From Bacilli bacterium (GTDB lineage: Bacteria; Bacillota_I; Bacilli_A; RFN20; CAG-826): a stretch of DNA of 64,000 bases. The stretch spans positions 10,286 to 74,285 of the forward strand of contig JAVWAV010000003.1 in the NCBI GenBank assembly GCA_036649855.1, written 5' to 3'. Positions 1 to 64,000 of the stretch are shown here, one piece after another. Positions within the stretch are counted from its first letter, which is position 1. Every line of letters starts with the position of its first letter. The notes under the pieces were generated by a model, which worked only from the letters and a program-made list of their open reading frames with translations, had not been told where the DNA came from and did no database searches. Made by a program: the position numbers and the translations under genes.

Positions 1-193
1 AATTATTAATTTGAGTATCAATAGTGAATGGATGATATGTATTGACATATTTTGCAAAAGAAATAGTTCCAGAACTACTTCTTTCACCGATATTAAAAGA
101 TGTAAATGGACTTATTGATTGTCTATTTGCTGAATCTTCTAAAATTTCTGATATAGTTTTGTTATTTACTATATATTGATTATACTCTGCCAT
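1..193 (-). CDS. hypothetical protein, 3' end cut by window edge (gene downstream of tail fibre)
   Basis: ATG at 191-193 preceded by GGAGAG; frame stays open to position 1 (MAEYNQYIVNNKTISEILEDS...). Confidence 0.5.
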   Translation of the reverse strand, partial: MAEYNQYIVNNKTISEILEDSANRQSISPFTSFNIGERSSSGTISFAKYVNTYHPFTIDTQINN

Positions 194-205
194 TTACAAC
201 TCTCC

Positions 206-1252
206 TTATTTATTTTCTAAATCATTAATTCTTCTATTTAACTTCTTAATATACTCCCACAATACATATATAATTCTGTTTTCTTTTACTCTTAAATATC
301 CTTCCTCATCTGCTGATACAAATTTAGAATTTCCTATGGAAATATTTTCAATATCTTGTGCAATTATACCTATATTTTCTTCTTGAGAATTGAGATACTT
401 AAATCTTCTAATTTCTGTTTCTTCAACGAATTGTTTTATAGAATTCTCATCTTCAAATGATAATTCACAGATATCTTTTTTCTTTCTCTTGTCTGAAGTT
501 GCATAAAATGAATTTGCTTGAACATAACTATTAGTTCCGTTTGCAATCATATTTTGAGCATATAATGTTCCTGCTTGTTGATATACTCCTGAATTTACTT
601 TTAGTGCATTATATCCACTTGTTGTATCTGAACCTGTTAAATATATTTTTGAAGTTGATGCTGCGATATTACTTCTCTCTGTATTTGTAACACTATTTCC
701 AGATAATGCAATTTGTAAAGGTCCTATACTATTTGTTTGTGATAATGTTAATGTAATTCCATTTACAGTAGATGTTAACTGAGCACTTCCTAGGATGCTT
801 CCTAATTGTCCAGAAGTGATAGCATAATCTGCAATTTTTGCAGTTGTTACTGCCTTACTATCTATTTTTCTTGTAACTACTTCGTTATCATTTAGAAATT
901 TTCCATTTGCAAATATTTGTGATAGGTTTACAACATGAGTATCTAAATCAGTTTCACCTGTGTATGTTGTTCCAATACCATTTGTTGCCATATAGGTATA
1001 TCCATTATCACTTGTTTTAGAGTTTCTCATTGCAAGAATTTCTGCTAAAACTGTTGACATAAATGTAGACTGTCTTATCGCAGTATTATATATAATACTA
1101 TACGATATTCCTACTTTAGCACCATCACTTCTATCTGTTAAAGACTGCCATGTTGTATCTGGATAATAATATCCAAGTGTAGTGCTATGTTGCTCAGTAA
1201 CAGACTCTGTTGCGTCTTCTGCAAAGATTGATATTTTGTTATTTGAATTCAT
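206..1252 (-). CDS. tail fibre protein with C-terminal intramolecular-chaperone (peptidase S74-like) domain
   Basis: The last ~90 aa (..YATSDKRKKKDI..NIGIIAQDIE..YIKKLNRRINDLENK) resemble the auto-cleaving chaperone domain of phage tail fibres/endosialidases. The gene lies distal to the baseplate genes. Confidence 0.7.
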   Translation of the reverse strand: MNSNNKISIFAEDATESVTEQHSTTLGYYYPDTTWQSLTDRSDGAKVGISYSIIYNTAIRQSTFMSTVLAEILAMRNSKTSDNGYTYMATNGIGTTYTGETDLDTHVVNLSQIFANGKFLNDNEVVTRKIDSKAVTTAKIADYAITSGQLGSILGSAQLTSTVNGITLTLSQTNSIGPLQIALSGNSVTNTERSNIAASTSKIYLTGSDTTSGYNALKVNSGVYQQAGTLYAQNMIANGTNSYVQANSFYATSDKRKKKDICELSFEDENSIKQFVEETEIRRFKYLNSQEENIGIIAQDIENISIGNSKFVSADEEGYLRVKENRIIYVLWEYIKKLNRRINDLENK

Positions 1253-1265
1253 TTCTTATTCCTCC

Positions 1266-2156
1266 CTATTTAATAACAGTGGTATCTGCCCACTTACCTC
1301 TATCCCATCCTTGAATTCCATATCCAATAGATTCATCATAGATATCTTGTCCATTAACAACAGTTCCTTTATTCATCCATCCTGTTGTATTATTGATGTA
1401 ACTCCAACCATTATCTTCTGCATCCGTTATTGTTATTCCTAGAACTAATTCAGAAGAACTGTAACCTAATTCTACTGCTTTTGCATATAATGCTTCTTGA
1501 GTTACATTTAATGTCGCTAAGTTAATTGATCCTATTATATTTATAACATCATGAATATCGTGTCCGAAATACATGTTATTGTTAAGAATATAATTTACTA
1601 CAATTCCTACACCTGTTATATTAGGTAGAACATATTGTTCCAACATTTCTCTTGACCAAATATCGTTTGTTCCTGTGATATCCATTTGGACAGTCATTGG
1701 AGTTTGTGAAACACTTGAATTACTATAATCTGTTATTTCACATTTTATTATTGAACTAAATATATTTACTAATTTAGATAAAGACTCTCTATTTGCTGTA
1801 GATGTTCTTTTTAATCCATTCCCTAATATTGCTATTTTTAATTGTTGTTCGTATAATTCTTGATCCACTGTTCCGTTTTCTTTCAAAGATTTTTCAATAC
1901 ATATGTCTAATCTTTCTGCGATCTTTTTAAGTATGTCTCCTGTTGCATCTGTTATATTTAATTTATTTAAGATATATTCTACAGTGTCTACAGAAGATTG
2001 AATATAGTTACTAAATATCTTCATCAGATCTATAAATTTAGGATACTCTCTTATATATACAGGAATTAGACGAGTATATTTATTTTCTTTTCGATACTTT
2101 TCATCGAAATCAGAATTTTCAAATACATCATTATTCGTGCTTTGATATACTACCAT
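1266..2156 (-). CDS. baseplate/tail-fibre-associated protein (XkdU/DUF2612-like position)
   Basis: Directly follows the baseplate J-like gene, as in PBSX-type tail modules. Similarity is judged by eye only. Confidence 0.4.
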   Translation of the reverse strand: MVVYQSTNNDVFENSDFDEKYRKENKYTRLIPVYIREYPKFIDLMKIFSNYIQSSVDTVEYILNKLNITDATGDILKKIAERLDICIEKSLKENGTVDQELYEQQLKIAILGNGLKRTSTANRESLSKLVNIFSSIIKCEITDYSNSSVSQTPMTVQMDITGTNDIWSREMLEQYVLPNITGVGIVVNYILNNNMYFGHDIHDVINIIGSINLATLNVTQEALYAKAVELGYSSSELVLGITITDAEDNGWSYINNTTGWMNKGTVVNGQDIYDESIGYGIQGWDRGKWADTTVIK

Positions 2157-2171
2157 TTAATTCCTCCTTAC

Positions 2172-3575
2172 TTAACTAATTAAATTCCAAGTTATTGCAA
2201 TATCTGTGCTATCCACTGCAACTGTTGGATATTCATTTTCTGCCACTGTAATTCTCTTTCCAGAAACAGGATTTACTGTTGTATTCACAAATAATGTATC
2301 AATATCAATAACTAAATCTTTATAATCATTACTCTGAACTACTGCAAAAACTGCAGAAGATAGACCACTATTTAATACATCATTTCCAATACCTAAATTA
2401 TTTATATAATTTCCAATATTTTGTCTTATTTGATATTCTATTGAATCTCTTTGTGTTCCAGGTCCAATTGTAGAATCTAGTGTTATTGCTACATAGCAAT
2501 CTTTCTTCGATGCTCTACTAAACTTTATGTCATATGTTGTTGAATCAATAGTTATTTGAACTGCAATTTGTCCTTCTCCTGTTGAAGCATTATAATTTTG
2601 ATATGCTGTTGGAATTGATGTTCCACAACCAAGAGACTTAAAACTCAATATAGTTTGTGCAATTTTAATATCTTCATCGTCTGTGCTGTAAGTTCCTGTT
2701 CCATCCCATGAACTTTGTCCGTCTACTATTGTCCAAATTGAATGTGGAGTCATTCCATTAGCAGCAGTTTCTGATGAATTATTTTCTATTATATGACAAT
2801 AATTCACATCTGCATTGTTTTCTACTTGTGCTATTAGTCCATCTGTAGTTCCAATTGATTCTTTATATAATTCTTTCTTATATCTTGCTCTCAATTGTGC
2901 ATCTGTTTCTTCCTGATTTCCCAATGATGAACCTACTTCATTTATAAAAGTAATTCCAGATGGAATAGATTGTGTGATAATAGTCATATCTGTATTAGTT
3001 CCATTATTATATGGATTTAATACTATATTTGTAGGATCTGTATTTTCATCTGTTGCTACAAATGTTGCAGTTCCTACATAATTTTCTTGATCTGAACCTG
3101 ATTGTATATTCTTATATTTCTCAATAGATAATATAGATGTATTTATCCATTTATTATTATTAGAGTCTTGAAGTGTTATCTCTCCAATTTGAAGAATATA
3201 TGGTCTTTCAATAGCACTATTCTGATCTATGGTTGCCTTTATCAAAACTGTGCTATTTTGTTCTGCCTTTCTTGTAATACCTACAAATGATACAACATTA
3301 TCTAGATTTGTTCCTGCTGCACCTGTAAAGGACAGTGTATTATATAATTTCTGCGTTGCACCTCCAACTTCTGCTAAACTCCCTGCTAACAAGTCTAAAA
3401 ATGAATACCACTCATTTCCTTGTTCTATAACATAATCTTCTCCATATGCTATTTTAGTAAGTGAAATTAAATCTTCTAATATTTCTCCTTTGGATGAAAC
3501 AGTCAATCCCAAAGAATTATCATAATTCATTACACTATTTATAGTTATTTCATCCATCTGATTATACCTCCACAT
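2172..3575 (-). CDS. baseplate J-like wedge protein
   Basis: 467 aa; size, position (after a gp25/W-like gene) and N-terminal region are typical of the Baseplate_J family. Confidence 0.6.
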   Translation of the reverse strand: MWRYNQMDEITINSVMNYDNSLGLTVSSKGEILEDLISLTKIAYGEDYVIEQGNEWYSFLDLLAGSLAEVGGATQKLYNTLSFTGAAGTNLDNVVSFVGITRKAEQNSTVLIKATIDQNSAIERPYILQIGEITLQDSNNNKWINTSILSIEKYKNIQSGSDQENYVGTATFVATDENTDPTNIVLNPYNNGTNTDMTIITQSIPSGITFINEVGSSLGNQEETDAQLRARYKKELYKESIGTTDGLIAQVENNADVNYCHIIENNSSETAANGMTPHSIWTIVDGQSSWDGTGTYSTDDEDIKIAQTILSFKSLGCGTSIPTAYQNYNASTGEGQIAVQITIDSTTYDIKFSRASKKDCYVAITLDSTIGPGTQRDSIEYQIRQNIGNYINNLGIGNDVLNSGLSSAVFAVVQSNDYKDLVIDIDTLFVNTTVNPVSGKRITVAENEYPTVAVDSTDIAITWNLIS

Positions 3576-3900
3576 TTATTACCGAACTTGCAGTAGTTAA
3601 TACTATTGCGTTCGCTATGTATTTTTTATTTACAATTTTGCTACTAAATTTATTTATTTCCCCAACTCCTGTAGTATTATTTATAATATCCATAATTGTT
3701 AAATCTCTCTCTTCTCCACTAGACATCTTTAGAGGAATTCCTAATAAAATATTATACAGAACTTCTCCTCGAATTATACTACATCTTGCTTCTATATTAT
3801 TTCTAACTATTTCTGTTATTTCTGATGTGCAACTAGATATATCAAAATCTTTTTGAATAATTCCATCTACTGTTGTTCTAGTTATATTGTGACTTTTCAA
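3562..3900 (-). CDS. small baseplate wedge protein (gp25/gpW/XkdS-like)
   Basis: 112 aa, TTG start, overlaps the J-like gene. Call rests on synteny with PBSX/P2-type baseplates. Confidence 0.4.
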   Translation of the reverse strand: MKSHNITRTTVDGIIQKDFDISSCTSEITEIVRNNIEARCSIIRGEVLYNILLGIPLKMSSGEERDLTIMDIINNTTGVGEINKFSSKIVNKKYIANAIVLTTASSVINVEV

Positions 3901-3914
3901 AGTGAACTCCTCCC

Positions 3915-3950
3915 CTAATTAGTATAACTGTATAATTTACAAATATTCTT
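3915..3950 (-). promoter_or_regulatory. candidate phage promoter (AGTTATACTAATTAG motif, copy 1)
   Basis: The minus strand reads AGTTATACTAATTAG immediately 5' of GGGAGG and the TTG start at 3900. The identical 15-mer occurs at 25868-25882 and 30576-30590. Confidence 0.45.
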
Positions 3951-4589
3951 CTATCTTGCATACACTAATACAGAACAATTATTTGGAGTGATTGTATATA
4001 CTCCATCTGAATTTACTAAATCTGCATGTCTTACAGTTCCATCATTTACAATTATTCTATACTGTGTGGTAGTTTGTATATCATAAACTACACTGTCCAT
4101 TTGAATTCCTGCATAAATTAATACCATTTTAATTTGTGAATATCCTTCAAATGTTTCTGTTAATGTTGATGTTGCTGAATAAGTTCCTATTAAATCCCAT
4201 TCTTCTTTATTATTAATTAATATTGCAACACAATTAGATATACTGTGTTTTCCTGCATTGGATTCTAAAAATTCATTATTCGATATTGTATTTAAATTTA
4301 TTGAGTCATTAGATCTATCTAAGTGAACACATATAACATAATCATTTATTTTTGGATATTGTCCTAGTATATAGTTGATATTATGTAATTCTGGAAGTTG
4401 TATGAACTTGCTTCCTGTAATAGTGTTTATTTCTTCTGTTATAATTGGTTTTACATTTATAGTTCTATCATTATTTACAGATATAACTCTGCATAATGTT
4501 CCAACTCTTAAATCATTCATAACTTTATTCACAGTATTATTGAATAATACATTAAAGTTTTCTGTTATCACTCCTTGAGATTGTCTCAT
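3951..4589 (-). CDS. baseplate spike/plug-like protein (gpV/XkdR-like position)
   Basis: 212 aa. The N-terminal stretch VGTLCRVISVNNDRTINVKPII looks like an OB-fold plug. Call is mainly by synteny. Confidence 0.35.
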   Translation of the reverse strand: MRQSQGVITENFNVLFNNTVNKVMNDLRVGTLCRVISVNNDRTINVKPIITEEINTITGSKFIQLPELHNINYILGQYPKINDYVICVHLDRSNDSINLNTISNNEFLESNAGKHSISNCVAILINNKEEWDLIGTYSATSTLTETFEGYSQIKMVLIYAGIQMDSVVYDIQTTTQYRIIVNDGTVRHADLVNSDGVYTITPNNCSVLVYAR

Positions 4590-5533
4590 TCTGTATCCTC
4601 CAAATAATACTGTCTAGCAAGTGCTCTAACATTCATTTTTGACTCTTCTGGACCGTTTGTAACATGCGTTTCTATTCTTGTCACAACATATAATCCATTT
4701 TCGTCATATTCTGCACCTGCTGATGCTTTTCCTTCAAATCCTTCTTGTGCATTTCCTATAAATTCATTTGAAATTAAAACAGTGCTGTATATTCTCATGT
4801 TTGGATTAATCAAACATTCAAATGAGAGTCCATCATCTTCTAATGTTGGAAGTCCTATTAATCCAGATGCTGAGGATAACTTGCCCTTTTCATCTACACC
4901 TGACATAACTATTACTTCTGACTCTGCATTTTCAGTGGATGTAATCATATATACTTTTCCCATATTATGCATGAATATTATATTTCCTACACTTTCTGCA
5001 ATTTCTTGAAGTAATGTCATTTGACTTCCATAGAGAGATTTATCATTTTTATATACATAAGATTTCAAAATTTCAGAACAAACTAATGGTATTTGAACTT
5101 CTCCTTCACTTGCAATTCTCATTGCTGTATCATATAATGTTGTTCCTGCAGGAATATACCCACTAAAAAATCCATAATTATATGCGTCTCCTAGTTCGTA
5201 TGCATACATCACTGTTAAAGAAGTTTCTGGAGATGGTCTCTGAGTTATCATTCTTTGTAATGTTCCTTCAAATATCTTTCCTAGAGTTCCTCCATTAAAA
5301 TCTCTGTATCCAAATTCAACTGTTATGTATTTATATTCGTCTGTTTTAATTATATTTCTAGTATATTTATCTAAATTATTTATCTTAAGAACTAAGGATG
5401 TTCTTGTTTGATTTGGCATGCATACAATATCTGCTTCACTGACTAATGCTTTATTTCCCAATGTATGATCTACGAGTGTAATACTTGAACCTGCATCATT
5501 TTTTATTTTAACATCTAATAATCTTCCAAACAT
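4586..5533 (-). CDS. baseplate hub-like protein (XkdQ/gpD-like position)
   Basis: 315 aa, overlapping start/stop with neighbours, located between the tape-measure-distal genes and the spike. Confidence 0.4.
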   Translation of the reverse strand: MFGRLLDVKIKNDAGSSITLVDHTLGNKALVSEADIVCMPNQTRTSLVLKINNLDKYTRNIIKTDEYKYITVEFGYRDFNGGTLGKIFEGTLQRMITQRPSPETSLTVMYAYELGDAYNYGFFSGYIPAGTTLYDTAMRIASEGEVQIPLVCSEILKSYVYKNDKSLYGSQMTLLQEIAESVGNIIFMHNMGKVYMITSTENAESEVIVMSGVDEKGKLSSASGLIGLPTLEDDGLSFECLINPNMRIYSTVLISNEFIGNAQEGFEGKASAGAEYDENGLYVVTRIETHVTNGPEESKMNVRALARQYYLEDTE

Positions 5534-5545
5534 TCTTTTATCCTC

Positions 5546-5869
5546 CTACGAATTAGATGTCCACATCATTATATAATTTTGAATTGTTGATGCAGAAGGA
5601 TCTTTTGAATACAAATCTGTTTTCATTGGAATCACATACAAATAACCTAAATTTAATTCTGGATGTTGTTGTAATATATTTACACCTGTATACAACATCA
5701 CACTATTAATTATTGTTTCATATTTTCCATTAATAAGTCTGTCAATATTAATATAATAATTATCTAAATATGAATTATATCTCACATGAATTCTAACTTG
5801 AGAACCATTTATGCGAGTTACAAAATTATATTGTTTATATGTTCTAAATTGTATTATTTTAATTCTCAT
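5546..5869 (-). CDS. hypothetical tail/baseplate protein
   Basis: 107-aa ORF tightly packed within the tail operon. Confidence 0.5.
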   Translation of the reverse strand: MRIKIIQFRTYKQYNFVTRINGSQVRIHVRYNSYLDNYYINIDRLINGKYETIINSVMLYTGVNILQQHPELNLGYLYVIPMKTDLYSKDPSASTIQNYIMMWTSNS

Positions 5870-5871
5870 AA

Positions 5872-6555
5872 TTATCCTCCAAATACATTCTTAAAGAATC
5901 CTATGATTCCCCCTGCTACTGCTCCTATTCCTGCACCAACTGCTGTTCCAATTCCTGGAATAATACTTCCGACTGCAGCACCAATTCCTGCCCCCATTGC
6001 AACTCCTGCAAGAGTTCCTCCTACAACACTAGCACTTGTTGTTTCTGTTCCACTAGTTTCTCCTGTAGACTCTTCTGTAGAGTAATCTGCTCCTGTTTGA
6101 ACATTTAAAGTATTTACTTTAGTAGTGTATAATGTTGCTATCCTGGTTTCTTTAAATACAAGAGAGGGAGTAAATCTCGACCAATCATGCTCATTTTCTC
6201 TCCAACTAATACTATTTAGAACCATATTCTTGAATTGTCCATGAACAGTTTGTATATCTAATTGAATGGCATTATTCAACCATGTGTTAAATAATTCTTT
6301 TAGAGATTCGTAAGATAAGTTTGTTGTAACTCCATATTGATCTATGTAATAAGATTTTTTCATATTGTTATACCCATCGCTCATCATTGAAAAATTTAAT
6401 GTATCTGGATTTCTATAAGAATGATCTGAGATATATCCTCCTTCTGGTATAGGATATTCTGTTAGTGTTGCAGTCTTGCTAGGAGATATTTCTTTAATTC
6501 CAATTAAATAATATGTTATATTTGAACTATTATCTTTTATAAATACTGTTTCCAT
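5872..6555 (-). CDS. tail protein with C-terminal glycine-zipper membrane segment
   Basis: The C-terminus GGTLAGVAMGAGIGAAVGSIIPGIGTAVGAGIGAVAGGIIGFF is a GxxxG-type glycine zipper. The gene lies immediately after the tape measure gene. Confidence 0.55.
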   Translation of the reverse strand: METVFIKDNSSNITYYLIGIKEISPSKTATLTEYPIPEGGYISDHSYRNPDTLNFSMMSDGYNNMKKSYYIDQYGVTTNLSYESLKELFNTWLNNAIQLDIQTVHGQFKNMVLNSISWRENEHDWSRFTPSLVFKETRIATLYTTKVNTLNVQTGADYSTEESTGETSGTETTSASVVGGTLAGVAMGAGIGAAVGSIIPGIGTAVGAGIGAVAGGIIGFFKNVFGG

Positions 6556-6564
6556 GAATACCTC

Positions 6565-7710
6565 CTATCGTTGTGCTGATGTTTGTTCTAGTGCAATTTG
6601 TCTTGCTAAATCTTGATTTGAACTAGAATTTCCACCATAGATGTAATAAGTGTTTGTAGATTGATTACTTGTGTTATTAGTTGTTCCTGAAGAACTTCCT
6701 GAACCAAAGAATCCTAGTATAGAAGATGCGGTATCTACAATTGAACTTAAAAATTCAATGAATGTATCAAAGAACCATTGAACTGCGTCTGATTCTAAAA
6801 ATTCTATTGATTTTTCAAAGAAATTTTCTAGTGAACCTGTTAACTTCTTAAACGACTCGCTTTCTGAAAACATCTTTAAGATTGTTGTTTGTAAATCAAT
6901 TTTCCATTTTGCTTGTTTTTCTTGATATTCATCAAGAATTGCATAATATTCTTTTAATTTTGTAGAATCAATTTTGTTCATTCCTTGTTCGTAATAATCA
7001 ATTAATTCGTCATACATTTTCTTTTGTGCACTATTCATTCTTCCTGTATCAGATTCTGATAGTCCCATCATGCTTAGTGCCGAACTCATTGCATTTGCTC
7101 TTGTAGAATTTACACCATATCTTGCCATCATATCTCTTGTAGACATGTTTCCAAATGCACCTGTTGCATTTAATTTATTTGCAACTTCTGCTTGTTTTTC
7201 TACAAGTTCCATAGAACCTGTTATTGCCTTTTTCAGAGTTGAATAGAATGCTGTTAGTGATCCTGATACTGCAGATATCTTGCTTGCAAATCCAGACATC
7301 ATTTGTTGCATATTTAATTTAGAACCAACATTTCCTTCTTGTGCTTCTAATTCAATCTGAGATTCTCGTATACTACTAAGTAATTCTTTTTTATCTCCTA
7401 GTAGTCCTTTATTTTTTTCTCCGTCTCCATTAAGCATTTGATTTATTGCATTATATCTTTCTTTATCTACTGGATTAGAAGAACCCTCAAGAGATTTCTG
7501 CATTTTTACTAATGATTCTATTTTAGACTGTAACTTGCCTGCCTCTTCCAATTGTTTCTTAAAAGAATCTTTCTTCTCTTTCCATTCGTCTGTTGATATA
7601 TTAGATGACTTAATTGCTTTACTAATATCTCCAGATGCTTTTTTCCATGCTTGAGTGTCTATATATGGTTTTAATTCATATAAATATGAACCCACTGCTT
7701 TATCTGCCAT
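6565..7710 (-). CDS. tail tape measure protein
   Basis: 381 aa, long helical/coiled-coil composition with a G/S-rich C-terminus. It is preceded by the chaperone gene with a frameshift extension. Confidence 0.7.
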   Translation of the reverse strand: MADKAVGSYLYELKPYIDTQAWKKASGDISKAIKSSNISTDEWKEKKDSFKKQLEEAGKLQSKIESLVKMQKSLEGSSNPVDKERYNAINQMLNGDGEKNKGLLGDKKELLSSIRESQIELEAQEGNVGSKLNMQQMMSGFASKISAVSGSLTAFYSTLKKAITGSMELVEKQAEVANKLNATGAFGNMSTRDMMARYGVNSTRANAMSSALSMMGLSESDTGRMNSAQKKMYDELIDYYEQGMNKIDSTKLKEYYAILDEYQEKQAKWKIDLQTTILKMFSESESFKKLTGSLENFFEKSIEFLESDAVQWFFDTFIEFLSSIVDTASSILGFFGSGSSSGTTNNTSNQSTNTYYIYGGNSSSNQDLARQIALEQTSAQR

Positions 7711-7724
7711 CTAATTATACCTCC

Positions 7725-8287
7725 TTAATTTTTCATATATTGTTCTCTTGCAATATTATTATTACTTTCGTTTACTATCATTATTTCATATAAATCCAAA
7801 ACATCCCAAACATTTAGCAGATATCTAATCTCATATAATGTTGCATATTTCTTCGCCACTAATGAATACTCCCATGCTGCTATATGTTTAGGTTTTTTTA
7901 ATTGCTCTTCATCTATTCTTGAGGAGATTCCTGAATAAAATTCTGGAATGTCTTGGACTCTGTAAAAACTGGAGCAAGCACATCTCTCTTAAAATAATAG
8001 AATAAGTCTAATGCAATAGAAGGATTACTCTCCAATTCTTTTAATTTTGCGTTTCCTTCTGCGTCTACTAATGGACTCCATGTATTATCATCTTTTGTCC
8101 ATATTGTATTTTGTAAACATTTTGTAATAAATGTATTTGCTTTCTCCCCATCAAGTCTTTCAAAGTCTACATTCTTTGTTACAAGTCCTAAATGTTCTAC
8201 TGTATTCATTTTCCTGAACTTAAATTTTATGTTCTCACATAATTTATCATAAATGATTTCCCAATATTTTTTCTTTTCTTCTTCCAT
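7725..8287 (-). CDS. tail assembly chaperone, putative -1 frameshifted long isoform
   Basis: The -1 frame is open from about 7990 to a TAA at 7725-7727, about 60 codons beyond the 0-frame stop. It ends on the tape-measure RBS. T-rich candidate slip sites lie at 7963-7969 and 7937-7940. Confidence 0.4.
7913..8287 (-). CDS. tail assembly chaperone (short isoform)
   Basis: 124-aa ORF directly upstream of the tape measure gene, with an overlapping -1 ORF. Confidence 0.6.
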   Translation of the reverse strand: MEEEKKKYWEIIYDKLCENIKFKFRKMNTVEHLGLVTKNVDFERLDGEKANTFITKCLQNTIWTKDDNTWSPLVDAEGNAKLKELESNPSIALDLFYYFKRDVLAPVFTESKTFQNFIQESPQE

Positions 8288-8302
8288 AAATATTCTCCTT
8301 AT

Positions 8303-8335
8303 TAAAAATAGTCTACACTATTTTGTGCAGACTAT
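8303..8335 (-). terminator. rho-independent terminator
   Basis: 11-bp stem (ATAGTCTGCAC/GTGTAGACTAT, one mismatch) followed by a T-run on the minus strand, after the 8368-8805 ORF. Confidence 0.55.
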
Positions 8336-8367
8336 ATTTTCTCAATAGTCGTGCACATTATATTTGA

Positions 8368-8805
8368 TTAATGATTTACCCACGCACCACTATTAATTAT
8401 CTTTCTTATTGAATTAATTCTAACAGCAACAGCAGTGCTTACTCCATATTCTCTCATATCATTTATACTTTCAACTCTTAACTCTCCATAAAATGGATGT
8501 GTTATGATATCTTCAGTTTGTAAATAATCTGGATAGATATATGAAATCATAAAACTTTCTGCTGTCCAACTACCTTGTTCTGTTCTTTTGGATTTATAAT
8601 CTCCATTTGGAACGATTGCCATTTCAAAATACACTTGTGATTCTTTTGAATTTGGACGACCCTTTTCATCAAAGTGATTTGTAATTTGTCTCTTAACACA
8701 ATATAATGCAGATGTAAGACTGAGTGCTTGTCGTAAGGACTGTAAATCTGGTTTACTATATAAATTATTTGTTGGACTATTAATTGGCATTTTCGTTACC
8801 TCCAT
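8368..8805 (-). CDS. hypothetical neck/tail-completion protein
   Basis: 145-aa ORF in the connector block between capsid and chaperone genes. Confidence 0.45.
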   Translation of the reverse strand: MEVTKMPINSPTNNLYSKPDLQSLRQALSLTSALYCVKRQITNHFDEKGRPNSKESQVYFEMAIVPNGDYKSKRTEQGSWTAESFMISYIYPDYLQTEDIITHPFYGELRVESINDMREYGVSTAVAVRINSIRKIINSGAWVNH

Positions 8806-9385
8806 TTATCCTAATTCTTGGAGTATCGCCACTTTCATATCCTATTGCAGTTTCAACTCTGTCTTCATTTGCAGGTGTTATTACCACTCTTGTATTAAAA
8901 TGAAATGTCACATCATATCTATCCCACCATTCTCCATTAATGTCTTCTGGAACATATTTTATATCACCTTCATTTAATTGATAATAACCATTCAAATTTA
9001 TATAACTTTGTGCTCTAGTCGTTCTCATAAGTGATTTTAATATTAAAGCATTATTTTGAGATTGCTCTCCATATATGTATACTGTTAATTCAATTGTTCT
9101 AATAAATGATGCTGTGTCGTCTGCTTCAACTTCAGACTGTGAGTCATTGTTAGGATCACAGACTACCTTAAAATAAATAAAATTGTCTGTGTTTGTAAAT
9201 CCTACTAATCCACTTGTTTCGCCATTCTGTGATATAAAATTGCGTCCTGTAGGATTATTTTTCTTTGTTGTTTGAAATGCAGGTCTTATATCTGATTTAT
9301 TGATATGTGGCAGTAATAATGCAATTAAATCATGCATAAAATCTTCTGTTTGAACTTTGTTCTGTATTTCTATTTTATTTGTCAT
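8780..9385 (-). CDS. hypothetical neck/tail-terminator-like protein
   Basis: 201-aa ORF in the connector block. Confidence 0.45.
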   Translation of the reverse strand: MTNKIEIQNKVQTEDFMHDLIALLLPHINKSDIRPAFQTTKKNNPTGRNFISQNGETSGLVGFTNTDNFIYFKVVCDPNNDSQSEVEADDTASFIRTIELTVYIYGEQSQNNALILKSLMRTTRAQSYINLNGYYQLNEGDIKYVPEDINGEWWDRYDVTFHFNTRVVITPANEDRVETAIGYESGDTPRIRINGGNENAN

Positions 9386-9394
9386 TATTACCTC

Positions 9395-9895
9395 CTATTT
9401 CTTAATATAGATTCCCCGAATACTAGATCTCAAAGAACCTGTATCAATCAATGGAGTCACAGGTGAATCCAAAGGTTTTCCTGCTCTTCTATTCTTAGCA
9501 TGTTGTGTTGATTTTGTATTAGGATCCCAACCATTATCTTCTCTAAAAAATGATTTCGTCCACATTTCCATTCTCTGTGCTAATGTTTCCATCAATTTGT
9601 CTACTTTACTCTCTTCTCCTGCAACAAGTGCATCGTAGATTTGATTAAATATTTCTCTGATTTTATCTATATGTCTTATTACTACAGGTTCTAATAATTT
9701 TCTTGATGGTATATTTTTTACAGGACTCCCTGCTTCCATAATTGCTAAAATTTGTGCATTATTTATAGATGCTTTTCCATCTTTACTCCTTAAATTTGCA
9801 GTTTCTTCTGGAACTCCAAACATTATTTTACCACTAAATTTCAGAATATTTTCTATTAATTCTTCATCTCCTGAGTGTTTTAATTCTAGTTCCAT
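9395..9895 (-). CDS. hypothetical head-tail joining protein
   Basis: 166-aa ORF in the connector block. Confidence 0.45.
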   Translation of the reverse strand: MELELKHSGDEELIENILKFSGKIMFGVPEETANLRSKDGKASINNAQILAIMEAGSPVKNIPSRKLLEPVVIRHIDKIREIFNQIYDALVAGEESKVDKLMETLAQRMEMWTKSFFREDNGWDPNTKSTQHAKNRRAGKPLDSPVTPLIDTGSLRSSIRGIYIKK

Positions 9896-9905
9896 TTCTT
9901 ATCTC

Positions 9906-10337
9906 CTAAGATGTAAATATTCCAATCCAACCTCTGGCATTAGCAAGAGCAATCAATCTTCTTCCATATCCTGTTGTATTGAAGTATCCGTATCCAACAT
10001 TTTTCTCGAGATAATATTCTATATCATAATCGTAACTTACTCCTGCAACACTTCTTGATTTCATAACTCCACCTGCCGTAGCATCTGAGTCTGTTGATTG
10101 TGCAAATCTAGGATCTGTGATTATAATAAAATGTGCGACTGCTAATGACATTGCTTCTTCCCACTCTTCTTGCCAATAACTATAATTCAGTCTGAGTCTC
10201 ATTTTTTCAACTGCTAAATTATATAAATCAAGATTTGCATTGTCTTCTACCCACCACTTTAATTTTGGTATATATAACTTAAATTTAGTTACATCAAATG
10301 ATGGTGGAGTTGTAGGATCTGGTATTCCATTTAACAT
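9906..10337 (-). CDS. head-tail adaptor-like protein (DUF4054-like position)
   Basis: 143 aa; second gene after the capsid gene. Confidence 0.4.
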   Translation of the reverse strand: MLNGIPDPTTPPSFDVTKFKLYIPKLKWWVEDNANLDLYNLAVEKMRLRLNYSYWQEEWEEAMSLAVAHFIIITDPRFAQSTDSDATAGGVMKSRSVAGVSYDYDIEYYLEKNVGYGYFNTTGYGRRLIALANARGWIGIFTS

Positions 10338-10355
10338 TAACAGTCACCTCCTTTA

Positions 10356-10676
10356 TTATCTTAATGTTCTATAAACTTTTCCTGAGTCGATTAATTGTCT
10401 TAATGACTCATTTTTCAAATCTTCTTCATTCAATTCTACTGATTCATTTGGACTGAAATAAAAGAAATTATCTGGTTTTGCCCATGTTCCATAAGTTCTT
10501 GCAATAGTTCCATCAGAATTCTTTCTATCCATTGATGTAAGTTTTTTAAGAACTCTCACAGGAGTAACAGATTTATATTTACCTGCTACATATCTTGGAT
10601 CTTTTTCTTCTACTTTTTTATTTGAAACACGAGGAGTTTCTTCAACTACCTCGCCAATTTTTGTTTGTTCTGGCAT
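10356..10676 (-). CDS. hypothetical protein
   Basis: 106-aa ORF with a GGAGGG RBS. Confidence 0.55.
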   Translation of the reverse strand: MPEQTKIGEVVEETPRVSNKKVEEKDPRYVAGKYKSVTPVRVLKKLTSMDRKNSDGTIARTYGTWAKPDNFFYFSPNESVELNEEDLKNESLRQLIDSGKVYRTLR

Positions 10677-10734
10677 AGTTTTGCCCTCCTATAAATATTA
10701 AATTATTAAAATTAAAATTATAAATATGTATTCA

Positions 10735-10777
10735 GCAGAGAGTATTTCATCTCTGCCGACCATGTTGTAAAACATGG
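10735..10777 (-). terminator. tandem hairpins downstream of the capsid gene (putative terminator/stabiliser)
   Basis: Two 7-bp stems are present: CCATGTT/AACATGG and GCAGAGA/TCTCTGC. T-runs are weak. Confidence 0.4.
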
Positions 10778-10794
10778 ATTTTAGTTTAATTAGA

Positions 10795-11916
10795 TTATAC
10801 TTGTGCTGCAGTGAAATCCCAATATGTTACTGCACCAAGATCAGTTGAATTAACATTATACATTAATTGAATATCTGATACTTGACCTACAAAATAAGTT
10901 GTATAACACAATTTATCTGTATTAGGACCTGTGTAGTATACTTGAACTGGATAAGGGATATCCATTCTTACATAGTCTTCATTGAACTTGTAAGCAACAA
11001 TACGACCTGCACTGTTTGTTCCTGCACCATTCAATCTTGAACGACCTCTGATTTTCAACTTGTAGTTATCCATACCTGCTGCTCTTGCTTCATCCAATCC
11101 AACATTGAATTCCATTAAGAAATTACGAAGTGTATTAGAGTAAAGAGTAGAGAATCTGCTTGACAATTCAGTTGCATCATTTGTAGGAAGCAAGAATGTA
11201 TCTGGTAACAAATCAATGTTATTGTTTGTATTAATTAAATAGAATGATAAAATTCCGTTTAATGTAGATACAATTTCTGCATCTGTCATTTGTGCGAATC
11301 CTGTTGCAGTTGCATCTGCAGTTCCACGAGGAATAACAGTTGTTACAACATTTGTTGAAGTGAACAATCCATCATTTCCGTTTGTTCCTTCGTATGCAAT
11401 TTTATCACAGAATAGATCCCAACCTGCTAAGATTGCATCTTTATAAATTGCTTCAATTGATTTTGCAAAGTTAACTTTTTCAAGTTTATCAACTTCTATG
11501 AATTTGATTTCGTAAGCAATTTCAAAATTGTGAACATTTACTTTCTTGTGATTTAGTTTAGCATTTACTTTTGGTATTAAGTTGACATTGTTACCTGTCA
11601 AGTTTGCATCTGTTGGCATACCAATCCAATCTACAGTGAAGAAGTCAACATAGTCAACCATTCCACCACCAACTTTAATAGGAACATCTTGTGCGTATGT
11701 TGTATTAAATTTTGGTTCGTAAACTTTTTCATGAAGTTTACTCAATTCTGTCATAACGAAAGCGAAGTTTGCGTCATGAATGTTTGTTTTACCTAGACTT
11801 TTATATAGTCCTGGATTTGCGTCTCTTAATGAGATACCTTTCTTGCATTCTGCTGCATCGTGAGCAATAGAATTAGCAGAATCTCTAAGAGATATTTTTG
11901 TCATTATATTTTCCAT
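10795..11916 (-). CDS. major capsid protein (HK97-fold, DUF2184-like)
   Basis: 373 aa. It follows a DUF2213-like protease/scaffold gene and a small decoration-like gene, and is followed by hairpins. Confidence 0.75.
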   Translation of the reverse strand: MENIMTKISLRDSANSIAHDAAECKKGISLRDANPGLYKSLGKTNIHDANFAFVMTELSKLHEKVYEPKFNTTYAQDVPIKVGGGMVDYVDFFTVDWIGMPTDANLTGNNVNLIPKVNAKLNHKKVNVHNFEIAYEIKFIEVDKLEKVNFAKSIEAIYKDAILAGWDLFCDKIAYEGTNGNDGLFTSTNVVTTVIPRGTADATATGFAQMTDAEIVSTLNGILSFYLINTNNNIDLLPDTFLLPTNDATELSSRFSTLYSNTLRNFLMEFNVGLDEARAAGMDNYKLKIRGRSRLNGAGTNSAGRIVAYKFNEDYVRMDIPYPVQVYYTGPNTDKLCYTTYFVGQVSDIQLMYNVNSTDLGAVTYWDFTAAQV

Positions 11917-11930
11917 TATTCTATTCCTCC

Positions 11931-12407
11931 TTAAATATATTGAACGAAGATAACTGTTACATTACCATTTGTTCTTCCCATGAATCTTGCACCTGGAATT
12001 TGTGTATTATTTGTTGATGTTGCTGTGAATGCTTTGTTTGTGAAGTCATAATATACTGGAGCACCCTCTGCTGGAGCAGATCCATGTAATTTGACTGCGA
12101 TTTCACCATAAATCAATGCACCTGCATTGTCTCCTGACATGAATTTAACCTCTGTAGCACTTTGTGGAAATACTGTGTCTACTTTGATGTTTGTTGCAAG
12201 TGCAATACCTGCGAATTTTTCTGAACTTGCTGCATATTCTTTATACACTTGTGTATTAGCAGTGCATGCTACTGGAGTTCCTGGAACGATACCACTAGTT
12301 TCTGTTGAAGCAACTTTGAATGCTCTAACTTCAATTTGACTGGCATTTGTTTCATAACCTAGTGCAATTTGGTCAAATCCAGATTGTCCTAAAATTAATT
12401 TTGACAT
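11931..12407 (-). CDS. head decoration/cement-like protein
   Basis: 158 aa, beta-rich and A/G/T-rich, sited between the scaffold and capsid genes. Confidence 0.45.
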   Translation of the reverse strand: MSKLILGQSGFDQIALGYETNASQIEVRAFKVASTETSGIVPGTPVACTANTQVYKEYAASSEKFAGIALATNIKVDTVFPQSATEVKFMSGDNAGALIYGEIAVKLHGSAPAEGAPVYYDFTNKAFTATSTNNTQIPGARFMGRTNGNVTVIFVQYI

Positions 12408-12422
12408 TTTCTACTTTCCTCC

Positions 12423-13493
12423 TTATTTACTTGCTGCTCTATTATATCTATCTTGAAAACTCTTTTCAATTGAAGATGCTGTATTTACTTTTTGAGCATC
12501 TGTCATTTTAGCGAATTTTGAATAGACAGTTTTAGAGTCCTTTGTTGTTACTGTGGTTTCCTCAGAAATTTCATCTGCGTCTAAGAGTTCACCACCACAA
12601 TCTTCTGTTTCTGTTGCAACTTCTTCAGTGATATCTTCATCACCAACAACCTCTTCTTCAGTTTTCACTTCTATTGGTTGTTCTGGAGCAACTTCTTCTT
12701 TAACTGCTGGTTCCTCGTCTGCCTCTTTAACAGTCAACATGTCGATAACTTGCATTAATAGTGTTTTAATTTCTGCTAATGTAGGTTCTTCATCTTGTTC
12801 TGCTACAGGAGCATCTTCAGATGCTTGAGGAATGTCTTCTTTAACTTCAACATCTTCAGGAATTTCTTCCACTTCAAAGATATCTTCGTCAAATAATCTT
12901 ACTTTTTTCTTTGACATTTTTGTTCCTCCTAACTTATTGATCTTTTCTGCACTATCTCTTATGGTAGCACATCCTGCTCGACCATCTTCTACCAATGCCA
13001 AATGATTTCCACGAATTTTAGTCATATAGTATTTGCCACCCTTATCAACAATTACAGTGTCATATCCTAATGATAATTCTCGTTTGTCACCTGATAGAAT
13101 TTCTTCAATGGTGTCTGCATCTGTTACAACAAGATCACAAATCAAACAATCTTTCGTGTTATCATCTTCACCTCGTCTAACATTATACATGTATCCCTTA
13201 GCAAGATCTTTGTAGTTAACTAGAGATACATTTTCTTGAGGATGGTCATCAACAAATGGTTTGTTCTCAAACGATGCAATTGATGTTGGATCAAATACTT
13301 CGTCGTCAGTCCTGAAGACTTTAACTATTTTATTTCTGTCGCCACCCTCAATTATTTCGCTTTCCAAGTAATCATAAATACCTGTTCTCGCTATAATACA
13401 ATCACGACAAATAAGTTGACCATTACTATCTTTCCATATTCTGTCAGATATTTTAATACCATATGTCGTTCTTGTGCTATCTAATAATCGCAT
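12423..13493 (-). CDS. prohead protease/scaffold protein (DUF2213-like) with acidic C-terminal half
   Basis: The N-terminal half (..ELSLGYD..IRGNHLALVEDGRAGCATIRDS) resembles the DUF2213 family. The C-terminal half is E/D/V-rich. Confidence 0.6.
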   Translation of the reverse strand: MRLLDSTRTTYGIKISDRIWKDSNGQLICRDCIIARTGIYDYLESEIIEGGDRNKIVKVFRTDDEVFDPTSIASFENKPFVDDHPQENVSLVNYKDLAKGYMYNVRRGEDDNTKDCLICDLVVTDADTIEEILSGDKRELSLGYDTVIVDKGGKYYMTKIRGNHLALVEDGRAGCATIRDSAEKINKLGGTKMSKKKVRLFDEDIFEVEEIPEDVEVKEDIPQASEDAPVAEQDEEPTLAEIKTLLMQVIDMLTVKEADEEPAVKEEVAPEQPIEVKTEEEVVGDEDITEEVATETEDCGGELLDADEISEETTVTTKDSKTVYSKFAKMTDAQKVNTASSIEKSFQDRYNRAASK

Positions 13494-13523
13494 GAGTCTT
13501 TAACCTCCCTCTATTTAGTATTA

Positions 13524-14171
13524 CTATTTTAGATTTATAATGTTGTCTTTTTCTTGCTCCAAAGTAAAATTCTTTTTAGTTATTCCGAATTTTTCTTCTA
13601 AAACATTTCGAATAATCCACAACCTATTATTTATTGTTGCATAACTCATTCCAAGTTCTTTTCGAATTTCTTTTAATGAATATCCTTTATACAGTAATAC
13701 TAATTCTTGAATATAAGGTTCTGAGAGAACTTCTGATAAATCTTTGAATAATTTTTGAACAGCCATTTCACTAGATAACATCTCATCAAATGATATATTA
13801 TTGTCTGGAATGTTTTCCTCTAGTGATGACTCAGAATCTTCTTCTGTATCAAAAGCACTAAATGGAATACTAACTATTTCTTTCTTATGTGTTAAATCAT
13901 AATTTTCATTTTTAACTGCCATTTTGAAATAACTGAATAATTGATTATCAGATTGAAAAAGAGGTTGAATATCTGACTTTATAATTTTATTGAAAAATTT
14001 TCTAACTAACAAATATACATCTCCATCGCTTTCAATATATTTGAAAACATTGATATATATTGGTTTAAATCTTTCCCAATATTTATTTACAAAATCTGTT
14101 AATTCGACCTCTTTATTGCACAGTTTTAATAAATCAGTTACAATAGTTACATCCCATTTTTCATTATTCAT
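13524..14171 (-). CDS. sigma-70-like transcription factor (region 4 HTH)
   Basis: The C-terminus LVLLYKGYSLKEIRKELGMSYATINNRLWIIRNVL is a sigma region-4/LuxR-type HTH. Confidence 0.55.
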   Translation of the reverse strand: MNNEKWDVTIVTDLLKLCNKEVELTDFVNKYWERFKPIYINVFKYIESDGDVYLLVRKFFNKIIKSDIQPLFQSDNQLFSYFKMAVKNENYDLTHKKEIVSIPFSAFDTEEDSESSLEENIPDNNISFDEMLSSEMAVQKLFKDLSEVLSEPYIQELVLLYKGYSLKEIRKELGMSYATINNRLWIIRNVLEEKFGITKKNFTLEQEKDNIINLK

Positions 14172-14261
14172 ACTTATTGATTTTCTCTCCTAAATCCTGT
14201 ATTCATTAATTATTATACAGGAAGTTTCAAGAATTTTTTATGAGATGAAGAAAAATTTATT

Positions 14262-15230
14262 TTATCCCAACAATTTTATTAATTCTGTCTCGTCGGAAAT
14301 AAATAATTTTCCATATTGTTTAAGAAATGCTGTTTTGGTATATGTTGCTATTCTTCCAGATTGAATATTCACAAGTTCTTTTCCGTTCTTTGATTTAGTA
14401 TTTATAATTAAATCTTCCGCAACTCTTACTGGAAAATGAATATCATCTAGATCAAAAATTGCAAGAGGAATACATCTACAATTTGGAAATTCTCCACAAT
14501 GTCCATGCATACTAGATACACTTCCCTGTTGTGTTGTATAATTAAATGTTACAGCATCATTCCAAAATACTAAAACATTATCTAACATTTGATGAGAGTC
14601 TCTCACTCTTGCATCTCCACTAGTTGACCACATATATGCTTTCACTCCAACTGATCTGGATCTTACTTCTGTGATTGCCGTATTTACTTTTGCACTTTCA
14701 GTTCTTACAATTAGTTTTGCTCTGTTTCCAAGTCTTTCATATAACTCACTTTCAATTTCTGTTCCCCTGAATGCTTTTCCTTCCATATATCCTTTACGGA
14801 GAAGTTTATATACATCCTTAGGTAAATTTTTTATTAATGACATATTATATTCAAACTTATCTAATAATGGATCTACAAGTTTTTGTGATTTTATTAGATT
14901 TGTCATTGCTTTATTAAATTTTTTATTATCTTCTTTCTTCTTTTTTAATTGATCTAACCCTGATGTAACTGCTTTAATTATTTCAGTAAATCCTTCATTG
15001 TTTCGTTTCAATACTTTACTTCTAAGACTTTTTATATATTTCGATAATTCTTTTGTATTTATGTTTTCAATTATTTCATCAACTTCATTAATAGTCATAG
15101 CATTTCTTATTTTTTTACCAATACTATTTTTTACATCAGAAATAAACATGTTTACAAATACATCTTCTGCTGAAGATTTTAATTTCATCTTTTTTCTCAA
15201 TTTCTTTTCTTGACTTTTGGTTAGTTTCAT
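14262..15230 (-). CDS. head morphogenesis protein, MuF/SPP1 gp7 family
   Basis: Motif GDARVRDSHQMLDN...FPNCRCIPL. The start is moved to the ATG at 15230 (MKLTKSQ), which has a terminator, TATAAT and RBS just upstream. Confidence 0.8.
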   Translation of the reverse strand: MKLTKSQEKKLRKKMKLKSSAEDVFVNMFISDVKNSIGKKIRNAMTINEVDEIIENINTKELSKYIKSLRSKVLKRNNEGFTEIIKAVTSGLDQLKKKKEDNKKFNKAMTNLIKSQKLVDPLLDKFEYNMSLIKNLPKDVYKLLRKGYMEGKAFRGTEIESELYERLGNRAKLIVRTESAKVNTAITEVRSRSVGVKAYMWSTSGDARVRDSHQMLDNVLVFWNDAVTFNYTTQQGSVSSMHGHCGEFPNCRCIPLAIFDLDDIHFPVRVAEDLIINTKSKNGKELVNIQSGRIATYTKTAFLKQYGKLFISDETELIKLLG

Positions 15231-15261
15231 TAAATAAAGTCTCCTATCATAATTTATTATA

Positions 15262-15297
15262 CAAAAATTCCTCTCGTTTTTTACAGTGAGAGGAATT
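15262..15297 (-). terminator. rho-independent terminator
   Basis: 10-bp stem AATTCCTCTC/GAGAGGAATT followed by TTTT on the minus strand, then a TATAAT-like box. Confidence 0.6.
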
Positions 15298-15301
15298 TTG
15301 A

Positions 15302-16891
15302 TCATTTTAATATATTTATAACTTTTTGTTTTAATTCTTCGATATCTTTTGAATACACCTTTTCATGAACTTCTTGTTTTTTAAGGTCTACATTAGGATT
15401 TTCATGTCTTCCTGTTAAAGTTTTATCGATAAATCCATAATAATTGTATTTACTTCCCAATGTTACAACAGTTGTAAAATACCAAATTCTATCCCATGGT
15501 TTATAAAAATATGTTATATTTTCTCCATTCCAATTTCTTATCTTTGAAACAAGTTCGTCAACTGAATTTACTTTAATACTTTCATCATGTAATTCTTCTC
15601 TGGATTCTTTCATTTCTTCAAAATCTTGTTCTATTCCATTCTGAATTGAATTTAATGTTTCTTTTGAAAATACTGATTTGTCTTCTATTTCAACATAATA
15701 TTTATATCCATTGGTGTTATACTGATATTTATTTTTAACTAACCAATCTTCAAATTTTTCTGCATCATTGGTATTTCTAAATGTAAATCCTATATATCCC
15801 TGAGAATCTTTATTTTCAGAACCATTACAATTCTTTGCAACATTTCTAAGTTCTATTGGATCGAAGTCTTTAACTATTTTATTAGTAGTTTCTTTTATAA
15901 TTTCTCCATCGTATCCAAGTCCTCTATTATTTTTCAATAAATATTCTGCTCTTTCTTTTGTTAGATTATCAACTTTGAAATCACCTGTCGTTCCATGCAT
16001 TATATATGTCCAATTATTTTCTTCACTAGAATCTTTTATTGTTTGTTTTGTCTTAGATAGTAATTCTCTTAATGCTTGTATACCTTTTTCTGCTGTATCT
16101 GCTGTTCTAGAACCTATTCTAGTAAACTTGCCGTCTCTAAATACAATATTACATTCAATAATATACCAACCTTGTTTTACATTATCAAAATCTGGTTCGA
16201 AGTTTAGATTGATATGAATTTTAGCAAGTTCTGATTTTCCTGTTGAACTATTAATGTAAGTTGACTGTTTTAACGGAGTTTCGAATTCGACAAATACTGC
16301 TTTATCACTTCTATTTTTATCAATATTTCTCATTAATTCTGAACATTTAACAAGAATTTCATCTCTGCTTGCAAGATTGTCGTTTATGTCCTTATCATTT
16401 ACCACTATCTTCCAAACTTTCATCACTCCTAGATTTCCTCTATTATTTTTATAGATTTCATCTGAACCTGACATATCATAAAAATTATCTAAGTTATTAA
16501 CATAATTGTCTAATTGACTTCTACTTGAAAATTTCTTTGTTTCTAACAATGCTCCAGATTTATTATATATCTTTGCAACTAATACAGGTTCTAAATCTTT
16601 TACTTTTGTATCTATTATACCTGTTGAATCTGCTCCAAAATAATTTTCAAGAACACTCTTTAATTTATTCTTAGATCCTCTCAATACTAATTGATATTCA
16701 TTCCCTACTTTTTCTGCTACTGCACTTACTCCATATGCTCTTGCTTCTGCTATATCTTGTTTCAACATCTTATCGTCTTTCGAAGGATATCCTCCTAAAA
16801 TGTAGTGAGCATCTTTAACTTTGGTAACTGCATCAATAAACGATATTGAGTCAACAATAAATACTTTGTTTTTATAACTTACCTTAAACAT
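15302..16891 (-). CDS. head-module protein of unknown function carrying the N-terminal shared module
   Basis: The N-terminus MFKVSYKNKVFIVDSISFIDAVTKVKDA matches the module seen in five other ORFs. Confidence 0.6.
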   Translation of the reverse strand: MFKVSYKNKVFIVDSISFIDAVTKVKDAHYILGGYPSKDDKMLKQDIAEARAYGVSAVAEKVGNEYQLVLRGSKNKLKSVLENYFGADSTGIIDTKVKDLEPVLVAKIYNKSGALLETKKFSSRSQLDNYVNNLDNFYDMSGSDEIYKNNRGNLGVMKVWKIVVNDKDINDNLASRDEILVKCSELMRNIDKNRSDKAVFVEFETPLKQSTYINSSTGKSELAKIHINLNFEPDFDNVKQGWYIIECNIVFRDGKFTRIGSRTADTAEKGIQALRELLSKTKQTIKDSSEENNWTYIMHGTTGDFKVDNLTKERAEYLLKNNRGLGYDGEIIKETTNKIVKDFDPIELRNVAKNCNGSENKDSQGYIGFTFRNTNDAEKFEDWLVKNKYQYNTNGYKYYVEIEDKSVFSKETLNSIQNGIEQDFEEMKESREELHDESIKVNSVDELVSKIRNWNGENITYFYKPWDRIWYFTTVVTLGSKYNYYGFIDKTLTGRHENPNVDLKKQEVHEKVYSKDIEELKQKVINILK

Positions 16892-16895
16892 TAAT

Positions 16896-17495
16896 TTATT
16901 CTCCTATATCGAATATTTCTGGATGATCCTTTGCGAATTTCTTTGCTAATAAAACTGTTGCTGCACATAATTGAACGCATTCTACAAATGTGTTCTTTGT
17001 AGGAGTTTTTCCCTCAAATTCATCATTTATTTCATGAACAATTTCACCCAATTCTTCTGTTAAAACTGCTACCCATCTATCATAAGTATTATTTACTGTT
17101 TCTGGATGTGCTTTTGTAACGATTCTCTTTATTTCCTCAAGAATTGCATTAAAGATGTCAGAAACAGTAATAATATTATCATTATCTGAGTCAACTGCTT
17201 TTACATACTGTTTATCAAAAAATTGATTTAACTTTGTTTCTGCATCCTCTTGAGAAGTTGCAATTACATTGTATTTTTTACCGTCTTTTTTAATCTTAAA
17301 CTTACGATATTTTATTTCTTTAGTATTTTGTTTAGGTTCGTCTAAATCGCTCTCTAAAGGTAAATCTAATGGTTTTTCAACCACTTCTGCAACTTCTTCT
17401 ACAGGAGTTTCTGTTTCTTCTAATTTAGTTTCTGACACATCTTCTTGTGTGTCTTTTACATCTTCTTTGAATACCTTTCTATCAAATATATTCAT
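16896..17495 (-). CDS. acidic N-terminus + shared module + MazG-like (all-alpha NTP pyrophosphohydrolase-like) C-terminal domain
   Basis: Module KYRKFKIKKDGKKYNVIATSQEDAETKLNQF. The C-terminal LTEELGEIVHEINDE resembles the MazG EExxE motif; the second acidic motif is degenerate. Confidence 0.4.
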   Translation of the reverse strand: MNIFDRKVFKEDVKDTQEDVSETKLEETETPVEEVAEVVEKPLDLPLESDLDEPKQNTKEIKYRKFKIKKDGKKYNVIATSQEDAETKLNQFFDKQYVKAVDSDNDNIITVSDIFNAILEEIKRIVTKAHPETVNNTYDRWVAVLTEELGEIVHEINDEFEGKTPTKNTFVECVQLCAATVLLAKKFAKDHPEIFDIGE

Positions 17496-17511
17496 TATTA
17501 TTTATATCCTC

Positions 17512-18984
17512 CTATTTGATTATGTTTCTAACTTTATTTTCAGCATCTTGTTTAGATGTTGCCTTAACTATAAACTTTCTATCTCCTACTTTAACATTGT
17601 AGTTCTTAACAGTTTTTACTCTGTCATATTCAGAAATATTTAATGTTGAAGTTGATGTTATTGTTGCATCTGATAACATTTTTTCTAATTTTTCTAGTGG
17701 TAAGATAAGATTTGTTGTTCCGTTGTCAAGTGAAAGTGTAACATCGCCTTTCTTAATTTTAACAACAGTTAATTGTGCATTACCATACTTTTCTTCCCAT
17801 CTTAGTTTACTTCCTAAAACTACTTTCCCAATATCGTTTACAGAGTCTGAGTCTTTTATTGCTGAGTCTCTGACTGATATTCCCATTTCTTTAAGTGCTT
17901 TTCTTCCTGCTGAAGTAATATGGTCGTCATCAACATCGTATTTATCATACCAACTTGAGATTTCTCCTGAATTTGTTGTAATCCTTAATAAGTCCCATAT
18001 AAGTCTTGTCTCAAGAACTTTATATCCACCTTTGGATTTTAATTGACTCACATAATCATTAATTTTATCCTTCCCAAGTTTATTGAATTTTTCACTGACA
18101 ACTTTATTTAAATCTTCTGATTTATAGTCTCTTATCGCTGAGTCGTTAACATTCCAAATTATTTTTCCATTCTTGTAAATCAATTTAGGATTTGTAAAGT
18201 ATTCAAAAACACTGTCTTTAGCGTCTTTATCTGAAGTGACATTCATTTGTTTTACATCACCCTCTTCAGACTCTATCTCATAAGTACTGTCTTTAACATT
18301 AGATGGACTTGCTGTTGCTTTATCATCTACATATAAATAATTATTATGAGGATATTGATGGAAAGTAGGACCAATCTTTTGTCCTTCTTTTGCAAGTTCT
18401 TCAAGTGAACCAATAGTTACAGATGGAGTAATTAAAAATTTCCATTTTCCATTCTCTTGTCCTGCATATTGAAGTCCTTTCTCTCTTGCCTTTGCAATAA
18501 ATTCTTTAATTTGAGGATACTGTATTGTATCTTCTACTTTCTTTGAATCTGTTGTTGCTGTTGCCATTTTATTCACTCCTCCTAACATATCTAATCCTTT
18601 ATTTAATATGTTCTCTAAAATTCCATCATTCTCTTTAATATCACATACAGAGCATAAAGGATCATTTACTGTTGCATTGTTTGCAGGAATAACATCAGAA
18701 TCTTCTGTATTATTCTTTGCAAGTGTATTATCAGATTCTATTGCTCCTGTTGTCGTAGTTTTGAATATTGAATTTAATATATCAATATGTTCTATTTCAT
18801 CATTTCGTATTCTTTCGAGTTTAGATCTATCTTCTTCAGATAGATCTGCTCTCTTTAATGCTTTATCATAACCATCAATTGCTTCTATTTCATCTGAAAT
18901 TAAAAATCCAAGATCATCTCTCTTTTCAGTAATTTGAGGAGTTTCTTCCTTACCTGTTTCTAAAACTTTTTCGTCTTTTAACAT
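17512..18984 (-). CDS. head-module protein with N-terminal encapsulated-ferritin-like domain and C-terminal shared module
   Basis: aa 25-75, LISDEIEAIDGYDKAL..IRNDEIEHIDIL, resemble the EncFtn/rubrerythrin-like ExxEA...EExEH pattern. The C-terminus is YNVKVGDRKFIVKATSKQDAENKVRNIIK. Confidence 0.5.
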   Translation of the reverse strand: MLKDEKVLETGKEETPQITEKRDDLGFLISDEIEAIDGYDKALKRADLSEEDRSKLERIRNDEIEHIDILNSIFKTTTTGAIESDNTLAKNNTEDSDVIPANNATVNDPLCSVCDIKENDGILENILNKGLDMLGGVNKMATATTDSKKVEDTIQYPQIKEFIAKAREKGLQYAGQENGKWKFLITPSVTIGSLEELAKEGQKIGPTFHQYPHNNYLYVDDKATASPSNVKDSTYEIESEEGDVKQMNVTSDKDAKDSVFEYFTNPKLIYKNGKIIWNVNDSAIRDYKSEDLNKVVSEKFNKLGKDKINDYVSQLKSKGGYKVLETRLIWDLLRITTNSGEISSWYDKYDVDDDHITSAGRKALKEMGISVRDSAIKDSDSVNDIGKVVLGSKLRWEEKYGNAQLTVVKIKKGDVTLSLDNGTTNLILPLEKLEKMLSDATITSTSTLNISEYDRVKTVKNYNVKVGDRKFIVKATSKQDAENKVRNIIK

Positions 18985-18996
18985 TTAGTAATCTCC

Positions 18997-19569
18997 TTAT
19001 TTCTTTCCAAATTTAAATACTGGACTATTCTGAACATCGTTAACTATCTTTACATCTTCAATTTTTGCTGTATTTGTTTTCACTTGCTTTACTTTTGCAT
19101 GTTTCTTTACATTATGCTTTCTATTCTTTATATTTAGTATAACTTCAATAAATTCGAATATAAATGACAATGCTGTAAATAAAGAAATAACAAACATGTA
19201 TATAATTACTTTAGAACTTCCAATAGTTACAAGTTCTACTGGATTAAATACTGTAATAAATATATAAGTTATTGCAGCAATAATTAATGATACTGTCAAT
19301 AATCTAATTAATGATTTCATGATAGGATGTTTACACTCTGCATTTGTATATCTCTTATAATTATTTATTGCAAATATAAATGTTAATAGTGCAACAATCT
19401 CGACTGCTGCAGTTATTAGTATTCCCTTCAATCCTACAGTATTATAAAGATTTACTGCAGTTAATTCAAGTGAACCTCCAAATACTGCTAATACTTGTAT
19501 TCCTGTATACGCCAATAAAATTGCCATTGTTGAATACATTATTCCTCTGAATATATTAAGTTTTTTCAT
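18997..19569 (-). CDS. multi-pass membrane protein
   Basis: Four to five hydrophobic helices and a basic C-terminal tail. Confidence 0.6.
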   Translation of the reverse strand: MKKLNIFRGIMYSTMAILLAYTGIQVLAVFGGSLELTAVNLYNTVGLKGILITAAVEIVALLTFIFAINNYKRYTNAECKHPIMKSLIRLLTVSLIIAAITYIFITVFNPVELVTIGSSKVIIYMFVISLFTALSFIFEFIEVILNIKNRKHNVKKHAKVKQVKTNTAKIEDVKIVNDVQNSPVFKFGKK

Positions 19570-19585
19570 TTTCTAATTCCTCCTA

Positions 19586-20677
19586 TTAATTTTGTGTCCA
19601 TTGTGCATACAATGTTGTATCTGCTGTAACTGTTATTGTTTCTTCAGGATTATAATCTGTTCCTGTTCCATCAGCAAGAGTATTCCATTTACTAAATGTA
19701 TATCCCTCTATTAAAAATGCGTTTGTTGCAACTGATGTAGAATAACCACTTCCTAAAACTACGCTTGACATTGTTCCTGTTGCAGTTGTTCCTTGTGGAG
19801 CATTAGAATCATATGTCAATGTTCTAGCATCTACACTTGTTGCAGTTACTGCAATATTTGCATTAGCATTCGAGGTTATTTGAATTGTATCAGATTCTAA
19901 TCCCACATTTGTGGTATCATCACCTATTGTAACTGCATCTATACATTTTCCTTGAATTGCAGTTAGTATTACATTTACTGTTGCACCTTTAGAGATAACA
20001 TCAGTTCCTGGTGTTATTGTATTGCCTGCCCCATCTGTAAATCTCACTGTAACTGTTTCGTCTTCGTTAATATAAGAAATATTATACTTAGAAACATCAA
20101 CTGCTGTTATAGAAATGTCCTCTGTTGTGTGGTCTTCATACGCGATAGTTCTTGAAATTGTTGTTCCGATAGCATCTTCTGCAGCAACCCACCATGCTAT
20201 ATCTCCTGCTTCACCACCTAAATTAGTTGCTTCATCAACATCTGCTTGTGTCAATGGAGTTCCTTCCCATTTCATTCCAATAATTGATTTAAAATTTGTA
20301 TGAATAAGCATACATACATATTTTTTAGTTAATCCAGTTGCTGGAGATGTTAATGTATTCAATTTATCTAAATCTACATGGATAGTACAAGCATTACCTA
20401 CTTGTGTAACAGTCTTAATATTACTTTGGTTTGCTAAGAATTTCTCTAGTATTTCTGGTGTTATTGATGTGTCAGTATATTCTGTTGACTTTTCAAATAT
20501 GAAATCAGAATCTGTAAACTTTTGAAATTCTCTACCCATCCTTGCTAAAACTCTACAAAACTCTATAGGTGCTTTTATTGCAAATCCATCTGCATCTTCT
20601 TGTATTATTTTAAATTCACCACCCATTCTGTCTAATATTCTTGCATATTCTTTTGGAACTTTAATTAAATTATCCAT
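19586..20677 (-). CDS. virion surface/decoration-like protein with C-terminal Listeria-Bacteroides repeat (Flg_new) domain
   Basis: The C-terminus GYTFSKWNTLADGTGTDYNPEETITVTADTTLYAQW is the Flg_new signature. There is an N-terminal tandem repeat VPKEYARILDRMGGEF / APIEFCRVLARMGREF. Confidence 0.55.
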   Translation of the reverse strand: MDNLIKVPKEYARILDRMGGEFKIIQEDADGFAIKAPIEFCRVLARMGREFQKFTDSDFIFEKSTEYTDTSITPEILEKFLANQSNIKTVTQVGNACTIHVDLDKLNTLTSPATGLTKKYVCMLIHTNFKSIIGMKWEGTPLTQADVDEATNLGGEAGDIAWWVAAEDAIGTTISRTIAYEDHTTEDISITAVDVSKYNISYINEDETVTVRFTDGAGNTITPGTDVISKGATVNVILTAIQGKCIDAVTIGDDTTNVGLESDTIQITSNANANIAVTATSVDARTLTYDSNAPQGTTATGTMSSVVLGSGYSTSVATNAFLIEGYTFSKWNTLADGTGTDYNPEETITVTADTTLYAQWTQN

Positions 20678-20720
20678 CTATATTGTCCTCCTTATTAATT
20701 ATAACTTAATAATTTACATA

Positions 20721-22394
20721 TTATTTTCTTTTCTTCGAGTCTCTTAGTGCTGCTCTAATTATATTTTCTTTAATCTCGTTGTAATCGTCCTGTTTTATCT
20801 CTTTCTTTATAGGTTTGACAGTGGTTTCTATTTCTTCTGGTTGTTGTTCGAATTCCTCATTAAAGTCCTCTGTAAGACTGTTTTCGTCCTCTCCTGGACT
20901 CTCTGCTGCTAATTTATCTGCTTGTTTTGCTTTATCTTCATCTAACTTAGATATTTTAGTTCCAAATCCTGTTTTCTTTACTGCTGATTGAATTTCTTGT
21001 AATGCTGTTTCATGTGTTATTAATTCATTATCTAATAATGTTGATATATTATTTACTAAATTTGTTAAATAACTTTGTCTGTTTTCATCTGTATCATCAA
21101 GCATACTTACAAATTCGTAAGATAAATCTTGAGGAACTTCTAATCCACAACATTTAAATATTACAGGGAGTAATTTATCTAAAACAGGTCTAATTTCTTC
21201 ATCCTGCTTGCCTTGAATGTTATTGTCATATATTTTTAATTCAATAGGTTTATCTCCATTAAGTCCTGCTCTATTTGTTCCAAATAATATTACTTCTGGC
21301 ATTTCTGCTGCACCTGAAACAATATCCTTTTGACCTGTTAAGATATCTGACAATCCACTGAATGAATATTCTTGTTTTTCGTATTCATCTTGCTTATCCA
21401 TAAATACTAATTTATTTGAAGTTCTATAATTATTTAATGCTGCCATTTGTGCTGCAAACATTTGAGATGATTGAGGATTTCCAGCACTTAATCCACTCAT
21501 AGTATTTCGCATTCCGTCTAATTTTACAATTTCTAGTAATGCTTTATTTAATAAGGATGCTATTGCATTTTTAGTATTCTCATGATTCATTAAATCTTGC
21601 AAAACATGCTCTAATTCACTTATTCCCCAACCTTGTAATCTTTGTTCTGTAATTCTAGGAGATTTTCTATTTGTAAATCTCAATACTCTTGAATAATGAA
21701 CTTTTTGTGCTGAGTCTTCTGTTCCATCTATAAAAAATGAATAATATTTTGGTAATCCAAATTCTGCACTTCTATAGTCTGTTACAACTTCACTTGACCA
21801 ACTTAATCCATACCACCTATCTGTTGTTAAGAAATTAATCTTAGAACCTGCCTTTATGTTTTTAAGTTTCAATGGTTTAGACAAATCTTCTTCTCCGTCA
21901 TCAACCATTATCAAAGATGCTGCTCCACCGAATATTCTTGCTTGTTTTGTAGCATATATTAATCTACTCTTTAATCTGTTATATAATGTGTAAATCTTAG
22001 TTAAGTCTGCATCAACTAGCGAGTCACAATTAATATCTATACCATTTGACCACATATCTCTTGCTGGAATATCTACTATTTTTCTAAATACCCAACAACC
22101 ATTATATATCGCCATTAATTCATTTCTTCTAAATGTTATAAGATCATTATCGAAATATGCTCCATTAAGCATAACATTAGATACACCTGTTTGCATTTCT
22201 GGATTATTAAATGAGCCATCTTTAATTCTTCTTGATCCAAATCCTTCTTGAACTGCAGAATCAAATAATCTTGCTTTTTCTCCTATACTTTTAGAATCCT
22301 GAGAAGAACCTATAAATGCAGATACTCCAACATTATCGTTATTTGACTTAAAACTTCCATCTATAAATGATTGTAATGTTGTATCATAATTCAT
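20721..22394 (-). CDS. portal protein (DUF1073-like)
   Basis: 557 aa with an acidic C-terminus; the N-terminal region is typical of DUF1073 portals. Confidence 0.75.
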   Translation of the reverse strand: MNYDTTLQSFIDGSFKSNNDNVGVSAFIGSSQDSKSIGEKARLFDSAVQEGFGSRRIKDGSFNNPEMQTGVSNVMLNGAYFDNDLITFRRNELMAIYNGCWVFRKIVDIPARDMWSNGIDINCDSLVDADLTKIYTLYNRLKSRLIYATKQARIFGGAASLIMVDDGEEDLSKPLKLKNIKAGSKINFLTTDRWYGLSWSSEVVTDYRSAEFGLPKYYSFFIDGTEDSAQKVHYSRVLRFTNRKSPRITEQRLQGWGISELEHVLQDLMNHENTKNAIASLLNKALLEIVKLDGMRNTMSGLSAGNPQSSQMFAAQMAALNNYRTSNKLVFMDKQDEYEKQEYSFSGLSDILTGQKDIVSGAAEMPEVILFGTNRAGLNGDKPIELKIYDNNIQGKQDEEIRPVLDKLLPVIFKCCGLEVPQDLSYEFVSMLDDTDENRQSYLTNLVNNISTLLDNELITHETALQEIQSAVKKTGFGTKISKLDEDKAKQADKLAAESPGEDENSLTEDFNEEFEQQPEEIETTVKPIKKEIKQDDYNEIKENIIRAALRDSKKRK

Positions 22395-22402
22395 TTATTG
22401 TT

Positions 22403-22741
22403 CTACCTCCTATTTGTTATGTCTGAATTCCTTTTTGCTATACTAGTAATTTCTGAACCTATACCAATTAAATCTGCTCCAATGACTCCTAATGTCTTTA
22501 GAGAACTTTCTAAAACAGAAGGATTTCTTGAAGTTTGTAACATTTTCTTTTGCTCAAGAATGTTTAATGCTATCCCTCCAAGAATTCCTGCTAAATCTCC
22601 CACTCCATCTTGAATATCACTTTCAAATATAGAATCTTTATTCTCTAGATATACTTTTAATTTTGCTATTGCTGCATCTTCACATTCTGCTCTTACTTTA
22701 TAACATTTTTCTTTATATTTTACTTTATAAAAACTATACAT
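22403..22741 (-). CDS. small protein with N-terminal shared module and G-rich hydrophobic C-terminal half
   Basis: Start placed at the ATG at 22741 (MYSFYKVKYKEKCYKVRAECEDAAIAKLK), directly after the stop of the upstream small ORF. Confidence 0.55.
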   Translation of the reverse strand: MYSFYKVKYKEKCYKVRAECEDAAIAKLKVYLENKDSIFESDIQDGVGDLAGILGGIALNILEQKKMLQTSRNPSVLESSLKTLGVIGADLIGIGSEITSIAKRNSDITNRR

Positions 22742-22742
22742 A

Positions 22743-22904
22743 TTATTCTCCAATCTTTCCACTTTCTGTAGTGATTGAGGTGATAGCAACTTTAGTAGCA
22801 GGAATTTCTATTTCAGTTATCGCATTTGATAACTCGATACTTTCTGTAGATGTTGTTATACCTGCTACTTTCATTTTTGCTATTCTGAATTCTGGATTAA
22901 TCAT
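22743..22904 (-). CDS. hypothetical small protein (53 aa, below the ORF-track cutoff)
   Basis: AGGAGG RBS, then ATG at 22904 (MINPEFRIAKMKVAGITT...); fills the gap after the sheath-like gene. Confidence 0.45.
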   Translation of the reverse strand: MINPEFRIAKMKVAGITTSTESIELSNAITEIEIPATKVAITSITTESGKIGE

Positions 22905-22915
22905 TTATAATCCTC

Positions 22916-24094
22916 CTATCTTACTTCACCTGTAATCTCGACAACTCTTGCACCATCTTGTGTTTCTAGTATAACATAAATAGGAGTAAATTTTCTTGCC
23001 TGTTTATCTGCTACTGAAATATTTGATACTGGAACAGAGAATACATAAAATCCTTGTGGCAATGTTTCTCCTGACTTAATTACATTATATTTTACACCAT
23101 TATATGTGATTGACAAGTCTTCTCCACTATACTGTGCTACAAGATTTAAATATCCATTAGTTTTATATCTTTGTAATTGACTATTTATTGCTGCCTTAAT
23201 GTTACTGATTCCTTGTTCTGTCAAGTATTGTTTTCCTAACATCCTTTGTAGCACTGAATATGTTATATCTCTTTCAACTGCGATTGCACCGAAATCTGTA
23301 TGAATTGATATATTTTCTATTGTTGCTAGGTTTCCACCTAGGTTTACAACTTGACTTCCTACTGAGTCAATTAAGTTATAATATCCTTCATCATTTGGAT
23401 TATTTACTAAATTATTAAAGACTGATTGTGTTACATCTTCAGAAGCACTATCTTCTGTTATACCTGTTAAATTTTCACTTGTGAAAGCATAATCTTTAAT
23501 TGTATCCGTTCCATCCAAATTTATTTGTGAAAAATATGCACCAACTAATAGTGCTGCATCAATTAACACTGTATTATATGTTTTTGTGCAATATTTTATT
23601 ATTGCCATTGCATCTGTCATACTATTATCTTCCAAAAATGTTGTTGAATTTGTAGTCAACAGTAATCTTACTTTTTCTGGAGATGTTGTCTCATTACAAT
23701 ATTCTGAAATTGATTGTAAAACTTCTGATGTATAACCTGATACTCCAATTAATTGATTAGAAATTGCAACATAAATAAAATCATCTGATATATTTCTACA
23801 CTCTCCTATAAGAGTTGTAAAAGAAGCAAGAGTGTATGTTTGAGGACTAACTACAAGTAATTTAGAACCTCCGTTGTAAAAATAATTTTTCATACTTACA
23901 ACTGCTGCATCATTTCCAGATACTTGTGTATCAATTTGTGCTACATCTGTAATTAACAATTTTGAAACAGATGCTGCTGATTCATCCACCAAAGTTACTG
24001 GTGCAAAGTATACTGTTGTTTCAAAGTCTCCTAAAACTTTTCCAGAACTCTTAATATCAAAATCAACTGTTACTATATTTCTTACTGATATCAT
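22916..24094 (-). CDS. tail sheath-like protein (DUF3383-like)
   Basis: 392 aa, with N- and C-terminal beta-rich ends resembling small sheath proteins. It is paired with a 146-aa tube-like gene. Confidence 0.5.
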   Translation of the reverse strand: MISVRNIVTVDFDIKSSGKVLGDFETTVYFAPVTLVDESAASVSKLLITDVAQIDTQVSGNDAAVVSMKNYFYNGGSKLLVVSPQTYTLASFTTLIGECRNISDDFIYVAISNQLIGVSGYTSEVLQSISEYCNETTSPEKVRLLLTTNSTTFLEDNSMTDAMAIIKYCTKTYNTVLIDAALLVGAYFSQINLDGTDTIKDYAFTSENLTGITEDSASEDVTQSVFNNLVNNPNDEGYYNLIDSVGSQVVNLGGNLATIENISIHTDFGAIAVERDITYSVLQRMLGKQYLTEQGISNIKAAINSQLQRYKTNGYLNLVAQYSGEDLSITYNGVKYNVIKSGETLPQGFYVFSVPVSNISVADKQARKFTPIYVILETQDGARVVEITGEVR

Positions 24095-24108
24095 TTTCTA
24101 TATTCCTC

Positions 24109-24549
24109 CTATACATTCTTCTCTTCTGAGATAATTTCACCTGAAACAAATTCAAATTCTCTTGTTCCTGCTGTCTCACCTACAGTATTTGCTGGAATTC
24201 TTACTGGTAGACATCCATTACATGTTGCTGCAATATTTCCAAGTGAATCTGTTATTGTGATTTTGGATAATGCCAATGATGGATTTGCCCTTGCCCACAA
24301 ACAAAATTCAGTAAGTTCTGCAATATGAAAAGATGTTTGCTTAAATAATACTTTTACTTTTCCTTGTTTTGAACCATTGAAGTTTCCAACATATCCACCA
24401 TCTGGAGAAGAATCCATTGAATACATATCCTTTTCGTATTCATACCCTACTGAACCTAGTAACTTTCCTGCTCCTCCAATTGTAATCATTGGATGATTGT
24501 CGTTCTCGATTACTACTGTTACTGTGGTTAAACTAAATACTTTTGCCAT
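24109..24549 (-). CDS. tail tube-like protein (DUF3277-like)
   Basis: 146 aa, adjacent to the sheath-like gene. Confidence 0.45.
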   Translation of the reverse strand: MAKVFSLTTVTVVIENDNHPMITIGGAGKLLGSVGYEYEKDMYSMDSSPDGGYVGNFNGSKQGKVKVLFKQTSFHIAELTEFCLWARANPSLALSKITITDSLGNIAATCNGCLPVRIPANTVGETAGTREFEFVSGEIISEEKNV

Positions 24550-24562
24550 TTTAATATTCCTC

Positions 24563-25276
24563 CTACATCTTTATAGAATTAAATTCTTTTTCTGCCTCTT
24601 GAACATACTTGCTTATTGCATTTGTATACTGAGGTAAACCTGCTACTGATTTCTTTCTTTCCGATAAAAGTCTTTTAAAATCTTCTGCTAATCTTTCTGC
24701 TCTACTTTTATCACCTTTTGATAACGAGTCTTTTATCCAACGAATATAATCAAATAAATCTTCTATACCTATTGCGATAATGTTTGTTCCTGGAACTGCT
24801 ATGTCTATTCCATAATCTTTTATTGCTGAATCATGTATACCTAATTTTCTTTTCATATCTAATATGAGACCATACATTCCTGCTATAGCAGTAGAACTCT
24901 TCACTTCATCATAATGTTGTTCAAAGAATTTAATTGCTTCTTGAAGTTCTTTTTCATTTCTTGCTGCTCTCATTTTATTTCTAATATCATCAGCAATGTT
25001 ATCATTTATTGCTGAATCATTATATGATTGTGCAAATTTTTCATATTCACCTTTATTGTATAGAACTTTTTCTAATGGAATACCTGTCTTCTTGCAATAT
25101 TCATCGATTGCCTTCCATTTCTTTTCTCCCATCTCTCTTCTTATGTCATCAAATTCTGACATGATTGAATCTGCAAGTTTTCTTGTTTTCGCATTCTTTA
25201 ATTTCTTAACTGCTTCTACTTCTGAACTAGCATCTACAAGAAATAATTTATTTTCTGACTTTACTTTATATTTCAT
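24563..25276 (-). CDS. head-module protein of unknown function with N-terminal shared module
   Basis: N-terminus MKYKVKSENKLFLVDASSEVEAVKKLKNA; contains a DSAIKD motif. Confidence 0.6.
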   Translation of the reverse strand: MKYKVKSENKLFLVDASSEVEAVKKLKNAKTRKLADSIMSEFDDIRREMGEKKWKAIDEYCKKTGIPLEKVLYNKGEYEKFAQSYNDSAINDNIADDIRNKMRAARNEKELQEAIKFFEQHYDEVKSSTAIAGMYGLILDMKRKLGIHDSAIKDYGIDIAVPGTNIIAIGIEDLFDYIRWIKDSLSKGDKSRAERLAEDFKRLLSERKKSVAGLPQYTNAISKYVQEAEKEFNSIKM

Positions 25277-25282
25277 TTTGTT

Positions 25283-25612
25283 TTATATCTCCTTATCAAT
25301 TTTTACCATACTTCCTATTAATTTAGATTGTTCTACTCCTGTGGTAACTAGTGACTCTATTATTTTATGTGTTCTATTGTATGCACTATCCCAATCTAAA
25401 TCTTTTGAAAATCTTCTAATTTCTGAAACATTTTTCTCTAATTCTTTAGATAATTTTAACAAAGAATTTATAGCATTGTTTACTATTTCTGTATTTATAT
25501 CATTTGGTAATTGTCCAAATTTATGTCTAGCAATACTTGCTGCATTTTCTAAATTCAATGCTTCAATTACTTCAATTGTTCCATCTGCCTTTGTTACTCT
25601 AAATTTCTTCAT
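25283..25612 (-). CDS. small protein with N-terminal shared module
   Basis: MKKFRVTKADGTIEVIEALNLENAASIARHKF. The start is moved to the ATG at 25612, which has GGAG 8 nt upstream. Confidence 0.55.
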   Translation of the reverse strand: MKKFRVTKADGTIEVIEALNLENAASIARHKFGQLPNDINTEIVNNAINSLLKLSKELEKNVSEIRRFSKDLDWDSAYNRTHKIIESLVTTGVEQSKLIGSMVKIDKEI

Positions 25613-25630
25613 TATATTCTCCAAATTATT

Positions 25631-25849
25631 TTATTCTGCTTCAACATCTTGAATTGTTTCTGTCTTCTCTTCTTTTTGAACTTTCTTTACATTTTTCTTT
25701 GATCTATATGCTTCTACATAATTATTAATCTTTTCTTTAAATAACATTGTATGAGCAATAATTAATGCAATTAGTTCTGTGCCAAGAGTGTATAGTGCCA
25801 ATAAAATGCAAATACCTCCTATAACACCTAATGTAATTAATAATGACAT
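25631..25849 (-). CDS. small two-helix membrane protein
   Basis: 72 aa, hydrophobic N-terminal 40 aa, charged tail. Confidence 0.55.
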   Translation of the reverse strand: MSLLITLGVIGGICILLALYTLGTELIALIIAHTMLFKEKINNYVEAYRSKKNVKKVQKEEKTETIQDVEAE

Positions 25850-25867
25850 ATTCTCCGTGCCTCCTCT

Positions 25868-25903
25868 CTAATTAGTATAACTTTTAGTTAATAAATAAAT
25901 TGT
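25868..25903 (-). promoter_or_regulatory. candidate phage promoter (motif copy 2)
   Basis: The minus strand reads GACAAT-N16-AGTTATACTAATTAG, then GAGGAGG and ATG. Confidence 0.45.
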
Positions 25904-25909
25904 CTTGTT

Positions 25910-28900
25910 TTAATACCATTGTTGTGAATATCCTTTAACATAAGTTACAACACATCTTAAACAACCTGCCATACCTTCGTCTAAGGTATTTGTTTGGTCT
26001 ACACCTCTCTCACGACTCTGTTCTGTAATTCTTAATTTAGCAATATCATTTATTGTTTGCTTACATTCTTTAGATACTTTTATTTTTTTCTTAAATAATC
26101 CTGTCTTCATTATATTTATCGATACATCTCTATCTCTTTCATCATATTTTATAACATTGTAAACATTTGTTAATAACATTGATAATCTATTTTGTGGAGA
26201 AGTATCTAGTATTGTGTTTCCTGGTAAAACTTCATTTCTGCTGAATTCTTCGAATGCCTGTATTCCTCTGAATACTCTTTCTCCTACTACAATAAATTCA
26301 TCTGTAAAATTATCTTGCATTATTTCTGTTACTTTTATTATCTCTCCAGATACTGTTGCTCCATAAATTAAGAAATTAGTTTTATTTATTTCTTCACTGC
26401 TTATAATATTTTGAGAACTGAATGCACCTGTATATACTCCGAGTTGTCTCTGAGTGAAATGATATATAACTAATTGTGCAAAAGCATCTGTAATATCATC
26501 ATGAGCAATTAATGGAAATTTCTTTAATTGCTGAATTAAATACATAACTTTATCTGTTCTAGCAAATCTAACTAATCCTTTTTCCATATATACTGATGCT
26601 AATTCTAGTCTCTGCATTTTACTTCGTGTTCCTGGATTAAATGCTACAAGTCCTGCAACATCCTTCGCTAAGTCCTGTATTAATGCTGATCCATTCGCTT
26701 TGTCTTCTACTACTTGAATTATTGAAGGATCTATAATTTGCATTCTTGTAAATAATTCTTTTTCAGCAACATATCCCAAGTGTTCTTCAAATGCGTCTGT
26801 TATTACTAATTCATTATCTTTACTATATGCTTCTGTAAATCCATGATAATCTGATGTTTCTTTATCTTTTACAGGACAGTCATGAGATGCATAATGGAAC
26901 TCTGCTAATGCTGTAAATTCTTCTAATTCTTTATCTTCGATATAATGTATCATATTTTCTTTGATAACATTTAATCTACTCTCTCCTGGATTTTGGTTAT
27001 ACTGTGTTTCAAAATCTTCAGATCCAATTTCCATCTTTAACTGAGTATAATCTCCAAATCTTTCTGCCCATAGTAAATCACCTTTCTTAATTTGCTTAAC
27101 CATTCCAGAACATGGATAAATAAATGTTTGATCATGACTCGCTACTGCTTGTATTTCAGTGTGACTGTAAATTAGTCGAAGTCCTTTATCCTCTGCAATT
27201 AAATCAGAAATATCACCATTTCCAATTCTTTGCATAATATGCCAAATTACACCTGTTGTCTTATTATTAAGACGAGATGGCATTGTTGTTTTGTAATAAT
27301 CTCTTGCATGTAATAATACTGCTCCATCCATTCTTGCATCTGCTACTGATATCAAATCATCGTTAATAATAATATCAGAACCAAATCCTGTAAACTTATC
27401 CATAGCAACTGAGTATGTCTTACCACCATTTCTTAATTCAAGACAATCTGCTGTATTCTTAGATAATCCAAGATTAATCTCATTTCCAAAATAATATTTA
27501 TATTTTTCGCTATTGAATAATTTCTGTTTCTTTATAATCATTTCTCCAGACAAGTTCTTACTGTGAGAAACAGATGTAACTGTAACTGGAGTATTTATAA
27601 TAGTCCATGATGGTCCTAAAATATTCATTATTGTTGAATTATGTGTCTGAATTAATGTTCTACCTGCTAGATACATTCCTCCCTCTACAGTTATACAGTT
27701 TCCTTCTTCTGGAATATCTAATTTATTTATTGATGTGATAGATATTCTTCTCTGTTTTGAAAAAATATTTAATTGTTTTCTTGGTATTCTACATGGTATT
27801 TCAAATGTAGGATTAAACCCAATATAATAACCGTCCTTTTTTGATATAATACCGTCCGCTTTTTGAATAGTTATTGAGGTCTTCCAACCAAATGATGCAA
27901 TCAGTGTTAAGATATCATCTTTTAATCTCTCGGAAGTAGTTATGAAGAAGTACCTGTGCTCATCTTTAATTAGACTGCCATCTGTGTCTATAAGTCCTGC
28001 CAACAAATCAAGTCTTTGTTCTACAGATGCTGTTAAGTACTCTTGAGGTATATGTTTTGTATCTTTATCTTTTGGAAAGCATAGACTTAATTTTTGTAAG
28101 TCTAGTCTCATAATTTTATCGAACTCATATTGAATACTTTTTCCCCACCCGCAGTCGTTTATCCATTTATTATGTATTCTATAATGTTTCTCTACTTCAT
28201 TTATTACTTCCATATCATCTATTCCAGCAGTGATTAATTGATGATTTGTGTTCCCATCTCCCAGCCATGCTCCTAGAACATATGGATTTACAGGTAAGAC
28301 TTTATCTTCCCCTAAAACTGCTGTTCTATTCTCCAAATGAAATCTATAACCATTTCCTCGAACATTTCCCATTTTTGGACTTATTCTTAATTTATTAACA
28401 AGATACTCTGTTTCTACTGTTTTTACTTTATTTGCAAAATTATCATGAACTTTCCACAAATGCTTTGAATTGCACTTAATCGTCTCGCCATTGCTGAATA
28501 CGACCTCTAAATCAGCAACATCTTTAGGATGAACTTTTATAACTTTCACAAATCTTCCGCCATCAGAAATTACCTCATCTCCTACAACTAAATCTCCATG
28601 ATTCTTCCACCCATTTCTTGTCAGAATTGGTGTATTATTTGCTAGGAGTTTCATATGCCGTGGTGCGATGTTCAAGTCGTGGTTACGAGTATGTGTTCCA
28701 TCTGGCAATAAATGATCTCTTACATCACAGTGTCCACCTGATTCTTTTTGTATCTTTTCATATTCTTCATCACTTATCCATTCTCCCCAAATATATTGAG
28801 GTAGAAAATGTTTAATAGAATATTGATAACATTCACATAAATATTGTATCAACCAACAATCACTAAATGGACTGGTCTCATAAGAATCCCACATCTCTTT

Positions 28901-28969
28901 TACAAATTCATATAGATTCTTTTTAATTAACCATGTCTTTAATAATTTAATATTTACTATTGTTGACAT
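25910..28969 (-). CDS. terminase large subunit interrupted by an intein
   Basis: Exteins carry ..IAPRHMK|..|STIMN (Walker A region), IIINDDLIS (Walker B) and C-terminal HDDITDAF (nuclease). The 337-aa insert has intein and LAGLIDADG blocks. Confidence 0.85.
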   Translation of the reverse strand: MSTIVNIKLLKTWLIKKNLYEFVKEMWDSYETSPFSDCWLIQYLCECYQYSIKHFLPQYIWGEWISDEEYEKIQKESGGHCDVRDHLLPDGTHTRNHDLNIAPRHMKLLANNTPILTRNGWKNHGDLVVGDEVISDGGRFVKVIKVHPKDVADLEVVFSNGETIKCNSKHLWKVHDNFANKVKTVETEYLVNKLRISPKMGNVRGNGYRFHLENRTAVLGEDKVLPVNPYVLGAWLGDGNTNHQLITAGIDDMEVINEVEKHYRIHNKWINDCGWGKSIQYEFDKIMRLDLQKLSLCFPKDKDTKHIPQEYLTASVEQRLDLLAGLIDTDGSLIKDEHRYFFITTSERLKDDILTLIASFGWKTSITIQKADGIISKKDGYYIGFNPTFEIPCRIPRKQLNIFSKQRRISITSINKLDIPEEGNCITVEGGMYLAGRTLIQTHNSTIMNILGPSWTIINTPVTVTSVSHSKNLSGEMIIKKQKLFNSEKYKYYFGNEINLGLSKNTADCLELRNGGKTYSVAMDKFTGFGSDIIINDDLISVADARMDGAVLLHARDYYKTTMPSRLNNKTTGVIWHIMQRIGNGDISDLIAEDKGLRLIYSHTEIQAVASHDQTFIYPCSGMVKQIKKGDLLWAERFGDYTQLKMEIGSEDFETQYNQNPGESRLNVIKENMIHYIEDKELEEFTALAEFHYASHDCPVKDKETSDYHGFTEAYSKDNELVITDAFEEHLGYVAEKELFTRMQIIDPSIIQVVEDKANGSALIQDLAKDVAGLVAFNPGTRSKMQRLELASVYMEKGLVRFARTDKVMYLIQQLKKFPLIAHDDITDAFAQLVIYHFTQRQLGVYTGAFSSQNIISSEEINKTNFLIYGATVSGEIIKVTEIMQDNFTDEFIVVGERVFRGIQAFEEFSRNEVLPGNTILDTSPQNRLSMLLTNVYNVIKYDERDRDVSINIMKTGLFKKKIKVSKECKQTINDIAKLRITEQSRERGVDQTNTLDEGMAGCLRCVVTYVKGYSQQWY
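27638..28648 (-). mobile_element. intein with LAGLIDADG homing endonuclease domain (class-3-like WCT pattern)
   Basis: Two LAGLIDADG motifs are present: LGAWLGDGN and LLAGLIDTDGS. The element ends ..LIQTHN|S. There is no Cys/Ser at position 1, but SKHLW, NCITV and QTHN are present. The N-junction is approximate. Confidence 0.75.
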
Positions 28970-28971
28970 AA

Positions 28972-29211
28972 TTATTTCTTTCCCTCCATCAATTCTCTAA
29001 AGGTAGATGCTAATTTCTTATATTCTTCACTTTCTTCCATATTCATACAAGTATTGAATTCTTTTCTCCCTTCCCACACTGTTACTATACTATTTTGTGA
29101 TAAATTTATTTCTTTTAATAAACAAATTCCATCACTTCTTCTATATTTACATCTTAAATCTGCACAATATACTTTTGTCATAATTCCTCCAATAAAAAAT
29201 ACTGTATACAA
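28972..29211 (-). CDS. hypothetical protein
   Basis: 79-aa ORF abutting the terminase start. Confidence 0.5.
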   Translation of the reverse strand: MYTVFFIGGIMTKVYCADLRCKYRRSDGICLLKEINLSQNSIVTVWEGRKEFNTCMNMEESEEYKKLASTFRELMEGKK

Positions 29212-29262
29212 CTATTATACAGTATTCTTTTAGAATTTTTGTTTAGATAAAGAAAAATTATA

Positions 29263-29448
29263 TTAGAATTCTAATTCTGGTTCTTTAGAATTATGTTTTT
29301 GAATACCTTTATATAATGTTCTTAATTTTAACAAGTCTTCAATTTTAGAAGAAATATAATCTCTTTCTGCCACTGAACATTCTTCTGATTGAAGTTGTTG
29401 TGCATAACTAGTTATTTTCTTCTCCACATCTTTAATAAATTCGTCCAC
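29263..29448 (-). CDS. hypothetical protein
   Basis: 61-aa ORF, GTG start with an AAGGAG RBS. Confidence 0.45.
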   Translation of the reverse strand: MDEFIKDVEKKITSYAQQLQSEECSVAERDYISSKIEDLLKLRTLYKGIQKHNSKEPELEF

Positions 29449-29602
29449 TACTAAATATCTCCTTTATTAGATTTTATTATGGAAGATGTCCATGTTGATT
29501 TGTCACTGCAGAATTATTTCATCTTTCAATACCTTTAGTATACTCTATTCTTTTTCAAAAAGCAACTGATTTTACCTATTTTCGTAATTTATTTTTAATA
29601 AA

Positions 29603-29628
29603 TTAAAAAGATGGAGTTTTCCATCTTT
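29603..29628 (-). terminator. rho-independent terminator
   Basis: 9-bp stem AAAGATGGA/TCCATCTTT followed by a T-run on the minus strand, beginning at the stop of the 29627-29953 ORF. Confidence 0.6.
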
Positions 29629-29953
29629 ATTTCTTTTTATTTGGACAAATATATTCAGAAAGTTGTAAATATATGGAGTGAACAAGTATGCTATACTTTG
29701 CTGTAAATTCACATAAATCTTCTTCTGTATAGACTGTTTTTAATTCTACCTGAGTGTCATACAAAATTGCATGTGTTAATTCATGAAGAAGTATTCTAGT
29801 TCTATCTTTCATAGAAGTGTCTGAATAAATATAAATACATGACTCTTTGTAATGTATTGCACCCTTACAGAATTTCCCATCTACAATTAGATCTTCTTTA
29901 TTATCTGTTAAAGTTACTTTCCACAAATTGTCATATATTCTAAATTCTTTCAT
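29627..29953 (-). CDS. small zinc metallopeptidase-like protein (HExxH)
   Basis: LLHELTHAILYD motif in a 108-aa protein. Confidence 0.5.
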   Translation of the reverse strand: MKEFRIYDNLWKVTLTDNKEDLIVDGKFCKGAIHYKESCIYIYSDTSMKDRTRILLHELTHAILYDTQVELKTVYTEEDLCEFTAKYSILVHSIYLQLSEYICPNKKK

Positions 29954-30552
29954 TAAAAGAACCTCTTAATTGCATCTAGAATATCAATAACAGTTTTCTT
30001 AGAATTTTGCTCCACAATATTGTGTATTTCTTCTGCTAATTCTGGTTTAACTTCAAATTCTTTACAATTATTATCTGAGTTTACCAATTCAATATTATCT
30101 TCTAATTCTGTAACTGCTTCTTCTACTATTGGTTCTTCTATGATAGGATCACTTTTATGTGCTTCAAAATATTCATCAATAACTGTTTTTATTTCAGGTT
30201 CTTCAATGAATTCTTCTTTAACTTCATCAATAACAGGAATATCTTCCACGGATTCTTCTACTGTGTTCTCAATTACAGGTTCTAGTGAACCATCTTCTTC
30301 AAGTGCTTTCTCTATACCATTATCAATAAATGTTGGTTCTTCTTCAACAGTTTCTTTAACATCTTCAGTATGAATGTCTTCTTTAACTTCCAAATTTATA
30401 GGTTCTGATACTACAACATCTTCAGTAGTATTTTCTATAATGTCTTCAGAAGGTTTATTTTCTACTACATTTTCGACCTCTACTGCTTTCTCTGCAATAT
30501 CCTCTGGTAATTTATTTTCTTCAATCTTTTTGAAAAATACATTTTTTAACAT
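29953..30552 (-). CDS. highly acidic repetitive protein
   Basis: 199 aa dominated by E/D/V/I with repeated (V/I)EEP and EDI(P/H) units. Confidence 0.6.
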   Translation of the reverse strand: MLKNVFFKKIEENKLPEDIAEKAVEVENVVENKPSEDIIENTTEDVVVSEPINLEVKEDIHTEDVKETVEEEPTFIDNGIEKALEEDGSLEPVIENTVEESVEDIPVIDEVKEEFIEEPEIKTVIDEYFEAHKSDPIIEEPIVEEAVTELEDNIELVNSDNNCKEFEVKPELAEEIHNIVEQNSKKTVIDILDAIKRFF

Positions 30553-30575
30553 AATTCTAAATCTCCTTTATGCAT

Positions 30576-30612
30576 CTAATTAGTATAACTTTACTTTAAT
30601 TTCAATATTGTC
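30576..30612 (-). promoter_or_regulatory. candidate phage promoter (motif copy 3)
   Basis: The minus strand reads GACAAT-N16-AGTTATACTAATTAG upstream of AAGGAG and ATG at 30552. Confidence 0.45.
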
Positions 30613-30613
30613 T

Positions 30614-30802
30614 TTATACTATATCGAATAATCTCACCAATCTCTCTTGTCTGTGTATATTACCTATTTTAATTATGTTAATTATATTATCTAATTTATT
30701 CTTAGTAATATACTCACCATTTTCTGTCATAAATTCTTTACTATTTACATTCAAATAATATTTATTTTCTTTATCATCATATAATACATCTAATAATTCC
30801 AT
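30614..30802 (-). CDS. hypothetical protein
   Basis: 62-aa ORF. Confidence 0.45.
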   Translation of the reverse strand: MELLDVLYDDKENKYYLNVNSKEFMTENGEYITKNKLDNIINIIKIGNIHRQERLVRLFDIV

Positions 30803-30847
30803 GTTTTCTTCTCCTTACAAAATAAAATTCCCACAATGTGAGAATAT

Positions 30848-31204
30848 TGGTGGACATGACGAGAGTCGAACTCGTGTCCATATCATGAATTTATTAGAAT
30901 ATTTTGCTACTATAATCTTTTAGACCGTCCATTTATGATGTTTGAGTGGACATTTCTTATTTACCTCGTCTCATCATAATTCGTTTTTAACTCTTGAATT
31001 ATAGAGTCTCTGATTTCTCAGAATAGTGCTTTATTTTAATCCTCAAATACTAAGCAGCACATTGACTGTATTGTTTTGGAGCAAGAGCATTAATTATTCT
31101 TGCAAATATATTTTGTTTTGCATTTATATTTAGTTGTAGTCTATTCCTACTGTCATATAGAATTCTAATAATTTCAATTGAAATGTCGATACCATTTCAT
31201 GCCC
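30848..31204 (-). ncRNA. ssrA: transfer-messenger RNA (tmRNA)
   Basis: The 5' GGGCATG pairs with the 3' CATGTCC-A-CCA, including G3:U70. GGTATCGAC matches the tmRNA GGAUUCGAC box. The 3' end reads GGAC-ACGAG-TTCGACT-CTCGT. A ~13-bp P2-like helix joins GAAATTATTAGAAT and ATTCTAATAAATTC. An internal frame ends ..GCT GCT TAG. Confidence 0.75.
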
Positions 31205-31371
31205 ATAGATATATTCTTTTGCTGTCAGGTAAATATATTGAGCGAGCATTACGCAACCTGCTGGTATAGTGTGTCTCAGTGATTTGTTCAGGATCATAGA
31301 CTACAAAACACACTTATTAGTGTTAGGCAGTGTTTTGTATGATAGCGACACTACTCTACTATCAACACTAT

Positions 31372-31446
31372 TGGTGGAACGATAGAGATTCGAACTCTAA
31401 CTTCTTGGATGCAAACCAAGTGTGCTACCATTGACACCATCACCCC
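31372..31446 (-). tRNA. tRNA-Ala (anticodon UGC)
   Basis: Full cloverleaf with encoded CCA. Anticodon loop TTTGCAT, T-loop TTCGAAT. The acceptor stem has the G3:U70 Ala identity pair plus G4:U69 and U5:G68. Confidence 0.85.
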
Positions 31447-31680
31447 AAAATGCAAAGATGGTAGGAATTTAACCTCCTCAACCACTCCGAAAGTGCATCT
31501 TTGCATCCTGTTTCTTCTTGAAACATAGTCACCTAAGTTATATATCTTAGTATTCAAGTCCTGCGAACTAATCTCCACTGCCTGTTCCGTGGACGAACTG
31601 CTTACATTTTTCGACTCATGAGGTCGCTATTCAATAGAATTAAGCAGTCAAGTTGTTTTAAATCTACTTGCCAAAGACCA

Positions 31681-31755
31681 TGGTTGCGAGAGATGGATTT
31701 GAACCATCGATCTCTAGGTTATGAACCTAGCGAGATTCCACTTCTCTATCTCGCG
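31681..31755 (-). tRNA. tRNA-Met (anticodon CAU), initiator-like
   Basis: Full cloverleaf with encoded CCA. Anticodon loop TTCATAA. The C1:A72 mismatch is typical of bacterial initiator tRNA. Confidence 0.85.
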
Positions 31756-31927
31756 ATAAAAACATAACATGAATATTTTCAGTGGATCATTGTTATGTTG
31801 CTCAGATATTCCACATTCTCTGCCGTCACCTAGAACGGATCATTATTTGTTGACATCAATCTGAACCATAGCCCTGAATAAAGGAGTTATTTCAGATGCC
31901 CTTCTTTTAGTCAACTTTATTATATTC

Positions 31928-31997
31928 TGCAGTATTGCGGACTTGAACCACACAAGCGAGATTTGGAAATTTCTCTTGCTCTCCTATTTAATACTGC
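31928..31997 (-). ncRNA. non-canonical tRNA-like element (no D-arm, oversized anticodon-arm loop)
   Basis: It has a perfect 7-bp acceptor stem (GCAGTAT/ATACTGC) and a good T-arm (TGTGG-TTCAAGT-CCGCA). The remainder folds only as an 8-bp bulged stem with the 10-nt loop AATTTCCAAA. Confidence 0.3.
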
Positions 31998-32510
31998 ATA
32001 TTGCGGGAGATACATTTTACCAAGTATCCCAAGTCAATTATAACATCATATCTTCAACCACGCAGAATTATTGATCAAATAATTCTATTTTATCGAGAAG
32101 AATCTTTCGTCTTCTATGTTCGAGACTGACTGGTATAAATATCAGAATTATTATTCTGTCTGTTTAAAGAATGCAGATTTGTCCCAAACAACTAATAACC
32201 AAAGTCTTATATTCTCTCACGAGAAATCAACTGCATTAGGATAGCAACTATAGGATTATTCTTCCGTTGAGATAGAGTTCCTATTATCCCGACTCGTTAT
32301 TATGTTTTTATGAAATTATAATTAAGTTCTACCACTATCTTGTTTGTTCTCATCAAAACTCAACAGATATTTCAATCTCCAAGATAATGTGCCTTTCTGC
32401 CGTCAAGCAGGATTCAGCCACCGCATTTGTTTATAAGTTCTTTCGTTCTTATGTGTTAGTATAATGTATTTACTTGCTTCCTCAATTAATATTACTAATT
32501 TTGATTAATA

Positions 32511-33389
32511 TTATTGTCTTATAATGTGTATCGCATCCACTAATAGAGTGTGTATTGGTTTTGATAAATCAGTTGAAATATACTTCTTATTGTCATCTGG
32601 AAATACAGTAAATGATATATGCTCCTTAGATAAAACTGCTCCCAAGAAATTTGCTCCACCACTTATACCTACTGGATATCCTGCTTTATTTAATTTCTGT
32701 GTCATTGCTATAGCATCTTCATCTGTTACTTCTATTATACAATCCACTAATTTTGAATTATAGTTCTTTGGAACATCATTACTATTTAATCCTTGTATTT
32801 TATGATTACCTTTTGGAACACCATTTGTTAATAAAAGTGTTGAATATGGATCTATTGCAGTTATTACTGCACTATATTTTTCTTTTAATCTTGTTCCCAC
32901 TCCTGTGAGTGTTCCACCACTACCTACACCTGATGCAAATCCAAATATTTTATCATCAATTGAATTTTCATCAATAAATTTACATATTTCTTCTGCTGTT
33001 CCATAATAATGTGCAGCAACATTTGATTTATTTTCAAATTGTTTTGTTAAAAATGCATTATGTTCTCTTGCATATTCTTCTGATATCTTAAATGCTTCAT
33101 TAAAATCTTCTACAAGAATTAAATTCGCTCCAAGTAATTCCAATAGTTTTATTCTTTCTGAACTCATGTTCTTTGGCATGAATATTGTAACTTTATGTCC
33201 AAAATGTTTCCCAACTGCTGCAAGAGATAATCCCATATTCCCACTAGTCACTTCAACTATCTCTTGTTCTTTTAATAACTTATTAGATAAAAATGCATTT
33301 GCGATCATTCTATATGCAACTCTGTCTTTTATACTTCCTGATAAATTATACCATTCGCATTTTGAATACACTACACAATCTCTGTTCAA
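32511..33389 (-). CDS. cysK: cysteine synthase / O-acetylserine sulfhydrylase-like PLP enzyme (main frame; N-terminus lies in another frame)
   Basis: SGSIKDR (PLP lysine), TSGNMGLSLA and GVGSGGTLTG motifs. Confidence 0.8.
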   Translation of the reverse strand: MNRDCVVYSKCEWYNLSGSIKDRVAYRMIANAFLSNKLLKEQEIVEVTSGNMGLSLAAVGKHFGHKVTIFMPKNMSSERIKLLELLGANLILVEDFNEAFKISEEYAREHNAFLTKQFENKSNVAAHYYGTAEEICKFIDENSIDDKIFGFASGVGSGGTLTGVGTRLKEKYSAVITAIDPYSTLLLTNGVPKGNHKIQGLNSNDVPKNYNSKLVDCIIEVTDEDAIAMTQKLNKAGYPVGISGGANFLGAVLSKEHISFTVFPDDNKKYISTDLSKPIHTLLVDAIHIIRQ

Positions 33390-33397
33390 CTTTCCCT

Positions 33398-33520
33398 CTA
33401 ATTTTTTATGACACTTGCAGTCCTTTCACTATTATGTTGAACAATACTTTCTTTGAATGTATCCACTACAGTGTAATGTATTTCTGCCATAGGAGTATTT
33501 CCAATTAAGTTTGTTATCAT
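33398..33520 (-). other. frame-shifted N-terminal segment of the cysK-like gene
   Basis: ATG at 33520 gives MITNLIGNTPMAE..., the canonical CysK LIGNTP start. It stops at a TAG just after an A6 run (33402-33407). The main frame is -1 relative to it. Confidence 0.65.
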
Positions 33521-33726
33521 ATTTTTAACTCCTCAATTCTAACTTTATTTATTAAATATTTTAGTGTATCTAATTTATCTAATTTCTGTTCTCGCATTGT
33601 TTTACTTATGAGATTTCTTAATTTATCTTCCTTGATAAAATCATAGACTCCTCTTTCAAGTCTCTTTTTATTTATTAAAGACTCTAAAACTTCTCTCTCA
33701 TAATCTACGAACCATTGTTGTGCCAT
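33517..33726 (-). CDS. hypothetical protein
   Basis: 69-aa ORF with an ATGA stop/start overlap with the next gene. Confidence 0.5.
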   Translation of the reverse strand: MAQQWFVDYEREVLESLINKKRLERGVYDFIKEDKLRNLISKTMREQKLDKLDTLKYLINKVRIEELKI

Positions 33727-33728
33727 AT

Positions 33729-34010
33729 TTACCTCTGCATCAATCTGTGTAACAACTCTCTTCTTCTTGCTACATACTTATCTCTAATGTTTTGTATGTC
33801 CTCTTCAGTTAGTTTTTTATTATTAAAAATTACATTTGAAAATAACTCTATGTCTTCTATATCTAATTTTGTATCTTCATATCTCTTTAATATATCTATT
33901 GATTTACCATAATATGTAGGAGTTCTTCCTGGTTTTACTGAAATGTATTTCTTTCCTCGCACAATGAACACTTTTTCATTATTAATTCTAGTTTTATGCT
34001 TTACGATCAT
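33729..34010 (-). CDS. hypothetical protein
   Basis: 93-aa basic ORF. Confidence 0.5.
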   Translation of the reverse strand: MIVKHKTRINNEKVFIVRGKKYISVKPGRTPTYYGKSIDILKRYEDTKLDIEDIELFSNVIFNNKKLTEEDIQNIRDKYVARRRELLHRLMQR

Positions 34011-34173
34011 ATTTCTTATATACTCTCAAAGTTATAATAACATCAACTTGAAAGTCTCCTTCTAATTTTAATTTTTTACATAATTTTCTTGTAATCTTTT
34101 GTGCTCGCCAATTTAATATTTTATCTGTTATAATTAATGAATTTGTCTTAGCATTATATTTCAAATCATTCAT
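33994..34173 (-). CDS. hypothetical small protein (59 aa, below the ORF-track cutoff)
   Basis: ATG at 34173 directly after the upstream stop (MNDLKYNAKTNSLIITDK...); fills the 34011-34174 gap. Confidence 0.45.
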   Translation of the reverse strand: MNDLKYNAKTNSLIITDKILNWRAQKITRKLCKKLKLEGDFQVDVIITLRVYKKYDRKA

Positions 34174-34174
34174 A

Positions 34175-34465
34175 CTATTCTATACCCTGAACTTCACATT
34201 CTTCTATGAGAACTCTGAGTTCTTCTTCATCTATTAAAAGAAACACATAGTAGTTATCTTCAATTCTATATGCTTTAAATGAAACAAATTCTGTCTCTGA
34301 TAACAGTCTGACCATTCCTTCATCACTTGTCCAAACAACTGTAGAATTATTATCAGAAATTATAGTGTCGTCTTCATATTTGGATTCAAAGAAATCCTGC
34401 AAACTACATCCCGAAAAACATCCCACTACAATAATTAATAAAAATGCTATAATAAATTTTTTCAT
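34175..34465 (-). CDS. lipoprotein
   Basis: Signal peptide with a lipobox-like segment: MKKFIIAFLLIIVVGCFSGCS. Confidence 0.6.
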   Translation of the reverse strand: MKKFIIAFLLIIVVGCFSGCSLQDFFESKYEDDTIISDNNSTVVWTSDEGMVRLLSETEFVSFKAYRIEDNYYVFLLIDEEELRVLIEECEVQGIE

Positions 34466-34468
34466 CTT

Positions 34469-34699
34469 TTATACCTCCGTAAATCTCTTTGTTCCTTTTT
34501 CATCTATAATTTCATTCCACATGCTGTAAGGTCTCACCCATATTCTACCATCAACTAATCCTTTGTATACAACACTTAATTCTTCTGTCTCTGTATTATT
34601 TGCAATACAAACAACTTTGTATAAATTTCCCTTAAAATGTCTATATATGTGATCTTTCATAGAATTATTCATAGTTTGAACCAACTCATCTTCAATCAT
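34469..34699 (-). CDS. DUF1653-like protein
   Basis: YRHFKGNLYKV...VVYKGL..GRIWVRPYSMWNE matches the DUF1653 signature. Confidence 0.6.
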   Translation of the reverse strand: MIEDELVQTMNNSMKDHIYRHFKGNLYKVVCIANNTETEELSVVYKGLVDGRIWVRPYSMWNEIIDEKGTKRFTEV

Positions 34700-34709
34700 A
34701 ACTTTCTCC

Positions 34710-35078
34710 CTACTTGTTCTCTGTATACTCCAAGTCTCCTAAATTTTGACAGCACATAATATCGTCTGCTCTGAATGCTATTTCAGAAAATGGAAATTTC
34801 AAGTCAAATTCTTTATTCATGTTTACTGCTCGTGCAGTTACAAGAACCCATTTATCATATTTAACATCTTCTTTATGTTCTATACCTAATACAAAATTAA
34901 AGAATGCTTCTGGTTCTTTATCAATTATAACTATAAATGGTCCTAATTCTTTTACACTAATCCCTATCTGGATTACTTTTCCACTTTTCTTAACTCTGAA
35001 ATCTAAATCTGTTGTTAACATATTACTCTCCAAATAATGTTGTCTTATATTTTGGTTCTTCAATGTATCCATCTGCAA
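34710..35078 (-). CDS. hypothetical protein
   Basis: 122-aa ORF. Confidence 0.5.
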   Translation of the reverse strand: MQMDTLKNQNIRQHYLESNMLTTDLDFRVKKSGKVIQIGISVKELGPFIVIIDKEPEAFFNFVLGIEHKEDVKYDKWVLVTARAVNMNKEFDLKFPFSEIAFRADDIMCCQNLGDLEYTENK

Positions 35079-35781
35079 ATTTTACTGTTCTATAATTTAC
35101 TTTGAATGCTCCATTTCTATTTTTACTAAATTTTCCTAATCCTAGTCTCTGATACATCCCATAATATCTACGAATACTCTTTTCACCTAATCTTGCAACT
35201 CTGTATATTTCTGGATATCCTGCATTCTCTCTTGCTAAATTCATCATTATTTCTATTGAATCTGCAGAATGGACTAATTTTAAGTCTCCTTTATTTTTAC
35301 CTGTCTTCTTTGCAGTTTCTCTGTATTCGTCTAATTTAGCAACTATTTCGTTTATGTTAGAGACTTTTACAGGAATATACTGAATGCCCTGCAAATGCTC
35401 TGTGATGCCCTTAAATCCTAGTTCTTTCTCCCCTTTCTCCATTCTGTTTACTAATTTACTTTGTTCGAAATCTAGAAACATTGCATTTACATTATTTTCT
35501 ACTTTTGCTTCTACTTCTGGTTTTACCTTTCCATAAGGTAATCTATGTTTTTTACAAATTGCTTTAAGTAAACTTATAAAATCTGGTTGATTATACACTG
35601 CTTCAAAATTAAATACATCACAACTTAATGCAGACTCTACATCTATACTTAATTTTTTGTATTTAGGAACAATCATATCTTCTAAAAACGATTTAGTCAT
35701 TCCTTTTTCTTCCCATAGTGGTAAATGTGACTTTATATATTTAACACTTTCCCACGCATTTGATTTATTTTTACCTGTCAT
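35023..35781 (-). CDS. hypothetical protein
   Basis: 252-aa ORF; possible C-terminal HTH. Confidence 0.55.
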   Translation of the reverse strand: MTGKNKSNAWESVKYIKSHLPLWEEKGMTKSFLEDMIVPKYKKLSIDVESALSCDVFNFEAVYNQPDFISLLKAICKKHRLPYGKVKPEVEAKVENNVNAMFLDFEQSKLVNRMEKGEKELGFKGITEHLQGIQYIPVKVSNINEIVAKLDEYRETAKKTGKNKGDLKLVHSADSIEIMMNLARENAGYPEIYRVARLGEKSIRRYYGMYQRLGLGKFSKNRNGAFKVNYRTVKFADGYIEEPKYKTTLFGE

Positions 35782-35836
35782 CTTACTTTTCTCCTTATTT
35801 AATTATAATGAAAAATTGAGAAAACTCATTTGCGAA

Positions 35837-36271
35837 TTATCTCAATTTATTTCTTTTAACCTTATTTTTATTCTCATACATTCTTTCATCTGCTTTCTTC
35901 ATAGCACTTGAAATCTCTTCTTTAGAGTCTTTTACTGCAAATCCATATGCAAAATTCTTTTGACTCTCACAATATTCTTTTAATCTCTCATATTTATTCT
36001 TCTTTGAACAAATTATTAAAAATTCGTCTCCTCCAAGTCTAATTGTAATTCCAAATTCTTTTAATATGTTTGCAACATCTACAATTCTCTTATCTCCTTC
36101 AAGATGTCCATAAGTATCATTTATTTTCTTCAAATTATTAATATCTACTAAGGTTATAATACAATATTTATTTCTAAATGTTTCTTTTATCTCATAATCT
36201 AAGTAATTTCTATTATAGCAATCTGTGAGACTGTCATGGTATGCTATATATTTGTATTTCTTCCTTTCCAA
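35837..36271 (-). CDS. stand-alone GGDEF-domain protein (diguanylate cyclase-like)
   Basis: YHDSLTDCYNRNYL..VDINNLKKINDTYGHLEGDK..RLGGDEFLI.. The GGDEF motif is intact, there is no sensory domain, and no RxxD I-site precedes GGDEF. Confidence 0.8.
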   Translation of the reverse strand: MERKKYKYIAYHDSLTDCYNRNYLDYEIKETFRNKYCIITLVDINNLKKINDTYGHLEGDKRIVDVANILKEFGITIRLGGDEFLIICSKKNKYERLKEYCESQKNFAYGFAVKDSKEEISSAMKKADERMYENKNKVKRNKLR

Positions 36272-36293
36272 ATTCTCAATTTATCTTCCTTTT

Positions 36294-36599
36294 TTAATTT
36301 CTCTTATTTCTAGGTTTTGTTGGAAGTTTCATCCAATGTGTTACAATAGGTTTTTCATAATAACTCCATCCCCATACAGTCCATTCACACTCATCTGTCT
36401 TTCTTCCGAAAATATTACTTGACCCATTATCTGCTTCTACTTTATTTAGTTTACCTAAATATATACCACTCTCCTGATGATAGTTTTTAGGAGATTTTAC
36501 ATAAACTAATACATTGAATTTATATGTGTTTTTATTATCTGTTTTTGGTAACGCATCTTTTACACTTATCCACTTATTATTCATTTCTCTTCTCCTCAT
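36294..36599 (-). CDS. DUF551-like protein
   Basis: WISVKDALPK...VTHWMKLPTKP matches the DUF551 pattern. Confidence 0.6.
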   Translation of the reverse strand: MRRREMNNKWISVKDALPKTDNKNTYKFNVLVYVKSPKNYHQESGIYLGKLNKVEADNGSSNIFGRKTDECEWTVWGWSYYEKPIVTHWMKLPTKPRNKRN

Positions 36600-37185
36600 A
36601 CTGTTTTAGAATAAATTTTTTATAATCCTCAAAGTCAGTAAATAATTTATGTTCTCCACTTACAACATCATAACATTGCATATTATGTATTAATCCATAA
36701 TTATTTGCAGTTATTAAGATATAAGTTTCTTTGCCTTCTCTTTCAGACATTATAATATTGAAAATTGATTTTATTTGTTCTATTCCCTCAATGTCTAATC
36801 CACTGTCTAGAGCATCTAATAAAATAAATATCTTTTCCAAGTCTTTATTCTGTTCTACAAATGCACCCATCTTTTTAACAATCTTTCCAAAGTTGTAAAA
36901 GATTTGTTCTCCCTCACTATGAAATGATGTTGCTGCAAGTGATGCAAAATCTCCTGTAAATCCATAATGTTCTTTTGCTGCAGATCCTCCATCTCCATAA
37001 TTGTCATATTTAATAAATGGTATAGTATTATCTTTACAATAAGTTTCTATTTGTCTCAATAGTGTTGTTTTACCACTTCCATTATGTCCTATAATAACTG
37101 TTGCACCATTTGATAAATCAATAAAACTACTTTTATATAAATATTTTCTTTTATCATATGGATCTCTTATTATTTTAATCTTCAT
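36577..37185 (-). CDS. small ABC/AAA-type ATPase
   Basis: Walker A GHNGSGKTT, signature-like HSEGEQ, Walker B IFILLDALDSGLD. Confidence 0.65.
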   Translation of the reverse strand: MKIKIIRDPYDKRKYLYKSSFIDLSNGATVIIGHNGSGKTTLLRQIETYCKDNTIPFIKYDNYGDGGSAAKEHYGFTGDFASLAATSFHSEGEQIFYNFGKIVKKMGAFVEQNKDLEKIFILLDALDSGLDIEGIEQIKSIFNIIMSEREGKETYILITANNYGLIHNMQCYDVVSGEHKLFTDFEDYKKFILKQYEEKRNE

Positions 37186-37886
37186 CTTGATTTCTCCTTA
37201 TTCTCAAATATATTTCCGTCCATTCTTACTACTGAATTTGCATCAATAGACTTTGTAACAAATGCATTTCCTCCAATTACTGTATTGTCTCCAATAACTG
37301 TTTCTCCACCAAGAATTGTTGCATTAGCATATATTATAACATTATTTCCAATGGTTGGATGTCTCTTTGTTTGTTCTCTATTTGTAACAGACTTTGCTCC
37401 TAGTGTACCTTGATATATCTTTACACTGTCTCCGATAATTGTTGTTTCTCCAATAACTATTCCTGTTCCATGATCTATCATACAGTTCTTGCCTATTTTC
37501 GCTCCTGGATTTATATCTATTCCTGTTTCTCTATGTATCATCTCAGACATTATTCTCGCAATTTGTTTTGCTCCATTATTATAAAATAGATGTGCTACTC
37601 TGTGAACTGCTAATGCTCGAACTCCTGGATAACACATTCTTATTGTTTGTTCTGAGTCTGCAGCAGGATCTCCATTGAATGTTGCAGTTACATCTGAGTC
37701 AATAAGTTGTCTAACTGTATAATCATCAAATAACTCCTTATTTAATTTCTCATTACCTGATTGATATAAGAAAGTTTTAATAGTGGCTAGGTATATATAT
37801 TTATTATACAAGAAATAATCTAATATATCTCTTGTAAATGTCTCTGTTTCTTTAACTAAATCATATGTCATCTTCGTCATCTCCAT
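37182..37886 (-). CDS. cysE: serine O-acetyltransferase
   Basis: Hexapeptide-repeat core GIDINPGAKIGKNCMIDHGTGIVIGETTIIGDSVKIYQG. Confidence 0.8.
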   Translation of the reverse strand: MEMTKMTYDLVKETETFTRDILDYFLYNKYIYLATIKTFLYQSGNEKLNKELFDDYTVRQLIDSDVTATFNGDPAADSEQTIRMCYPGVRALAVHRVAHLFYNNGAKQIARIMSEMIHRETGIDINPGAKIGKNCMIDHGTGIVIGETTIIGDSVKIYQGTLGAKSVTNREQTKRHPTIGNNVIIYANATILGGETVIGDNTVIGGNAFVTKSIDANSVVRMDGNIFENKEKSR

Positions 37887-38103
37887 CCTCTGTGAAATAT
37901 TGATTTATCATACTCCACAATTCTTTATCTGTTTCTGGTAAAAATAACCATCCTGCACAATAACTGTCAGACACATCTTGCCATATCTCTTGTGCTTCAT
38001 ATAGTGTTATATTCTCTGAATGTTTTGCACATACATCTTTTATTCTTTGACAATCATTTCTTTCATATATCTTTCCGTCTCCAAACTTACTTCTATTTAA
38101 CAT
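37861..38103 (-). CDS. hypothetical acidic protein
   Basis: 80-aa ORF. Confidence 0.5.
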   Translation of the reverse strand: MLNRSKFGDGKIYERNDCQRIKDVCAKHSENITLYEAQEIWQDVSDSYCAGWLFLPETDKELWSMINQYFTEDGDDEDDI

Positions 38104-38129
38104 ATTTTATCCTCTGATTTATTATAATG

Positions 38130-38163
38130 AAAAATATCCATAACTCAGTGTCACGGATATTTT
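38130..38163 (-). terminator. rho-independent terminator followed by a TATAAA/T -10-like box
   Basis: 9-bp stem AAAATATCC/GGATATTTT with a T-run on the minus strand, then CATTATAAAT. Confidence 0.5.
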
Positions 38164-38175
38164 ATAAATATTTAA

Positions 38176-38358
38176 TTAAAATTTCAAATCATCTGCACGA
38201 GTTGCTTTGCTGTGTAAATCTTTTCCATATCTTACGAATACATAACTATCATTTACACTAGTTATTGTTCCATATTCTATCTGACTCTTTGGACAGTCTT
38301 TATAAGGAATATACACTACTCCTCTGCCTACATTATTTCTTGCCTGTTCTAATGTCAT
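38176..38358 (-). CDS. hypothetical protein
   Basis: 60-aa ORF. Confidence 0.45.
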   Translation of the reverse strand: MTLEQARNNVGRGVVYIPYKDCPKSQIEYGTITSVNDSYVFVRYGKDLHSKATRADDLKF

Positions 38359-38618
38359 TTCGATTTCCTCTCTCGTATAATATCTGCAGGTTTACTTATA
38401 ATGACTTTATAATTATCAAAGAAATTCTCTGGATATAAATCTTTTTCTTCTACTACATTTCCATTATCTAGTGTATATCTCTCATTTCCATCTACTGTTT
38501 TATAAATACTTTTTACTACAACTGGTTCTATATTTAGAAATCTATATAATGTGCATGGTTCGATTAGTTCCCCTATAATTATGTATCCTTTATCTCCAAC
38601 CTTTATATTTTTCATCAT
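38355..38618 (-). CDS. hypothetical protein
   Basis: 87-aa ORF with overlapping stop/start codons. Confidence 0.5.
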   Translation of the reverse strand: MMKNIKVGDKGYIIIGELIEPCTLYRFLNIEPVVVKSIYKTVDGNERYTLDNGNVVEEKDLYPENFFDNYKVIISKPADIIRERKSK

Positions 38619-38875
38619 ACAGGATCTCCCTCATCTTCAAAATATTCATTATCTATTCCTGCAATATTTTCTTCGTCTGGACCTTCATAATCGTCTAGTT
38701 GTAATGTCGCATCCACAAGTCTTGCATCTCTCTTTATGTCTTCTTTTGCTACAAAGAACTCTAAAATTGCGTCCGATAATCCTTCTGCAATTTCATCTGC
38801 AAGTTTTAGTAATTGTTCTTTATCTGTTACTAATACCTTTTGTATTTTTGGTTTTACTACTTTAACTAATGCCAT
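38615..38875 (-). CDS. hypothetical acidic protein
   Basis: 86-aa ORF. Confidence 0.5.
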   Translation of the reverse strand: MALVKVVKPKIQKVLVTDKEQLLKLADEIAEGLSDAILEFFVAKEDIKRDARLVDATLQLDDYEGPDEENIAGIDNEYFEDEGDPV

Positions 38876-38893
38876 AATCTTCCTCCAAATTTA

Positions 38894-39361
38894 TTATTCG
38901 TCAAATAAACATATATTATATTTTTCCGTCTGCTTACCTTCATAATTGAAATAACATACCCATTCATCTCTTACTACAGTTACTGGATTTGACTTACTTA
39001 CTACCACCTGTTGTTGTTTCACAAATTTCCAATCATACTCTGGAAACATCTCTGGAGCAGATTGTCCATATGTAAATATAATTGGAACACCTGTCTTCCT
39101 CAATTCTTCTATATATGTTTTTAATCTTTCTGTCTGTGAATCTTTTATTCCATATAAAACTGTAGAAGACTCGTAAGGAGGATCTATAAATACTAAATCT
39201 CCTTCTCTAACATCTTTTGCAGTATATTTATCAAAACAACTTCCTAATTCTACCTCTATACTCTTTGCAGTCTTGAGAACATACATAGATGAGTATACAC
39301 ATGGTCTAATTGGTTTTTCTTTTGCATACATTATATGCTTATCAAGACTTCCTGTCATCAT
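38894..39361 (-). CDS. dam: DNA adenine methyltransferase (D12 class), C-terminal fragment
   Basis: Catalytic DPPY motif in LVFIDPPYESS. Confidence 0.75.
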   Translation of the reverse strand: MMTGSLDKHIMYAKEKPIRPCVYSSMYVLKTAKSIEVELGSCFDKYTAKDVREGDLVFIDPPYESSTVLYGIKDSQTERLKTYIEELRKTGVPIIFTYGQSAPEMFPEYDWKFVKQQQVVVSKSNPVTVVRDEWVCYFNYEGKQTEKYNICLFDE

Positions 39362-39378
39362 ACTTCCAGAATTAAGAA

Positions 39379-39681
39379 TTATATACTCTCTCTCTCTCCA
39401 TCAATAAATTCAGTAGCATTTCGAATATCAAAATTTTCTGTATATTTCTCGAATTTTTCAATAGTATTATCTAAATCTGGTTTATTTAATAACCATTTAT
39501 ACACTCCATAAAGTTGTTTATTAATTTCTATTCCTAGCACATCATATTTCTTTCTATAACTTAATGCGTAACACATAGAACCTGCAAATACTTCTACAAT
39601 TCGTTTTGTGTCTAATGGAGGTTTCTTATAACTATCTACAAGTTTATGTTTACTTCCTGTATATCTAAATAACTTTGCCAA
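39379..39681 (-). CDS. dam: DNA adenine methyltransferase (D12 class), N-terminal fragment
   Basis: FRYTGSKHKL...VEVFAGSM is the SAM-binding motif I region. The fragment stops just after a (GA)6 tract. Confidence 0.75.
   Translation of the reverse strand: MAKLFRYTGSKHKLVDSYKKPPLDTKRIVEVFAGSMCYALSYRKKYDVLGIEINKQLYGVYKWLLNKPDLDNTIEKFEKYTENFDIRNATEFIDGERESI
39386..39399 (-). repeat. dinucleotide repeat, (GA)6 on the coding strand, at the dam frameshift
   Basis: The plus strand reads CTCTCTCTCTCTCC. Removing one GA unit fuses the two dam ORFs with no intervening stop. Confidence 0.8.
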
Positions 39682-39706
39682 TCTTTTTCCTCCAACCTTA
39701 TTGTAA

Positions 39707-40351
39707 TTATCTCTCTTCGATATTCATTACTTCTATTAATTTATCTGCATACCATTTACATGCAGTTTCCATGTTACAGTCGTATTGTTGTGATTGAATT
39801 CCTGAACCAATTACATCTGTAACTGACTTAACTAATTCAAATTCTACTCCATTTCTTGTGCAAACACTTGCTACTGCAAATCCTTCCATATCGAAATATC
39901 CTTCTCTTCCTGTATTTGTCTCAAAATGATCTTGAGTGTATAAAGGATGTGTGTAACTATATTTATGATCTAATCCTTGATTAACTATGAATGGTTGTAT
40001 TGTGTTTTCTCCATCTACTGGAGCAATATTAAAGTCTCCATTTATTACTCTGTCTATTGACATAGATTTACATTTATTAAATGCTTCTACTGTTGCTCCA
40101 CATACTCCGACATTTATTATTCTGTCTGCATAATATTTATCAATTAAATACTGTGTGGCACATGCTGCGTCAACTTTTCCTACTCCACTAAGAACCAACA
40201 CTGCTCCTGGATCTGAATTCTTGTTTATATTCTTTAATTTTACTAAATATGTTCTATATGAAGATTTGTGTGTTACATCAATAACTTTTTCAAAAGCATC
40301 TCCCCAAATATTCTTAAATTCTGTCTCTGTTGCTATAACTATTCCTATCAT
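39707..40351 (-). CDS. mtnN: MTA/SAH nucleosidase-like nucleoside phosphorylase
   Basis: IGIVIATETEF..SGVGKVDAACATQ..INVGVCGA..FDMEGFAVASVC matches the PNP_UDP_1/Pfs pattern. Confidence 0.7.
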   Translation of the reverse strand: MIGIVIATETEFKNIWGDAFEKVIDVTHKSSYRTYLVKLKNINKNSDPGAVLVLSGVGKVDAACATQYLIDKYYADRIINVGVCGATVEAFNKCKSMSIDRVINGDFNIAPVDGENTIQPFIVNQGLDHKYSYTHPLYTQDHFETNTGREGYFDMEGFAVASVCTRNGVEFELVKSVTDVIGSGIQSQQYDCNMETACKWYADKLIEVMNIEER

Positions 40352-40635
40352 TTATTAACCTCCACTACTGGCAGATCTTTATATTCTTCTGGAATCTCTG
40401 AAGAAAATATAAATTTATCTGTTTTATATCTATCACAATATTTACATTTATTACCTAATGAAATAAACACATAATTTCCAATTGTTTCTCTTACAATACA
40501 TCTTTCATAATAGTGCTTATGATCTGAGCGAGGTTTTCCCGAATAGTTTGATTTCTTTTTATAACTAGGTTCTCTATCTTCCCATTCTCTTTTTCTTGGT
40601 GCTTTCAATCTTGCATCTTTCATATATTTTGGCAT
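40348..40635 (-). CDS. hypothetical basic protein
   Basis: 95-aa ORF. Confidence 0.5.
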   Translation of the reverse strand: MPKYMKDARLKAPRKREWEDREPSYKKKSNYSGKPRSDHKHYYERCIVRETIGNYVFISLGNKCKYCDRYKTDKFIFSSEIPEEYKDLPVVEVNK

Positions 40636-40667
40636 TTTTCTTTTCTCCTTACTTCTATTGTAATATT

Positions 40668-41627
40668 TTAGTCTACGAATTCAACTGTTGTGTCACATCT
40701 TCTTCTCATTGAGTTATAAAGTTCTTTTAATTTTTCAGCATCTTTATCTGATAATGTTTCATTTACTCTACTATATTGCATTAATTTTATTTTATATTGA
40801 TTTGAATTTGGAAAATTTCCTGAACAATGATGTTTATTATATTGTTCATCTAGTTGCTGGAACATCTTATCTAAATCAAATTCAATGTGTCCTGTAATCT
40901 TTCGTCTTGGTTTTGAATTTCTTAATTCAGTATAATAATATCTACCCTCTGGTATAATGCCTTCATCACTATAATCTATAAATAGATGCTGTTCCCGTGC
41001 GTTCTTATATACTTTTAACTGAGTTTTATCATAAGCACTCCATGAAGATACCACTCCAAAAGTCTTATATATTGTTCCTAAATAAACTTCTTTAATTGTT
41101 AGTGTTTCTACTATATCTCCAACTTTATATTTATCTGTAGAATTCTTCTTAAATGATTTCTTTAAATCATCACATTCTTTTGCTCTCTGTATTTCTGACA
41201 TATTCTTTGTATATGCTCCTACATTTGAATTTGTTCTACCAAGATATACATCTTCCATGCATTCTCCATTTACTAATGTATTATTCTTTATGAAGTTGCA
41301 TAATAACTCTGAATTTATGCCGATTAAATAGGTTTTTCCGTCCTCTGCTGTAATACTACAATTCCAAAATGAAAGTTTCCCACCCTGACTAGAACCACCT
41401 GCAGATGCCTTTATTTGTAGTCTAAACTTACCATTAGTATATCTATTTACTAATTTATTTGTATATGGATCATAATTTGGAGTTACTCTTTGATTATAAT
41501 ATTCAGAACTATCTGCCCAATATAATGCACTGTCTAATTGTTTCTTATTGTTTGGATCTACTATATATCCCTGACCTGATTTATTTTCTACTATGATTAC
41601 TTCATCATAAATATTTACAGTATTCAT
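40668..41627 (-). CDS. hypothetical protein
   Basis: 319-aa ORF. Confidence 0.6.
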   Translation of the reverse strand: MNTVNIYDEVIIVENKSGQGYIVDPNNKKQLDSALYWADSSEYYNQRVTPNYDPYTNKLVNRYTNGKFRLQIKASAGGSSQGGKLSFWNCSITAEDGKTYLIGINSELLCNFIKNNTLVNGECMEDVYLGRTNSNVGAYTKNMSEIQRAKECDDLKKSFKKNSTDKYKVGDIVETLTIKEVYLGTIYKTFGVVSSWSAYDKTQLKVYKNAREQHLFIDYSDEGIIPEGRYYYTELRNSKPRRKITGHIEFDLDKMFQQLDEQYNKHHCSGNFPNSNQYKIKLMQYSRVNETLSDKDAEKLKELYNSMRRRCDTTVEFVD

Positions 41628-41818
41628 TACATTTCCCTCAATTTGTTTTCTATTTTATTGATTAATTGTTCTTCGTGTTCCATTCTTTTATTATGAGTAT
41701 CAAACATAAATTTTTCTGCTTCTCTCTTATCATAGAATGCTCCTACAATTGGAACACCATCTAATTCAGTTTTAATTACAAAATGATATTTAGGATGATC
41801 TTTTATTAGTTTATACAC
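41627..41818 (-). CDS. hypothetical protein
   Basis: 63-aa ORF. Confidence 0.45.
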   Translation of the reverse strand: MYKLIKDHPKYHFVIKTELDGVPIVGAFYDKREAEKFMFDTHNKRMEHEEQLINKIENKLREM

Positions 41819-41820
41819 TA

Positions 41821-42411
41821 TTATTCCTCCACTCTCTCGAATTTTATCATAACTGCACCCAAGTCATCTGTTCCTATATGATCTGGTTTAATTGGACATA
41901 CTCCTGCATATCCATTTTCTCCAATTAAATATACCATAGATAGTTTATCAAGATATTCTGTTCCTTTATTCACATATACCTTTGGTTTCTCTAATGTTTC
42001 ATATACTGGCATGAATATTTGGAAGTCTACTATTGTTCCACCTAAGTCTATATATCCTTTGCGTTCTTTATTTTCTTTTCTATGTGCAGTATATGCATCA
42101 TATGTTTTAGATGGTTTGAAATCTACTCTTACTTTCTTAGATAAATCTCTGAATTCTGGTGTAAATATTCTGTGTAAATCTATTAAATTTTCTGTGTTTT
42201 CTACCTTTGTTACTATTTCATAATCATTGTAGATTACTCCTACATAACCTGTGCATATCATTTGTTCTTCTCCAATTAGATATGCTCCTGCTAATGCTGG
42301 TCTCTCATCCTTTTGTAGATTGTATGCTATCTTTGCTAATCTTTCTCTTGCTGCTAATTTACTCATTTCTTTTCTCCTTATAAATCTTCTATTATGAATT
42401 TGTATGGACAA
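41821..42411 (-). CDS. hypothetical protein
   Basis: 196-aa ORF. Confidence 0.55.
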   Translation of the reverse strand: MSIQIHNRRFIRRKEMSKLAARERLAKIAYNLQKDERPALAGAYLIGEEQMICTGYVGVIYNDYEIVTKVENTENLIDLHRIFTPEFRDLSKKVRVDFKPSKTYDAYTAHRKENKERKGYIDLGGTIVDFQIFMPVYETLEKPKVYVNKGTEYLDKLSMVYLIGENGYAGVCPIKPDHIGTDDLGAVMIKFERVEE

Positions 42412-42824
42412 TCATTCTTTCTACAATTACATTTTGCTGTCCCTGTAAAATTATGTATTGTATACCACGGACATTTCTTATAATCTTTTCTATCACATAA
42501 TGAACATTCCATCGTATCTCTAGTTACTTCTTTTATTGCATTCTTTAATATATCAGGTTCGAATGTTCCAGATAAATCTAATTCTTCGTCTTTCTTCAAT
42601 ATTGCAAATTTATATTTGCTACTTTCTTCTAAAATTGAATTAAGAGCAGTTTCTCCTTCCTTCTTGCGATATTGAACTAACATTGCAATTATCATGTCTG
42701 TGATTATTTTTAATTTGGTTCTATCTTTTCCGTCTATCTCACTATCTTCACTATCTTTCCATGTTGTAAGTTTATCATGAAACACCATCAGTGAAAAATA
42801 ATTATCTCTATCTTTTTCAGTCAT
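42378..42824 (-). CDS. hypothetical protein with Cys-rich C-terminus
   Basis: CSLCDRKDYKKCPWY...KCNCRKNDCPY. Confidence 0.5.
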   Translation of the reverse strand: MTEKDRDNYFSLMVFHDKLTTWKDSEDSEIDGKDRTKLKIITDMIIAMLVQYRKKEGETALNSILEESSKYKFAILKKDEELDLSGTFEPDILKNAIKEVTRDTMECSLCDRKDYKKCPWYTIHNFTGTAKCNCRKNDCPYKFIIEDL

Positions 42825-42836
42825 TATGATTCTCCA

Positions 42837-43142
42837 CTATTTTAATTTAGGTATTAACTCTAAATTAAATTTGTATTCAGGATAACTACAGAATCCACTG
42901 TATCCTATTCTTCCTGTTGGTTCTGCAAGTTTATTTTCTGTTAAAAACTTTTCTGCCCATGGACAATTATTTACATCTACAAATGCACAATCTTTCTTGC
43001 ATGTATCACTTATGTCAATACATACTGTTATTACTGCAAATGGTTCTAAACTGGTAGTTTCCAAAGACACTGCTAATGAATTATTATATGTGTATTTTGT
43101 TCTACCGATTGTTACTTCATATCCTCTAACTTCGTAAGTCAT
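42837..43142 (-). CDS. hypothetical protein
   Basis: 101-aa ORF. Confidence 0.5.
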   Translation of the reverse strand: MTYEVRGYEVTIGRTKYTYNNSLAVSLETTSLEPFAVITVCIDISDTCKKDCAFVDVNNCPWAEKFLTENKLAEPTGRIGYSGFCSYPEYKFNLELIPKLK

Positions 43143-43161
43143 TTTAATCCTCCATTAATAA

Positions 43162-43192
43162 AATAAAGTGTAAGATTTTCTTCCTACACTTT
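43162..43192 (-). terminator. rho-independent terminator
   Basis: 10-bp stem AAAGTGTAGG/CTTACACTTT (one mismatch) followed by ATTTT on the minus strand. Confidence 0.5.
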
Positions 43193-43216
43193 ATTATAAT
43201 TAGTTTTTATAATGCC

Positions 43217-43759
43217 TCAATAACTTTTTATATCGAAGACACCTTTCTTCACAAGTTTTCTAAACTTTCTATCACTACAGTAATCAGCAATTTTATATTT
43301 AAGTCTTCGGATTGTAGTATAACAACCATCTGCATAACATCTAGAATGTATAATTAAATTATCCAATCTCTTTTTATATTCTTTTAATTGCTCTGTTGTA
43401 ATATTAAATGGATTTGTTGTTCCGTCCAATAATTTATCCAACCATCCATCTTTTGACATATACATAGTATATAATTCATTTCTAGGAATTGATTTTACTT
43501 TCTCTATAAATTGATATGCATCTGAATATAGATCTTCATCTTCATTTCTTTCTGCTCTGATGATACCTACTACTTCACTCATTACACTTTCTAATTGTTC
43601 CTTGATCTTTTTCTTGACTGGACTACCATATGAACATAGTGCATCATTAACAGAGTCTGTAACTAACTCCTTTACTGCTGTCTCTAATATGTCATGTATA
43701 GTTCCATCCATCTCCATTCTCTTTAATTCGTTTTGTATCATTATCTCTAGATCTAACAT
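43217..43759 (-). CDS. hypothetical protein
   Basis: 180-aa ORF. Confidence 0.55.
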   Translation of the reverse strand: MLDLEIMIQNELKRMEMDGTIHDILETAVKELVTDSVNDALCSYGSPVKKKIKEQLESVMSEVVGIIRAERNEDEDLYSDAYQFIEKVKSIPRNELYTMYMSKDGWLDKLLDGTTNPFNITTEQLKEYKKRLDNLIIHSRCYADGCYTTIRRLKYKIADYCSDRKFRKLVKKGVFDIKSY

Positions 43760-43876
43760 TTTCTTATTTCTCCTTAAACTTATTTCAGGGATGGTCCCCT
43801 AGGTGTTTTTTCTTGCGATGAAGTAATTTTCATAATTTTCTCTAATTATTGTAATTATATATAATATAATTACATA

Positions 43877-44182
43877 TTAATTATTGTGAGTATCTTGTTT
43901 AAATATATCTGGAGTGTTATCTATGTCTAATACAAAGTCTTCTAATATGTCTTGTAATAGTGTATAATCTCCTAGATAGTATGCTAATGTTATTTGTTTT
44001 GCTATGAATCTTCTTTTCTTGCCTGCGACATTTGGATTTCCTTTTCTGTCATATTCTAGACATTCTTCATATGTCCTATTGAACATTATTGCTGCTATTG
44101 TTGAATAAATATCTTTCTTTTCTTTGTGTGCCTTTGCTATTATTGGATCTCTTGTTAAGAAGTTTACTAATTTCTTATCCAC
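43877..44182 (-). CDS. orphan fragment resembling the family-A DNA polymerase fingers region
   Basis: DIYSTIAAIMFNRTYEECL...KKRRFIAKQITLAYYLG parallels the PolA pattern DIH..TA..F....V....R..AK..NFG..YG. It is only 101 aa. Confidence 0.4.
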   Translation of the reverse strand: MDKKLVNFLTRDPIIAKAHKEKKDIYSTIAAIMFNRTYEECLEYDRKGNPNVAGKKRRFIAKQITLAYYLGDYTLLQDILEDFVLDIDNTPDIFKQDTHNN

Positions 44183-44186
44183 TTAC

Positions 44187-44486
44187 TTAATCCTCCAATT
44201 CTTCGTGTAATTGTTGATGTAATTCTTCATTTAGATATATGTTATCTTTTATTTGATCTTTATCTAAATCTAATTCATCTATGTTCCATGTTCCTACTAA
44301 AATATAATATGGTTCTTCTTCTACTCCATATTCTACTTGATTTTCATATTCTCGTATGAAGAAATTATCTGCTTCTAAATCTTTTGTTACTATGTAGATG
44401 TTCTCATATTCGAATACATCTCCTACTCGGATGTCTTTTCCTGTGCGATCTTTCTTTCCGATGAGTTCTAACTCTTCTCTCTTCAT
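44187..44486 (-). CDS. hypothetical protein (YopX-like?)
   Basis: 99-aa ORF; DRTGKDIRVGDVFEY is weakly YopX-like. Confidence 0.4.
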   Translation of the reverse strand: MKREELELIGKKDRTGKDIRVGDVFEYENIYIVTKDLEADNFFIREYENQVEYGVEEEPYYILVGTWNIDELDLDKDQIKDNIYLNEELHQQLHEELED

Positions 44487-44488
44487 AT

Positions 44489-45070
44489 CTACTTATCCTC
44501 CTTTGTTGATTTGATTACAATATTATTGTTTATATATAGATCTTTTTCTGAACATAAGATTATTGCTTCTTTTATTCTCTCTTCTGGAGATTTTGATTTA
44601 TTCTTTTCTAGAACTCCGATTGCTATCTTTTCTCCGCATCCTAAAACTAAATAATCTTCTATTGGCAATACACATAAATCATTCTCTATTTTATATGCTT
44701 TATCTTTATATGCAATTATAAATCTACTTAACATATAATTCTCATCATTTCCATTTGCGTCTTTTAGAATTCTCTTGTTTGCTAATAAGATTGAGTAAAT
44801 CTTCCCTGATAAATTTGTTACTACATATTCATAGTCTACTGAATTCTTTAATTGGAATATCTCTTCTATGATGTTATTTTGACATTGAACTAATTGTCCA
44901 TCTCTTAAATGTCCTACAACTCCCATTATTCCTTGTTTGCAATTCTTTATTTCCCATATCTTACAAACAGAGTTATTATCACAGTTCTCTTTTAGTCCAT
45001 TACTTGTGATTTGACTATCACATCCAATTACTATTCTATCATTGTCTTTTATTGCTACAATTAAACTCAA
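44489..45070 (-). CDS. Ntn-hydrolase / HslV-proteasome-beta-like protein
   Basis: MSLIVAIKDNDRIVIGCDSQITSN aligns by eye with HslV TTIVAVRRNGKVVIAGDGQVT. A Ser replaces the nucleophile Thr after Met1. Confidence 0.45.
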   Translation of the reverse strand: MSLIVAIKDNDRIVIGCDSQITSNGLKENCDNNSVCKIWEIKNCKQGIMGVVGHLRDGQLVQCQNNIIEEIFQLKNSVDYEYVVTNLSGKIYSILLANKRILKDANGNDENYMLSRFIIAYKDKAYKIENDLCVLPIEDYLVLGCGEKIAIGVLEKNKSKSPEERIKEAIILCSEKDLYINNNIVIKSTKEDK

Positions 45071-45073
45071 TGT

Positions 45074-45268
45074 CTATTCCTCCTCAATAAAATCTATTTT
45101 TGGATATTGACATGGTGTTGTCTTTCTAAATCCGCAAACTGGACATACATGTTCGTATTGGATTGTTGCCAATTGAAAGATGTGTCCTGTTGGTTTCATC
45201 TCTCCTTTCTTACAACTGTCACAGATATAAACTACTCTTACTGGTTTTACTGGTTTTTGTTTTTCCAT
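45074..45268 (-). CDS. zinc-ribbon protein
   Basis: CDSC...CPVC. Confidence 0.5.
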   Translation of the reverse strand: MEKQKPVKPVRVVYICDSCKKGEMKPTGHIFQLATIQYEHVCPVCGFRKTTPCQYPKIDFIEEE

Positions 45269-45493
45269 TTAATTTTCCTCCATATATTTATTTGCTTCTT
45301 CTCTCGTCCTAAATATCTTATTGCTTTCTATATTTATATAAACTCTATCTGAACAAGTGAATTTATCTACATAAAACTTTCCATCTGGTCTGATTGCTAT
45401 CTCATCAACTATATATTCTTCTATGTATTGATGAAGTTTATCATCTCCTACTATAACAAATATTGCATCTCCAAAATTAAATTTCTCTTCCAT
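45269..45493 (-). CDS. hypothetical protein
   Basis: 74-aa ORF. Confidence 0.5.
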   Translation of the reverse strand: MEEKFNFGDAIFVIVGDDKLHQYIEEYIVDEIAIRPDGKFYVDKFTCSDRVYINIESNKIFRTREEANKYMEEN

Positions 45494-45774
45494 TAATCCA
45501 TACTCCCATAACTATCATTATAGCAGTTTCCACTTCTGCCAAAATTATTTCTTTCTTCTAAATTTTGCCTTATTCTGCTTTGAACTTGTTTATATAAATC
45601 ATAAGATACACATTCTCTTGCGTATGTTGTAAGATATCTGTGTATGGAAGTCTTGCTACATCTATATAATCCTGCTAAAGATTTCATTGTTCTTCCTGTT
45701 TCAATATATGTTGTGCATATTCTTTCACAAATATATTCCTTACTTCCATTCAATATTCTTTTAATTTCTCGCAT
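45493..45774 (-). CDS. HTH DNA-binding protein
   Basis: MKSLAGLYRCSKTSIHRYL is a helix-turn-helix. Confidence 0.5.
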   Translation of the reverse strand: MREIKRILNGSKEYICERICTTYIETGRTMKSLAGLYRCSKTSIHRYLTTYARECVSYDLYKQVQSRIRQNLEERNNFGRSGNCYNDSYGSMD

Positions 45775-45821
45775 TAAATTTTTCCTCTGTATTATTGTAA
45801 TGAATTTTCAGTATTACTCAT

Positions 45822-46742
45822 TTAATACATTGATATTTCATCTTTTTCCGATCTTATTCTGTCTATCCATGTTGGAAATCTCATTGAATATTTTCCATCT
45901 GCATCTTGAGATATTTCAAAATACTTTATCTCAACTATTTTCCCTAATAGTAGTTCTTTATTATTCCAATATAATTCTCTCTGAGTATCTGTAAATCCAG
46001 AACCTACATCACATTTATATAAGTTTCCTCTATGTTCAAATTCTACTGTTATTCCACCTAATGTGTTTGTAAATCTACCTGTTCCAGAATACATATCTAA
46101 TACTTTTACATCTGCCGTCTTGAATTTTTTAACCTTCAACAAGTTCTTTGTTCTCTTACATTCGTAAGGTGAGTCTGCTATGTTTATCATAACTCCCTCT
46201 CCACCTACTGATGTTATTTTTTCCAAATAATATTCTATTTGTGATTTATCTGAACCTTGATATAGAACCTCAACTTCTTTTATCCATCTTAATTTTGGAC
46301 ACATTCCTTTTATTGAAAGATGTAACATAGACTTTCTACTCGTTGTGTCTGCTATAGATGTTCCTTTCCAGAATTCTTCTGCCTTTACCATGTCAAATAT
46401 ATGGAATATTACTCCTGTTTTTATTCCGTCTCTTCTTACTGCACTTGTAGTTGCTCTAAATAATTCTTCAGTGTCTTCAATATTTGCATCTGCTATTAAT
46501 TCTCCATCATAGAAATATCCATGAGGAAGTCTCTTCAACTCATTTTCAATGTCTAACATATCCTTATATAATTGACCTTGACGAGTATAAAGTATTACAT
46601 TTCCATCTTCTTCAACTAATGCACACATTCTACAATTATGTTTTAGAATTCCATTACAGAAAAAGTTATGATTACCTTCAACTGTTAATTCATAAGTATG
46701 TTCTTTCTGTATTTGTTTCATTCTTTTAATTCTTTCAAACAT
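45822..46742 (-). CDS. ATP-dependent DNA ligase C-terminal fragment preceded by a 36-aa C-intein
   Basis: MFERIKRMKQIQKEHTYELTVEGNHNFFCNGILKHN|CRMCALV.. Ligase motifs FYDGEL, GGEGVMI and LLKVKK follow. Confidence 0.8.
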   Translation of the reverse strand: MFERIKRMKQIQKEHTYELTVEGNHNFFCNGILKHNCRMCALVEEDGNVILYTRQGQLYKDMLDIENELKRLPHGYFYDGELIADANIEDTEELFRATTSAVRRDGIKTGVIFHIFDMVKAEEFWKGTSIADTTSRKSMLHLSIKGMCPKLRWIKEVEVLYQGSDKSQIEYYLEKITSVGGEGVMINIADSPYECKRTKNLLKVKKFKTADVKVLDMYSGTGRFTNTLGGITVEFEHRGNLYKCDVGSGFTDTQRELYWNNKELLLGKIVEIKYFEISQDADGKYSMRFPTWIDRIRSEKDEISMY

Positions 46743-48020
46743 TTATTTAATATCTCCTTATATTCTCCATTTAATATTTCTCTTTCCCAAATATTTATAA
46801 ATTTATATCCAAAACTCTTTATAAAACTTTCTCTTGCTGAGTCCCTTTCCCAAATTTGTTCAGCAGTCATTTTACCCTCGTATGTTGAAATAATATCTGA
46901 CCTTGAATATTCTCTTGGATCTGCATGACAATATCCACCATATATCTCAATCACTAATTTATATTTAGGCAATGTTATATCAGGTATTGCAAATTTAACT
47001 CTCCCATCTGCTGTTTTTATTCTAAATGGACTTCCACATTCGTCAATCACCTCTTCACCTATAGATCTTAAATAATTAGATACAGTATCATGAATTGTGC
47101 TATGACTGCATCCAGGTTTCAATCTACAACTTCCCCAAGCATTTCCGTATTTCTTTATTTTTGTAAGTTGTATTTTCTGTATTATTCCAGGTATATGATC
47201 TGGATTTTCAACTCCATATCGTTCTAAAAATGTTTGTTTTGTTTTAGGAGATTGAAAAGTATTCTTACAACCATACTTATCTATACAAGACTTCTCATAA
47301 TTAGTTCTTGTGAACTCAGTTTTTGCTGCCTCAGAATTATTTCTTAATTTAATATTTCTTTTCTTTAATTCACTTATAAAATAACATAATCTATTTATAT
47401 TTAATGATTTCTCTAAATTATATATTGACTCACCATTTTTATATCTTTTACAGAATTCATTAAGTAAAGTTTCATTTGGTTTATCTAATTCATAGCATTT
47501 TTTACAAATACCTAGATGACCAATATAACTATCTTTATATTTAAATCTTATACCACAACTTGAGATGTATTCAAATTTACTGTATTCTTTTTTTATAAAT
47601 TCAAATTCTTCTTCTGTAATGATATATCTATTTGATTTATTCTTTGTTAAATTAAAATTCAAATCTTTCAATATTCTATAAAGACATGTCTCTGATACAT
47701 TTAATTTAGTTGCAACTTCCTTCAATTTCATCTACAAACACCTCATCTTCAGAGGTTAAATATCTTACTTCTTTCCAACCATTTCTTGTCATTACTAAGT
47801 CGTTTCCTGTTATCTTTAATTTTCTTCCTGTAACTGTTTCAATTTCATACCACTCAGCATTTTTAGACAGTCCCCTCATAAAATTCTCAACTTTCTTAAA
47901 TTCTATCCGTCCAGTTTTCTCGTTATAAGATTTTACCTCTATATTAGAATAACTGTTTTCTAACGAGGATATTGTCTTTAATCCTATATTTGTTTCAACT
48001 AAAGTATCACCTGATACACA
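46635..48020 (-). mobile_element. split intein (IntN 104 aa, IntC 36 aa) with intervening free-standing homing endonuclease gene
   Basis: IntN starts CVSGDTLVETN right after ligase motif I (STKLDG). IntC ends ILKHN|C. The HEG ORF overlaps both flanking ORFs by about 25 nt. Confidence 0.75.
46718..47731 (-). CDS. free-standing homing endonuclease, Vsr/PD-(D/E)XK-like C-terminal domain with N-terminal HTH
   Basis: N-terminal KLNVSETCLYRILKDL HTH. The C-terminal FAIPDITLPKYKLVIEIYGGYCHADPR...KSFGYKFINIWE resembles Vsr/DUF559-type nucleases. Confidence 0.6.
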   Translation of the reverse strand: MKLKEVATKLNVSETCLYRILKDLNFNLTKNKSNRYIITEEEFEFIKKEYSKFEYISSCGIRFKYKDSYIGHLGICKKCYELDKPNETLLNEFCKRYKNGESIYNLEKSLNINRLCYFISELKKRNIKLRNNSEAAKTEFTRTNYEKSCIDKYGCKNTFQSPKTKQTFLERYGVENPDHIPGIIQKIQLTKIKKYGNAWGSCRLKPGCSHSTIHDTVSNYLRSIGEEVIDECGSPFRIKTADGRVKFAIPDITLPKYKLVIEIYGGYCHADPREYSRSDIISTYEGKMTAEQIWERDSARESFIKSFGYKFINIWEREILNGEYKEILNKCLKELKE

Positions 48021-48581
48021 TCCATCTAATTTGGTAGACAATATAAATTCTTTATCATTTATATAATCCGTATTTTCAAAATAATTATCTGCAAGCATTA
48101 CATTAAATACTTTTACAAATCCTTCTCCCATAACTTTATTTAATGTTGTTGCATCCATACCTAGTTTTAATTCTTTTGTAAATATCTTCTTCAACAACTC
48201 TGAATATTCTTTATGTTCGTTAATATAGTCATTTACATATCTAATATCCACATCTCTACCTGTGTTGTTTACTTTCAAATATTCTAATACATCTATATAA
48301 GTTACAATTATCTTCTCTGCAAATAAATCATTAAAAGAATAATTAGAAAAACAGGACTCTTTTTCAATCTTCTTTGAACTGAGTCCTGTTACTATTAAAC
48401 TATCATACAAGAATTTACAGGTCTCTATAAAATAATGATTGTTCGAATTTTCTCTAATTATATTTTCTTTTTCTATCCTAGATGTTGTATTAGATATATT
48501 GTTTATTATTTTATTCAGTTCTTGTAATTTCTCCTGCATTAGTTTCTCCCATATATTTATACACACTAATTCTCTGTGCAT
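47706..48581 (-). CDS. ATP-dependent DNA ligase N-terminal fragment fused to a 104-aa N-intein
   Basis: ..FILSTKLDG|CVSGDTLVETN.. (adenylation motif KxDG, then intein block A). The real start is probably the ATG at 48539 (MQEKLQEL). Confidence 0.8.
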   Translation of the reverse strand: MHRELVCINIWEKLMQEKLQELNKIINNISNTTSRIEKENIIRENSNNHYFIETCKFLYDSLIVTGLSSKKIEKESCFSNYSFNDLFAEKIIVTYIDVLEYLKVNNTGRDVDIRYVNDYINEHKEYSELLKKIFTKELKLGMDATTLNKVMGEGFVKVFNVMLADNYFENTDYINDKEFILSTKLDGCVSGDTLVETNIGLKTISSLENSYSNIEVKSYNEKTGRIEFKKVENFMRGLSKNAEWYEIETVTGRKLKITGNDLVMTRNGWKEVRYLTSEDEVFVDEIEGSCN

Positions 48582-48864
48582 ATTTTATTGAATTCAATAT
48601 TGTTTTTATAAAGAGTTTTCTCTTACTTACTGTTAACTTTTTATTAGGACATATTATAAATTGTTTCATATGTTTTTGATTACTATAATGATCAGATATT
48701 CTTAAATTTACAGTTATTCCTTTTCTATAAGTTAATCTTAAATATGTTGAATTTGTTGTAATACTTCTCTCTACATGATAATGTAATTCTCTGTATTTAG
48801 AAATTATAAATGTGTCCAAGATATTTGCTAAATAACTTCTCTCTAGAAGTGCTATCTGCTTCAA
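48511..48864 (-). CDS. hypothetical protein
   Basis: 117-aa ORF. Confidence 0.5.
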   Translation of the reverse strand: MKQIALLERSYLANILDTFIISKYRELHYHVERSITTNSTYLRLTYRKGITVNLRISDHYSNQKHMKQFIICPNKKLTVSKRKLFIKTILNSIKYAQRISVYKYMGETNAGEITRTE

Positions 48865-48867
48865 TTC

Positions 48868-49047
48868 TTACCATTCTGTGTATTGGCAATTTTGACAAAC
48901 TACTCTTGAACTTAATTTATTATTTTCAGAATATTTTTCAACTATTGGATTCTTGCTTCTACACCCATTTACAATTTTATATTTTACTTCTATTTTATGA
49001 GTATCTATGATAATCATTTCAGAATTACATATTGGACATCTTTTCAT
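48868..49047 (-). CDS. small zinc-ribbon protein (59 aa, below the ORF-track cutoff)
   Basis: AGGAGG RBS and ATG at 49047: MKRCPICNSEM...VVCQNCQYTEW. Confidence 0.5.
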   Translation of the reverse strand: MKRCPICNSEMIIIDTHKIEVKYKIVNGCRSKNPIVEKYSENNKLSSRVVCQNCQYTEW

Positions 49048-49071
49048 ATAATCCTCCTAGTTGATTTTTTA

Positions 49072-49335
49072 CTAAACTAACTTAATAGCATCAGTTAATA
49101 GTTCTTTCAACTTTTCAAAGTTATCTTTATCTACTCTTATCTTCTCTTTATGTTCTACTTTTCGCATCAATTCAACTTTCTGTTTACTTAATTTCTTCTT
49201 TTCATTTATTTTATTAAGTTCTTCATCTTCTTTCTTTAATCTTAATGCAGATTGAACACTATATGATGTTCTTCCTTCTGATAAATCATTTAAGAGTTTC
49301 CTTACAGCAACCATCCATTCTTTTCTAGTCATCAA
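49072..49335 (-). CDS. hypothetical protein
   Basis: 87-aa basic helical ORF. Confidence 0.5.
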   Translation of the reverse strand: MMTRKEWMVAVRKLLNDLSEGRTSYSVQSALRLKKEDEELNKINEKKKLSKQKVELMRKVEHKEKIRVDKDNFEKLKELLTDAIKLV

Positions 49336-49684
49336 TCTTCCCTCCTAAACAAACTGTTATAGAATCAAATAAATCATTTAATTGATGTGCGATTTCCTTT
49401 CTAGTATCTGTTGCAGGTAAAGCATTTATTTCTTTTGCTTTTAATTCAAAGATATTTTTCATCTTCTTGTAAACTTCTTCTGAATTCTCTACTGTATATT
49501 TATTTAATTCAATAATATTTTTACAAATAGGACATTTACATGATACACATATATTAGACTCATCGTCTTCAGGACCATAAACATGTAATATGTCATTTTT
49601 ATAGTCCTTATCTGTCAATTTGAATTCAGATAAACAGTATGGACATTTAATATCTCTATATTTTGGATATTTTTTAATGATCAT
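49325..49684 (-). CDS. zinc-ribbon protein
   Basis: CPYC...CKCPICKN. Confidence 0.5.
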   Translation of the reverse strand: MIIKKYPKYRDIKCPYCLSEFKLTDKDYKNDILHVYGPEDDESNICVSCKCPICKNIIELNKYTVENSEEVYKKMKNIFELKAKEINALPATDTRKEIAHQLNDLFDSITVCLGGKIDD

Positions 49685-49696
49685 ATTTATATCCTC

Positions 49697-49894
49697 CTAC
49701 TTCTTTACAATATCTTTCAATGCTTTATCTTCCATTTTTGGATTCATCTGTTCTAACATATATACTCTTACAACATCAAGTGCTTTATCTGCACCTGTAT
49801 AGAATCCATCAATTCTTGCCATTTCTATTTTTCTATTTACTGCAGTTTCAGTTCTTTGTTTTTCAATAAATTCAAGTAATTCTTTTTCTTTCAT
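49697..49894 (-). CDS. hypothetical protein
   Basis: 65-aa ORF. Confidence 0.45.
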   Translation of the reverse strand: MKEKELLEFIEKQRTETAVNRKIEMARIDGFYTGADKALDVVRVYMLEQMNPKMEDKALKDIVKK

Positions 49895-50562
49895 TATTTA
49901 TCTCCTCCAATAACTTTAGATTTTAATGAATTAGAATATTCTTCGTAGTCTGCTAATCCTAATGGATTTCCTAAAAATCTATTCATTCTTGAAACAAATT
50001 CATAGTTTTTAATAATTTCATCTACAAATTCTTTTTCTTCTACTCTTTCTTTCATTGAAGTTACTGCAATTTTTAATTTTACAATATTCTCTTCAATTTG
50101 TCTGATATTTTCTGCATACATTGGTTCTTCAGATGCTGGTGTATGTGCTTTCAATGTTATTAATACTTCTTCTTGAACTGCAATACCTTTTTCTAATTCA
50201 ACAATTTTTGCAATATTATTGTTAATATATGTTCCTAATTTATATTTGAAGTCTTCTGCACTTGTTAATTTCTTGTCTGCTCTATCTCCTTCAATTTTTG
50301 TTCCATTTTCAACTTCTGCGTTATTTTTAATTTTCTTTGCCATTTGATTTATAATCTCCTCTTCTTTTTTTGTTCTTTTGAATGGTTTACTTGCATTCTC
50401 AAGTTGTTTTTCCAAGTTTGCGATTTTCATTCTGTAGAATGGTTTTTCGCTATCACTTGCATGTTTCCAATTACTCTTTGTTTCTACGATTGTTTTCTTT
50501 ATCTGTTCAATCATAAATTTCTGAGTATCTGTTAGTTCTACGGATTTCTTTTTACTACTCAT
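49894..50562 (-). CDS. hypothetical coiled-coil protein
   Basis: 222-aa ORF that overlaps the MazF-like gene by 8 nt. Confidence 0.55.
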   Translation of the reverse strand: MSSKKKSVELTDTQKFMIEQIKKTIVETKSNWKHASDSEKPFYRMKIANLEKQLENASKPFKRTKKEEEIINQMAKKIKNNAEVENGTKIEGDRADKKLTSAEDFKYKLGTYINNNIAKIVELEKGIAVQEEVLITLKAHTPASEEPMYAENIRQIEENIVKLKIAVTSMKERVEEKEFVDEIIKNYEFVSRMNRFLGNPLGLADYEEYSNSLKSKVIGGDK

Positions 50563-51022
50563 TTGTTTCCTCCTTATTTATTGTAGTGTTTTTATCTCCT
50601 AATTCATCTATTCCAACTGTAATCTTTTCAAAATGTGTTGGTTTTATTATTCCAAGTGCTATTTGAAAACATTTTTCTACAACACTTAACTCTTGATCAT
50701 CCAATGAAATTAAATAAGTTTTCAAATCACTTTTATTTACTGTCCTAATCTGTTCGCATAAAAATGTATTTTTTATTTTATCTATATAAAATGAACAATG
50801 CGTAGGTAATGAATTCTTCTCAGCACTTGTGCAAGGAACAACTTGAACAGTTTCTGAAAACTTATTTCCCGTATCATTTGATATTATTAAAACTGGTCTC
50901 ATTCCTTTCTGTATATGATCGAATACTTTTTGATTGTCTCCTAATTTTATATCTCTATCAGAAGAATTTACATCATATACACAATTACACCACCATATTT
51001 GACCTCTTAAATACTTTTGCAT
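50555..51022 (-). CDS. MazF/PemK-like endoribonuclease toxin homologue
   Basis: LRGQIWWCN...GMRPVLIISND...VQVVPCTS...LCEQIRTVNKSDL follows the PemK/MazF pattern. It has an extra ~40-aa C-terminal tail. Confidence 0.65.
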   Translation of the reverse strand: MQKYLRGQIWWCNCVYDVNSSDRDIKLGDNQKVFDHIQKGMRPVLIISNDTGNKFSETVQVVPCTSAEKNSLPTHCSFYIDKIKNTFLCEQIRTVNKSDLKTYLISLDDQELSVVEKCFQIALGIIKPTHFEKITVGIDELGDKNTTINKEETNE

Positions 51023-51029
51023 ATGCGAT

Positions 51030-51884
51030 TTATTCCTCCTTATGATATCGTTTCTTCATTGCTTCTGATATCTTCCTCCTAGTTTCTTCTGACATCACTC
51101 TTTTTGTAACAACTACATTCTTTTCAACAGAAGTTTTCTTAGGTTTTGGTTCTTCTTTCTTTTTCTTTTCATTTCTAATTTCCAATGCCTTCTTTCCTTG
51201 CTCTCCTAGAAATCTAACAGATTCTCCTTCCGGAGTTTTATTTACTTCATCATTATGTGGCAATTTGTTACTTGCTAATAATTCTTTTATTGTTTCTGTT
51301 GAAAGTGTTCTATAATCTACATTTATATTAATATCTTCTGCTACATTCAAGGTTTTATTTACATTAACATCAATTATCGATTTAGGAGTATATGATGGAT
51401 CTAATTTTTTCAAGAGTGTTAAAATAGCATTGGCATCTGGTGGAACTTGCTTTTTAGTTATTGTAACTTTTCTATATGGATCTTTTATATTACCATCTTC
51501 ATCTACAGAACCTGCTTCTTCTGTTCTCTTTTCTTCTATCTCTAATCCTAATGCAAGTGACAGTAAAGATCCCTCTAAATCAGATAACTTTGCTTTTCTA
51601 CTATCATATAATCCTATTTGGATTGCTGCTGCAAAATCTGGATATTTCTCCATATAATACTGAAATGATAAACTATCTAGTTTTAATTCTTTTCGAATTG
51701 ATGCATAAGTTCCTGTTGGTGAATTTCTTGCTGCAATATATGCCTGTGCTAGAAATCCATCACCATATTTATCTTTTTCAGGTATTTTATAATTCAAGAG
51801 TTTCTCTCTAAATTTACTCACATTTTCTGGCAATGCTTGAGATAGAATATCATCATTATTAATAATTATCTCATCATCTTTCAT
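51030..51884 (-). CDS. terminase small subunit-like DNA-binding protein
   Basis: FQYYMEKYPDFAAAIQIG...LEGSLLSLALG...PPDANAILTLLKKLDP resembles TerS families. It lies far from the large subunit gene. Confidence 0.35.
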   Translation of the reverse strand: MKDDEIIINNDDILSQALPENVSKFREKLLNYKIPEKDKYGDGFLAQAYIAARNSPTGTYASIRKELKLDSLSFQYYMEKYPDFAAAIQIGLYDSRKAKLSDLEGSLLSLALGLEIEEKRTEEAGSVDEDGNIKDPYRKVTITKKQVPPDANAILTLLKKLDPSYTPKSIIDVNVNKTLNVAEDININVDYRTLSTETIKELLASNKLPHNDEVNKTPEGESVRFLGEQGKKALEIRNEKKKKEEPKPKKTSVEKNVVVTKRVMSEETRRKISEAMKKRYHKEE

Positions 51885-51888
51885 AGCA

Positions 51889-52569
51889 TTACCCTCTTCT
51901 ATTTTTCAAATCACACAATTCAATACACTCATCTATAGTAGAACATACATCTTCTTCATCAAACATTGAACCTGCTTTATTTTTTAATTTATATCTAACG
52001 CATTTTACTCCAGATTCTTTTGTGATAAATATCTTTTCAATTTCTCCAGAAACAGGAACAAACTTAAATTGATTCTCTAATCGAGTATATCCCATTGTTT
52101 CTCTTACATTTTTGAATTCTGCAACATATACAACATCATCTGGTTCGAAATTATGAGCAGTTTGATGCTTAATCTTATTCGTAATTCTTTGTTTTACAAT
52201 TATTACTTCATCCAATTTCTCTTCTGGAATTACTTCTTCAATGACTGGTTCTTCTACTTTCAATTTTTCAGGTTGTTCTGTAGTAGATTCTTCAATCTTT
52301 GGTTTTACCTTTTCTTCAACTGTCTGTTGTAAATTTTTTGGTTTTGGTCCTGGTTTTTTCTTAACTGGTTCGACTTTTACCTCTAAATTACCTTCTAGAC
52401 GGTCTAAATTGGTGTTCTCTGCCTTTTCAACTTCTTCTTGAACAACAACCCCATCTGAAATATCGTTGGTTTTAGAGTCCTTTTCAGTGGTATTCAAACC
52501 ATCTTTAACTTCTTCTAATTCTTCCATATTAATCTCCTCTTGATTATTATTTTGATTGATTTCGCTCAT
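51889..52569 (-). CDS. hypothetical protein with acidic N-terminal half
   Basis: 226-aa ORF. Confidence 0.55.
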   Translation of the reverse strand: MSEINQNNNQEEINMEELEEVKDGLNTTEKDSKTNDISDGVVVQEEVEKAENTNLDRLEGNLEVKVEPVKKKPGPKPKNLQQTVEEKVKPKIEESTTEQPEKLKVEEPVIEEVIPEEKLDEVIIVKQRITNKIKHQTAHNFEPDDVVYVAEFKNVRETMGYTRLENQFKFVPVSGEIEKIFITKESGVKCVRYKLKNKAGSMFDEEDVCSTIDECIELCDLKNRRG

Positions 52570-53038
52570 CCAATATATCCTCCCTAAATTTTGAAATCCA
52601 TGTGCTAATAGTTGACTGACTTTTATTAATTATCTCAGACACTTCTTTACGAGAATATCCATATAACAATAACTTGAATATAATTTGTAATTTTGGTTTT
52701 GCTTTTGAAATTACTTCTTCTAGTTCTTCTTTACCATCAGAATTATCCTCTACACTAATATAACTCAAAACATCCTCATCAACAAAATTACCTTCTTGCA
52801 TTTGTTTATATAATTTGATATCTGAATATGTTCCTGCTAACCAATTTGATATATATGGATAAGCATATGTAGAAAACTTAGTTCCTCTGGACTCATCAAA
52901 ATTATCTGCTGCTTTACATAGTCCTAAAAATCCATACTGCAGTGCATCTTCATCATCTATGTATCCTAACTTTCTTGCTATATAGTATACTAAATTCATA
53001 TTATCTAATACCAACTTCTGTTTATTCTCATCAAGCAT
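52547..53038 (-). CDS. RNA polymerase sigma factor (sigma-70 regions 2 and 4)
   Basis: LVYYIARKL..DALQYGFLGLCKAADNFDESRGTKFSTYAYPYI (region 2); YSRKEVSEIINKSQSTISTWI (region 4). Confidence 0.75.
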   Translation of the reverse strand: MLDENKQKLVLDNMNLVYYIARKLGYIDDEDALQYGFLGLCKAADNFDESRGTKFSTYAYPYISNWLAGTYSDIKLYKQMQEGNFVDEDVLSYISVEDNSDGKEELEEVISKAKPKLQIIFKLLLYGYSRKEVSEIINKSQSTISTWISKFREDILDERNQSK

Positions 53039-53040
53039 AT

Positions 53041-53337
53041 TTAATCTCCTTCAAATATATTTGTATATTTTCCTGTTATATATTTCCTATAACATTCTTC
53101 TCCGTATCCTCTTTGTATAGATAATGGATCTTTCAACATTCTACCACAGTGTTTACATTTACATTTACTACTATCTGAATCTCCTGGTAGTGATAGAATA
53201 TAATTTTTAATTGCTTCAACATTTTTCCCACATGCTTCTATTGCATCTCTTGCAATATTATTTGGAACTCCAAATGTTTCAGATATAGCAATTACTTCTT
53301 CATCTTCCATATATTCCTCCCATATTAATGACATCAT
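53041..53337 (-). CDS. DUF6011-like zinc-binding protein
   Basis: CKHCGRMLKDPLSIQRGYGEEC. Confidence 0.5.
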   Translation of the reverse strand: MMSLIWEEYMEDEEVIAISETFGVPNNIARDAIEACGKNVEAIKNYILSLPGDSDSSKCKCKHCGRMLKDPLSIQRGYGEECYRKYITGKYTNIFEGD

Positions 53338-54260
53338 AATATTAACTCCGACAAAAAATGATCAATAATTTGAGATTCTTCAAATATACCACTCTTTACA
53401 CCTTGTTCTAATTTTAATAATAATTTTAATGCATATCTTAAATCTGCTTGACTATAAATGCCTTTTCTTCTTTGACATTGTCCTATTATAAATGGTGCTA
53501 GTCCTGTTGAATCTGTTGTTGGAGATACCACGGTTTCTACTATAAATTGACTTCTAAATGCTGTATAAAGTAATGAGATTAATTTGATATTACTTTCTTG
53601 TTGTAATTTTAATATGTTATATAATTCATACATTTTATTATTTGCAGTAAGAACTTTATCAATAAATTGAAATATTACATCTCTGTTTCCTGTATAAATT
53701 ACTCCTGTTGATATCAATTTTTGTAATGCTTCATCTTCTGAGATATTATTAGAACTAGATAATTGTTTTACTTTATCTAATTCTAATAAAAACTTTCCAT
53801 AATTATACCCACAAATTTCACCTAATTCTTTTATATGTTCTGGAGTTAACTTTGTGCTTGGAGCAACCATTTCTTTAAATGTCTTAAATTCCTGAGGATT
53901 ACATTCAACTATAAATTCTTTATTTTGAGTATAAAACTTTGTTCTTTTATCTACTTCATTCAAAACTACAACTAAAACATTATCTCCAATAATCTCATCA
54001 ATGTTTTCAAATATTTTTTCACAACTGGATAAATCTTTTGAATACTTCAAAATAAATATTCTATTACTAGAAAATATTGCATCACCTCTGCATAATGGAA
54101 TAAAATTACTTAAATCATTAAGAGGATATTTTTCTAAGTTAAAGAATTTTGAAATGTTATCTATGTATATATTTGCAATAGCATAGTCAGAACCTACAAA
54201 CACTAATAATTTAGGTTTTTCTTTTCGCTTTATCATATTCTGTATTTCAAATAGTTCCAT
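53334..54260 (-). CDS. clamp-loader delta-like subunit
   Basis: 308 aa, translationally coupled downstream of the delta'-like and DnaX genes. Call is mostly positional. Confidence 0.45.
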   Translation of the reverse strand: MELFEIQNMIKRKEKPKLLVFVGSDYAIANIYIDNISKFFNLEKYPLNDLSNFIPLCRGDAIFSSNRIFILKYSKDLSSCEKIFENIDEIIGDNVLVVVLNEVDKRTKFYTQNKEFIVECNPQEFKTFKEMVAPSTKLTPEHIKELGEICGYNYGKFLLELDKVKQLSSSNNISEDEALQKLISTGVIYTGNRDVIFQFIDKVLTANNKMYELYNILKLQQESNIKLISLLYTAFRSQFIVETVVSPTTDSTGLAPFIIGQCQRRKGIYSQADLRYALKLLLKLEQGVKSGIFEESQIIDHFLSELIL

Positions 54261-55044
54261 TCTTTATACCTCTTATATTTAATAGCAAATTGTCTAAAAT
54301 ATAATTCTTATTGTATTTTAATTGAATACTTCTCTTTGCTTCCATAATTTCATAATATATCTTTAATTTTTCATGACTAGTTTCTGAATCTCCATTTAAT
54401 TTCATTAAATAATTTATAAATAAATCTAAGTCATATCCGTTGGATTCTTCTTTTAATTTAATTTTATTTGTGACTTTTAATAAATTACCTGCAGAAGCAT
54501 TCTTTATATTTTCCCAAACTCTTTTAGTAAATTCTTTGAATTCTTCAATATTCAAATTCTCAGACTTTTCGATATCACCTGGAACATTACAAAATTCTAA
54601 ACAAGAACTATCCACATTCATCTCTTTTGATATTTCTAATAACTCTGCTTCTGAATAATCAGATAATTCGATGACTGTTCCTCTACCTAATATTGTTGGC
54701 AATATCACATCTCTTGTGCATGCTGTTAATATTATTCTTGCATTCCTAGGTGGTTCTTCACAAATTTTTAGAATTGAATTTTTTGCTCCAATTGACATTG
54801 CTTCAAATTCTGGAATACAGTATATAATTTCTTTATCTTGAGATTCCATTATAACTTTCAAATCTCTTATGTCATCAATTTTATTTCCCCAAATTAGACA
54901 TTGACACTTTAATTTATTTGCTATTTGTTTAGAAGCAGTCTTCTTTCCTATACCTACCTTACCGATCAATATCAAAAAAAGAGGTAATCTGTTATTTGAA
55001 ATAAATTCATCTATCTTTTTATTAAATTTATCTTGTCCTATCAT
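54247..55044 (-). CDS. clamp-loader delta'-like AAA+ subunit
   Basis: LILIGKVGIGKKT (P-loop-like) and SILKICEEPPRNARIILTA. Confidence 0.6.
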   Translation of the reverse strand: MIGQDKFNKKIDEFISNNRLPLFLILIGKVGIGKKTASKQIANKLKCQCLIWGNKIDDIRDLKVIMESQDKEIIYCIPEFEAMSIGAKNSILKICEEPPRNARIILTACTRDVILPTILGRGTVIELSDYSEAELLEISKEMNVDSSCLEFCNVPGDIEKSENLNIEEFKEFTKRVWENIKNASAGNLLKVTNKIKLKEESNGYDLDLFINYLMKLNGDSETSHEKLKIYYEIMEAKRSIQLKYNKNYILDNLLLNIRGIKNGTI

Positions 55045-55066
55045 CGTGATCTCCTCTTTTATTTTC

Positions 55067-57130
55067 TTACTCTCTACTTAATAATAATAGTTCTGTTTCT
55101 ACTACTGGTAATACCGAACTCTCGTATTTTATTTTACTATTTAACTCATTTATCTTCTCAAGTAAATTCTTTAATACAGCATTATCAGAACCATTTGTTC
55201 TATTTAACTGTTCTGAATATATTTTTGGAATTGATATATAATCAAAGTTATTAAATAATTTATATTTACATAAATCTGATAGAAAATTAGTAAAACTCCT
55301 AATAAATAATTTTAAGTCTTTTCCTGCTTGATATAATTCTTCAATAATTTGAATTACTTTTTCTTCTTCACAGTTATATATTGCAAAGAATAAATTAAAT
55401 AATACATCATAATCTACACTTCCTAAAATCTTAACTGCGTCTTCTAATGTTACATTATGCTTTAGACTTAAACATTTATCTAACATAGATACTGCATCTC
55501 TCATTCCACCACTTGCTAATTTTGCAATATAATCAGAAACATCTGTTGGAACAGAAATATCTGGATTCAATTCTACTTCTTTATTAATAATATAATTTAT
55601 TCTATTGAATATTCCAGAATAGGATATTCTAGTTAAATCAAATCTCTGAACTCTATTAATTATAGTTGCAGGAATCTTTTGTGGATCTGTTGTGCAAAAT
55701 ATGAATATTGACTTTGCAGGTGGTTCTTCTAATGTTTTTAACATTGCATTCCAAGCATTAATACTCAGCATATGACAATTATGAACTAAGATATTATTAG
55801 CAAAATATGAGTTATGTCCCTCAACTTCTAAATCGTATAAGTAAGTAAATCCTTCTCTACTGTCTGTATCTGAGATATAACTTGAGAACAATTCATCATT
55901 ATATCCTCGTTTGTAAATCTCAACACTGTCCACCCTATACTCTTCAAAAATTCCGTCTTCTTTGTATCCTGCTGCAAACGATCTCTCAATTTGTGGGAAG
56001 CACCATCCACCTCTATCGCCAACTTTATCTCTCTCCATCCTAGGTCTACTTTGTAATTGGTAGGATACCCCGAGTCTCTGCTCATTTTCGTTGGTATTGC
56101 TAACTCTAATTCGTATTTCTGGTTCAACATCTTCCAAAGAGTTAACTGAGGTTTTGTATAACTCCCATTTCCACCTCTCACTGTAAAATAATGATTCCCA
56201 TTCTCCTTCCGAGTATTCTTCATTTTTTCCATTGTTTCTAGGTTGCTCATTGGATTCTTTAATTTCATTCGTTCTGATGTTTTCTTCCAAAAATCTCTCA
56301 TTTTCTGCGATGGTTCTCTCGTCCTTGATAATTCCAAACTTTGATTTCTCAATAATTGAGCGCATTCCTTTGAACAAGTCTGAACTGAAGAACTTATAGT
56401 AGTCTGGAATTCCTTTCCACAAATTTTGCAATTCTTCATCAATCTTCTCTTCATAGCATTTCTTGCTAATCTGATCTTTGCACATTCCTTTGAGCAACAT
56501 CTCTTTCCTGTGAACCAATAAAACACTTTTCCACAGTTTGTGCATATATTCTTTACTGTATACTTTTTCTCCATTTCTTAAATGTTGAGCCTCAACCCAA
56601 CCCTCCTCTGTAAAATATAACTCATCTACAGTAGTCAGAGTTGCCTTTCCATTAATTGTAACAATGCACAGTCTGGATATATCTACCTTGTTCTTAAAAG
56701 TATTATTTACTCTGCCTAATCCACACAGATTTTCAACATAGTCTCCCACTTTGATTTCAGATATTTTTTTATATCCCTTATCTGTTGATATTAGAGTATC
56801 TTTATGAAAACATTCATCTACAATGAATACCTTATACTCTGCTTCAATTGACTGATAATTTGCTTTATCTATGATTGATCTCATATCTTCAACACCATTA
56901 TTTGATGCTGCATCCAATTCTGTTAATCCACCCTCACCATGATTTATTTCCTTCGTTAGAATTCTTCCTAGTGTCGTCTTTCCTGTTCCACTAGGACCAA
57001 CAAATAAATAACAATTTCTTATAGTGTTTGTTGCAATTTGATTTTTTAGTATTTCTACAACTTCCTTCTGCTCACTAACATCCTCAAATGAATGTGGTCT
57101 ATATTTTGTATATAATGGAATTACTGCCAT
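55067..57130 (-). CDS. dnaX: DNA polymerase III gamma/tau-like clamp loader ATPase interrupted by a 345-aa intein
   Basis: YRPHSFEDV..LFVGPSGTGKTT..VFIVDE|CFHKDTLIST ... NNILVHN|CHMLSINAWNAMLKTLEEPP. Confidence 0.85.
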   Translation of the reverse strand: MAVIPLYTKYRPHSFEDVSEQKEVVEILKNQIATNTIRNCYLFVGPSGTGKTTLGRILTKEINHGEGGLTELDAASNNGVEDMRSIIDKANYQSIEAEYKVFIVDECFHKDTLISTDKGYKKISEIKVGDYVENLCGLGRVNNTFKNKVDISRLCIVTINGKATLTTVDELYFTEEGWVEAQHLRNGEKVYSKEYMHKLWKSVLLVHRKEMLLKGMCKDQISKKCYEEKIDEELQNLWKGIPDYYKFFSSDLFKGMRSIIEKSKFGIIKDERTIAENERFLEENIRTNEIKESNEQPRNNGKNEEYSEGEWESLFYSERWKWELYKTSVNSLEDVEPEIRIRVSNTNENEQRLGVSYQLQSRPRMERDKVGDRGGWCFPQIERSFAAGYKEDGIFEEYRVDSVEIYKRGYNDELFSSYISDTDSREGFTYLYDLEVEGHNSYFANNILVHNCHMLSINAWNAMLKTLEEPPAKSIFIFCTTDPQKIPATIINRVQRFDLTRISYSGIFNRINYIINKEVELNPDISVPTDVSDYIAKLASGGMRDAVSMLDKCLSLKHNVTLEDAVKILGSVDYDVLFNLFFAIYNCEEEKVIQIIEELYQAGKDLKLFIRSFTNFLSDLCKYKLFNNFDYISIPKIYSEQLNRTNGSDNAVLKNLLEKINELNSKIKYESSVLPVVETELLLLSRE
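55778..56812 (-). mobile_element. intein in the DnaX Walker B/sensor region
   Basis: Starts with Cys after IVDE and ends with HN before Cys+1. The splicing blocks occupy only the first ~85 and last ~26 aa; the interior is E/K/R-rich. Confidence 0.8.
55828..56574 (-). CDS. Vsr/DUF559-like homing endonuclease ORF nested out of frame inside the DnaX intein
   Basis: Two zinc-ribbon units are present (CTNCGKVF..CSKECA; CKICGKEF..CSKECA). The C-terminal YKVDLGWREIKLAIEVDGASHK...LKSIGWTVLRFTNEDI is the DUF559/Vsr-type signature. Confidence 0.7.
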   Translation of the reverse strand: MEKKYTVKNICTNCGKVFYWFTGKRCCSKECAKIRLARNAMKRRLMKNCKICGKEFQTTISSSVQTCSKECAQLLRNQSLELSRTREPSQKMRDFWKKTSERMKLKNPMSNLETMEKMKNTRKENGNHYFTVRGGNGSYTKPQLTLWKMLNQKYELELAIPTKMSRDSGYPTNYKVDLGWREIKLAIEVDGASHKLRDRLQQDTKKTEFLKSIGWTVLRFTNEDIMMNCSQVISQIQTVEKDLLTYTI

Positions 57131-57159
57131 CTCTTTATTTCCTCCTAATTTATTGTTAT

Positions 57160-57510
57160 TTAATTATTATAATCCTCATTTATTTTATCACATAAATATT
57201 TCATTGTTTCCTTATCTATAACATAAAAATTATCTGTTCCTGGACCAAAATTAAATGCAAGTGAATAAAATAATTTATGCATTATTCTTGATTCTTTTTC
57301 TATCTTTTCTAAAACTTCTTTTTTAACTGAATATGAACTTTTCTCTGTTACACTTGTTTTGCATTCCACAAGTATTTTATTTAGTCTAACATCTCCCAAT
57401 GAAAATTGAGATGCTCCCGAACCACCTACTTGTTTCCCTCCAAGTTCTTTTGCTACTTTTCTTTCCTGAGCATTTGAATAATATTTTGTAGAATTCTTAT
57501 TTTGCGTCAT
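57160..57510 (-). CDS. PD-(D/E)XK nuclease-like protein (resolvase-like)
   Basis: ERKVAKELGG..GGSGAS..LGDV..ILVECKTS. Confidence 0.5.
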   Translation of the reverse strand: MTQNKNSTKYYSNAQERKVAKELGGKQVGGSGASQFSLGDVRLNKILVECKTSVTEKSSYSVKKEVLEKIEKESRIMHKLFYSLAFNFGPGTDNFYVIDKETMKYLCDKINEDYNN

Positions 57511-57760
57511 TTAATATTTCCTCTAAAACTTTCTTACATTCACTACATAGAACCACTTCTGTGTTATCTTTAGATGTATATCTCTTCACATCATTATGAA
57601 TTCCACATAAATTACATCTTATAGTAGGAACAGAAATTATTACTTTGCCATCTATTACTTCTGCAGTAACATCTATTCCACCCTGTAATTTCAATTCGTT
57701 TCTAATTTCTCTAGGTAAAGTTATTCTACCGTCACTTGAATACTTTAATAAGAATTTCAT
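57497..57760 (-). CDS. AbrB/SpoVT-domain protein with C-terminal zinc ribbon
   Basis: GRITLPREIRNELKLQGGIDV is SpoVT-AbrB-like; CNLCG...CSEC. Confidence 0.55.
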   Translation of the reverse strand: MKFLLKYSSDGRITLPREIRNELKLQGGIDVTAEVIDGKVIISVPTIRCNLCGIHNDVKRYTSKDNTEVVLCSECKKVLEEILNDAK

Positions 57761-58464
57761 TTTAATATCTCCTCTCTTTTGTTTTTCTTTTTCATACCTC
57801 TTGTATATCCTAATTTCAAATAAAATTCAAATTCACACTCCTGAACCATCTTGTCTACATTCCCATTATTGATGTGAATTCTTCCCTTAAGAGCATAATT
57901 TGTCTTTCCTGTGAGCGGATGGTTAATGCTTTGAAGTTGTCTAGAATGTCTAGAATGTTTCTTTCCATAAAATGGATTACCGAATATTTTAATTTGAATC
58001 TTGGTTGCAATACTGTTTTTTATTCTCTGCTCTTTTGAAATAATTTTACCCTTTTCAGAATTTGATATTTTTGTTTTCAATTCGTCTGATAAGTGCCCGC
58101 CTAATGCTGCGTCTCTTAAATTATAATTTTGATTTGAATTCACACCCCCGTAATAGTCTATCCAATATTGTTCTCGTTTCATCAAGTCTTCATCATTCAC
58201 ATTATCACATGTTTCTATTATTCTAAAGGCAAAATTCTCAATACCGTATTTGTTAAAAGCACTTTGTAAGTGTTTATTACAGTGACTGTTACTAAATAAC
58301 TCTTTTTGATGAGTATCTAGTCTTCTCGCAACATTTACACTCTGTCCTATGTATCGATTGCCATTTTTTAGATTACATATTTCATATATTCCTCTATGGC
58401 AATTCTTCTCAGAATAATTATAATTATCTTCTAATACGAACCATTCCATTAAATTCTTCCTCAC
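57757..58464 (-). CDS. GIY-YIG homing endonuclease with NUMOD3-like repeats
   Basis: GIYEICNLKNGNRYIGQSVNVARRLDTHQ...ENFAFRIIE; repeats GKIISKEQRIKNS and GKKHSRHSRQLQS. Confidence 0.8.
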   Translation of the reverse strand: MRKNLMEWFVLEDNYNYSEKNCHRGIYEICNLKNGNRYIGQSVNVARRLDTHQKELFSNSHCNKHLQSAFNKYGIENFAFRIIETCDNVNDEDLMKREQYWIDYYGGVNSNQNYNLRDAALGGHLSDELKTKISNSEKGKIISKEQRIKNSIATKIQIKIFGNPFYGKKHSRHSRQLQSINHPLTGKTNYALKGRIHINNGNVDKMVQECEFEFYLKLGYTRGMKKKNKREEILK

Positions 58465-58840
58465 TTATTTCTGTTAAATCGATTGTGGCTGATTTACTCA
58501 CATAACCTGTCCAGTGTTGTTTTCCGTCTATTGTATATAAGTTCATTTTTCGCATTCCTGGGGTCTCTGCTAGAATTTCTCCAGTCATATCTCTCTCAGG
58601 CATTGCTACTCCATTATTCCATCTCTGATGAAAATCTAAATTTCCAGAATCATTTGACATCCATGCTTTTACATAAATTCTAAACTTTGTCTGCTCACTT
58701 AAACATTTAGGTATTAATTCAATTTCAACCTCTTCAAAATTCATTTCTTCAATTTTATCAATATCTTCAGATGTTGCAGTTTTTCCATTTATGAATATTT
58801 TTCCCTCATAATTCTTTAGAAATTCAAATGTTCCCGACAT
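58424..58840 (-). CDS. hypothetical protein
   Basis: 138-aa ORF. Confidence 0.5.
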   Translation of the reverse strand: MSGTFEFLKNYEGKIFINGKTATSEDIDKIEEMNFEEVEIELIPKCLSEQTKFRIYVKAWMSNDSGNLDFHQRWNNGVAMPERDMTGEILAETPGMRKMNLYTIDGKQHWTGYVSKSATIDLTEISEEEFNGMVRIRR

Positions 58841-59508
58841 TATTTTTCCTCTCTTCTTTCATCTAAAAATGTTGCTTCCATATCTGCAATATTAGTAAAC
58901 ATAACAATTGGAAGAGATTCCATACACTGTAATGCTGTATCATCTTTCAATGGAGAATTTGGACACCCTGATGCTCCCATGTGATATACAATGGAACTAC
59001 AAACATTTAGTGATAATCCTGTTATAAATTGTTGAACTATAAACAATGATTTTTGTCCATGTCCTCCCATTTCAAACTTTGGAGAATATTTGTAATAAGG
59101 TTCTTTAATCCAATTTCCACTTGCATCTTTCGTATTTCTCATTTCTACTGTATATGTTTCTGCCTTACATAAATCATGACATAGTGCAATTAATGCTAAG
59201 TCTGCATTATCTACTCCTAAATTCTCTTCAACTTTATCTTTGTATTCGAAATCAACTATCTTCATTAATCTATCATACACATTAAGACTATGTTTTAATA
59301 ATCCATATTTACAACTTAAATGATACATTGTTGATGCAGGTGCAACAAAGAAGTCTGAATTTTCTATCCACTTCAGTAAATTATCTGCACCATTATACGC
59401 AGGGACTACTAATTCCTTAAATATTTTTATAAATCTATTCTTTAGTTCTATTCCTTCTGCATCTGTTATAATTGGTTTTTTATATTCCATTTTAATTCTC
59501 CTTAACAC
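58840..59508 (-). CDS. HD-domain phosphohydrolase
   Basis: YHLSCKYGLLKHSL...ALCHDLCK. Confidence 0.6.
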   Translation of the reverse strand: MLRRIKMEYKKPIITDAEGIELKNRFIKIFKELVVPAYNGADNLLKWIENSDFFVAPASTMYHLSCKYGLLKHSLNVYDRLMKIVDFEYKDKVEENLGVDNADLALIALCHDLCKAETYTVEMRNTKDASGNWIKEPYYKYSPKFEMGGHGQKSLFIVQQFITGLSLNVCSSIVYHMGASGCPNSPLKDDTALQCMESLPIVMFTNIADMEATFLDERREEK

Positions 59509-60523
59509 TCTCTAACATCTTATTATAAAGACTTTTATACTGATCCTCATTGTTCTTATAATATTCATATACCTTTGCAATACCATTCAATTTTGGAGTA
59601 ATCAGTTCTCCTGTTGAATAATCTATTAATTCATACCATGCTCCTGCACCTTTTATAAATCCGTGAGACACTGCAAAATCAATATTATCTTGAAAACTAT
59701 CAAATCCTGAAGCATATCTAAATGTCAAATCTGTTCTCTTCCTGTCATTAGTAGTTACTTTATTCTTTTCAACAATCACAATAATATGATGTCCTGCTGC
59801 ATCTGAATATCTACTGCATGTTGATCCTTTGTAATCAAAATATTCACATGTAGATAAATTAAGTCGAATACCACAATGATGCTTGAATGCTTTTCCACCT
59901 GGAGAATTTCCCTTTGAATATGAGTCATTAAAATCTTCTCTTAATTGGTTTATTGCTACGAATGTTATATTATTTTTACATCTCACTGAATTAAAATCAT
60001 TTACAAAATCTGTAAGAGGTGCTGCGATTCCACCCATAAGTTTTTCTTCAAATGAGTTCTTATCTTTTCTTGCTTTTGGAACAAGTGAACCAACTGAATC
60101 AAGAATTTCAAATCCAATTTCTCCTGTTTCTGAAAACTTCATAATAATATCAAATAATTTTTCAGCACATTCGTTTGACATAGGACGCCAAATAATTACT
60201 TTCGACATGTCTACTCCAAGAATTGTTGCCCATCTATCATCATGAGAAGTTTCATAATCAAATATAACTGCTTTTCGATCTTTGTTCTCTGGTTTCTTCT
60301 GCCAACAAGCAAGCATCTTATACGCTAATGCCGACTTCCCGCAAGATGGAGAACCATACAACTCATACATTACATTTTCTGGCATACCTCCTCTGAATAA
60401 ATATTCAAGATTTATATTATCCATAGGTATTCTAGATATATCTGAAAAATCAGGTTCTCCAAATCTTACTGAACCTTTACTCTCTTTACTTAAATCTGCA
60501 ATTACTTTTTCTAAATTACTCAT
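59492..60523 (-). CDS. RecA-family recombinase
   Basis: Walker A LYGSPSCGKSALA, Walker B FEILDSVGSLVP, and overall RecA/UvsX-like layout. Confidence 0.7.
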   Translation of the reverse strand: MSNLEKVIADLSKESKGSVRFGEPDFSDISRIPMDNINLEYLFRGGMPENVMYELYGSPSCGKSALAYKMLACWQKKPENKDRKAVIFDYETSHDDRWATILGVDMSKVIIWRPMSNECAEKLFDIIMKFSETGEIGFEILDSVGSLVPKARKDKNSFEEKLMGGIAAPLTDFVNDFNSVRCKNNITFVAINQLREDFNDSYSKGNSPGGKAFKHHCGIRLNLSTCEYFDYKGSTCSRYSDAAGHHIIVIVEKNKVTTNDRKRTDLTFRYASGFDSFQDNIDFAVSHGFIKGAGAWYELIDYSTGELITPKLNGIAKVYEYYKNNEDQYKSLYNKMLESVKEN

Positions 60524-61280
60524 TTACAATAATCCCCTTTATAGCATTAGTTGCCAACCTTAGTCCCTTATTCCAAGGTGCTTTTCCTAATTTTGGTTTA
60601 CGGATCTTTTCTTTTGTTTCTTCACTATGCTTATAATTACGAGGTATTGTTAATCTCCCTTTTACCCAACCTTCAGGAATTATATCAAATTTATAAATAT
60701 ACTTATTTATAAAACCATTGTTTATAACAATTTTATCTAAAACATTCTTCATATTTCTAGATAGTGCAGAATTTGTCATCTTTAATTTAGTTTCTTCAGT
60801 GTGATTCCATCCCTTATGTCTTCTACAAACTTCAGGGAATTTTGGATGTTTACCCTTACCTGAAATACCGATTTTTCTCTTATGGTCTTCTGTAAGCACT
60901 CTTCCTAACATCTTTTCTCTTAATTTTTGTTTAGTTTCTTCAGATAAATGTTTCCCCTTAAGTGATGATGGTCTCCCTGTAAGTGCAATTGAATTTAATT
61001 TTCTAGATCTAATATCTGCATTATTCCACTCTTCTTCAGTAAAATCTTCTCTTGCACATAATTTAGTCATCATAAATTGAGGAGTAGTTAGACATTTACC
61101 TGTTTCTTCTGCGTAAATTAAATGTGCTAAAAAATGATCTCTTACTGATAATTCTATTAAATTTGAAGCATCATCAGAACCTCCATCACATTTAGGTATT
61201 ATATGATGTATATGTGTATTCAAATTACTATAGTCTCGTTTACGACAATTTTCTAAGAATTCATAGTATTTACTAATCAT
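60516..61280 (-). CDS. HNH homing endonuclease with NUMOD3-like repeats
   Basis: HIHHIIPKCDGGSDDASNLIELSVRDHFLAH; repeats GRPSSLKGKHLSEETKQKL. Confidence 0.8.
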   Translation of the reverse strand: MISKYYEFLENCRKRDYSNLNTHIHHIIPKCDGGSDDASNLIELSVRDHFLAHLIYAEETGKCLTTPQFMMTKLCAREDFTEEEWNNADIRSRKLNSIALTGRPSSLKGKHLSEETKQKLREKMLGRVLTEDHKRKIGISGKGKHPKFPEVCRRHKGWNHTEETKLKMTNSALSRNMKNVLDKIVINNGFINKYIYKFDIIPEGWVKGRLTIPRNYKHSEETKEKIRKPKLGKAPWNKGLRLATNAIKGIIVNE

Positions 61281-61710
61281 TTACATCAACTCCCTTTATA
61301 GCATTGACGGCTAATTTATCTGCTATCTCATTATAATAATTTCCATGATGACCTCTTATATGTTTTGCTGTTACTTCATGAATCTGTTTTAATTTTATAA
61401 ATTCGTCCCATAAATCTATATTTGCTTTTTGAGAATACATTCCAGTATTAATCCAATCTGTCAACCACTCATTTATAGTTCTAACAACATATAAACTATC
61501 TGAAACAATTTCTACCTTACATGGTTCTTTAAGTCTTTTTAGAGCCTCTAATACTGCCTGTATTTCCATTCTACTATTAGTTGTATTATATTCTCTTCCA
61601 GATATTTTCTTAAAATGTCTGTTCTCGTAAATTAAAATTGCTCCCCATCCACCTGTCCAAGTATGATTTTGTGAACATGCTCCATCTGTGTATATTGTTA
61701 CTTCTTTCAT
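61273..61710 (-). CDS. rnhA: ribonuclease HI
   Basis: IYTDGAC...NSRMEIQAVLEAL...VSDSLYV...HIRGHHGNYYNEIADKLA. Confidence 0.85.
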   Translation of the reverse strand: MKEVTIYTDGACSQNHTWTGGWGAILIYENRHFKKISGREYNTTNSRMEIQAVLEALKRLKEPCKVEIVSDSLYVVRTINEWLTDWINTGMYSQKANIDLWDEFIKLKQIHEVTAKHIRGHHGNYYNEIADKLAVNAIKGVDVND

Positions 61711-62279
61711 CTACTGTCCTTCCTACTTAATTCCTTATCACTTATTCTGTTTGTAATAACTTTCTTTAGACTTTCCAATGTTGCAGAAGCATACTCCAAT
61801 CTTGCCTTTATCTTTCTATATGCCCTTGAATTTATTGCAGTAATAATAGACTCTTCTTGACTACCTAACTCTGCTGCACTCTCTTTTTCAAGAACCTTTC
61901 CTTCTGTCTTCATAAGTATATTATTATATTTTTCTTTTTCTGTTCCTCTTGCAATATCTTCTCTTAATCCTAAATCTTCTAGTTTACCTGAAGTAAAATA
62001 CATTCTTAATGGAAGTTGTAATATCATATATTCGATATCAACATCTGGAACATCTTTTGTTTTATCAGATACTAATGTATAAATATTTGTTATAAATTCA
62101 TCCAATTCTTTACAGTATTTATTTACTATAGAAGATACTATAGTGTCCAATTTTCTACTGTTTTCATCAACTCTTCCTACCTTTTTAATTAATTGTTCTA
62201 AATCAAGTTGATCTCCAATTATTAATTCACTCATAACTATTCTCCATATTTTAATTTTGGTAAACTTCCAACTATCCAA
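61707..62279 (-). CDS. hypothetical protein
   Basis: 190-aa ORF; the real start is probably the internal MSELIIG. Confidence 0.5.
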   Translation of the reverse strand: MDSWKFTKIKIWRIVMSELIIGDQLDLEQLIKKVGRVDENSRKLDTIVSSIVNKYCKELDEFITNIYTLVSDKTKDVPDVDIEYMILQLPLRMYFTSGKLEDLGLREDIARGTEKEKYNNILMKTEGKVLEKESAAELGSQEESIITAINSRAYRKIKARLEYASATLESLKKVITNRISDKELSRKDSR

Positions 62280-63106
62280 AATAATGTCTTATTATTTGTT
62301 CTATTAATAGAACTTTCATTTACTAACCATCTATATGTTTTTGCTTCATAATTAGGATGCAATTCAATATCTCCAAGTTTAGCATATGCTCCTTTAGAAT
62401 ATTCAAATCCTTTTCTATGGAATAAATCTATGATTTCATATTCTATATCTAAATCATTTTCTTCAATAGTCTTTTGTATTGACTTCTCTCTACTAGGTGC
62501 TGTTGCTACAAAATAAATCTTTTTAACATGTTTATTAAATTTCTTTATTCCTATTAGAACTCCTGTAGAGGTTATACCACTTCCACAAGTTATTATTAAA
62601 TTATCTAATTCATCTGGAATATTTTTAACTTGATTAGATACTGCGTCTAATATTGCTTCTGGATATTTGCTTAAATTGAATCCATAAGCAATTATAAATT
62701 TATTCTCTTTTGGTGCGTTTTGTTTTGCCAAATAATATAAGTTTACTTGTCTGATATGATTTGGATGAATAGATGGATTTCCACCATAATGTTTAACTAG
62801 TCTTACCATATCTGCCTTTTCTAACATCTCTGGTTTTACTCTTCCATAATATACATCACTAATTAATCCAAAATGTTTTGATACTGCTGCACTTATTGGA
62901 CCTTGAGGACTATGAATGCTACAACAAGTTATTGTTCCCGAATACTCATCTTTAATCTTATCCAACATCATCCAACACTGTCTTAATTTTCCACCATTTA
63001 CTTCTCCTAATCCAAATGGTGCAAATAAATCTTCTCTTTTTACCCACATTCCATTTATATTTTCTACTGGAGTTAGTGCATATGGATCTCTTACTATTTC
63101 TAACAT
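62237..63106 (-). CDS. PLP-dependent enzyme of the ACC deaminase / D-cysteine desulfhydrase family
   Basis: LTPVENINGMWVKREDL....NGGKLRQ resembles the family N-terminal TP..KRDDL..GGNKxRK pattern. Confidence 0.55.
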   Translation of the reverse strand: MLEIVRDPYALTPVENINGMWVKREDLFAPFGLGEVNGGKLRQCWMMLDKIKDEYSGTITCCSIHSPQGPISAAVSKHFGLISDVYYGRVKPEMLEKADMVRLVKHYGGNPSIHPNHIRQVNLYYLAKQNAPKENKFIIAYGFNLSKYPEAILDAVSNQVKNIPDELDNLIITCGSGITSTGVLIGIKKFNKHVKKIYFVATAPSREKSIQKTIEENDLDIEYEIIDLFHRKGFEYSKGAYAKLGDIELHPNYEAKTYRWLVNESSINRTNNKTLFWIVGSLPKLKYGE

Positions 63107-63601
63107 CTAATTCTCCTGTGTTATATATTCAAATAAACTTTTCAAATTCATCTCTGGATTTATTCTAATCGTTTTCTGTTCGACTTCAAATACTCCATAT
63201 ACATTTAATTTAATATATTCTAATAACTTATTTACATTAACTGATTTTATATGTAAAGAGTCATAGAATGCCTGTAGCCATTGTATATCTAACCAAAATA
63301 CTTTCTTTTGAACAACGAACCACAAGAGCATTCCTGCCTTGACTCCTTTATGTTTTGCTTTCTTTATTAATCTCTCATACTGAGGTTGAGTGAAATAACT
63401 AAATGAAGAGTCATGTGTAGACTTACATTCAACATATATTTCATTTGGATATTTATAACATACAAAATCTGCAGGTTGATCTATTGTTTTCTTTCCAATT
63501 ACATCATACAATCTCTGTATATCTACATCAAATCCATCTTTAACATGTGTTAATACTGTATCTTTGAAATTCTTTTCAAATTCTTTTCCACGACTCTTCA
63601 T
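63107..63601 (-). CDS. RecU-like PD-(D/E)XK Holliday junction resolvase
   Basis: QPADFVCYKY..IYVECKSTHD is a D...E.K motif. Confidence 0.5.
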   Translation of the reverse strand: MKSRGKEFEKNFKDTVLTHVKDGFDVDIQRLYDVIGKKTIDQPADFVCYKYPNEIYVECKSTHDSSFSYFTQPQYERLIKKAKHKGVKAGMLLWFVVQKKVFWLDIQWLQAFYDSLHIKSVNVNKLLEYIKLNVYGVFEVEQKTIRINPEMNLKSLFEYITQEN

Positions 63602-63603
63602 AT

Positions 63604-64000
63604 TTAATTACTCCTAGAACATTTTCCTCTATATGAACAATATTGACATGCTTTATCGTTTGTTGTTTTTGGTGGTAATATATTATTCTTCACACAATCA
63701 TCAACATATTCTATTCTCATTACAATATCTTCTCTTTCTTTTTCTGTTACATGTGTATGAAATGTTTGAGGATTACATATATTTCTACTTTCATAAATCC
63801 ACATGATGTCATCAATCTTTAGAGATAATGAATAACACACTGATTGATTTCTATGTTTCTCATCTGCTTCTCTACGATTCATGTTTTTGTAATCTGTTTC
63901 TGTTTTTATTTCAAGTATATAATATTTACCTCTATATCTAATAATACCATCACACAAAAATGATAAATTATATCGAGTATCTAAAAACTTAGTTTCATAT
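63604..64000 (-). CDS. Cas4/RecB-like PD-(D/E)XK exonuclease with C-terminal Cys cluster, 5' end beyond the window
   Basis: ..CDGIIRY..YILEIKTE...CQYCSYRGKC. The frame stays open upstream to position 64000, so the TTG start in the ORF track is not the true start. Confidence 0.6.
   Translation of the reverse strand, partial: YETKFLDTRYNLSFLCDGIIRYRGKYYILEIKTETDYKNMNRREADEKHRNQSVCYSLSLKIDDIMWIYESRNICNPQTFHTHVTEKEREDIVMRIEYVDDCVKNNILPPKTTNDKACQYCSYRGKCSRSN

Follow-up and report, generated by a model that had tools for sequence, protein, structure and literature searches.

A recurrent mini-domain of about 30 residues in the head-gene cluster of an uncultured tailed phage, a possible docking module for accessory proteins

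Six proteins encoded between the terminase and MuF genes of a phage were found to share a module of about 30 residues, which, judged by its sequence and by structural models, is a genuine, previously unnamed mini-domain with a predicted beta-beta-alpha fold. Most plausibly, the module would dock its carriers inside the capsid; to the more specific reading, that it is a reusable docking unit holding accessory proteins in the procapsid via an acidic partner, we assign a probability of about 0.45. The stretch of DNA analysed (the window, 64 kb) belongs to a genome with a GC content of 30%, and the head genes that delimit and subdivide the cluster are the following:

14262..15305, minus strand: MuF-like head morphogenesis protein, cluster boundary (Pfam Phage_Mu_F, E 1.3e-11; PHROG 324, E 9e-33)
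20721..22394, minus strand: portal protein (Pfam Phage_portal_3, E 7.9e-75)
25910..28969, minus strand: large terminase with a LAGLIDADG intein, cluster boundary (weak Pfam matches to LAGLIDADG_3, Hom_end, E 8.3e-4, and Terminase_6C, E 2.8e-3; the Hom_end and Terminase_6C matches are below their cut-offs and the call comes mainly from position and size)

All six peptides listed in the initial annotation were present in the genes to which it had assigned them, all on the minus strand:

25181..25276, minus strand: module copy, residues 1-32 of a 237-aa protein (gene 24563-25276); independent HMM E 1.1e-9, leave-one-out E 5.5e-6
17515..17607, minus strand: module copy, residues 460-490 (C-terminal end) of a 490-aa ferritin-like mosaic protein (gene 17512-18984); independent HMM E 1.1e-8
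16796..16891, minus strand: module copy, residues 1-32 of a 529-aa protein directly upstream of MuF (gene 15302-16891); independent HMM E 8.1e-7
17211..17312, minus strand: module copy, residues 62-95 (internal) of a 199-aa protein (gene 16896-17495); independent HMM E 4.1e-6
22640..22738, minus strand: module copy, residues 2-34 of a 112-aa glycine-zipper protein just upstream of the portal (gene 22403-22741, ATG at 22741); independent HMM E 2.4e-5
25514..25612, minus strand: divergent module copy with a hairpin one residue longer, residues 1-33 of a 109-aa helical protein (gene 25283-25612); hhalign support

Leave-one-out HMMs, run on the complete set of 840 ORFs from the six frames of the window, recovered four of the copies (E 5.5e-6 to 3e-4); the copy of the 112-aa protein scored E 0.07, yet was the top non-training match, and the copy of the 109-aa protein was not recovered among the 840 ORFs (E 72). 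With an independent HMM, made of 25 instances that all came from other phages, five copies were recovered at E 1.1e-9 to 2.4e-5 and no unrelated window ORF did better than E 1.2; that of the 109-aa protein was missed again (E 49). When the N-terminus of the 109-aa protein family was aligned with the module profile by hhalign, 30 columns were matched with one gap (probability 78%, E 1.8e-5), and because the score of 22.2 exceeded the maximum of 300 column-shuffled controls (16.9; mean 7.7, SD 2.0), the copy was accepted as a divergent sixth one. The annotated claim of a single module in six ORFs was thus upheld by HMM for five copies and by profile-profile comparison, the kind of check that the annotation had itself proposed, for the sixth. 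No seventh copy was found in the whole 64 kb.

With the modules masked, an all-against-all BLASTP of the six carriers revealed no similarity (best E 1.4); they are therefore otherwise unrelated, as had been annotated. The copies are not recent DNA repeats, since their pairwise nucleotide identity was only 0.40-0.59. All six carrier genes fall inside 12 consecutive genes of the approximately 102 in the window (P about 1.5e-5). The placement of four copies at the extreme N-terminus, also part of the annotation, was sustained by ATG starts preceded by GGAG-type ribosome-binding sites.

The beta-beta-alpha arrangement that had been anticipated was obtained with AlphaFold2 for the 17211-17312 copy (strand-strand-helix, pLDDT 91.7), in which a 7+7-residue beta-hairpin is predicted to pack on one helix. 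A second model, that of the 490-aa protein, placed strands at 460-466 and 469-475 and a helix at 478-489, preceded by a low-confidence linker (447-458). The module has a small conserved core (Y/F4, V/I6, Y/F13, V15, A17, A23, L/V27) and a conserved basic surface (K5, K7, K/R11, K26), with K/R11 retained in 95% and K26 in 100% of 43 instances. Its net charge ranges from +2 to +6, against a proteome window mean of -0.6; the proteome is AT-rich and lysine-rich, and a basic charge is partly expected.

The annotation had left the module unnamed, and no family match was found for it in Pfam, PHROGs, NCBIfam or PDB, nor any similarity to known DNA- or RNA-binding families. Pfam PF07129 (DUF1381) aligned with three of 27 instances at 14-17 bits (best 17.3, gathering cut-off 27.2; model positions 21-44 of 44), and PF14207 (DpnD/PcfM) with one of 27 at E 0.15, while the six full proteins gave no DpnD/PcfM match. 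DUF1381, which comprises small Staphylococcus phage proteins such as 80alpha gp33, and DpnD/PcfM resemble the module in the strand-then-helix stretch V-x-A-x-S-x-E-E-A-x-x-K, but the alignment covers only its second half, and the gp33 gene lies among early or regulatory genes rather than head genes. This second half (V-x-A-[SDN]-x2-[ED]-A) is a generic strand/N-cap/helix solution that also fits idealised units of de novo TIM barrels. LysM was discarded as well: no window module matched it, and its beta-alpha-alpha-beta topology differs from the predicted strand-strand-helix. Three LysM proteins (P0005, P0042 and P0043) were false positives of the module profile and lacked a module-HMM domain, having been drawn in probably through a shared Y-x-V-K-x-G-D stretch.

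The HMM search of other proteins suggested in the annotation was carried out exhaustively on 1.84 billion proteins and yielded about 46 true carriers (E <= 1e-3). The module was N-terminal, C-terminal or internal, often in two or three copies per protein (in tandem in P0016), and started at residue 1-2 in about 24 of the 46. A stand-alone module gene of 53 aa was detected directly after the portal gene of one locus (L014:9388-9549). Half of the carriers compared (22/44) displayed non-module similarity to genes of the terminase-to-scaffold blocks of related phages; nearly all were annotation-free "dark matter", and no named effector domains, including the named polyvalent-protein domains, were identified in them by Pfam.

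The phage belongs to an uncultured clade of AT-rich, contractile-tailed phages of roughly 90-100 kb, for which no cultured relative was found. Eight related phages (portal identity 75-45%) carried two to seven module copies per locus, all of them on the portal strand and inside the terminase-portal-MuF-scaffold block; the relatives' loci comprised the portal +/-10 kb, so that confinement of the module to the head block refers to the 64 kb of the window. From 75% down to 45% portal identity the module was kept in the same gene block while the cargo turned over, and it was better conserved than the cargo in five of six orthologue pairs. The same cargo gained, lost or relocated the module between relatives, and the cluster is visibly mosaic, with domain order differing between phages. 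Other shuffled pieces also recur in the cluster, for example LSPMTYxKLKELGY.

Two of the attached regions could be delimited as domains, both encoded on the minus strand:

18751..18939, minus strand: EncFtn-like two-helix ferritin domain, residues 16-78 of the 490-aa protein (PDB profile, NCBIfam, AlphaFold2)
16899..17168, minus strand: MazG-like domain (all-alpha, NTP pyrophosphohydrolase-like) of the 199-aa protein, a weak assignment

The annotated EncFtn-like character was corroborated by a profile search of PDB, whose best matches were EncFtn 5n5e (E 4.1e-5) and 2e0z (E 2.3e-4). In alignment A10 the residues E10, Y17, E41 and H44 were invariant, corresponding to the E..Y and ExxH di-iron ligand columns, and two long helices were modelled with a pLDDT of about 90, as expected of an EncFtn/EncB two-helix half-ferritin with E, Y and ExxH ligands. 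The NCBIfam EncB_fam model gave E 7e-4 with 19.6 bits, below its curated cut-off of 90 bits, and ferrit_encaps 18.4 bits, below 125. By sequence, this cargo appears closest to encapsulated ferritins. Among 14 ferritin-like homologues the module was present in eight, always at the C-terminal end, and missing from six. Within the 490-aa protein, the module is preceded by a domain similar to small barrels of the KOW/SH3-like type (Foldseek probability 0.96-0.99, E 0.02-0.3). The MazG-like label was backed weakly, by profile matches to YpjD 2gta (E 0.09) and 5ie9 (E 0.22), both at the LTEELGE motif. In the 199-aa protein the module is flanked by an acidic N-terminal tail and the MazG-like domain; it lies upstream of this domain in four phages and downstream in L009. 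The G-rich, glycine-zipper character of the 112-aa protein was apparent from its sequence, as annotated, and orthologues in L006 and L007 are without the module.

A short motif, D-S-[AS]-[IV]-K-D, co-occurs with the module, and four motifs of this type were located in the window, against about 0.03 expected by an estimate from rough residue frequencies:

18127..18144, minus strand: linker motif DSAIRD, residues 281-286 of the 490-aa protein, in a low-pLDDT segment
17851..17868, minus strand: linker motif DSAIKD, residues 373-378 of the 490-aa protein, in a low-confidence linker
25001..25018, minus strand: linker motif DSAIND, in the 237-aa protein
24815..24832, minus strand: linker motif DSAIKD, in the 237-aa protein

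Motifs of this type were enriched in the carrier protein set (28 in 22,274 aa), and module-less homologues of the 490-aa protein stop just before the DSAIKD at 17851..17868. In P0013 and P0014 about 12 residues separate the motif from a C-terminal module downstream of it. No DSAI motif was found in three of the six window carriers (the 529-, 199- and 112-aa proteins), and several ferritin-like homologues have the motif and lack the module.

A candidate docking partner is encoded beyond the MuF gene:

12423..13493, minus strand: DUF2213/Pa193_gp24-type protease/scaffold protein (Pfam E 4.8e-44; PHROG "head maturation protease" E 5.8e-50)

Its C-terminal region is strongly acidic (D+E 48, K+R 19), and the C-terminal halves of the scaffold proteins show D+E 48-71 against K+R 19-30. 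In L011 the DUF2213 domain has no acidic tail and ends directly in the module, which there takes the place of the acidic scaffold tail. Taken together with the diverse cargo, the restriction to the head block, the stronger conservation and the mobility of the module, this fits a reusable recruitment module.

In this clade the module has been shuffled among many rapidly evolving accessory proteins, at either terminus or in linkers, whose genes lie between those of the terminase and the scaffold. Under the docking reading, it would bind an acidic partner, in the first place the very acidic C-terminal region of the DUF2213 protein and possibly, as a second partner, the packaged DNA. The docked cargo would include the EncFtn-like ferritin domain, the MazG-like domain and the glycine-zipper protein. 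If the module holds its carriers in the procapsid, the cargo would thereby enter the particle and might leave it together with the genome. The existence of the module, its predicted fold, distribution, mobility, basic conservation and gene context are shown; that its carriers enter the capsid, which partner it binds and that cargo is ejected are what we infer.

Part of what the docking reading explains would also be expected of a small nucleic-acid-binding unit that tethers carriers to the genome packaged in the head, like the basic internal proteins of T4, or, once entry has taken place, to nucleic acid of the host or the phage; the carriers would then reach the capsid by other means. The conserved lysines and the basic net charge, the stand-alone version next to the portal gene, the several copies within single proteins and the KOW/SH3-like barrel, a fold that often binds nucleic acids, agree with this; it overlaps largely with docking and does not exclude it, but it leaves the replacement of the acidic scaffold tail in L011 unexplained and finds no counterpart among known DNA- or RNA-binding families, and we consider it unlikely. 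A strand-strand-helix unit of 30 residues would probably not be stable by itself, which would be accommodated if the module were a homo- or hetero-oligomerisation "sticker" that, by edge-to-edge pairing or by binding D-S-[AS]-[IV]-K-D, knits accessory proteins into a multivalent complex, a non-covalent counterpart of polyvalent proteins. Two or three copies per protein, the tandem of P0016, two to seven carriers per genome and the enrichment of the motif in low-confidence linkers of the same protein set would suit such a role, which the carriers with module and no motif, and the ferritin-like homologues with motif and no module, render distinctly improbable. Cleavage of the module by the prohead protease after assembly, as for a T4-like N-terminal propeptide, is very improbable: about half of the carriers do start with the module, a protease-like DUF2213 protein is encoded nearby and the motif precedes the C-terminal modules of P0013 and P0014, but C-terminal, internal and repeated copies exist, the unit is a predicted folded domain of 30 aa and not a peptide of 10 aa, no conserved motif was seen immediately after the N-terminal copies, and half of the window carriers are devoid of any DSAI motif.

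Local domain shuffling alone could cluster the carrier genes, and the module might then be a generic folding, solubility or regulatory binding unit unrelated to the virion, spread by recombination among neighbours. That all carriers are neighbours in a mosaic cluster where other pieces are shuffled too, that a portion of the pattern represents a generic way of joining strand to helix, and that a sub-threshold resemblance links it to small non-structural phage proteins (DUF1381, 80alpha gp33) speak for this; its persistence in the same block as portal identity falls and cargo changes, its stronger conservation than that of the cargo, the 95-100% conservation of exposed basic residues and its junction with the protease/scaffold domain in L011 make it unlikely. 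As for a chance or compositional artefact of a lysine-rich, AT-rich genome, the low GC content and the failure of the 109-aa protein copy in the HMM tests would be in line with it, but five copies were recovered by an independent profile well apart from the next ORF, some 46 carriers emerged from the protein universe searched and the fold was confidently predicted; a chance origin is refuted for these five copies by the leave-one-out HMMs, the exhaustive search and the independent HMM, and for the pattern as a whole we give it almost no credence.

The initial annotation had compared the module with the T4 capsid-targeting sequence (CTS) and with encapsulin cargo-loading peptides. In T4 the CTS comprises about 10 residues, located at the very N-terminus, and the prohead protease cuts it off. 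T4 internal proteins are diverse and share only this sequence, which encapsidates them into the scaffolding core (PMC3012670). The CTS (IPI-III, Alt) resembles the module as a single element on diverse, fast-evolving proteins encoded with head genes; the module differs as a predicted folded domain of about 30 residues that is position-independent, often repeated, sometimes stand-alone, adjoined by no conserved cleavage site that we could find, and presumed to be packaged from gene context. Encapsulin targeting peptides are short and C-terminal and bind a shell-protein pocket; a TVGSL-type motif has been reported on N-terminal ferredoxin cargo (PMC8346489). An EncFtn-like carrier, the C-terminal module of its homologues and an HK97-lineage capsid as shell are points in common, whereas the module is a folded basic domain, mostly N-terminal but also at the other end or internal, in a DNA-packaging tailed phage, and no TVGSL-like motif was found in the sequences. 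The annotated picture of one module on diverse cargo of the head block was thus retained, with mobility added, and its specific terminal-tag analogy found no support.

Scaffold and protease elements offer further parallels. The HK97 protease has a C-terminal capsid-targeting tail, a small terminal element holding the protein at the inner capsid surface. The coat-binding domain of scaffolds (P22 gp8, Pa193 gp24) is likewise a small terminal element that makes mainly electrostatic contacts with the inner capsid surface, and in Pa193, which has structural Pfam families in common with the window phage, products of genes adjoining the portal and gp24 were found in virions (PMC11456595). In L011 the module sits exactly where such a DUF2213 scaffold-like tail would be, but it is a hairpin plus helix instead of a helix-turn-helix, and it occurs on many proteins, not on the scaffold/protease only. 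Genes around MuF and portal commonly encode packaged effectors, and the "polyvalent" effectors described there by Iyer et al. 2017 are, like the present carriers, variable, mosaic, multi-domain and encoded beside portal and MuF in portal-terminase phages, and are predicted to be packaged and injected (PMC5512222). The carriers differ in that their domains are distributed among several separate proteins with a mini-domain in common, and not joined to MuF within a single polypeptide, and several recognised effector domains were not found together in any polypeptide by Pfam.

Except in T4 and a handful of model phages, the selection of accessory or "internal" proteins for capsid packaging is poorly understood. 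If such proteins were marked by a small domain that is transferable and independent of position, metagenomic phages could be screened by sequence for candidate packaged effectors, a loading mechanism open to testing would be at hand (binding of acidic scaffold or DNA by a basic module), and an engineering tag might be gained. The presence of an EncFtn-like cargo among the head genes of a true phage is also relevant to the viral origin that has been proposed for encapsulins. It is a speculative, rather unlikely extension that a modular cargo-loading system exists here, in which the basic folded mini-domain loads a changing set of proteins, including an encapsulated-ferritin-like enzyme, into a DNA-filled capsid, maybe with D-S-[AS]-[IV]-K-D as processing site or binding partner; were it true, encapsulin cargo loading would have a counterpart in phages, which might be its evolutionary precursor, and foreign proteins could be packaged into capsids by means of a compact tag. 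If the module is only a shuffled structural unit, a new domain family and a catalogue of a hypervariable head-cluster region would still be gained. Phage proteins of 33-66 aa with a predicted fold similar to the module were also retrieved from BFVD and, together with the stand-alone 53-aa gene, suggest that the module may be more than a tag and serve a separate function.

All six module strings reported in the initial annotation were present at their positions, and each of the four starts that place the module at the N-terminus is preceded by a good ribosome-binding site. Leave-one-out profiles searched against the 840 six-frame ORFs of the window recovered four copies (E 5.5e-6 to 3e-4) and a fifth that reached E 0.07 yet was top-ranked; the copy at 25283 was missed. 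An independent profile, built from 25 module instances taken solely from other phages, detected five window copies at E 1.1e-9 to 2.4e-5 (next ORF, E 1.2) and also missed the 25283 copy. The N-terminus of the 25283 family, whose hairpin is one residue longer, was aligned by hhalign over the whole length of the module profile (probability 78%, E 1.8e-5); the score was 22.2, whereas 300 column shuffles averaged 7.7 and never exceeded 16.9, which makes this a divergent sixth copy. Once the modules were masked the six proteins shared nothing, supporting their description as otherwise unrelated, and the copy-to-copy nucleotide identity of 0.40-0.59 indicates that the copies are old protein-level relatives and not DNA repeats.

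The window has a GC content of about 30% and essentially all its genes lie on the minus strand. The head and packaging block occupies 12.4-29 kb and is listed below in transcription order.

Genes of the head and packaging block
25910-28969, minus: large terminase with a LAGLIDADG intein, 1019 aa
25631-25849, minus: single-pass membrane protein, 72 aa
25283-25612 and 24563-25276, minus: module proteins of 109 and 237 aa
22916-24549, minus: tube-like (PF11681) and sheath-like (DUF3383/E217_gp31) genes
22403-22741, minus: module protein of 112 aa, glycine-rich tail at 22403-22639
20721-22394, minus: portal
After the portal: Flg_new-repeat protein
18997-19569, minus: polytopic membrane protein, 190 aa
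17512-18984, 16896-17495 and 15302-16891: module proteins of 490, 199 and 529 aa
14262-15305, minus: MuF
13524-14171, minus: sigma-factor-like or HTH protein, between MuF and the scaffold gene
12423-13493, minus: DUF2213/Pa193_gp24 protease/scaffold protein
End of block: cement-like protein

The position of the tail-sheath-like and tube-like genes between terminase and portal is an unusual order conserved across the clade, and a sigma-factor-like/HTH gene occupies the same MuF-scaffold position in four related loci (L002, L006, L007 and L015). The terminase insertion is a LAGLIDADG-type intein/homing endonuclease, as is that of L015 (3450-6506); the large terminases of the relatives measure 680-809 aa, some with a different intein signal. 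The 72-aa and 190-aa membrane proteins, as well as the glycine-rich tail of the 112-aa protein, could be ejection or channel proteins.

AlphaFold2, given a 34-residue copy and an eight-sequence alignment, modelled the module as strand (3-9), strand (12-18) and helix (21-33) with a pLDDT of 91.7, in agreement with the beta-beta-alpha structure that had been expected, and the same fold followed a low-confidence linker in the model of the full 490-aa protein. Across 43 instances a small core is conserved (Y/F4, V/I6, Y/F13, V15, A17, A23 and L/V27), together with basic positions (K5 and K7, ~72-74%; K/R11, 95%; K26, 100%). The modules have a net charge of +2 to +6; the figure for proteome windows of 32 residues is -0.6 +/- 3.1.

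The module had not been recognised as a named family, and no Pfam, PHROGs or NCBIfam family matched at or near threshold for the six proteins and 27 isolated instances; the best Pfam resemblance, DUF1381, was rejected, as three of the 27 instances reached 14-17 bits and the cut-off is 27.2 bits. In the PDB, sequence profiles matched designed TIM barrels (in their idealised beta-alpha units), PurS and comparable proteins, exclusively through the strand/N-cap/helix half ("IVDA[DT]xxxEA"), showing that this half is a generic structural solution and is not evidence of homology. Foldseek returned nothing below E 0.08 for the module in PDB or BFVD; a few uncharacterised phage proteins of 33-66 aa in BFVD had TM scores of 0.75-0.86 to it.

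When 1.84 billion representative proteins were searched with the profile, 49 matched at E <= 1e-3. Discounting three LysM proteins as false positives leaves 46 carriers: roughly half have the module at residues 1-32, roughly one third have it at the very C-terminus, and in the others it is internal. Many carriers have two or three copies, and almost none has any Pfam domain. Half of these carriers resemble head-block genes outside the module. One of them, P0026, was considered as a terminase and rejected, being another ferritin-like mosaic protein. With the module profile as query, a word-indexed search of proteins yielded just two fragments. Queries with individual proteins or with the alignment of the module found two related contigs in IMG/VR and no related sequence in GTDB genomes; JGI metagenomes contributed one 4-kb fragment.

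Related loci were chosen through portal homologues (66-44% identity, plus the two IMG/VR contigs at 75%). All six module positions are conserved in L002, and other loci carry five (L006), six (L007), three (L008 and L009), two (L011) or seven copies (L014); L015 has four and a divergent 25283-like copy below threshold, and L010, the most distant (portal 44% identical), shows weak traces only. Every copy in these loci is on the portal strand and lies in the stretch bounded by the terminase region and the scaffold gene. The loci are portal-centred, and absence beyond the head block is shown by the window alone, in which the six carriers fall within 12 of ~102 genes (P ~1.5e-5) and the 64 kb hold no seventh copy. 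L010 also encodes, just upstream of MuF (2272-6209), ADP-ribosyl exotoxin, ADP-ribosylglycohydrolase and zeta-toxin-like genes, which lack the module and are of a kind typical of packaged effectors.

The module varies independently of the proteins that bear it. Between the window and a relative with a 75% identical portal, the module was more conserved than the remaining sequence in 5 of 6 protein pairs (for example, 41% vs 19% and 52% vs 27%). The window's glycine-zipper protein, encoded upstream of the portal, carries it, and the L006 and L007 versions lack it; the MazG-like domain follows the module in four phages and precedes it in L009. Among 14 proteins homologous to the ferritin-like one, eight have the module at their end, and six stop just before the "RDSAIKD..." continuation of the window protein. 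L011 encodes a 223-aa protein in which a DUF2213 domain (52% identical to that of the window) is followed directly by the module, at a place where other phages have a region of 170-230 residues with 48-71 D+E vs 19-30 K+R; the acidic C-terminal region of the window's scaffold protein is encoded at 12423-12950. In L014, the gene immediately after the portal encodes a 53-aa protein with little beyond the module. A further shuffled piece, [DE]D[RK]L[SA]PMTY[KS]KLKE[LM]GY, which is absent from the window, follows the module in proteins of several relatives.

Locations of the shuffled piece
L006: 6694-7485
L006: 15109-15615
L007: 19280-20587
L002: 9473-12412 (aa ~710-730)

The cargo described as EncFtn-like was corroborated by a profile built from the two-helix domains of eight phage proteins, which matched Pyrococcus furiosus EncFtn (5n5e, E 4.1e-5) and an EncFtn-encapsulin fusion (2e0z, E 2.3e-4), and more weakly EncB, EncC and Rru_A0973. 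The ferritin-type ligands E, Y and ExxH are invariant in the phage domain; the best NCBIfam models, EncB_fam and ferrit_encaps, scored far below their cut-offs. Relatives also encode the domain, in one case as a separate gene of 106 aa, and the NCBI entry MEG1565337.1 is named "ferritin-like domain-containing protein".

EncFtn/EncB-like two-helix domains
Window, 18751-18939, minus
L008, 4282-4602
L009, 4878-6845 (aa 260-340)

Judging from these profiles, an encapsulated-ferritin-like domain is encoded in the block of head genes in a true tailed phage; phage-encoded EncFtn-like cases of this type were unmentioned in an encapsulin survey. Foldseek with the 490-aa model did not retrieve EncFtn, because the two-helix hairpin is too generic. 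A small KOW/SH3-like beta-barrel was predicted at aa 390-445 of this protein (window 17650-17815; Foldseek probability 0.96-0.99, E 0.02-0.3), preceding its C-terminal module. The MazG-like assignment held weakly, through a YpjD match of E 0.09 at an LTEELGE motif.

The motif D-S-[AS]-[IV]-[KRN]-D is found at four six-residue sites in the 237-aa and 490-aa module proteins and, apart from one chance match in the portal, nowhere else in the window, for which ~0.03 is a chance estimate from rough residue frequencies.

Sites of the motif in module proteins of the window
18127-18144, minus
17851-17868, minus
25001-25018, minus
24815-24832, minus

Carrier proteins contain it 28 times in a total of 22,274 residues. 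It also occurs in head-block accessory proteins of L002, L006, L011, L014 and L015; 120 of 120 portal homologues had neither the motif nor a module copy. The sites lie in low-confidence linkers of the AlphaFold2 model and at junctions where the domain content of homologues differs, and could be cut by the maturation (prohead) protease or serve in binding. Relatives do not conserve the "IRDSA" that closes the DUF2213 domain, and hence it was not linked to the motif.

The diverse, fast-evolving cargo, the strict head-block context and the positional freedom of the module, as well as its conserved basic surface and the abundance of an acidic scaffold, are best fitted by a reusable docking module that would retain such accessory proteins inside the procapsid, a reading from sequence to which we assign slightly less than even odds (about 0.45). 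Candidate partners are the scaffold, DNA, and the module itself or the linker motif. T4 internal proteins, in which the targeting sequence is the sole common element (PMC3012670), are a precedent for docking. Products of unassigned genes beside portal and scaffold were detected in virions of Pa193 (PMC11456595), with which the window phage shares the PF11681, PF09979 and PF09950 families, and MuF-neighbouring genes often code for packaged effectors (PMC5512222). The analogy with terminal tags proposed initially was not borne out: in contrast to a terminal peptide of the T4 or encapsulin type, the module is a folded domain that occurs at any position, is repeated and sometimes stands alone.

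No DNA or module match to the window was found among cultured phages, none of which has a portal more than 31% identical to that of the window; the identical sequences in NCBI belong to a MAG binned as "Bacilli bacterium". Member phages come from samples SRR31228299, SRR31242733 and SRR34436955 and from the MAG with MEG1565337.1. ARAGORN predicted a tmRNA (30848-31204, tag AKQNIFARIINALAPKQYSQCAA), a tRNA-Ala (31372-31446) and a tRNA-Met (31681-31755), all on the minus strand; the tmRNA was not reported by Rfam at the gathering threshold, and both tRNAs were confirmed.

Follow-up and report, generated by a model that had tools for sequence, protein, structure and literature searches.

The window analysed here is a stretch of 64,000 nucleotides, and its open reading frame (ORF) 17512-18984 encodes a protein of 490 amino acids according to the ORF list and its translation (Table 1). 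The ORF sits between the portal and MuF genes, and its position is syntenic in loci L001 and L002. Neighbouring genes encode the portal, MuF and DUF2213 proteins, a cement protein, a PF09950 major capsid protein, terminase, sheath and tube. A first-pass annotation had described an encapsulated-ferritin-like segment in a phage head-module protein at this position. The residues 25-75 that it quoted are an exact copy of the translation and map to nt 18760-18912, and the head-module setting is borne out by the portal, MuF, DUF2213 and major capsid genes that flank the ORF.

Table 1. Features of the head module and of the 490-aa protein, in window coordinates.
Feature	Position (nt)	Strand	Basis or remark
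Major capsid protein	10795..11916	(-)	PF09950 E=1.5e-28; phrog_264
DUF2213 / Pa193_gp24-family, head maturation protease or scaffold	12423..13493	(-)	PF09979 E=5e-44; phrog_530
MuF-like minor head protein	14262..15305	(-)	PF04233 E=1e-11; phrog_324
Mosaic 490-aa head-module protein	17512..18984	(-)	Small folded modules, disordered linkers between
30-aa C-terminal mini-module, beta-hairpin + helix	17518..17610	(-)	Aligns with five further window copies
Conserved C-terminal module, residues 378-457	17614..17853	(-)	Invariant or near-invariant columns D378 to K457
DSAIKD linker, residues 373-378	17851..17868	(-)	Pattern search, six-frame translation
DSAIRD linker, residues 281-286	18127..18144	(-)	Pattern search, six-frame translation
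Half-ferritin domain, residues 16-78, helix-loop-helix	18751..18939	(-)	AF2, family HMM, PDB profile matches, hhalign
E63-I-E-H66 codons, ExxH motif on helix 2	18787..18798	(-)	E63/H66 invariant; align with EncFtn E62/H65
H66 codon	18787-18789	(-)	Ligand candidate
E63 codon	18796-18798	(-)	Ligand candidate
Y39 codon, ferroxidase-centre tyrosine by alignment	18868..18870	(-)	Invariant in 83; aligns with EncFtn Y39
E32 codon, predicted metal ligand, helix 1	18889..18891	(-)	Invariant in 83; aligns with EncFtn E32
Portal protein	20721..22394	(-)	PF06381 E=8e-75; phrog_146

The full-length AlphaFold2 (AF2) model of the 490-aa protein has low overall confidence (pLDDT 53.8). Confident modules cover residues 16-78, ~150-205, 390-445 and 460-489, and the linkers are of low confidence, with residues 79-147 disordered. 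Among homologues, these modules are shuffled, inserted and permuted. The protein, which terminates in ...DAENKVRNIIK, does end in a shared module as first annotated: its 30-aa mini-module (predicted strands at 460-466 and 469-475 and helix at 478-489, pLDDT ~85) can be aligned with five further copies from the window, and an HMM built from the six copies also matches other half-ferritin proteins. The larger C-terminal module (residues 378-457) is common to the close homologues aligned, is recovered in phmmer domain matches and is modelled with pLDDT ~80. It has no known function; by inference, it could serve as an anchor when the protein enters the head. A search of all six reading frames of the window for D[SN][ASK][IVLMF][KRNE]D gives just four hits, each in ORF 17512-18984 or ORF 24563-25276. 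The same hexapeptide as in the DSAIKD linker borders module insertions in homologues, and by inference the DSAIRD linker may be cut by a protease or mark a joint left by recombination.

The N-terminal module is predicted by AF2 as a two-helix hairpin (pLDDT 88.7), which the full-length model repeats at residues 16-78, so that the domain (about nt 18751-18939) is slightly larger than the span originally annotated. The family HMM matches residues 22-78 (E=3e-25) and finds no further copy in the window. The hairpin has the helix pair by which the ferritin-like superfamily is recognised, with a Glu on helix 1, ExxH on helix 2 and a Tyr seven residues past the first Glu. On its own, E-x6-Y-x18-30-ExxH is no rarity (two occurrences across the six translated frames of the window, one of them elsewhere by chance), and the motif alone is therefore unconvincing. 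Across 83 diverse aligned copies, the sole invariant columns are E32, Y39, E63 and H66; it is this conservation, along with retention of the segment in the homologues and profile-search relatives described below, and not the bare motif that raises the E/Y/ExxH segment above chance. A full four-helix ferritin was considered and rejected, as the ORF has no second half and the window holds a single copy of the domain. A Foldseek search with the 72-residue hairpin returned a list filled by EncFtn, EncB, EncC and NE0167 chains (rmsd ~1.2 A, 22-25% identity), all at a non-discriminating E of 0.3-1, and the unrelated helical hairpins of PHYL1 and Der p 5 score level with the EncFtn chains, so that the list is merely consistent with a ferritin-like fold. 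The best match of the hairpin in BFVD is 'Ferritin-like protein [Myoviridae sp.]' (31% identity).

The window sequence by itself supports a ferritin relationship only weakly. The segment has weak, consistent best matches to Ferritin_2 and EncFtn-like (Pfam EncFtn-like E=0.06) and reaches E ~1e-4 against NCBIfam EncB_fam and TIGR04535, while the 490-aa protein alone stays below the curated cut-offs of PF22277 (13.5 vs 27 bits), NF058679 (21.9 vs 90) and TIGR04535 (21.4 vs 125). Single-sequence searches with the 95-aa N-terminus gave no match in an indexed set of 5.8 billion proteins and matches only at E>0.1 in the PDB. The family profile, searched against the PDB, matches DFsc (3.9e-11), bacterioferritin (1.2e-9), NE0167 (4.5e-7), EncC (8.3e-6) and Rru_A0973 (1e-4). 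Every such match at E<0.01 is a di-iron or designed metal-binding helical-bundle protein, and four EncFtn-type cargo proteins are among the matches. An hhalign comparison with Rru_A0973 (Prob 92.9, E 3.8e-7), whose target sequence was checked against 5da5_A, pairs window D31/E32/E34/Y39/E63/H66 with E31/E32/E34/Y39/E62/H65. The invariant E32, Y39, E63 and H66 thus correspond to EncFtn E32, Y39, E62 and H65, and the acidic 'entry-site' pair is D31/E34 in the window and E31/E34 in EncFtn; these residues are the ferroxidase-centre and entry-site residues described for EncFtn (PMC5012862). The earlier proposals of a ferritin-superfamily profile link and of Glu/Glu/His positions equivalent to those of EncFtn both hold at the level of the family. 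Because of the PDB matches and the ligand correspondence, residues 16-78 are, on sequence evidence, a genuine half-domain of the ferritin superfamily whose architecture is EncFtn-like. In sequence, the domain is about equally close to rubrerythrin/bacterioferritin halves and to EncFtn. It does not count as a member of the curated EncFtn families, being sub-threshold and lacking both a targeting peptide and an encapsulin gene.

An exhaustive profile search identified 96 representative relatives at E<1e-3, and each of the 13 homologues of the whole 490-aa protein retains the segment. When 92 relatives were scanned with Pfam (models PF00210, PF22277, PF09537, PF13668 and PF02915), Ferritin matched 23, EncFtn-like 22 (best 9.5e-9), DUF2383 16, Ferritin_2 13 and Rubrerythrin 9. 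Two short family members exceed the Rubrerythrin gathering score, and some short members above this threshold are named 'rubrerythrin' by JGI. NCBI names the exact 490-aa protein 'ferritin-like domain-containing protein'. Database labels such as "ferritin-like" and "rubrerythrin" therefore already exist for such proteins; no paper on these phage half-ferritin proteins was found in the literature. In 50,697 phage records, tblastn had no match to the whole protein, a family consensus or either of two relatives, so that no relative in a cultured phage emerged. A scan of IMG/VR gave no confirmed relative, and PHROGs has no family for the half-ferritin domain. Half-ferritins beside or fused to capsid-assembly proteins constitute a wider, apparently undescribed phage family, to which the window domain belongs.

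The HK97 fold is common to encapsulins and phage capsids. EncFtn (Rru_A0973 of Rhodospirillum rubrum, PDB 5da5; PF22277, TIGR04535, NF058679) and the window domain are both two-helix half-ferritins encoded next to an HK97-fold shell gene. In contrast to EncFtn, the window domain lacks a third helix, a C-terminal targeting peptide and an encapsulin shell gene, and it is the N-terminal cassette of a mosaic phage protein for which no counterpart of the annular, metal-dependent EncFtn decamer and its ferroxidase activity has been shown. No family-1 encapsulin shell gene is found among the neighbours of the ORF, and a targeting peptide is absent by inspection only, without a targeting-peptide model: beyond the hairpin come a disordered linker and then unrelated modules. 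A bona fide encapsulin operon was rejected for want of both the shell gene and the peptide.

Several other systems resemble the domain. The best-scoring PDB matches are the designed Due Ferri proteins (DF1 dimer 1ec5/1jm0; DFsc 2hz8), of which DF1, a helix-loop-helix chain, pairs with itself to give a four-helix bundle that has a Glu4His2 di-metal site. Their sequences are artificial, idealised from natural di-iron proteins, and the likeness reflects a canonical motif, not descent. Rubrerythrin has a complete di-iron four-helix domain, usually joined to a rubredoxin-like Cys4 domain. Rubrerythrin and bacterioferritin halves (PF02915, PF00210; PDB 9viw, 9qq4) carry the same E...ExxH helix pair (profile E 1e-9 to 5e-7), but both proteins have the two halves in one chain, whereas the window protein has a single half. 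Many homologues bear an N-terminal CxxC...CCxxC zinc ribbon, whose matches are weak, of generic zinc-finger type and not recognisably rubredoxin. The 490-aa protein has no Cys4 module and, with one half only, does not qualify as a rubrerythrin (PF02915). The best natural EncFtn-type match of the family profile, the short encapsulin-associated ferritin-like protein (s-FLP) NE0167 of Nitrosomonas (PDB 3k6c), likewise has no targeting peptide (PMC11202242); this bacterial protein of 95 aa stands on its own, whereas the window domain is a module of a phage structural protein.

Gene context gives indirect evidence that the family is associated with the phage head. Eleven loci were reduced to nine distinct contexts, seven of them with recognisable neighbours, and all seven are phage structural modules. 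At three loci (L003, L007 and L008), relatives directly follow the major capsid gene, and in four relatives (P0022, P0024, P0026 and P0102) DUF2213 is fused to the half-ferritin. The Pa193 member of the DUF2213 family, gp24, is a putative scaffold present in virions, where it attaches beneath the five-fold vertices (PMC11456595). Being multi-module and encoded among virion genes, the 490-aa protein meets one criterion of phage internal head and polyvalent proteins; for the other, presence in the prohead or virion and delivery with the DNA, the DUF2213 fusions and the virion data on Pa193 gp24 are only indirect evidence. It shares these features with Pa193 gp24/DUF2213, T4-type internal head proteins and polyvalent proteins, but a ferritin-like domain is reported in none of them: 'ferritin' occurs nowhere in the polyvalent-protein survey, and the window protein and the known polyvalent hubs have no domain in common. 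The idea of a 'cargo in a phage head' remains an inference from gene position and from scaffold-family fusions elsewhere, without virion data.

The explanation best supported, with a probability of roughly 60%, is a di-metal half-ferritin within a head-incorporated mosaic phage protein that acts as a redox site and/or an oligomerisation switch. Dimerisation is inferred: each chain has only two helices, and two copies would most likely pair antiparallel to form a four-helix bundle, the arrangement of EncFtn and of the Due Ferri dimers. The interface would hold two metal ions, inferred to be probably iron, with E32, E63 and H66 of each chain as putative ligands and Y39 beside the site. Packaging is also inferred, in that the beads-on-a-string protein of this contractile-tailed phage would enter the prohead together with other internal head proteins. 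As a catalyst, the di-metal centre could have redox activity of the ferroxidase or peroxidase type and clear Fe(II) or peroxide from the surroundings of the phage DNA, either within the head or, following ejection, in an oxygen-sensitive Firmicute host. Alternatively or in addition, metal binding at the centre could switch the oligomerisation of internal head proteins. Redox-active iron beside densely packed DNA could be harmful, and the site of action is therefore uncertain.

An unlikely alternative, though the least unlikely of the rivals, is that the hairpin is mainly structural, of the scaffolding type seen in P22 gp8 and Pa193 gp24 (residues 286-326). Its role would be to attach to the inside of the capsid or to promote assembly through coiled coils; descent from ferritins would be a relic, with any metal at most stabilising rather than catalytic. 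Scaffold-type helical hairpins do bind beneath capsid vertices (PMC11456595), a preprint notes the likeness of EncFtn-type cargo to phage scaffold hairpins (10.1101/2025.06.18.659913), and the assembly of EncFtn itself is metal-dependent (PMC5012862). The failure of Foldseek to separate the model from generic hairpins fits this explanation, as does homologue P0008, where Lys at the E63 position is evidently tolerated. Against it, the only columns invariant across the 83 sequences are three ligands and the ferroxidase tyrosine, a pattern to be expected of a working metal site and not of a packing interface, and another gene of the same phage already encodes a DUF2213 scaffold/protease.

It is improbable, too, that the gene provides an unpackaged antioxidant or iron-handling function in the infected cytoplasm, with its head-module position merely a matter of late co-expression or mosaic recombination. 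The precedent would be the Dps-like proteins and Mn-catalases of some gut phages and Lactobacillus phages ('Gratiaviridae', Lactobacillus plantarum myophages), members of the ferritin superfamily that are encoded by phages of anaerobic or aerotolerant hosts and are read as oxidative-stress aids for anaerobic hosts (PMC8008677, PMC6669764), and no virion data exist to contradict a cytoplasmic role of the 490-aa protein. These known genes, however, encode full-length, non-mosaic four-helix proteins described as accessory, and the Lactobacillus-phage example is described as lying near DNA-metabolism genes, outside any structural module (PMC6669764). By contrast, wherever neighbours can be recognised, the half-ferritin lies in a structural module; it is also fused to DUF2213 head proteins and co-occurs with modules and linkers restricted to head-module ORFs. 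That a charged helical segment unrelated to ferritins merely happens to resemble them, as the sub-threshold single-sequence matches and the second occurrence of the bare pattern might suggest, is effectively refuted by significant PDB matches (4e-11 to 1e-4) solely to di-iron or designed metal-binding bundles, an hhalign probability of 93%, the ferritin-clan Pfam matches of dozens of relatives and the identity of the four invariant residues with the ligand set.

A stronger form of the head-incorporated half-ferritin reading, that tailed-phage heads carry working EncFtn-like di-iron cargo and that the clade bridges head-internal proteins and encapsulin ferritin cargo, is doubtful at present. 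If it were true, the encapsulin-EncFtn system could derive from a phage with an enclosed half-ferritin, or the cargo could have been recaptured by phages; cargo would be targeted and processed like scaffold or internal proteins, and procapsids would have biochemical functions beyond assembly. The origin of encapsulin cargo and the presence of enzymes within phage procapsids are two open questions on which a preprint speculates (10.1101/2025.06.18.659913). A phage clade of EncFtn-type half-ferritins that adjoins capsid genes, and in some phages is fused to the scaffold-family DUF2213, would make both testable with a small, easily expressed domain. It would also extend the repertoire of head-internal or injected phage proteins by a metal-redox activity, which is relevant for phages of oxygen-sensitive gut Firmicutes. 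Even if it were only a metal-stabilised assembly module, the domain would add a new component to phage head polyproteins.

A prohead protease possibly cuts the 490-aa protein at [AST][ILV][KR]D sites, although this cleavage motif is a statistical pattern only and cleavage itself is inferred. The tripeptide [KR]DS occurs 47 times in 13 mosaic proteins, against 7.5+-2.6 expected. The [AST][ILV][KR]D motif is concentrated in head-module ORFs, and the capsid proteins of four phages all retain it in their N-terminal region.

Judged from sequence comparison, the half-ferritin segment of the 490-aa window protein truly belongs to the ferritin-like superfamily and shares the half-domain architecture and ligand set of encapsulated ferritins (EncFtn). 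We put at roughly 0.9 the probability that it is homologous to ferritin-superfamily proteins and retains their full ligand set. The residues quoted in the first-pass annotation as a ferritin-like segment read identically in our translation (see table). Its candidate ligands are E32, E63, and H66; Y39 follows E32 by seven residues. The motif alone is weak evidence, because the bare pattern E-x6-Y-x18-30-ExxH recurs once elsewhere in the six-frame translation of the window.

Features of the window protein and of shared modules and motifs in the head region
Feature	Nucleotides	Residues	Strand	Basis
Window protein (490 aa)	17512-18984		-	translation
Segment quoted in first-pass annotation	18760-18912	25-75	-	translation
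Half-ferritin hairpin		16-78		AF2 full-length model
Disordered stretch after hairpin		79-147		AF2 full-length model
Small modules		about 150-205 and 390-445		AF2 full-length model
Beta-hairpin + helix		460-489		AF2 full-length model
30-aa mini-module, six copies	17518-17610, 16796-16891, 17217-17309, 22646-22738, 25181-25276, 25517-25612		-	
DSAI[KR]D-type linkers of window protein	17851-17868, 18127-18144		-	motif search
[AST][ILV][KR]D in capsid protein	11821-11832, 11881-11892	29-32, 9-12		
[AST][ILV][KR]D at end of DUF2213 domain	12951-12962	178-181		

Searched alone, the window protein finds best matches that are all of one kind and all sub-threshold. These comprise Ferritin_2 (E=0.045) and EncFtn-like PF22277 (E=0.062; 13.5 bits against a cut-off of 27) in Pfam, and EncB_fam (1.3e-4; 21.9 bits against 90) and TIGR04535 (1.9e-4; 21.4 bits against 125) in NCBIfam. 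A phmmer search of the PDB gave only matches at E>0.1, to a di-metal maquette and to a ferritin-like protein of a tardigrade. Exactly this protein is already named 'MAG: ferritin-like domain-containing protein [Bacilli bacterium]' at NCBI.

The family carries the case for homology. An exhaustive search of 1.84 billion representatives with a profile of ten half-ferritin copies recovered 96 proteins at E<1e-3 (23 at E<1e-10), many of only 56-120 aa and others larger, with the domain at one or other end. Pfam matches among 92 scanned relatives were to Ferritin (23), EncFtn-like (22; best 9.5e-9), DUF2383 (16), Ferritin_2 (13), Rubrerythrin (9), and COQ7 (5), ferritin-like families without exception. 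Two short relatives pass the Rubrerythrin gathering score, and several carry the JGI name 'rubrerythrin'. When the 83-sequence family alignment was compared with the PDB, every match at E<0.01 was a di-iron or designed metal-binding helical-bundle protein, among them the designed protein DFsc (3.9e-11), two bacterioferritins (1.2e-9 and 5.3e-7), a Dps-like protein (4.8e-4), and the EncFtn-type proteins NE0167 (4.5e-7), EncC (8.3e-6), Rru_A0973 (1e-4), and EncB (6e-3).

The only invariant columns of this alignment are E32, Y39, E63, and H66, and the segment is retained in all 13 whole-protein homologues. Among close homologues, the sole departure from the ligand set is a Lys at the E63-equivalent position in the P0008 cluster (IRNDKIDH). 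Alignment by hhalign with the Rru_A0973 core, a sequence identical to residues 9-89 of 5da5_A in the PDB, gave a probability of 92.9% (E 3.8e-7) and paired D31/E32/E34/Y39/E63/H66 of the window protein with E31/E32/E34/Y39/E62/H65, the ferroxidase-centre and entry-site residues of EncFtn (PMC5012862). The EncFtn decamer, whose assembly is metal-dependent, docks over the five-fold pore of the shell (PMC5012862). The superfamily homology and matching Glu/Glu/His positions proposed at first pass are supported at family level. A family profile search detected only one ferritin half in the window, so a four-helix di-metal site would require a homodimer, as in EncFtn and DF1.

Structure prediction agrees. 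AlphaFold2 folds the segment as a two-helix hairpin (pLDDT 88.7), and the full-length model resembles beads on a string. Foldseek matched the hairpin to many EncFtn, EncB, EncC, and NE0167 chains in the PDB (rmsd about 1.2 A, 22-25% identity, E 0.3-1); generic hairpins score equally, and these matches indicate consistency only. The best match among predicted viral structures was 'Ferritin-like protein [Myoviridae sp. ctj3P51]' (31% identity).

The likeness to EncFtn holds for the half-domain architecture and ligand set but goes no further. Membership of the curated EncFtn families was rejected: their thresholds are unmet, and there is neither a targeting peptide, judged by inspection, nor an encapsulin gene. 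In sequence, EncFtn is about as near to the segment as are the halves of rubrerythrin and bacterioferritin. An evolutionary link to encapsulin cargo is a claim we regard as unlikely, and ferroxidase or peroxidase-type chemistry, for which there are no activity data, is no more than a tentative possibility. Most close homologues (P0003-P0008, P0010-P0016, P0020, and P0024) carry a CxxC-x17-CCxxC zinc ribbon 30-80 residues ahead of the half-ferritin, with only weak, generic zinc-finger matches in Pfam; this pairing recalls the Cys4 and di-iron sites of rubrerythrin. The window protein lacks this ribbon.

The window gene is part of a contractile-tailed phage's head module and, as first proposed, sits between portal and capsid genes. 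On the minus strand the order is terminase with a LAGLIDADG intein, tube and sheath, portal, a Listeria-Bacteroides-repeat protein, a membrane protein, the half-ferritin gene, two more mosaic ORFs, MuF, a sigma-like gene, DUF2213, a cement protein, and the PF09950 major capsid protein. A 99-kb contig that encodes the homologue P0009 shows the same synteny. Eleven sampled loci gave nine distinct contexts, none an encapsulin operon or ordinary cellular locus; two (L005 and L006) have no recognisable neighbours. More distant relatives lie immediately after a major head protein (P0054), immediately after cement and capsid genes and before an E217_gp27-type gene (P0072, in L007, and P0060), or close to a BppU-like baseplate gene (P0099). 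In four representatives (P0022, P0024, P0026, and P0102) the half-ferritin is an internal cassette of a DUF2213 protein; the P0024 fusion lies two genes upstream of a neck gene. Pa193 gp24, a DUF2213 member, is a putative scaffolding protein detected in virions, one helical hairpin of which forms a pentamer beneath the five-fold vertices (PMC11456595). Gene order and fusions make an association with the phage head plausible, and we lean slightly towards it.

The mosaic proteins have modules swapped, inserted, and permuted at DSAI[KR]D-type joints. The window contains four matches to this hexapeptide pattern, confined to two head-module ORFs, and [KR]DS occurs 47 times in 13 mosaic proteins against 7.5+-2.6 expected. 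Ten of 12 window occurrences of the stricter [AST][ILV][KR]D fall in head-module ORFs. This motif also occurs twice among the first 32 residues of the capsid protein, where it is kept in four phages, and it lies at the end of the DUF2213 domain. In linkers, as DSAI[KR]D, it bounds the module cassettes of the mosaic proteins. By inference from these patterns, [AST][ILV][KR]D looks like a prohead-protease recognition or cleavage site doubling as a recombination joint; if so, the mosaics would be internal proteins that undergo processing, which would release the half-ferritin as a cassette. Very large mosaic polyproteins occupy the corresponding slot of related phages (L001 12064-16878 and L007 1-2250), one of 1604 aa and another, a DUF2213 protein of 981 aa, that matches HNH and NUDIX; both have numerous [KR]DS joints. 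A mini-module, a beta-hairpin and helix with consensus about K-Y-K-V-x3-K-x-F-x-V-x-A-x-S-x2-E-A-x2-K, is found at one terminus, N or C, of each of six head-region ORFs. Searching with an HMM of these copies found it in other half-ferritin proteins of unrelated contigs (e.g., P0084, P0104, P0022, and P0026). One possibility is that it serves as a head-incorporation or recognition signal common to these proteins.

The ferritin-superfamily proteins previously described from phages, Dps-like proteins and Mn-catalases, are full-length and have been regarded as accessory genes, not as parts of structural modules (PMC8008677, PMC6669764), and a polyvalent-protein survey makes no mention of ferritin. 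In a 2024 review of encapsulated ferritin-like proteins, phages appear only through the HK97 fold and no phage-encoded forms are given (PMC11202242); a 2025 preprint speculates that procapsids might enclose cargo-like proteins (10.1101/2025.06.18.659913). We found no published description of a phage half-ferritin family in the open-access papers searched; automated annotation already labels such proteins 'ferritin-like' or 'rubrerythrin'. Researchers on encapsulins and on phage assembly have good reason to take an interest in the family, which is readily testable.

An intein-like insert interrupts the large terminase (25910-28969, minus strand; 1019 aa); it carries a LAGLIDADG homing-endonuclease domain (PF14528 and PF05204, residues about 307-371). 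A 215-aa ORF between MuF and DUF2213 (13524-14171, minus strand), with a 213-aa counterpart in L001, shows weak ECF-sigma-factor/HTH similarity. In L005, the gene called immediately upstream of that for the 59-aa half-ferritin P0040 (2-964) has an in-frame stop under table 11 ('...NSV*GLGIW...'), which points to either a reassigned stop codon in that phage or an error of sequencing. Between the portal and half-ferritin genes lie a 190-aa multi-pass membrane protein and a 363-aa protein with a Listeria-Bacteroides repeat (PF09479, E=1.4e-8) (18997-19569 and 19586-20677, minus strand), unusual for a head module and kept in L001 and L002. Sheath-like (DUF3383 / E217_gp31_N) and tube (PF11681) genes (22916-24549, minus strand) stand between terminase and portal, upstream of the head genes, an order repeated in L001.

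Follow-up and report, generated by a model that had tools for sequence, protein, structure and literature searches.

A probable class 3 intein with a LAGLIDADG homing endonuclease in the Walker A motif of a terminase large subunit from a phage

We analyzed a 64,000-nucleotide stretch of DNA (the window) in which the gene for a phage terminase large subunit (TerL) is interrupted by an in-frame insert of 337 amino acids. Its sequence motifs and a structure model indicate that this insert is very probably a full-length intein of class 3 that includes a LAGLIDADG homing endonuclease and is predicted to be active. It belongs to a known, large, and previously described type of class 3 intein that occupies the P-loop of terminases. 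The window intein and the family around it leave the understanding of the class 3 mechanism unchanged, and they widen the range of the class beyond actinobacteria and their phages, where these inteins have mostly been studied.

The terminase gene and the boundaries of the insert

The TerL precursor is encoded by an open reading frame at positions 25910-28969 on the minus strand of the window. Its translation is 1019 aa long and consists of an N-extein, the intein, and a C-extein. The protein matches the PHROG family phrog_38, terminase large subunit (E 1e-47), and has weak matches to TIGR01630 and Terminase_6C at residues 713-833 of the precursor. Several other TerL PHROGs also match across the insert because those families contain inteins too. 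The phage genome has a GC content of about 30% with its genes on one strand, and downstream of terL are a sheath-like gene and genes predicted to encode a portal, a head protease, and a major head protein. These head gene neighbors, the PHROG 38 match, and the structural matches described below to the TerL proteins T4 gp17, Sf6 gp2, and D6E identify the host protein as TerL, a type of protein with a P-loop ATPase at its N-terminus and an RNase H-like nuclease at its C-terminus. The phage is considered uncultured because a tblastn search of GenBank phages found no record with more than 60% identity.

Many close homologues of this TerL turned up when 5.8 billion proteins were searched. Three of these (P0005-P0007) have no intein, are 683 aa long, have exteins that are 79-80% identical to those of the window protein, and read IAPRHMK↓S(S/T)IMN, where the arrow marks the junction. 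When they are aligned with the window protein, the only gap corresponds exactly to residues 108-444. The insertion point is therefore between Lys107 (Lys-1) and Ser445 (Ser+1), the Lys and Ser of Walker A. Since the intein-less homologues leave exactly K↓S, the boundary is fixed and residue 1 is Leu. By the same alignment the N-extein (aa 1-107; 28649-28969, minus strand) ends in a deviant Walker A, ...NIAPRHMK, and the C-extein (aa 445-1019; 25910-27637, minus strand) starts with STIMN and contains the remaining ATPase domain and the nuclease domain. The deviant Walker A (PRH-M/C/T-K-S) is found throughout the TerL clade of the window, whether the intein is present or absent. The original prediction, made from the DNA alone, had placed a 337-aa insert at 27638-28648 between IAPRHMK and STIMN, in the region of Walker A and with Leu where Cys or Ser is expected at position 1. 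Translation and the intein-less homologues bear out this placement, narrow it to the bond between the Walker A Lys and Ser, and, through the K↓S junction, establish Leu1.

Most inteins are class 1, and this prior expectation would favor reading the insert as a class 1 intein that starts at a nearby Cys, Ser, or Thr, with Leu1 being an artefact of alignment. The probability of this is negligible. It is refuted by the intein-less homologues, in which everything between K107 and S445, and nothing else, is missing, and position 1 and its neighbors (KLLANN) include no Cys, Ser, or Thr. Sliding the boundary to bring one of these residues to position 1 is ruled out by the exact K↓S in the intein-less alleles. 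In the wider family described below, the residues at position 1 are L, Q, A, E, K, N, and M.

The insert, class 3 by the evidence below, runs from Leu1 to Asn337 (27638-28648, minus strand) and is predicted to form a HINT splicing domain that is split by a LAGLIDADG homing endonuclease. Its translation reads LLANNTPILTRNGW...GNCITVEGGMYLAGRTLIQTHN, ends in LIQTHN, and is flanked by ...NIAPRHMK and STIMN.... All of the motifs that follow are on the minus strand. Block A (LLANNTPILTRNG; 28610-28648) has Leu at position 1, and thus no nucleophile, and aligns to ALALYTPLPTPTGW of the solved intein 6rix. Block B (GETIKCNSKHLWKV; 28448-28489), with the stretch CNSKHLW, contains His63 (B:10) and Trp65 (B:12, the W of the WCT triplet) and aligns to AAHQW of 6rix. 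Block F (EGNCITVEGGMYLAG; 27662-27706) reads GNCITVEGG and pairs with RCVEVD of 6rix and 6bs8; its Cys318 (F:4, codon 27695-27697) is predicted to be the nucleophile that initiates splicing. Block G (TLIQTHN↓S; 27635-27658) contains Thr335 (G:5), His336, and Asn337 and is followed by Ser+1 of the C-extein. An intein is thus indicated by a precise in-frame insert of 337 aa, blocks that align to solved inteins, a terminal Asn, and Ser at +1.

The putative endonuclease domain lies between blocks B and F. Its first LAGLIDADG motif (PYVLGAWLGDGN; 28250-28285) includes YVLGAWLGDGN at intein residues 123-133 and its second (LDLLAGLIDTDGS; 27974-28012) includes LLAGLIDTDGS at residues 215-225. The two acidic residues predicted to be catalytic, Asp131 and Asp223, are both present, and Asp is conserved at these positions in 221 and 224 of 225 family members, respectively. 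At the second motif there are matches to Pfam LAGLIDADG_3 (29.9 bits, cut-off 22.5) and Hom_end (22.3 bits). The original prediction had named both motifs, and a putative two-motif LAGLIDADG endonuclease is what the sequence encodes.

An AlphaFold2 model of the whole precursor, based on an alignment of 108 sequences, had a mean pLDDT of 85, with the residues at the splice junctions modeled at low confidence (pLDDT <50). Foldseek matched the insert of this model to the full-length LAGLIDADG inteins PI-SceI, TliVMA, PhoVMA, and PI-PfuI and to MchDnaB-1, and matched the exteins to T4 gp17, Sf6 gp2, D6E, and other terminases. The modeled fold of the insert is thus HINT plus LAGLIDADG and that of the exteins is terminase.

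Assignment of the intein to class 3

Class 3 inteins are reported to be monophyletic, and their +1 residue is Ser or Thr, rarely Cys. Tori et al. (2010) defined the class by a non-nucleophilic residue 1, Trp at B:12, Cys at F:4, Thr at G:5, and Ser or Thr at +1, with the block F Cys being required (PMC2807308). The window intein has all five of these sequence features in Leu1, Trp65, Cys318, Thr335, and Ser+1. The original prediction of a class 3 pattern, which pointed to the Trp of SKHLW in block B, the Cys of NCITV in block F, and the Thr of QTHN in block G, is upheld by this comparison; all three residues are in the sequence, they are invariant or nearly so in 225 relatives, and the closest solved inteins are the class 3 DnaB-1 inteins.

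This last result came from two kinds of comparison with sequences in the PDB. When the single intein was used as a phmmer query, the class 3 DnaB-1 inteins 6rix, 6riy, and 6bs8 ranked first, and the alignments paired HLW with HQW, NCITVE with RCVEVD, and IQTHN with VPTHN. A splicing-domain profile made from intein residues 1-100 and 300-337 of 25 family members matched the same three entries from end to end with E values of 4e-30 to 4e-29. For the engineered gp41-1_WCT the E value was 2e-15. The natural class 1 intein with the best score was wild-type gp41-1, which the profile matched over the N-terminal part only with an E value of 1e-11. No PDB intein beyond the DnaB-1 and gp41-1 entries passed 0.01. 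Judged by profile score, the sequence is therefore nearer to class 3 than to class 1 inteins. A profile alignment had been proposed as a check for a Cys or Ser at position 1; the profile matched the class 3 DnaB-1 inteins from end to end, and the K↓S junction of the intein-less alleles fixes residue 1 as Leu.

The intein-splicing models of Pfam and NCBIfam gave no match to the insert. The Pfam model Intein_splicing (PF14890) does match class 1 inteins within this phage group, one in a clamp-loader gene of the window phage and one in a 98%-identical relative (P0003), so the lack of a match is not evidence against an intein; these models appear to be biased towards class 1. The clamp-loader intein, which offers a contrast within one phage, has Cys1, Asp at F:4, and HN↓Cys+1. 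Having the WCT triplet is in itself no guarantee of activity, because a class 1 intein did not splice when WCT was grafted onto it (PMC7664689).

The intein family and characterized relatives

We used the intein as the query in an exhaustive HMMER search of 1.84 billion representative sequences and recovered 508 proteins at E <= 1e-30. Among metagenomic phages, the class 3 P-loop family thus has a very large membership in terminases and primase-helicases. Family members are inserted at GK↓S or GK↓T in terminases (Terminase_6N) and in Toprim-AAA and DnaG-DnaB primase-helicases. Column counts come from an alignment of 225 full-length intein matches. All 225 have Cys F:4, Thr G:5, His G:6, Asn G:7, and the block B His, and 224 have Trp B:12. 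Conservation of this degree indicates that the motif set is not due to chance. The flanks are also conserved, with Gly at -2 in 204 members, Lys at -1 in 216, and Ser (204) or Thr (19) at +1; the window intein has Met at -2. In the lineage of the window three positions are off consensus: B:7 has Asn where the family has His, B:11 has Leu in place of Glu, and G:4 has Gln in place of Pro.

The novelty attached to Leu1 in the original prediction was overrated. Position 1 in the 225 members is most often Leu (126), followed by Gln (28), Ala (27), Glu (20), Lys (8), Asn (6), and Met (4), and Cys, Ser, or Thr occurs in at most two, with no more than one Cys and one Ser. The order is similar among 134 representatives that are less than 50% identical to each other, with Leu in 59, Gln in 24, Ala in 20, Glu in 12, Lys in 7, Met in 4, and a single Cys and a single Ser. 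Leu1 is thus the norm of this family rather than an oddity, and class 3 TerL inteins have already been described.

The nearest solved relatives are the DnaB-1 (DnaBi1) mini-inteins of M. chimaera (6rix, 6riy) and M. smegmatis (6bs8). They occupy the same type of P-loop site, GK↓S, which in DnaB-1 reads GVGK↓A...THN↓STLG. Like the TerL intein, they have a first residue that is not a nucleophile, the WCT triplet, the His of block B, and a C-terminus that reads THN↓S. Trp65 aligns to Trp67 of DnaB-1, and the catalytic cysteines that pair with Cys318 are Cys124 in MchDnaB1 and Cys118 in Msm DnaBi1. The Foldseek superposition on MchDnaB-1 has an rmsd of 2.3 A and 31% identity over 78 alignment columns, which cover the N-terminal part of HINT. 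By contrast, DnaB-1 is hosted by a replicative helicase and the TerL intein by a terminase, the first residue is Ala in DnaB-1 and Leu here, B:7 is Asp in DnaB-1 and Asn here, and DnaB-1 has a linker where the TerL intein has the LAGLIDADG endonuclease. DnaB-1 inteins splice via the block F Cys through two successive branched intermediates (PMC7664689, PMC5222942, PMC6195587).

These comparisons bear on another way to explain an intein with no nucleophile at position 1, a state that is shared with class 2 inteins. Ser+1 might attack the amide at the N-terminal junction directly, with Cys318 having a structural or assisting role only. We consider this highly improbable. The class 2 (KlbA) inteins are without the WCT triplet and use Cys+1 (PMC2807308), whereas all 225 homologues keep W, C, and T, with a single exception for W. 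Direct attack of a Ser hydroxyl on an amide is also chemically unfavorable, and the nearest solved relatives are class 3 by experiment (PMC5222942).

Class 3 inteins are also known from phages. The class 3 prototype, the mycobacteriophage Bethlehem DnaB intein (PMC2807308), was compared by description. It is phage-borne and full-length (341 aa versus 337 here), and like the TerL intein it is described with the WCT triplet, Thr or Ser at +1, a block F Cys as obligate nucleophile, and an ATPase as host protein. It differs in having Pro1, Thr+1, and an actinobacteriophage helicase as host. In 2010, class 3 inteins were already noted in proteins of helicase type, among them the large subunits of phage terminases, and mostly at the P-loop (PMC2807308). 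In surveys of actinobacteriophages, class 3 LAGLIDADG inteins have since been counted in the hundreds, most of them residing in TerL and Cas4-like nucleases (PMC5050341; bioRxiv 10.1101/2025.01.02.630785), and for several actinophage TerL inteins both splicing and cleavage of intein-less alleles were demonstrated (Kelley et al. 2016, PMC5050341; Gosselin et al. 2025, bioRxiv 10.1101/2025.01.02.630785). These have the same host protein, insertion in the ATPase domain, and LAGLIDADG endonucleases as the window intein. The TerL1-a P-loop site of actinophages (Lys↓Thr) is likened to ours by insertion site. The actinophage TerL proteins belong to Terminase_1 or Terminase_6 and have another host range, whereas the window TerL is from a low-GC phage and is nearest to PHROG 38.

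Two cultured phages have inteins of the same family at the same site. The TerL of Bacteroides phage B124-14 (YP_005102508) reads PPQTGK↓ELSD...HEW...GNCIQVEGG...PTHN↓SEGS and that of Porphyromonas phage phage005b (XAW31795) reads PPQHGK↓QISD...HEW...GNCIQVEGG...PTHN↓SEGS. They differ from the window intein in starting with Glu1 and Gln1, respectively, rather than Leu1, in having a canonical GK Walker A rather than MK, and in being about 30% identical over the aligned stretch. Both records annotate the protein as 'terminase large subunit' only, leaving the intein unannotated.

Predicted splicing, selection, and homing

From sequence we predict that the precursor splices, that Cys318 has a role in this, that the endonuclease is active, and that packaging depends on splicing. 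By the class 3 mechanism, Cys318 (F:4) would attack the Lys-1/Leu1 (Lys107-Leu108) peptide bond, assisted by His63 and Trp65 of block B and Thr335 of block G, to give a thioester-linked branched intermediate at block F. The N-extein would then move to Ser+1 (Ser445), forming a block-G branched intermediate, and cyclization of Asn337 (Asn444 of the precursor) would free the intein. An O-to-N shift would leave a peptide bond in a TerL of 682 aa that reads ...APRHMK-STIMN.... Residues B:7, B:11, and G:4, which are off consensus in this lineage, may affect the rate of splicing; B:7 was dispensable in the Bethlehem DnaB intein (PMC2807308). A 38-kDa insert interrupts the P-loop of the unspliced protein, which should leave the ATPase, and hence packaging, inactive. 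A need for splicing in packaging would thus follow from the insertion site.

The gene is best annotated as encoding an intein-containing TerL precursor with a mature protein of 682 aa and the junction ...APRHMK↓STIMN.... For trees or clustering of TerL from this phage group the spliced sequence should be used, because otherwise alleles with and without the intein are split artificially.

A Cys redox switch has been demonstrated in M. smegmatis DnaBi1. By analogy, splicing of the TerL intein could be conditional, with Cys318 as a redox switch and Cys59 of block B, a residue shared by 171 of the 225 family members, as a possible partner. We regard this as unlikely. If it were true, the maturation of TerL and the timing of packaging would follow the redox state of an anaerobic gut or rumen host rather than being constitutive. 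A weaker form of this reading would be that P-loop inteins of the Leu1 type are a large, unannotated branch of class 3 in gut and rumen phages that was missed by surveys centered on actinobacteria.

It is also conceivable that the intein is decaying or dead for splicing, so that TerL is non-functional or needs help, for instance from a co-infecting phage, and the contig represents a defective phage. The off-consensus residues at B:7, B:11, and G:4 are compatible with this, and Arsp-FB24 Arth_1007 is a known example of a class 3-like intein pseudogene that is inactive (PMC3196547). We nonetheless judge it very unlikely. The Arth_1007 pseudogene is without Cys F:4, whereas the catalytic residues of the window intein are all intact, and the terL reading frame is unbroken within a complete head and packaging module. 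The P0004 allele, with an intein that is 53% identical and exteins that are 73% identical to those of the window, has the same off-consensus residues, which points to an old, maintained state. Comparison with P0004 gave dN/dS values of 0.26 for the intein, 0.13 for the exteins, and about 0.32 for the endonuclease segment, all of which are rough because dS is near saturation. These values indicate that the intein, endonuclease included, is under purifying selection, which also argues against decay.

An active intein with a functional endonuclease would be expected to spread by homing, in which the endonuclease would cut intein-less TerL alleles in a co-infection and the intein would be copied in. 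The window's own 0.95-Mb assembly contains no second copy of the TerL intein. Presence of the intein is patchy among near-identical terminases. The P0004 extein is 96% identical to that of the intein-less P0009, and the window extein is 80% identical to that of the intein-less P0005. At locus L004 the empty site reads ...CATATGAAA↓TCTTCAATAATGAAT... (also given as ...CCACGACATATGAAA↓TCTTCAATAATGAAT...), nearly identical to the occupied flanks. The selection on the intein, its intact motifs, and its patchy presence are consistent with an active homing and splicing element. The relative P0003 has the same TerL intein with 7 differences over 1011 nt, of which 4 are synonymous and 3 nonsynonymous, together with a second intein, of class 1, at Walker B.

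The TerL Walker A motif and Cys59 of the P-loop intein

The class 3 intein of the terminase large subunit (TerL) interrupts a Walker A motif that is deviant throughout the TerL clade (TerL residues 101-107, window 28649-28669, minus strand). The residue preceding the Walker A lysine in this clade is methionine, cysteine or threonine rather than the usual glycine, giving PRHMKS, PRHCKS or PRHTKS, and the members of the clade that have no intein share this deviation. By contrast, most other hosts of the class 3 intein family have GK.

Within the intein, Cys59 (window 28472-28474, minus strand) occupies block B position 6, four residues N-terminal to the catalytic histidine. This cysteine is kept in 171 of the 225 full-length homologues in the intein family, whereas the mycobacterial DnaB-1 inteins, the closest solved relatives, have no cysteine at this position. 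Cys59 could be a redox-switch partner of the catalytic cysteine, predicted to be Cys318.

Inteins in related terminases

Homologous class 3-type P-loop inteins were found in the TerL proteins of two cultured phages, Bacteroides phage B124-14 (L005, NC_016770.1), where the first residue is Glu1, and Porphyromonas phage phage005b (L006, PP754928.1), where it is Gln1. Neither intein is annotated in the GenBank TerL records. A TerL from a different sample, P0003 (locus L002, 3001-7155), is 98% identical to the TerL of the window and contains the same class 3 P-loop intein together with a class 1 intein at Walker B (FTGFGSD/CFVAK...LVHN/CIINDD). The alignment of TerL homologues showed that P0017, P0019, P0020 and P0027 have the Walker B intein alone, in either a full-length or a mini form.

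The class 1 intein of the clamp-loader gene

The phage in the window encodes a second intein of 345 aa (window 55778-56812, minus strand) within an ORF at 55067-57130. It is located after the Walker B sequence VFIVDE of a DnaX/gp44-like clamp loader and has the features of class 1, with Cys1, Asp at block F:4, and VHN followed by Cys+1. Pfam Intein_splicing matched this intein with 34 bits; its central region of approximately 200 aa gave no match to LAGLIDADG or HNH.

Assembly and neighboring RNA genes

The assembly (G000) comprises 952,644 bp in 51 contigs and has a completeness score of 92.8% despite its small size. The 64-kb window (C3:10286-74285) makes up the greater part of an 83-kb contig of this assembly; virtually all of its sizeable ORFs are on the same strand, and its genes are phage-like. 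The contig may be from a phage that was binned with a small-genome organism, or from a phage of that organism. Immediately upstream of the terminase region, ARAGORN called tmRNA, tRNA-Ala and tRNA-Met genes (window 30848-31755, minus strand), and the tag encoded by the tmRNA is AKQNIFARIINALAPKQYSQCAA.
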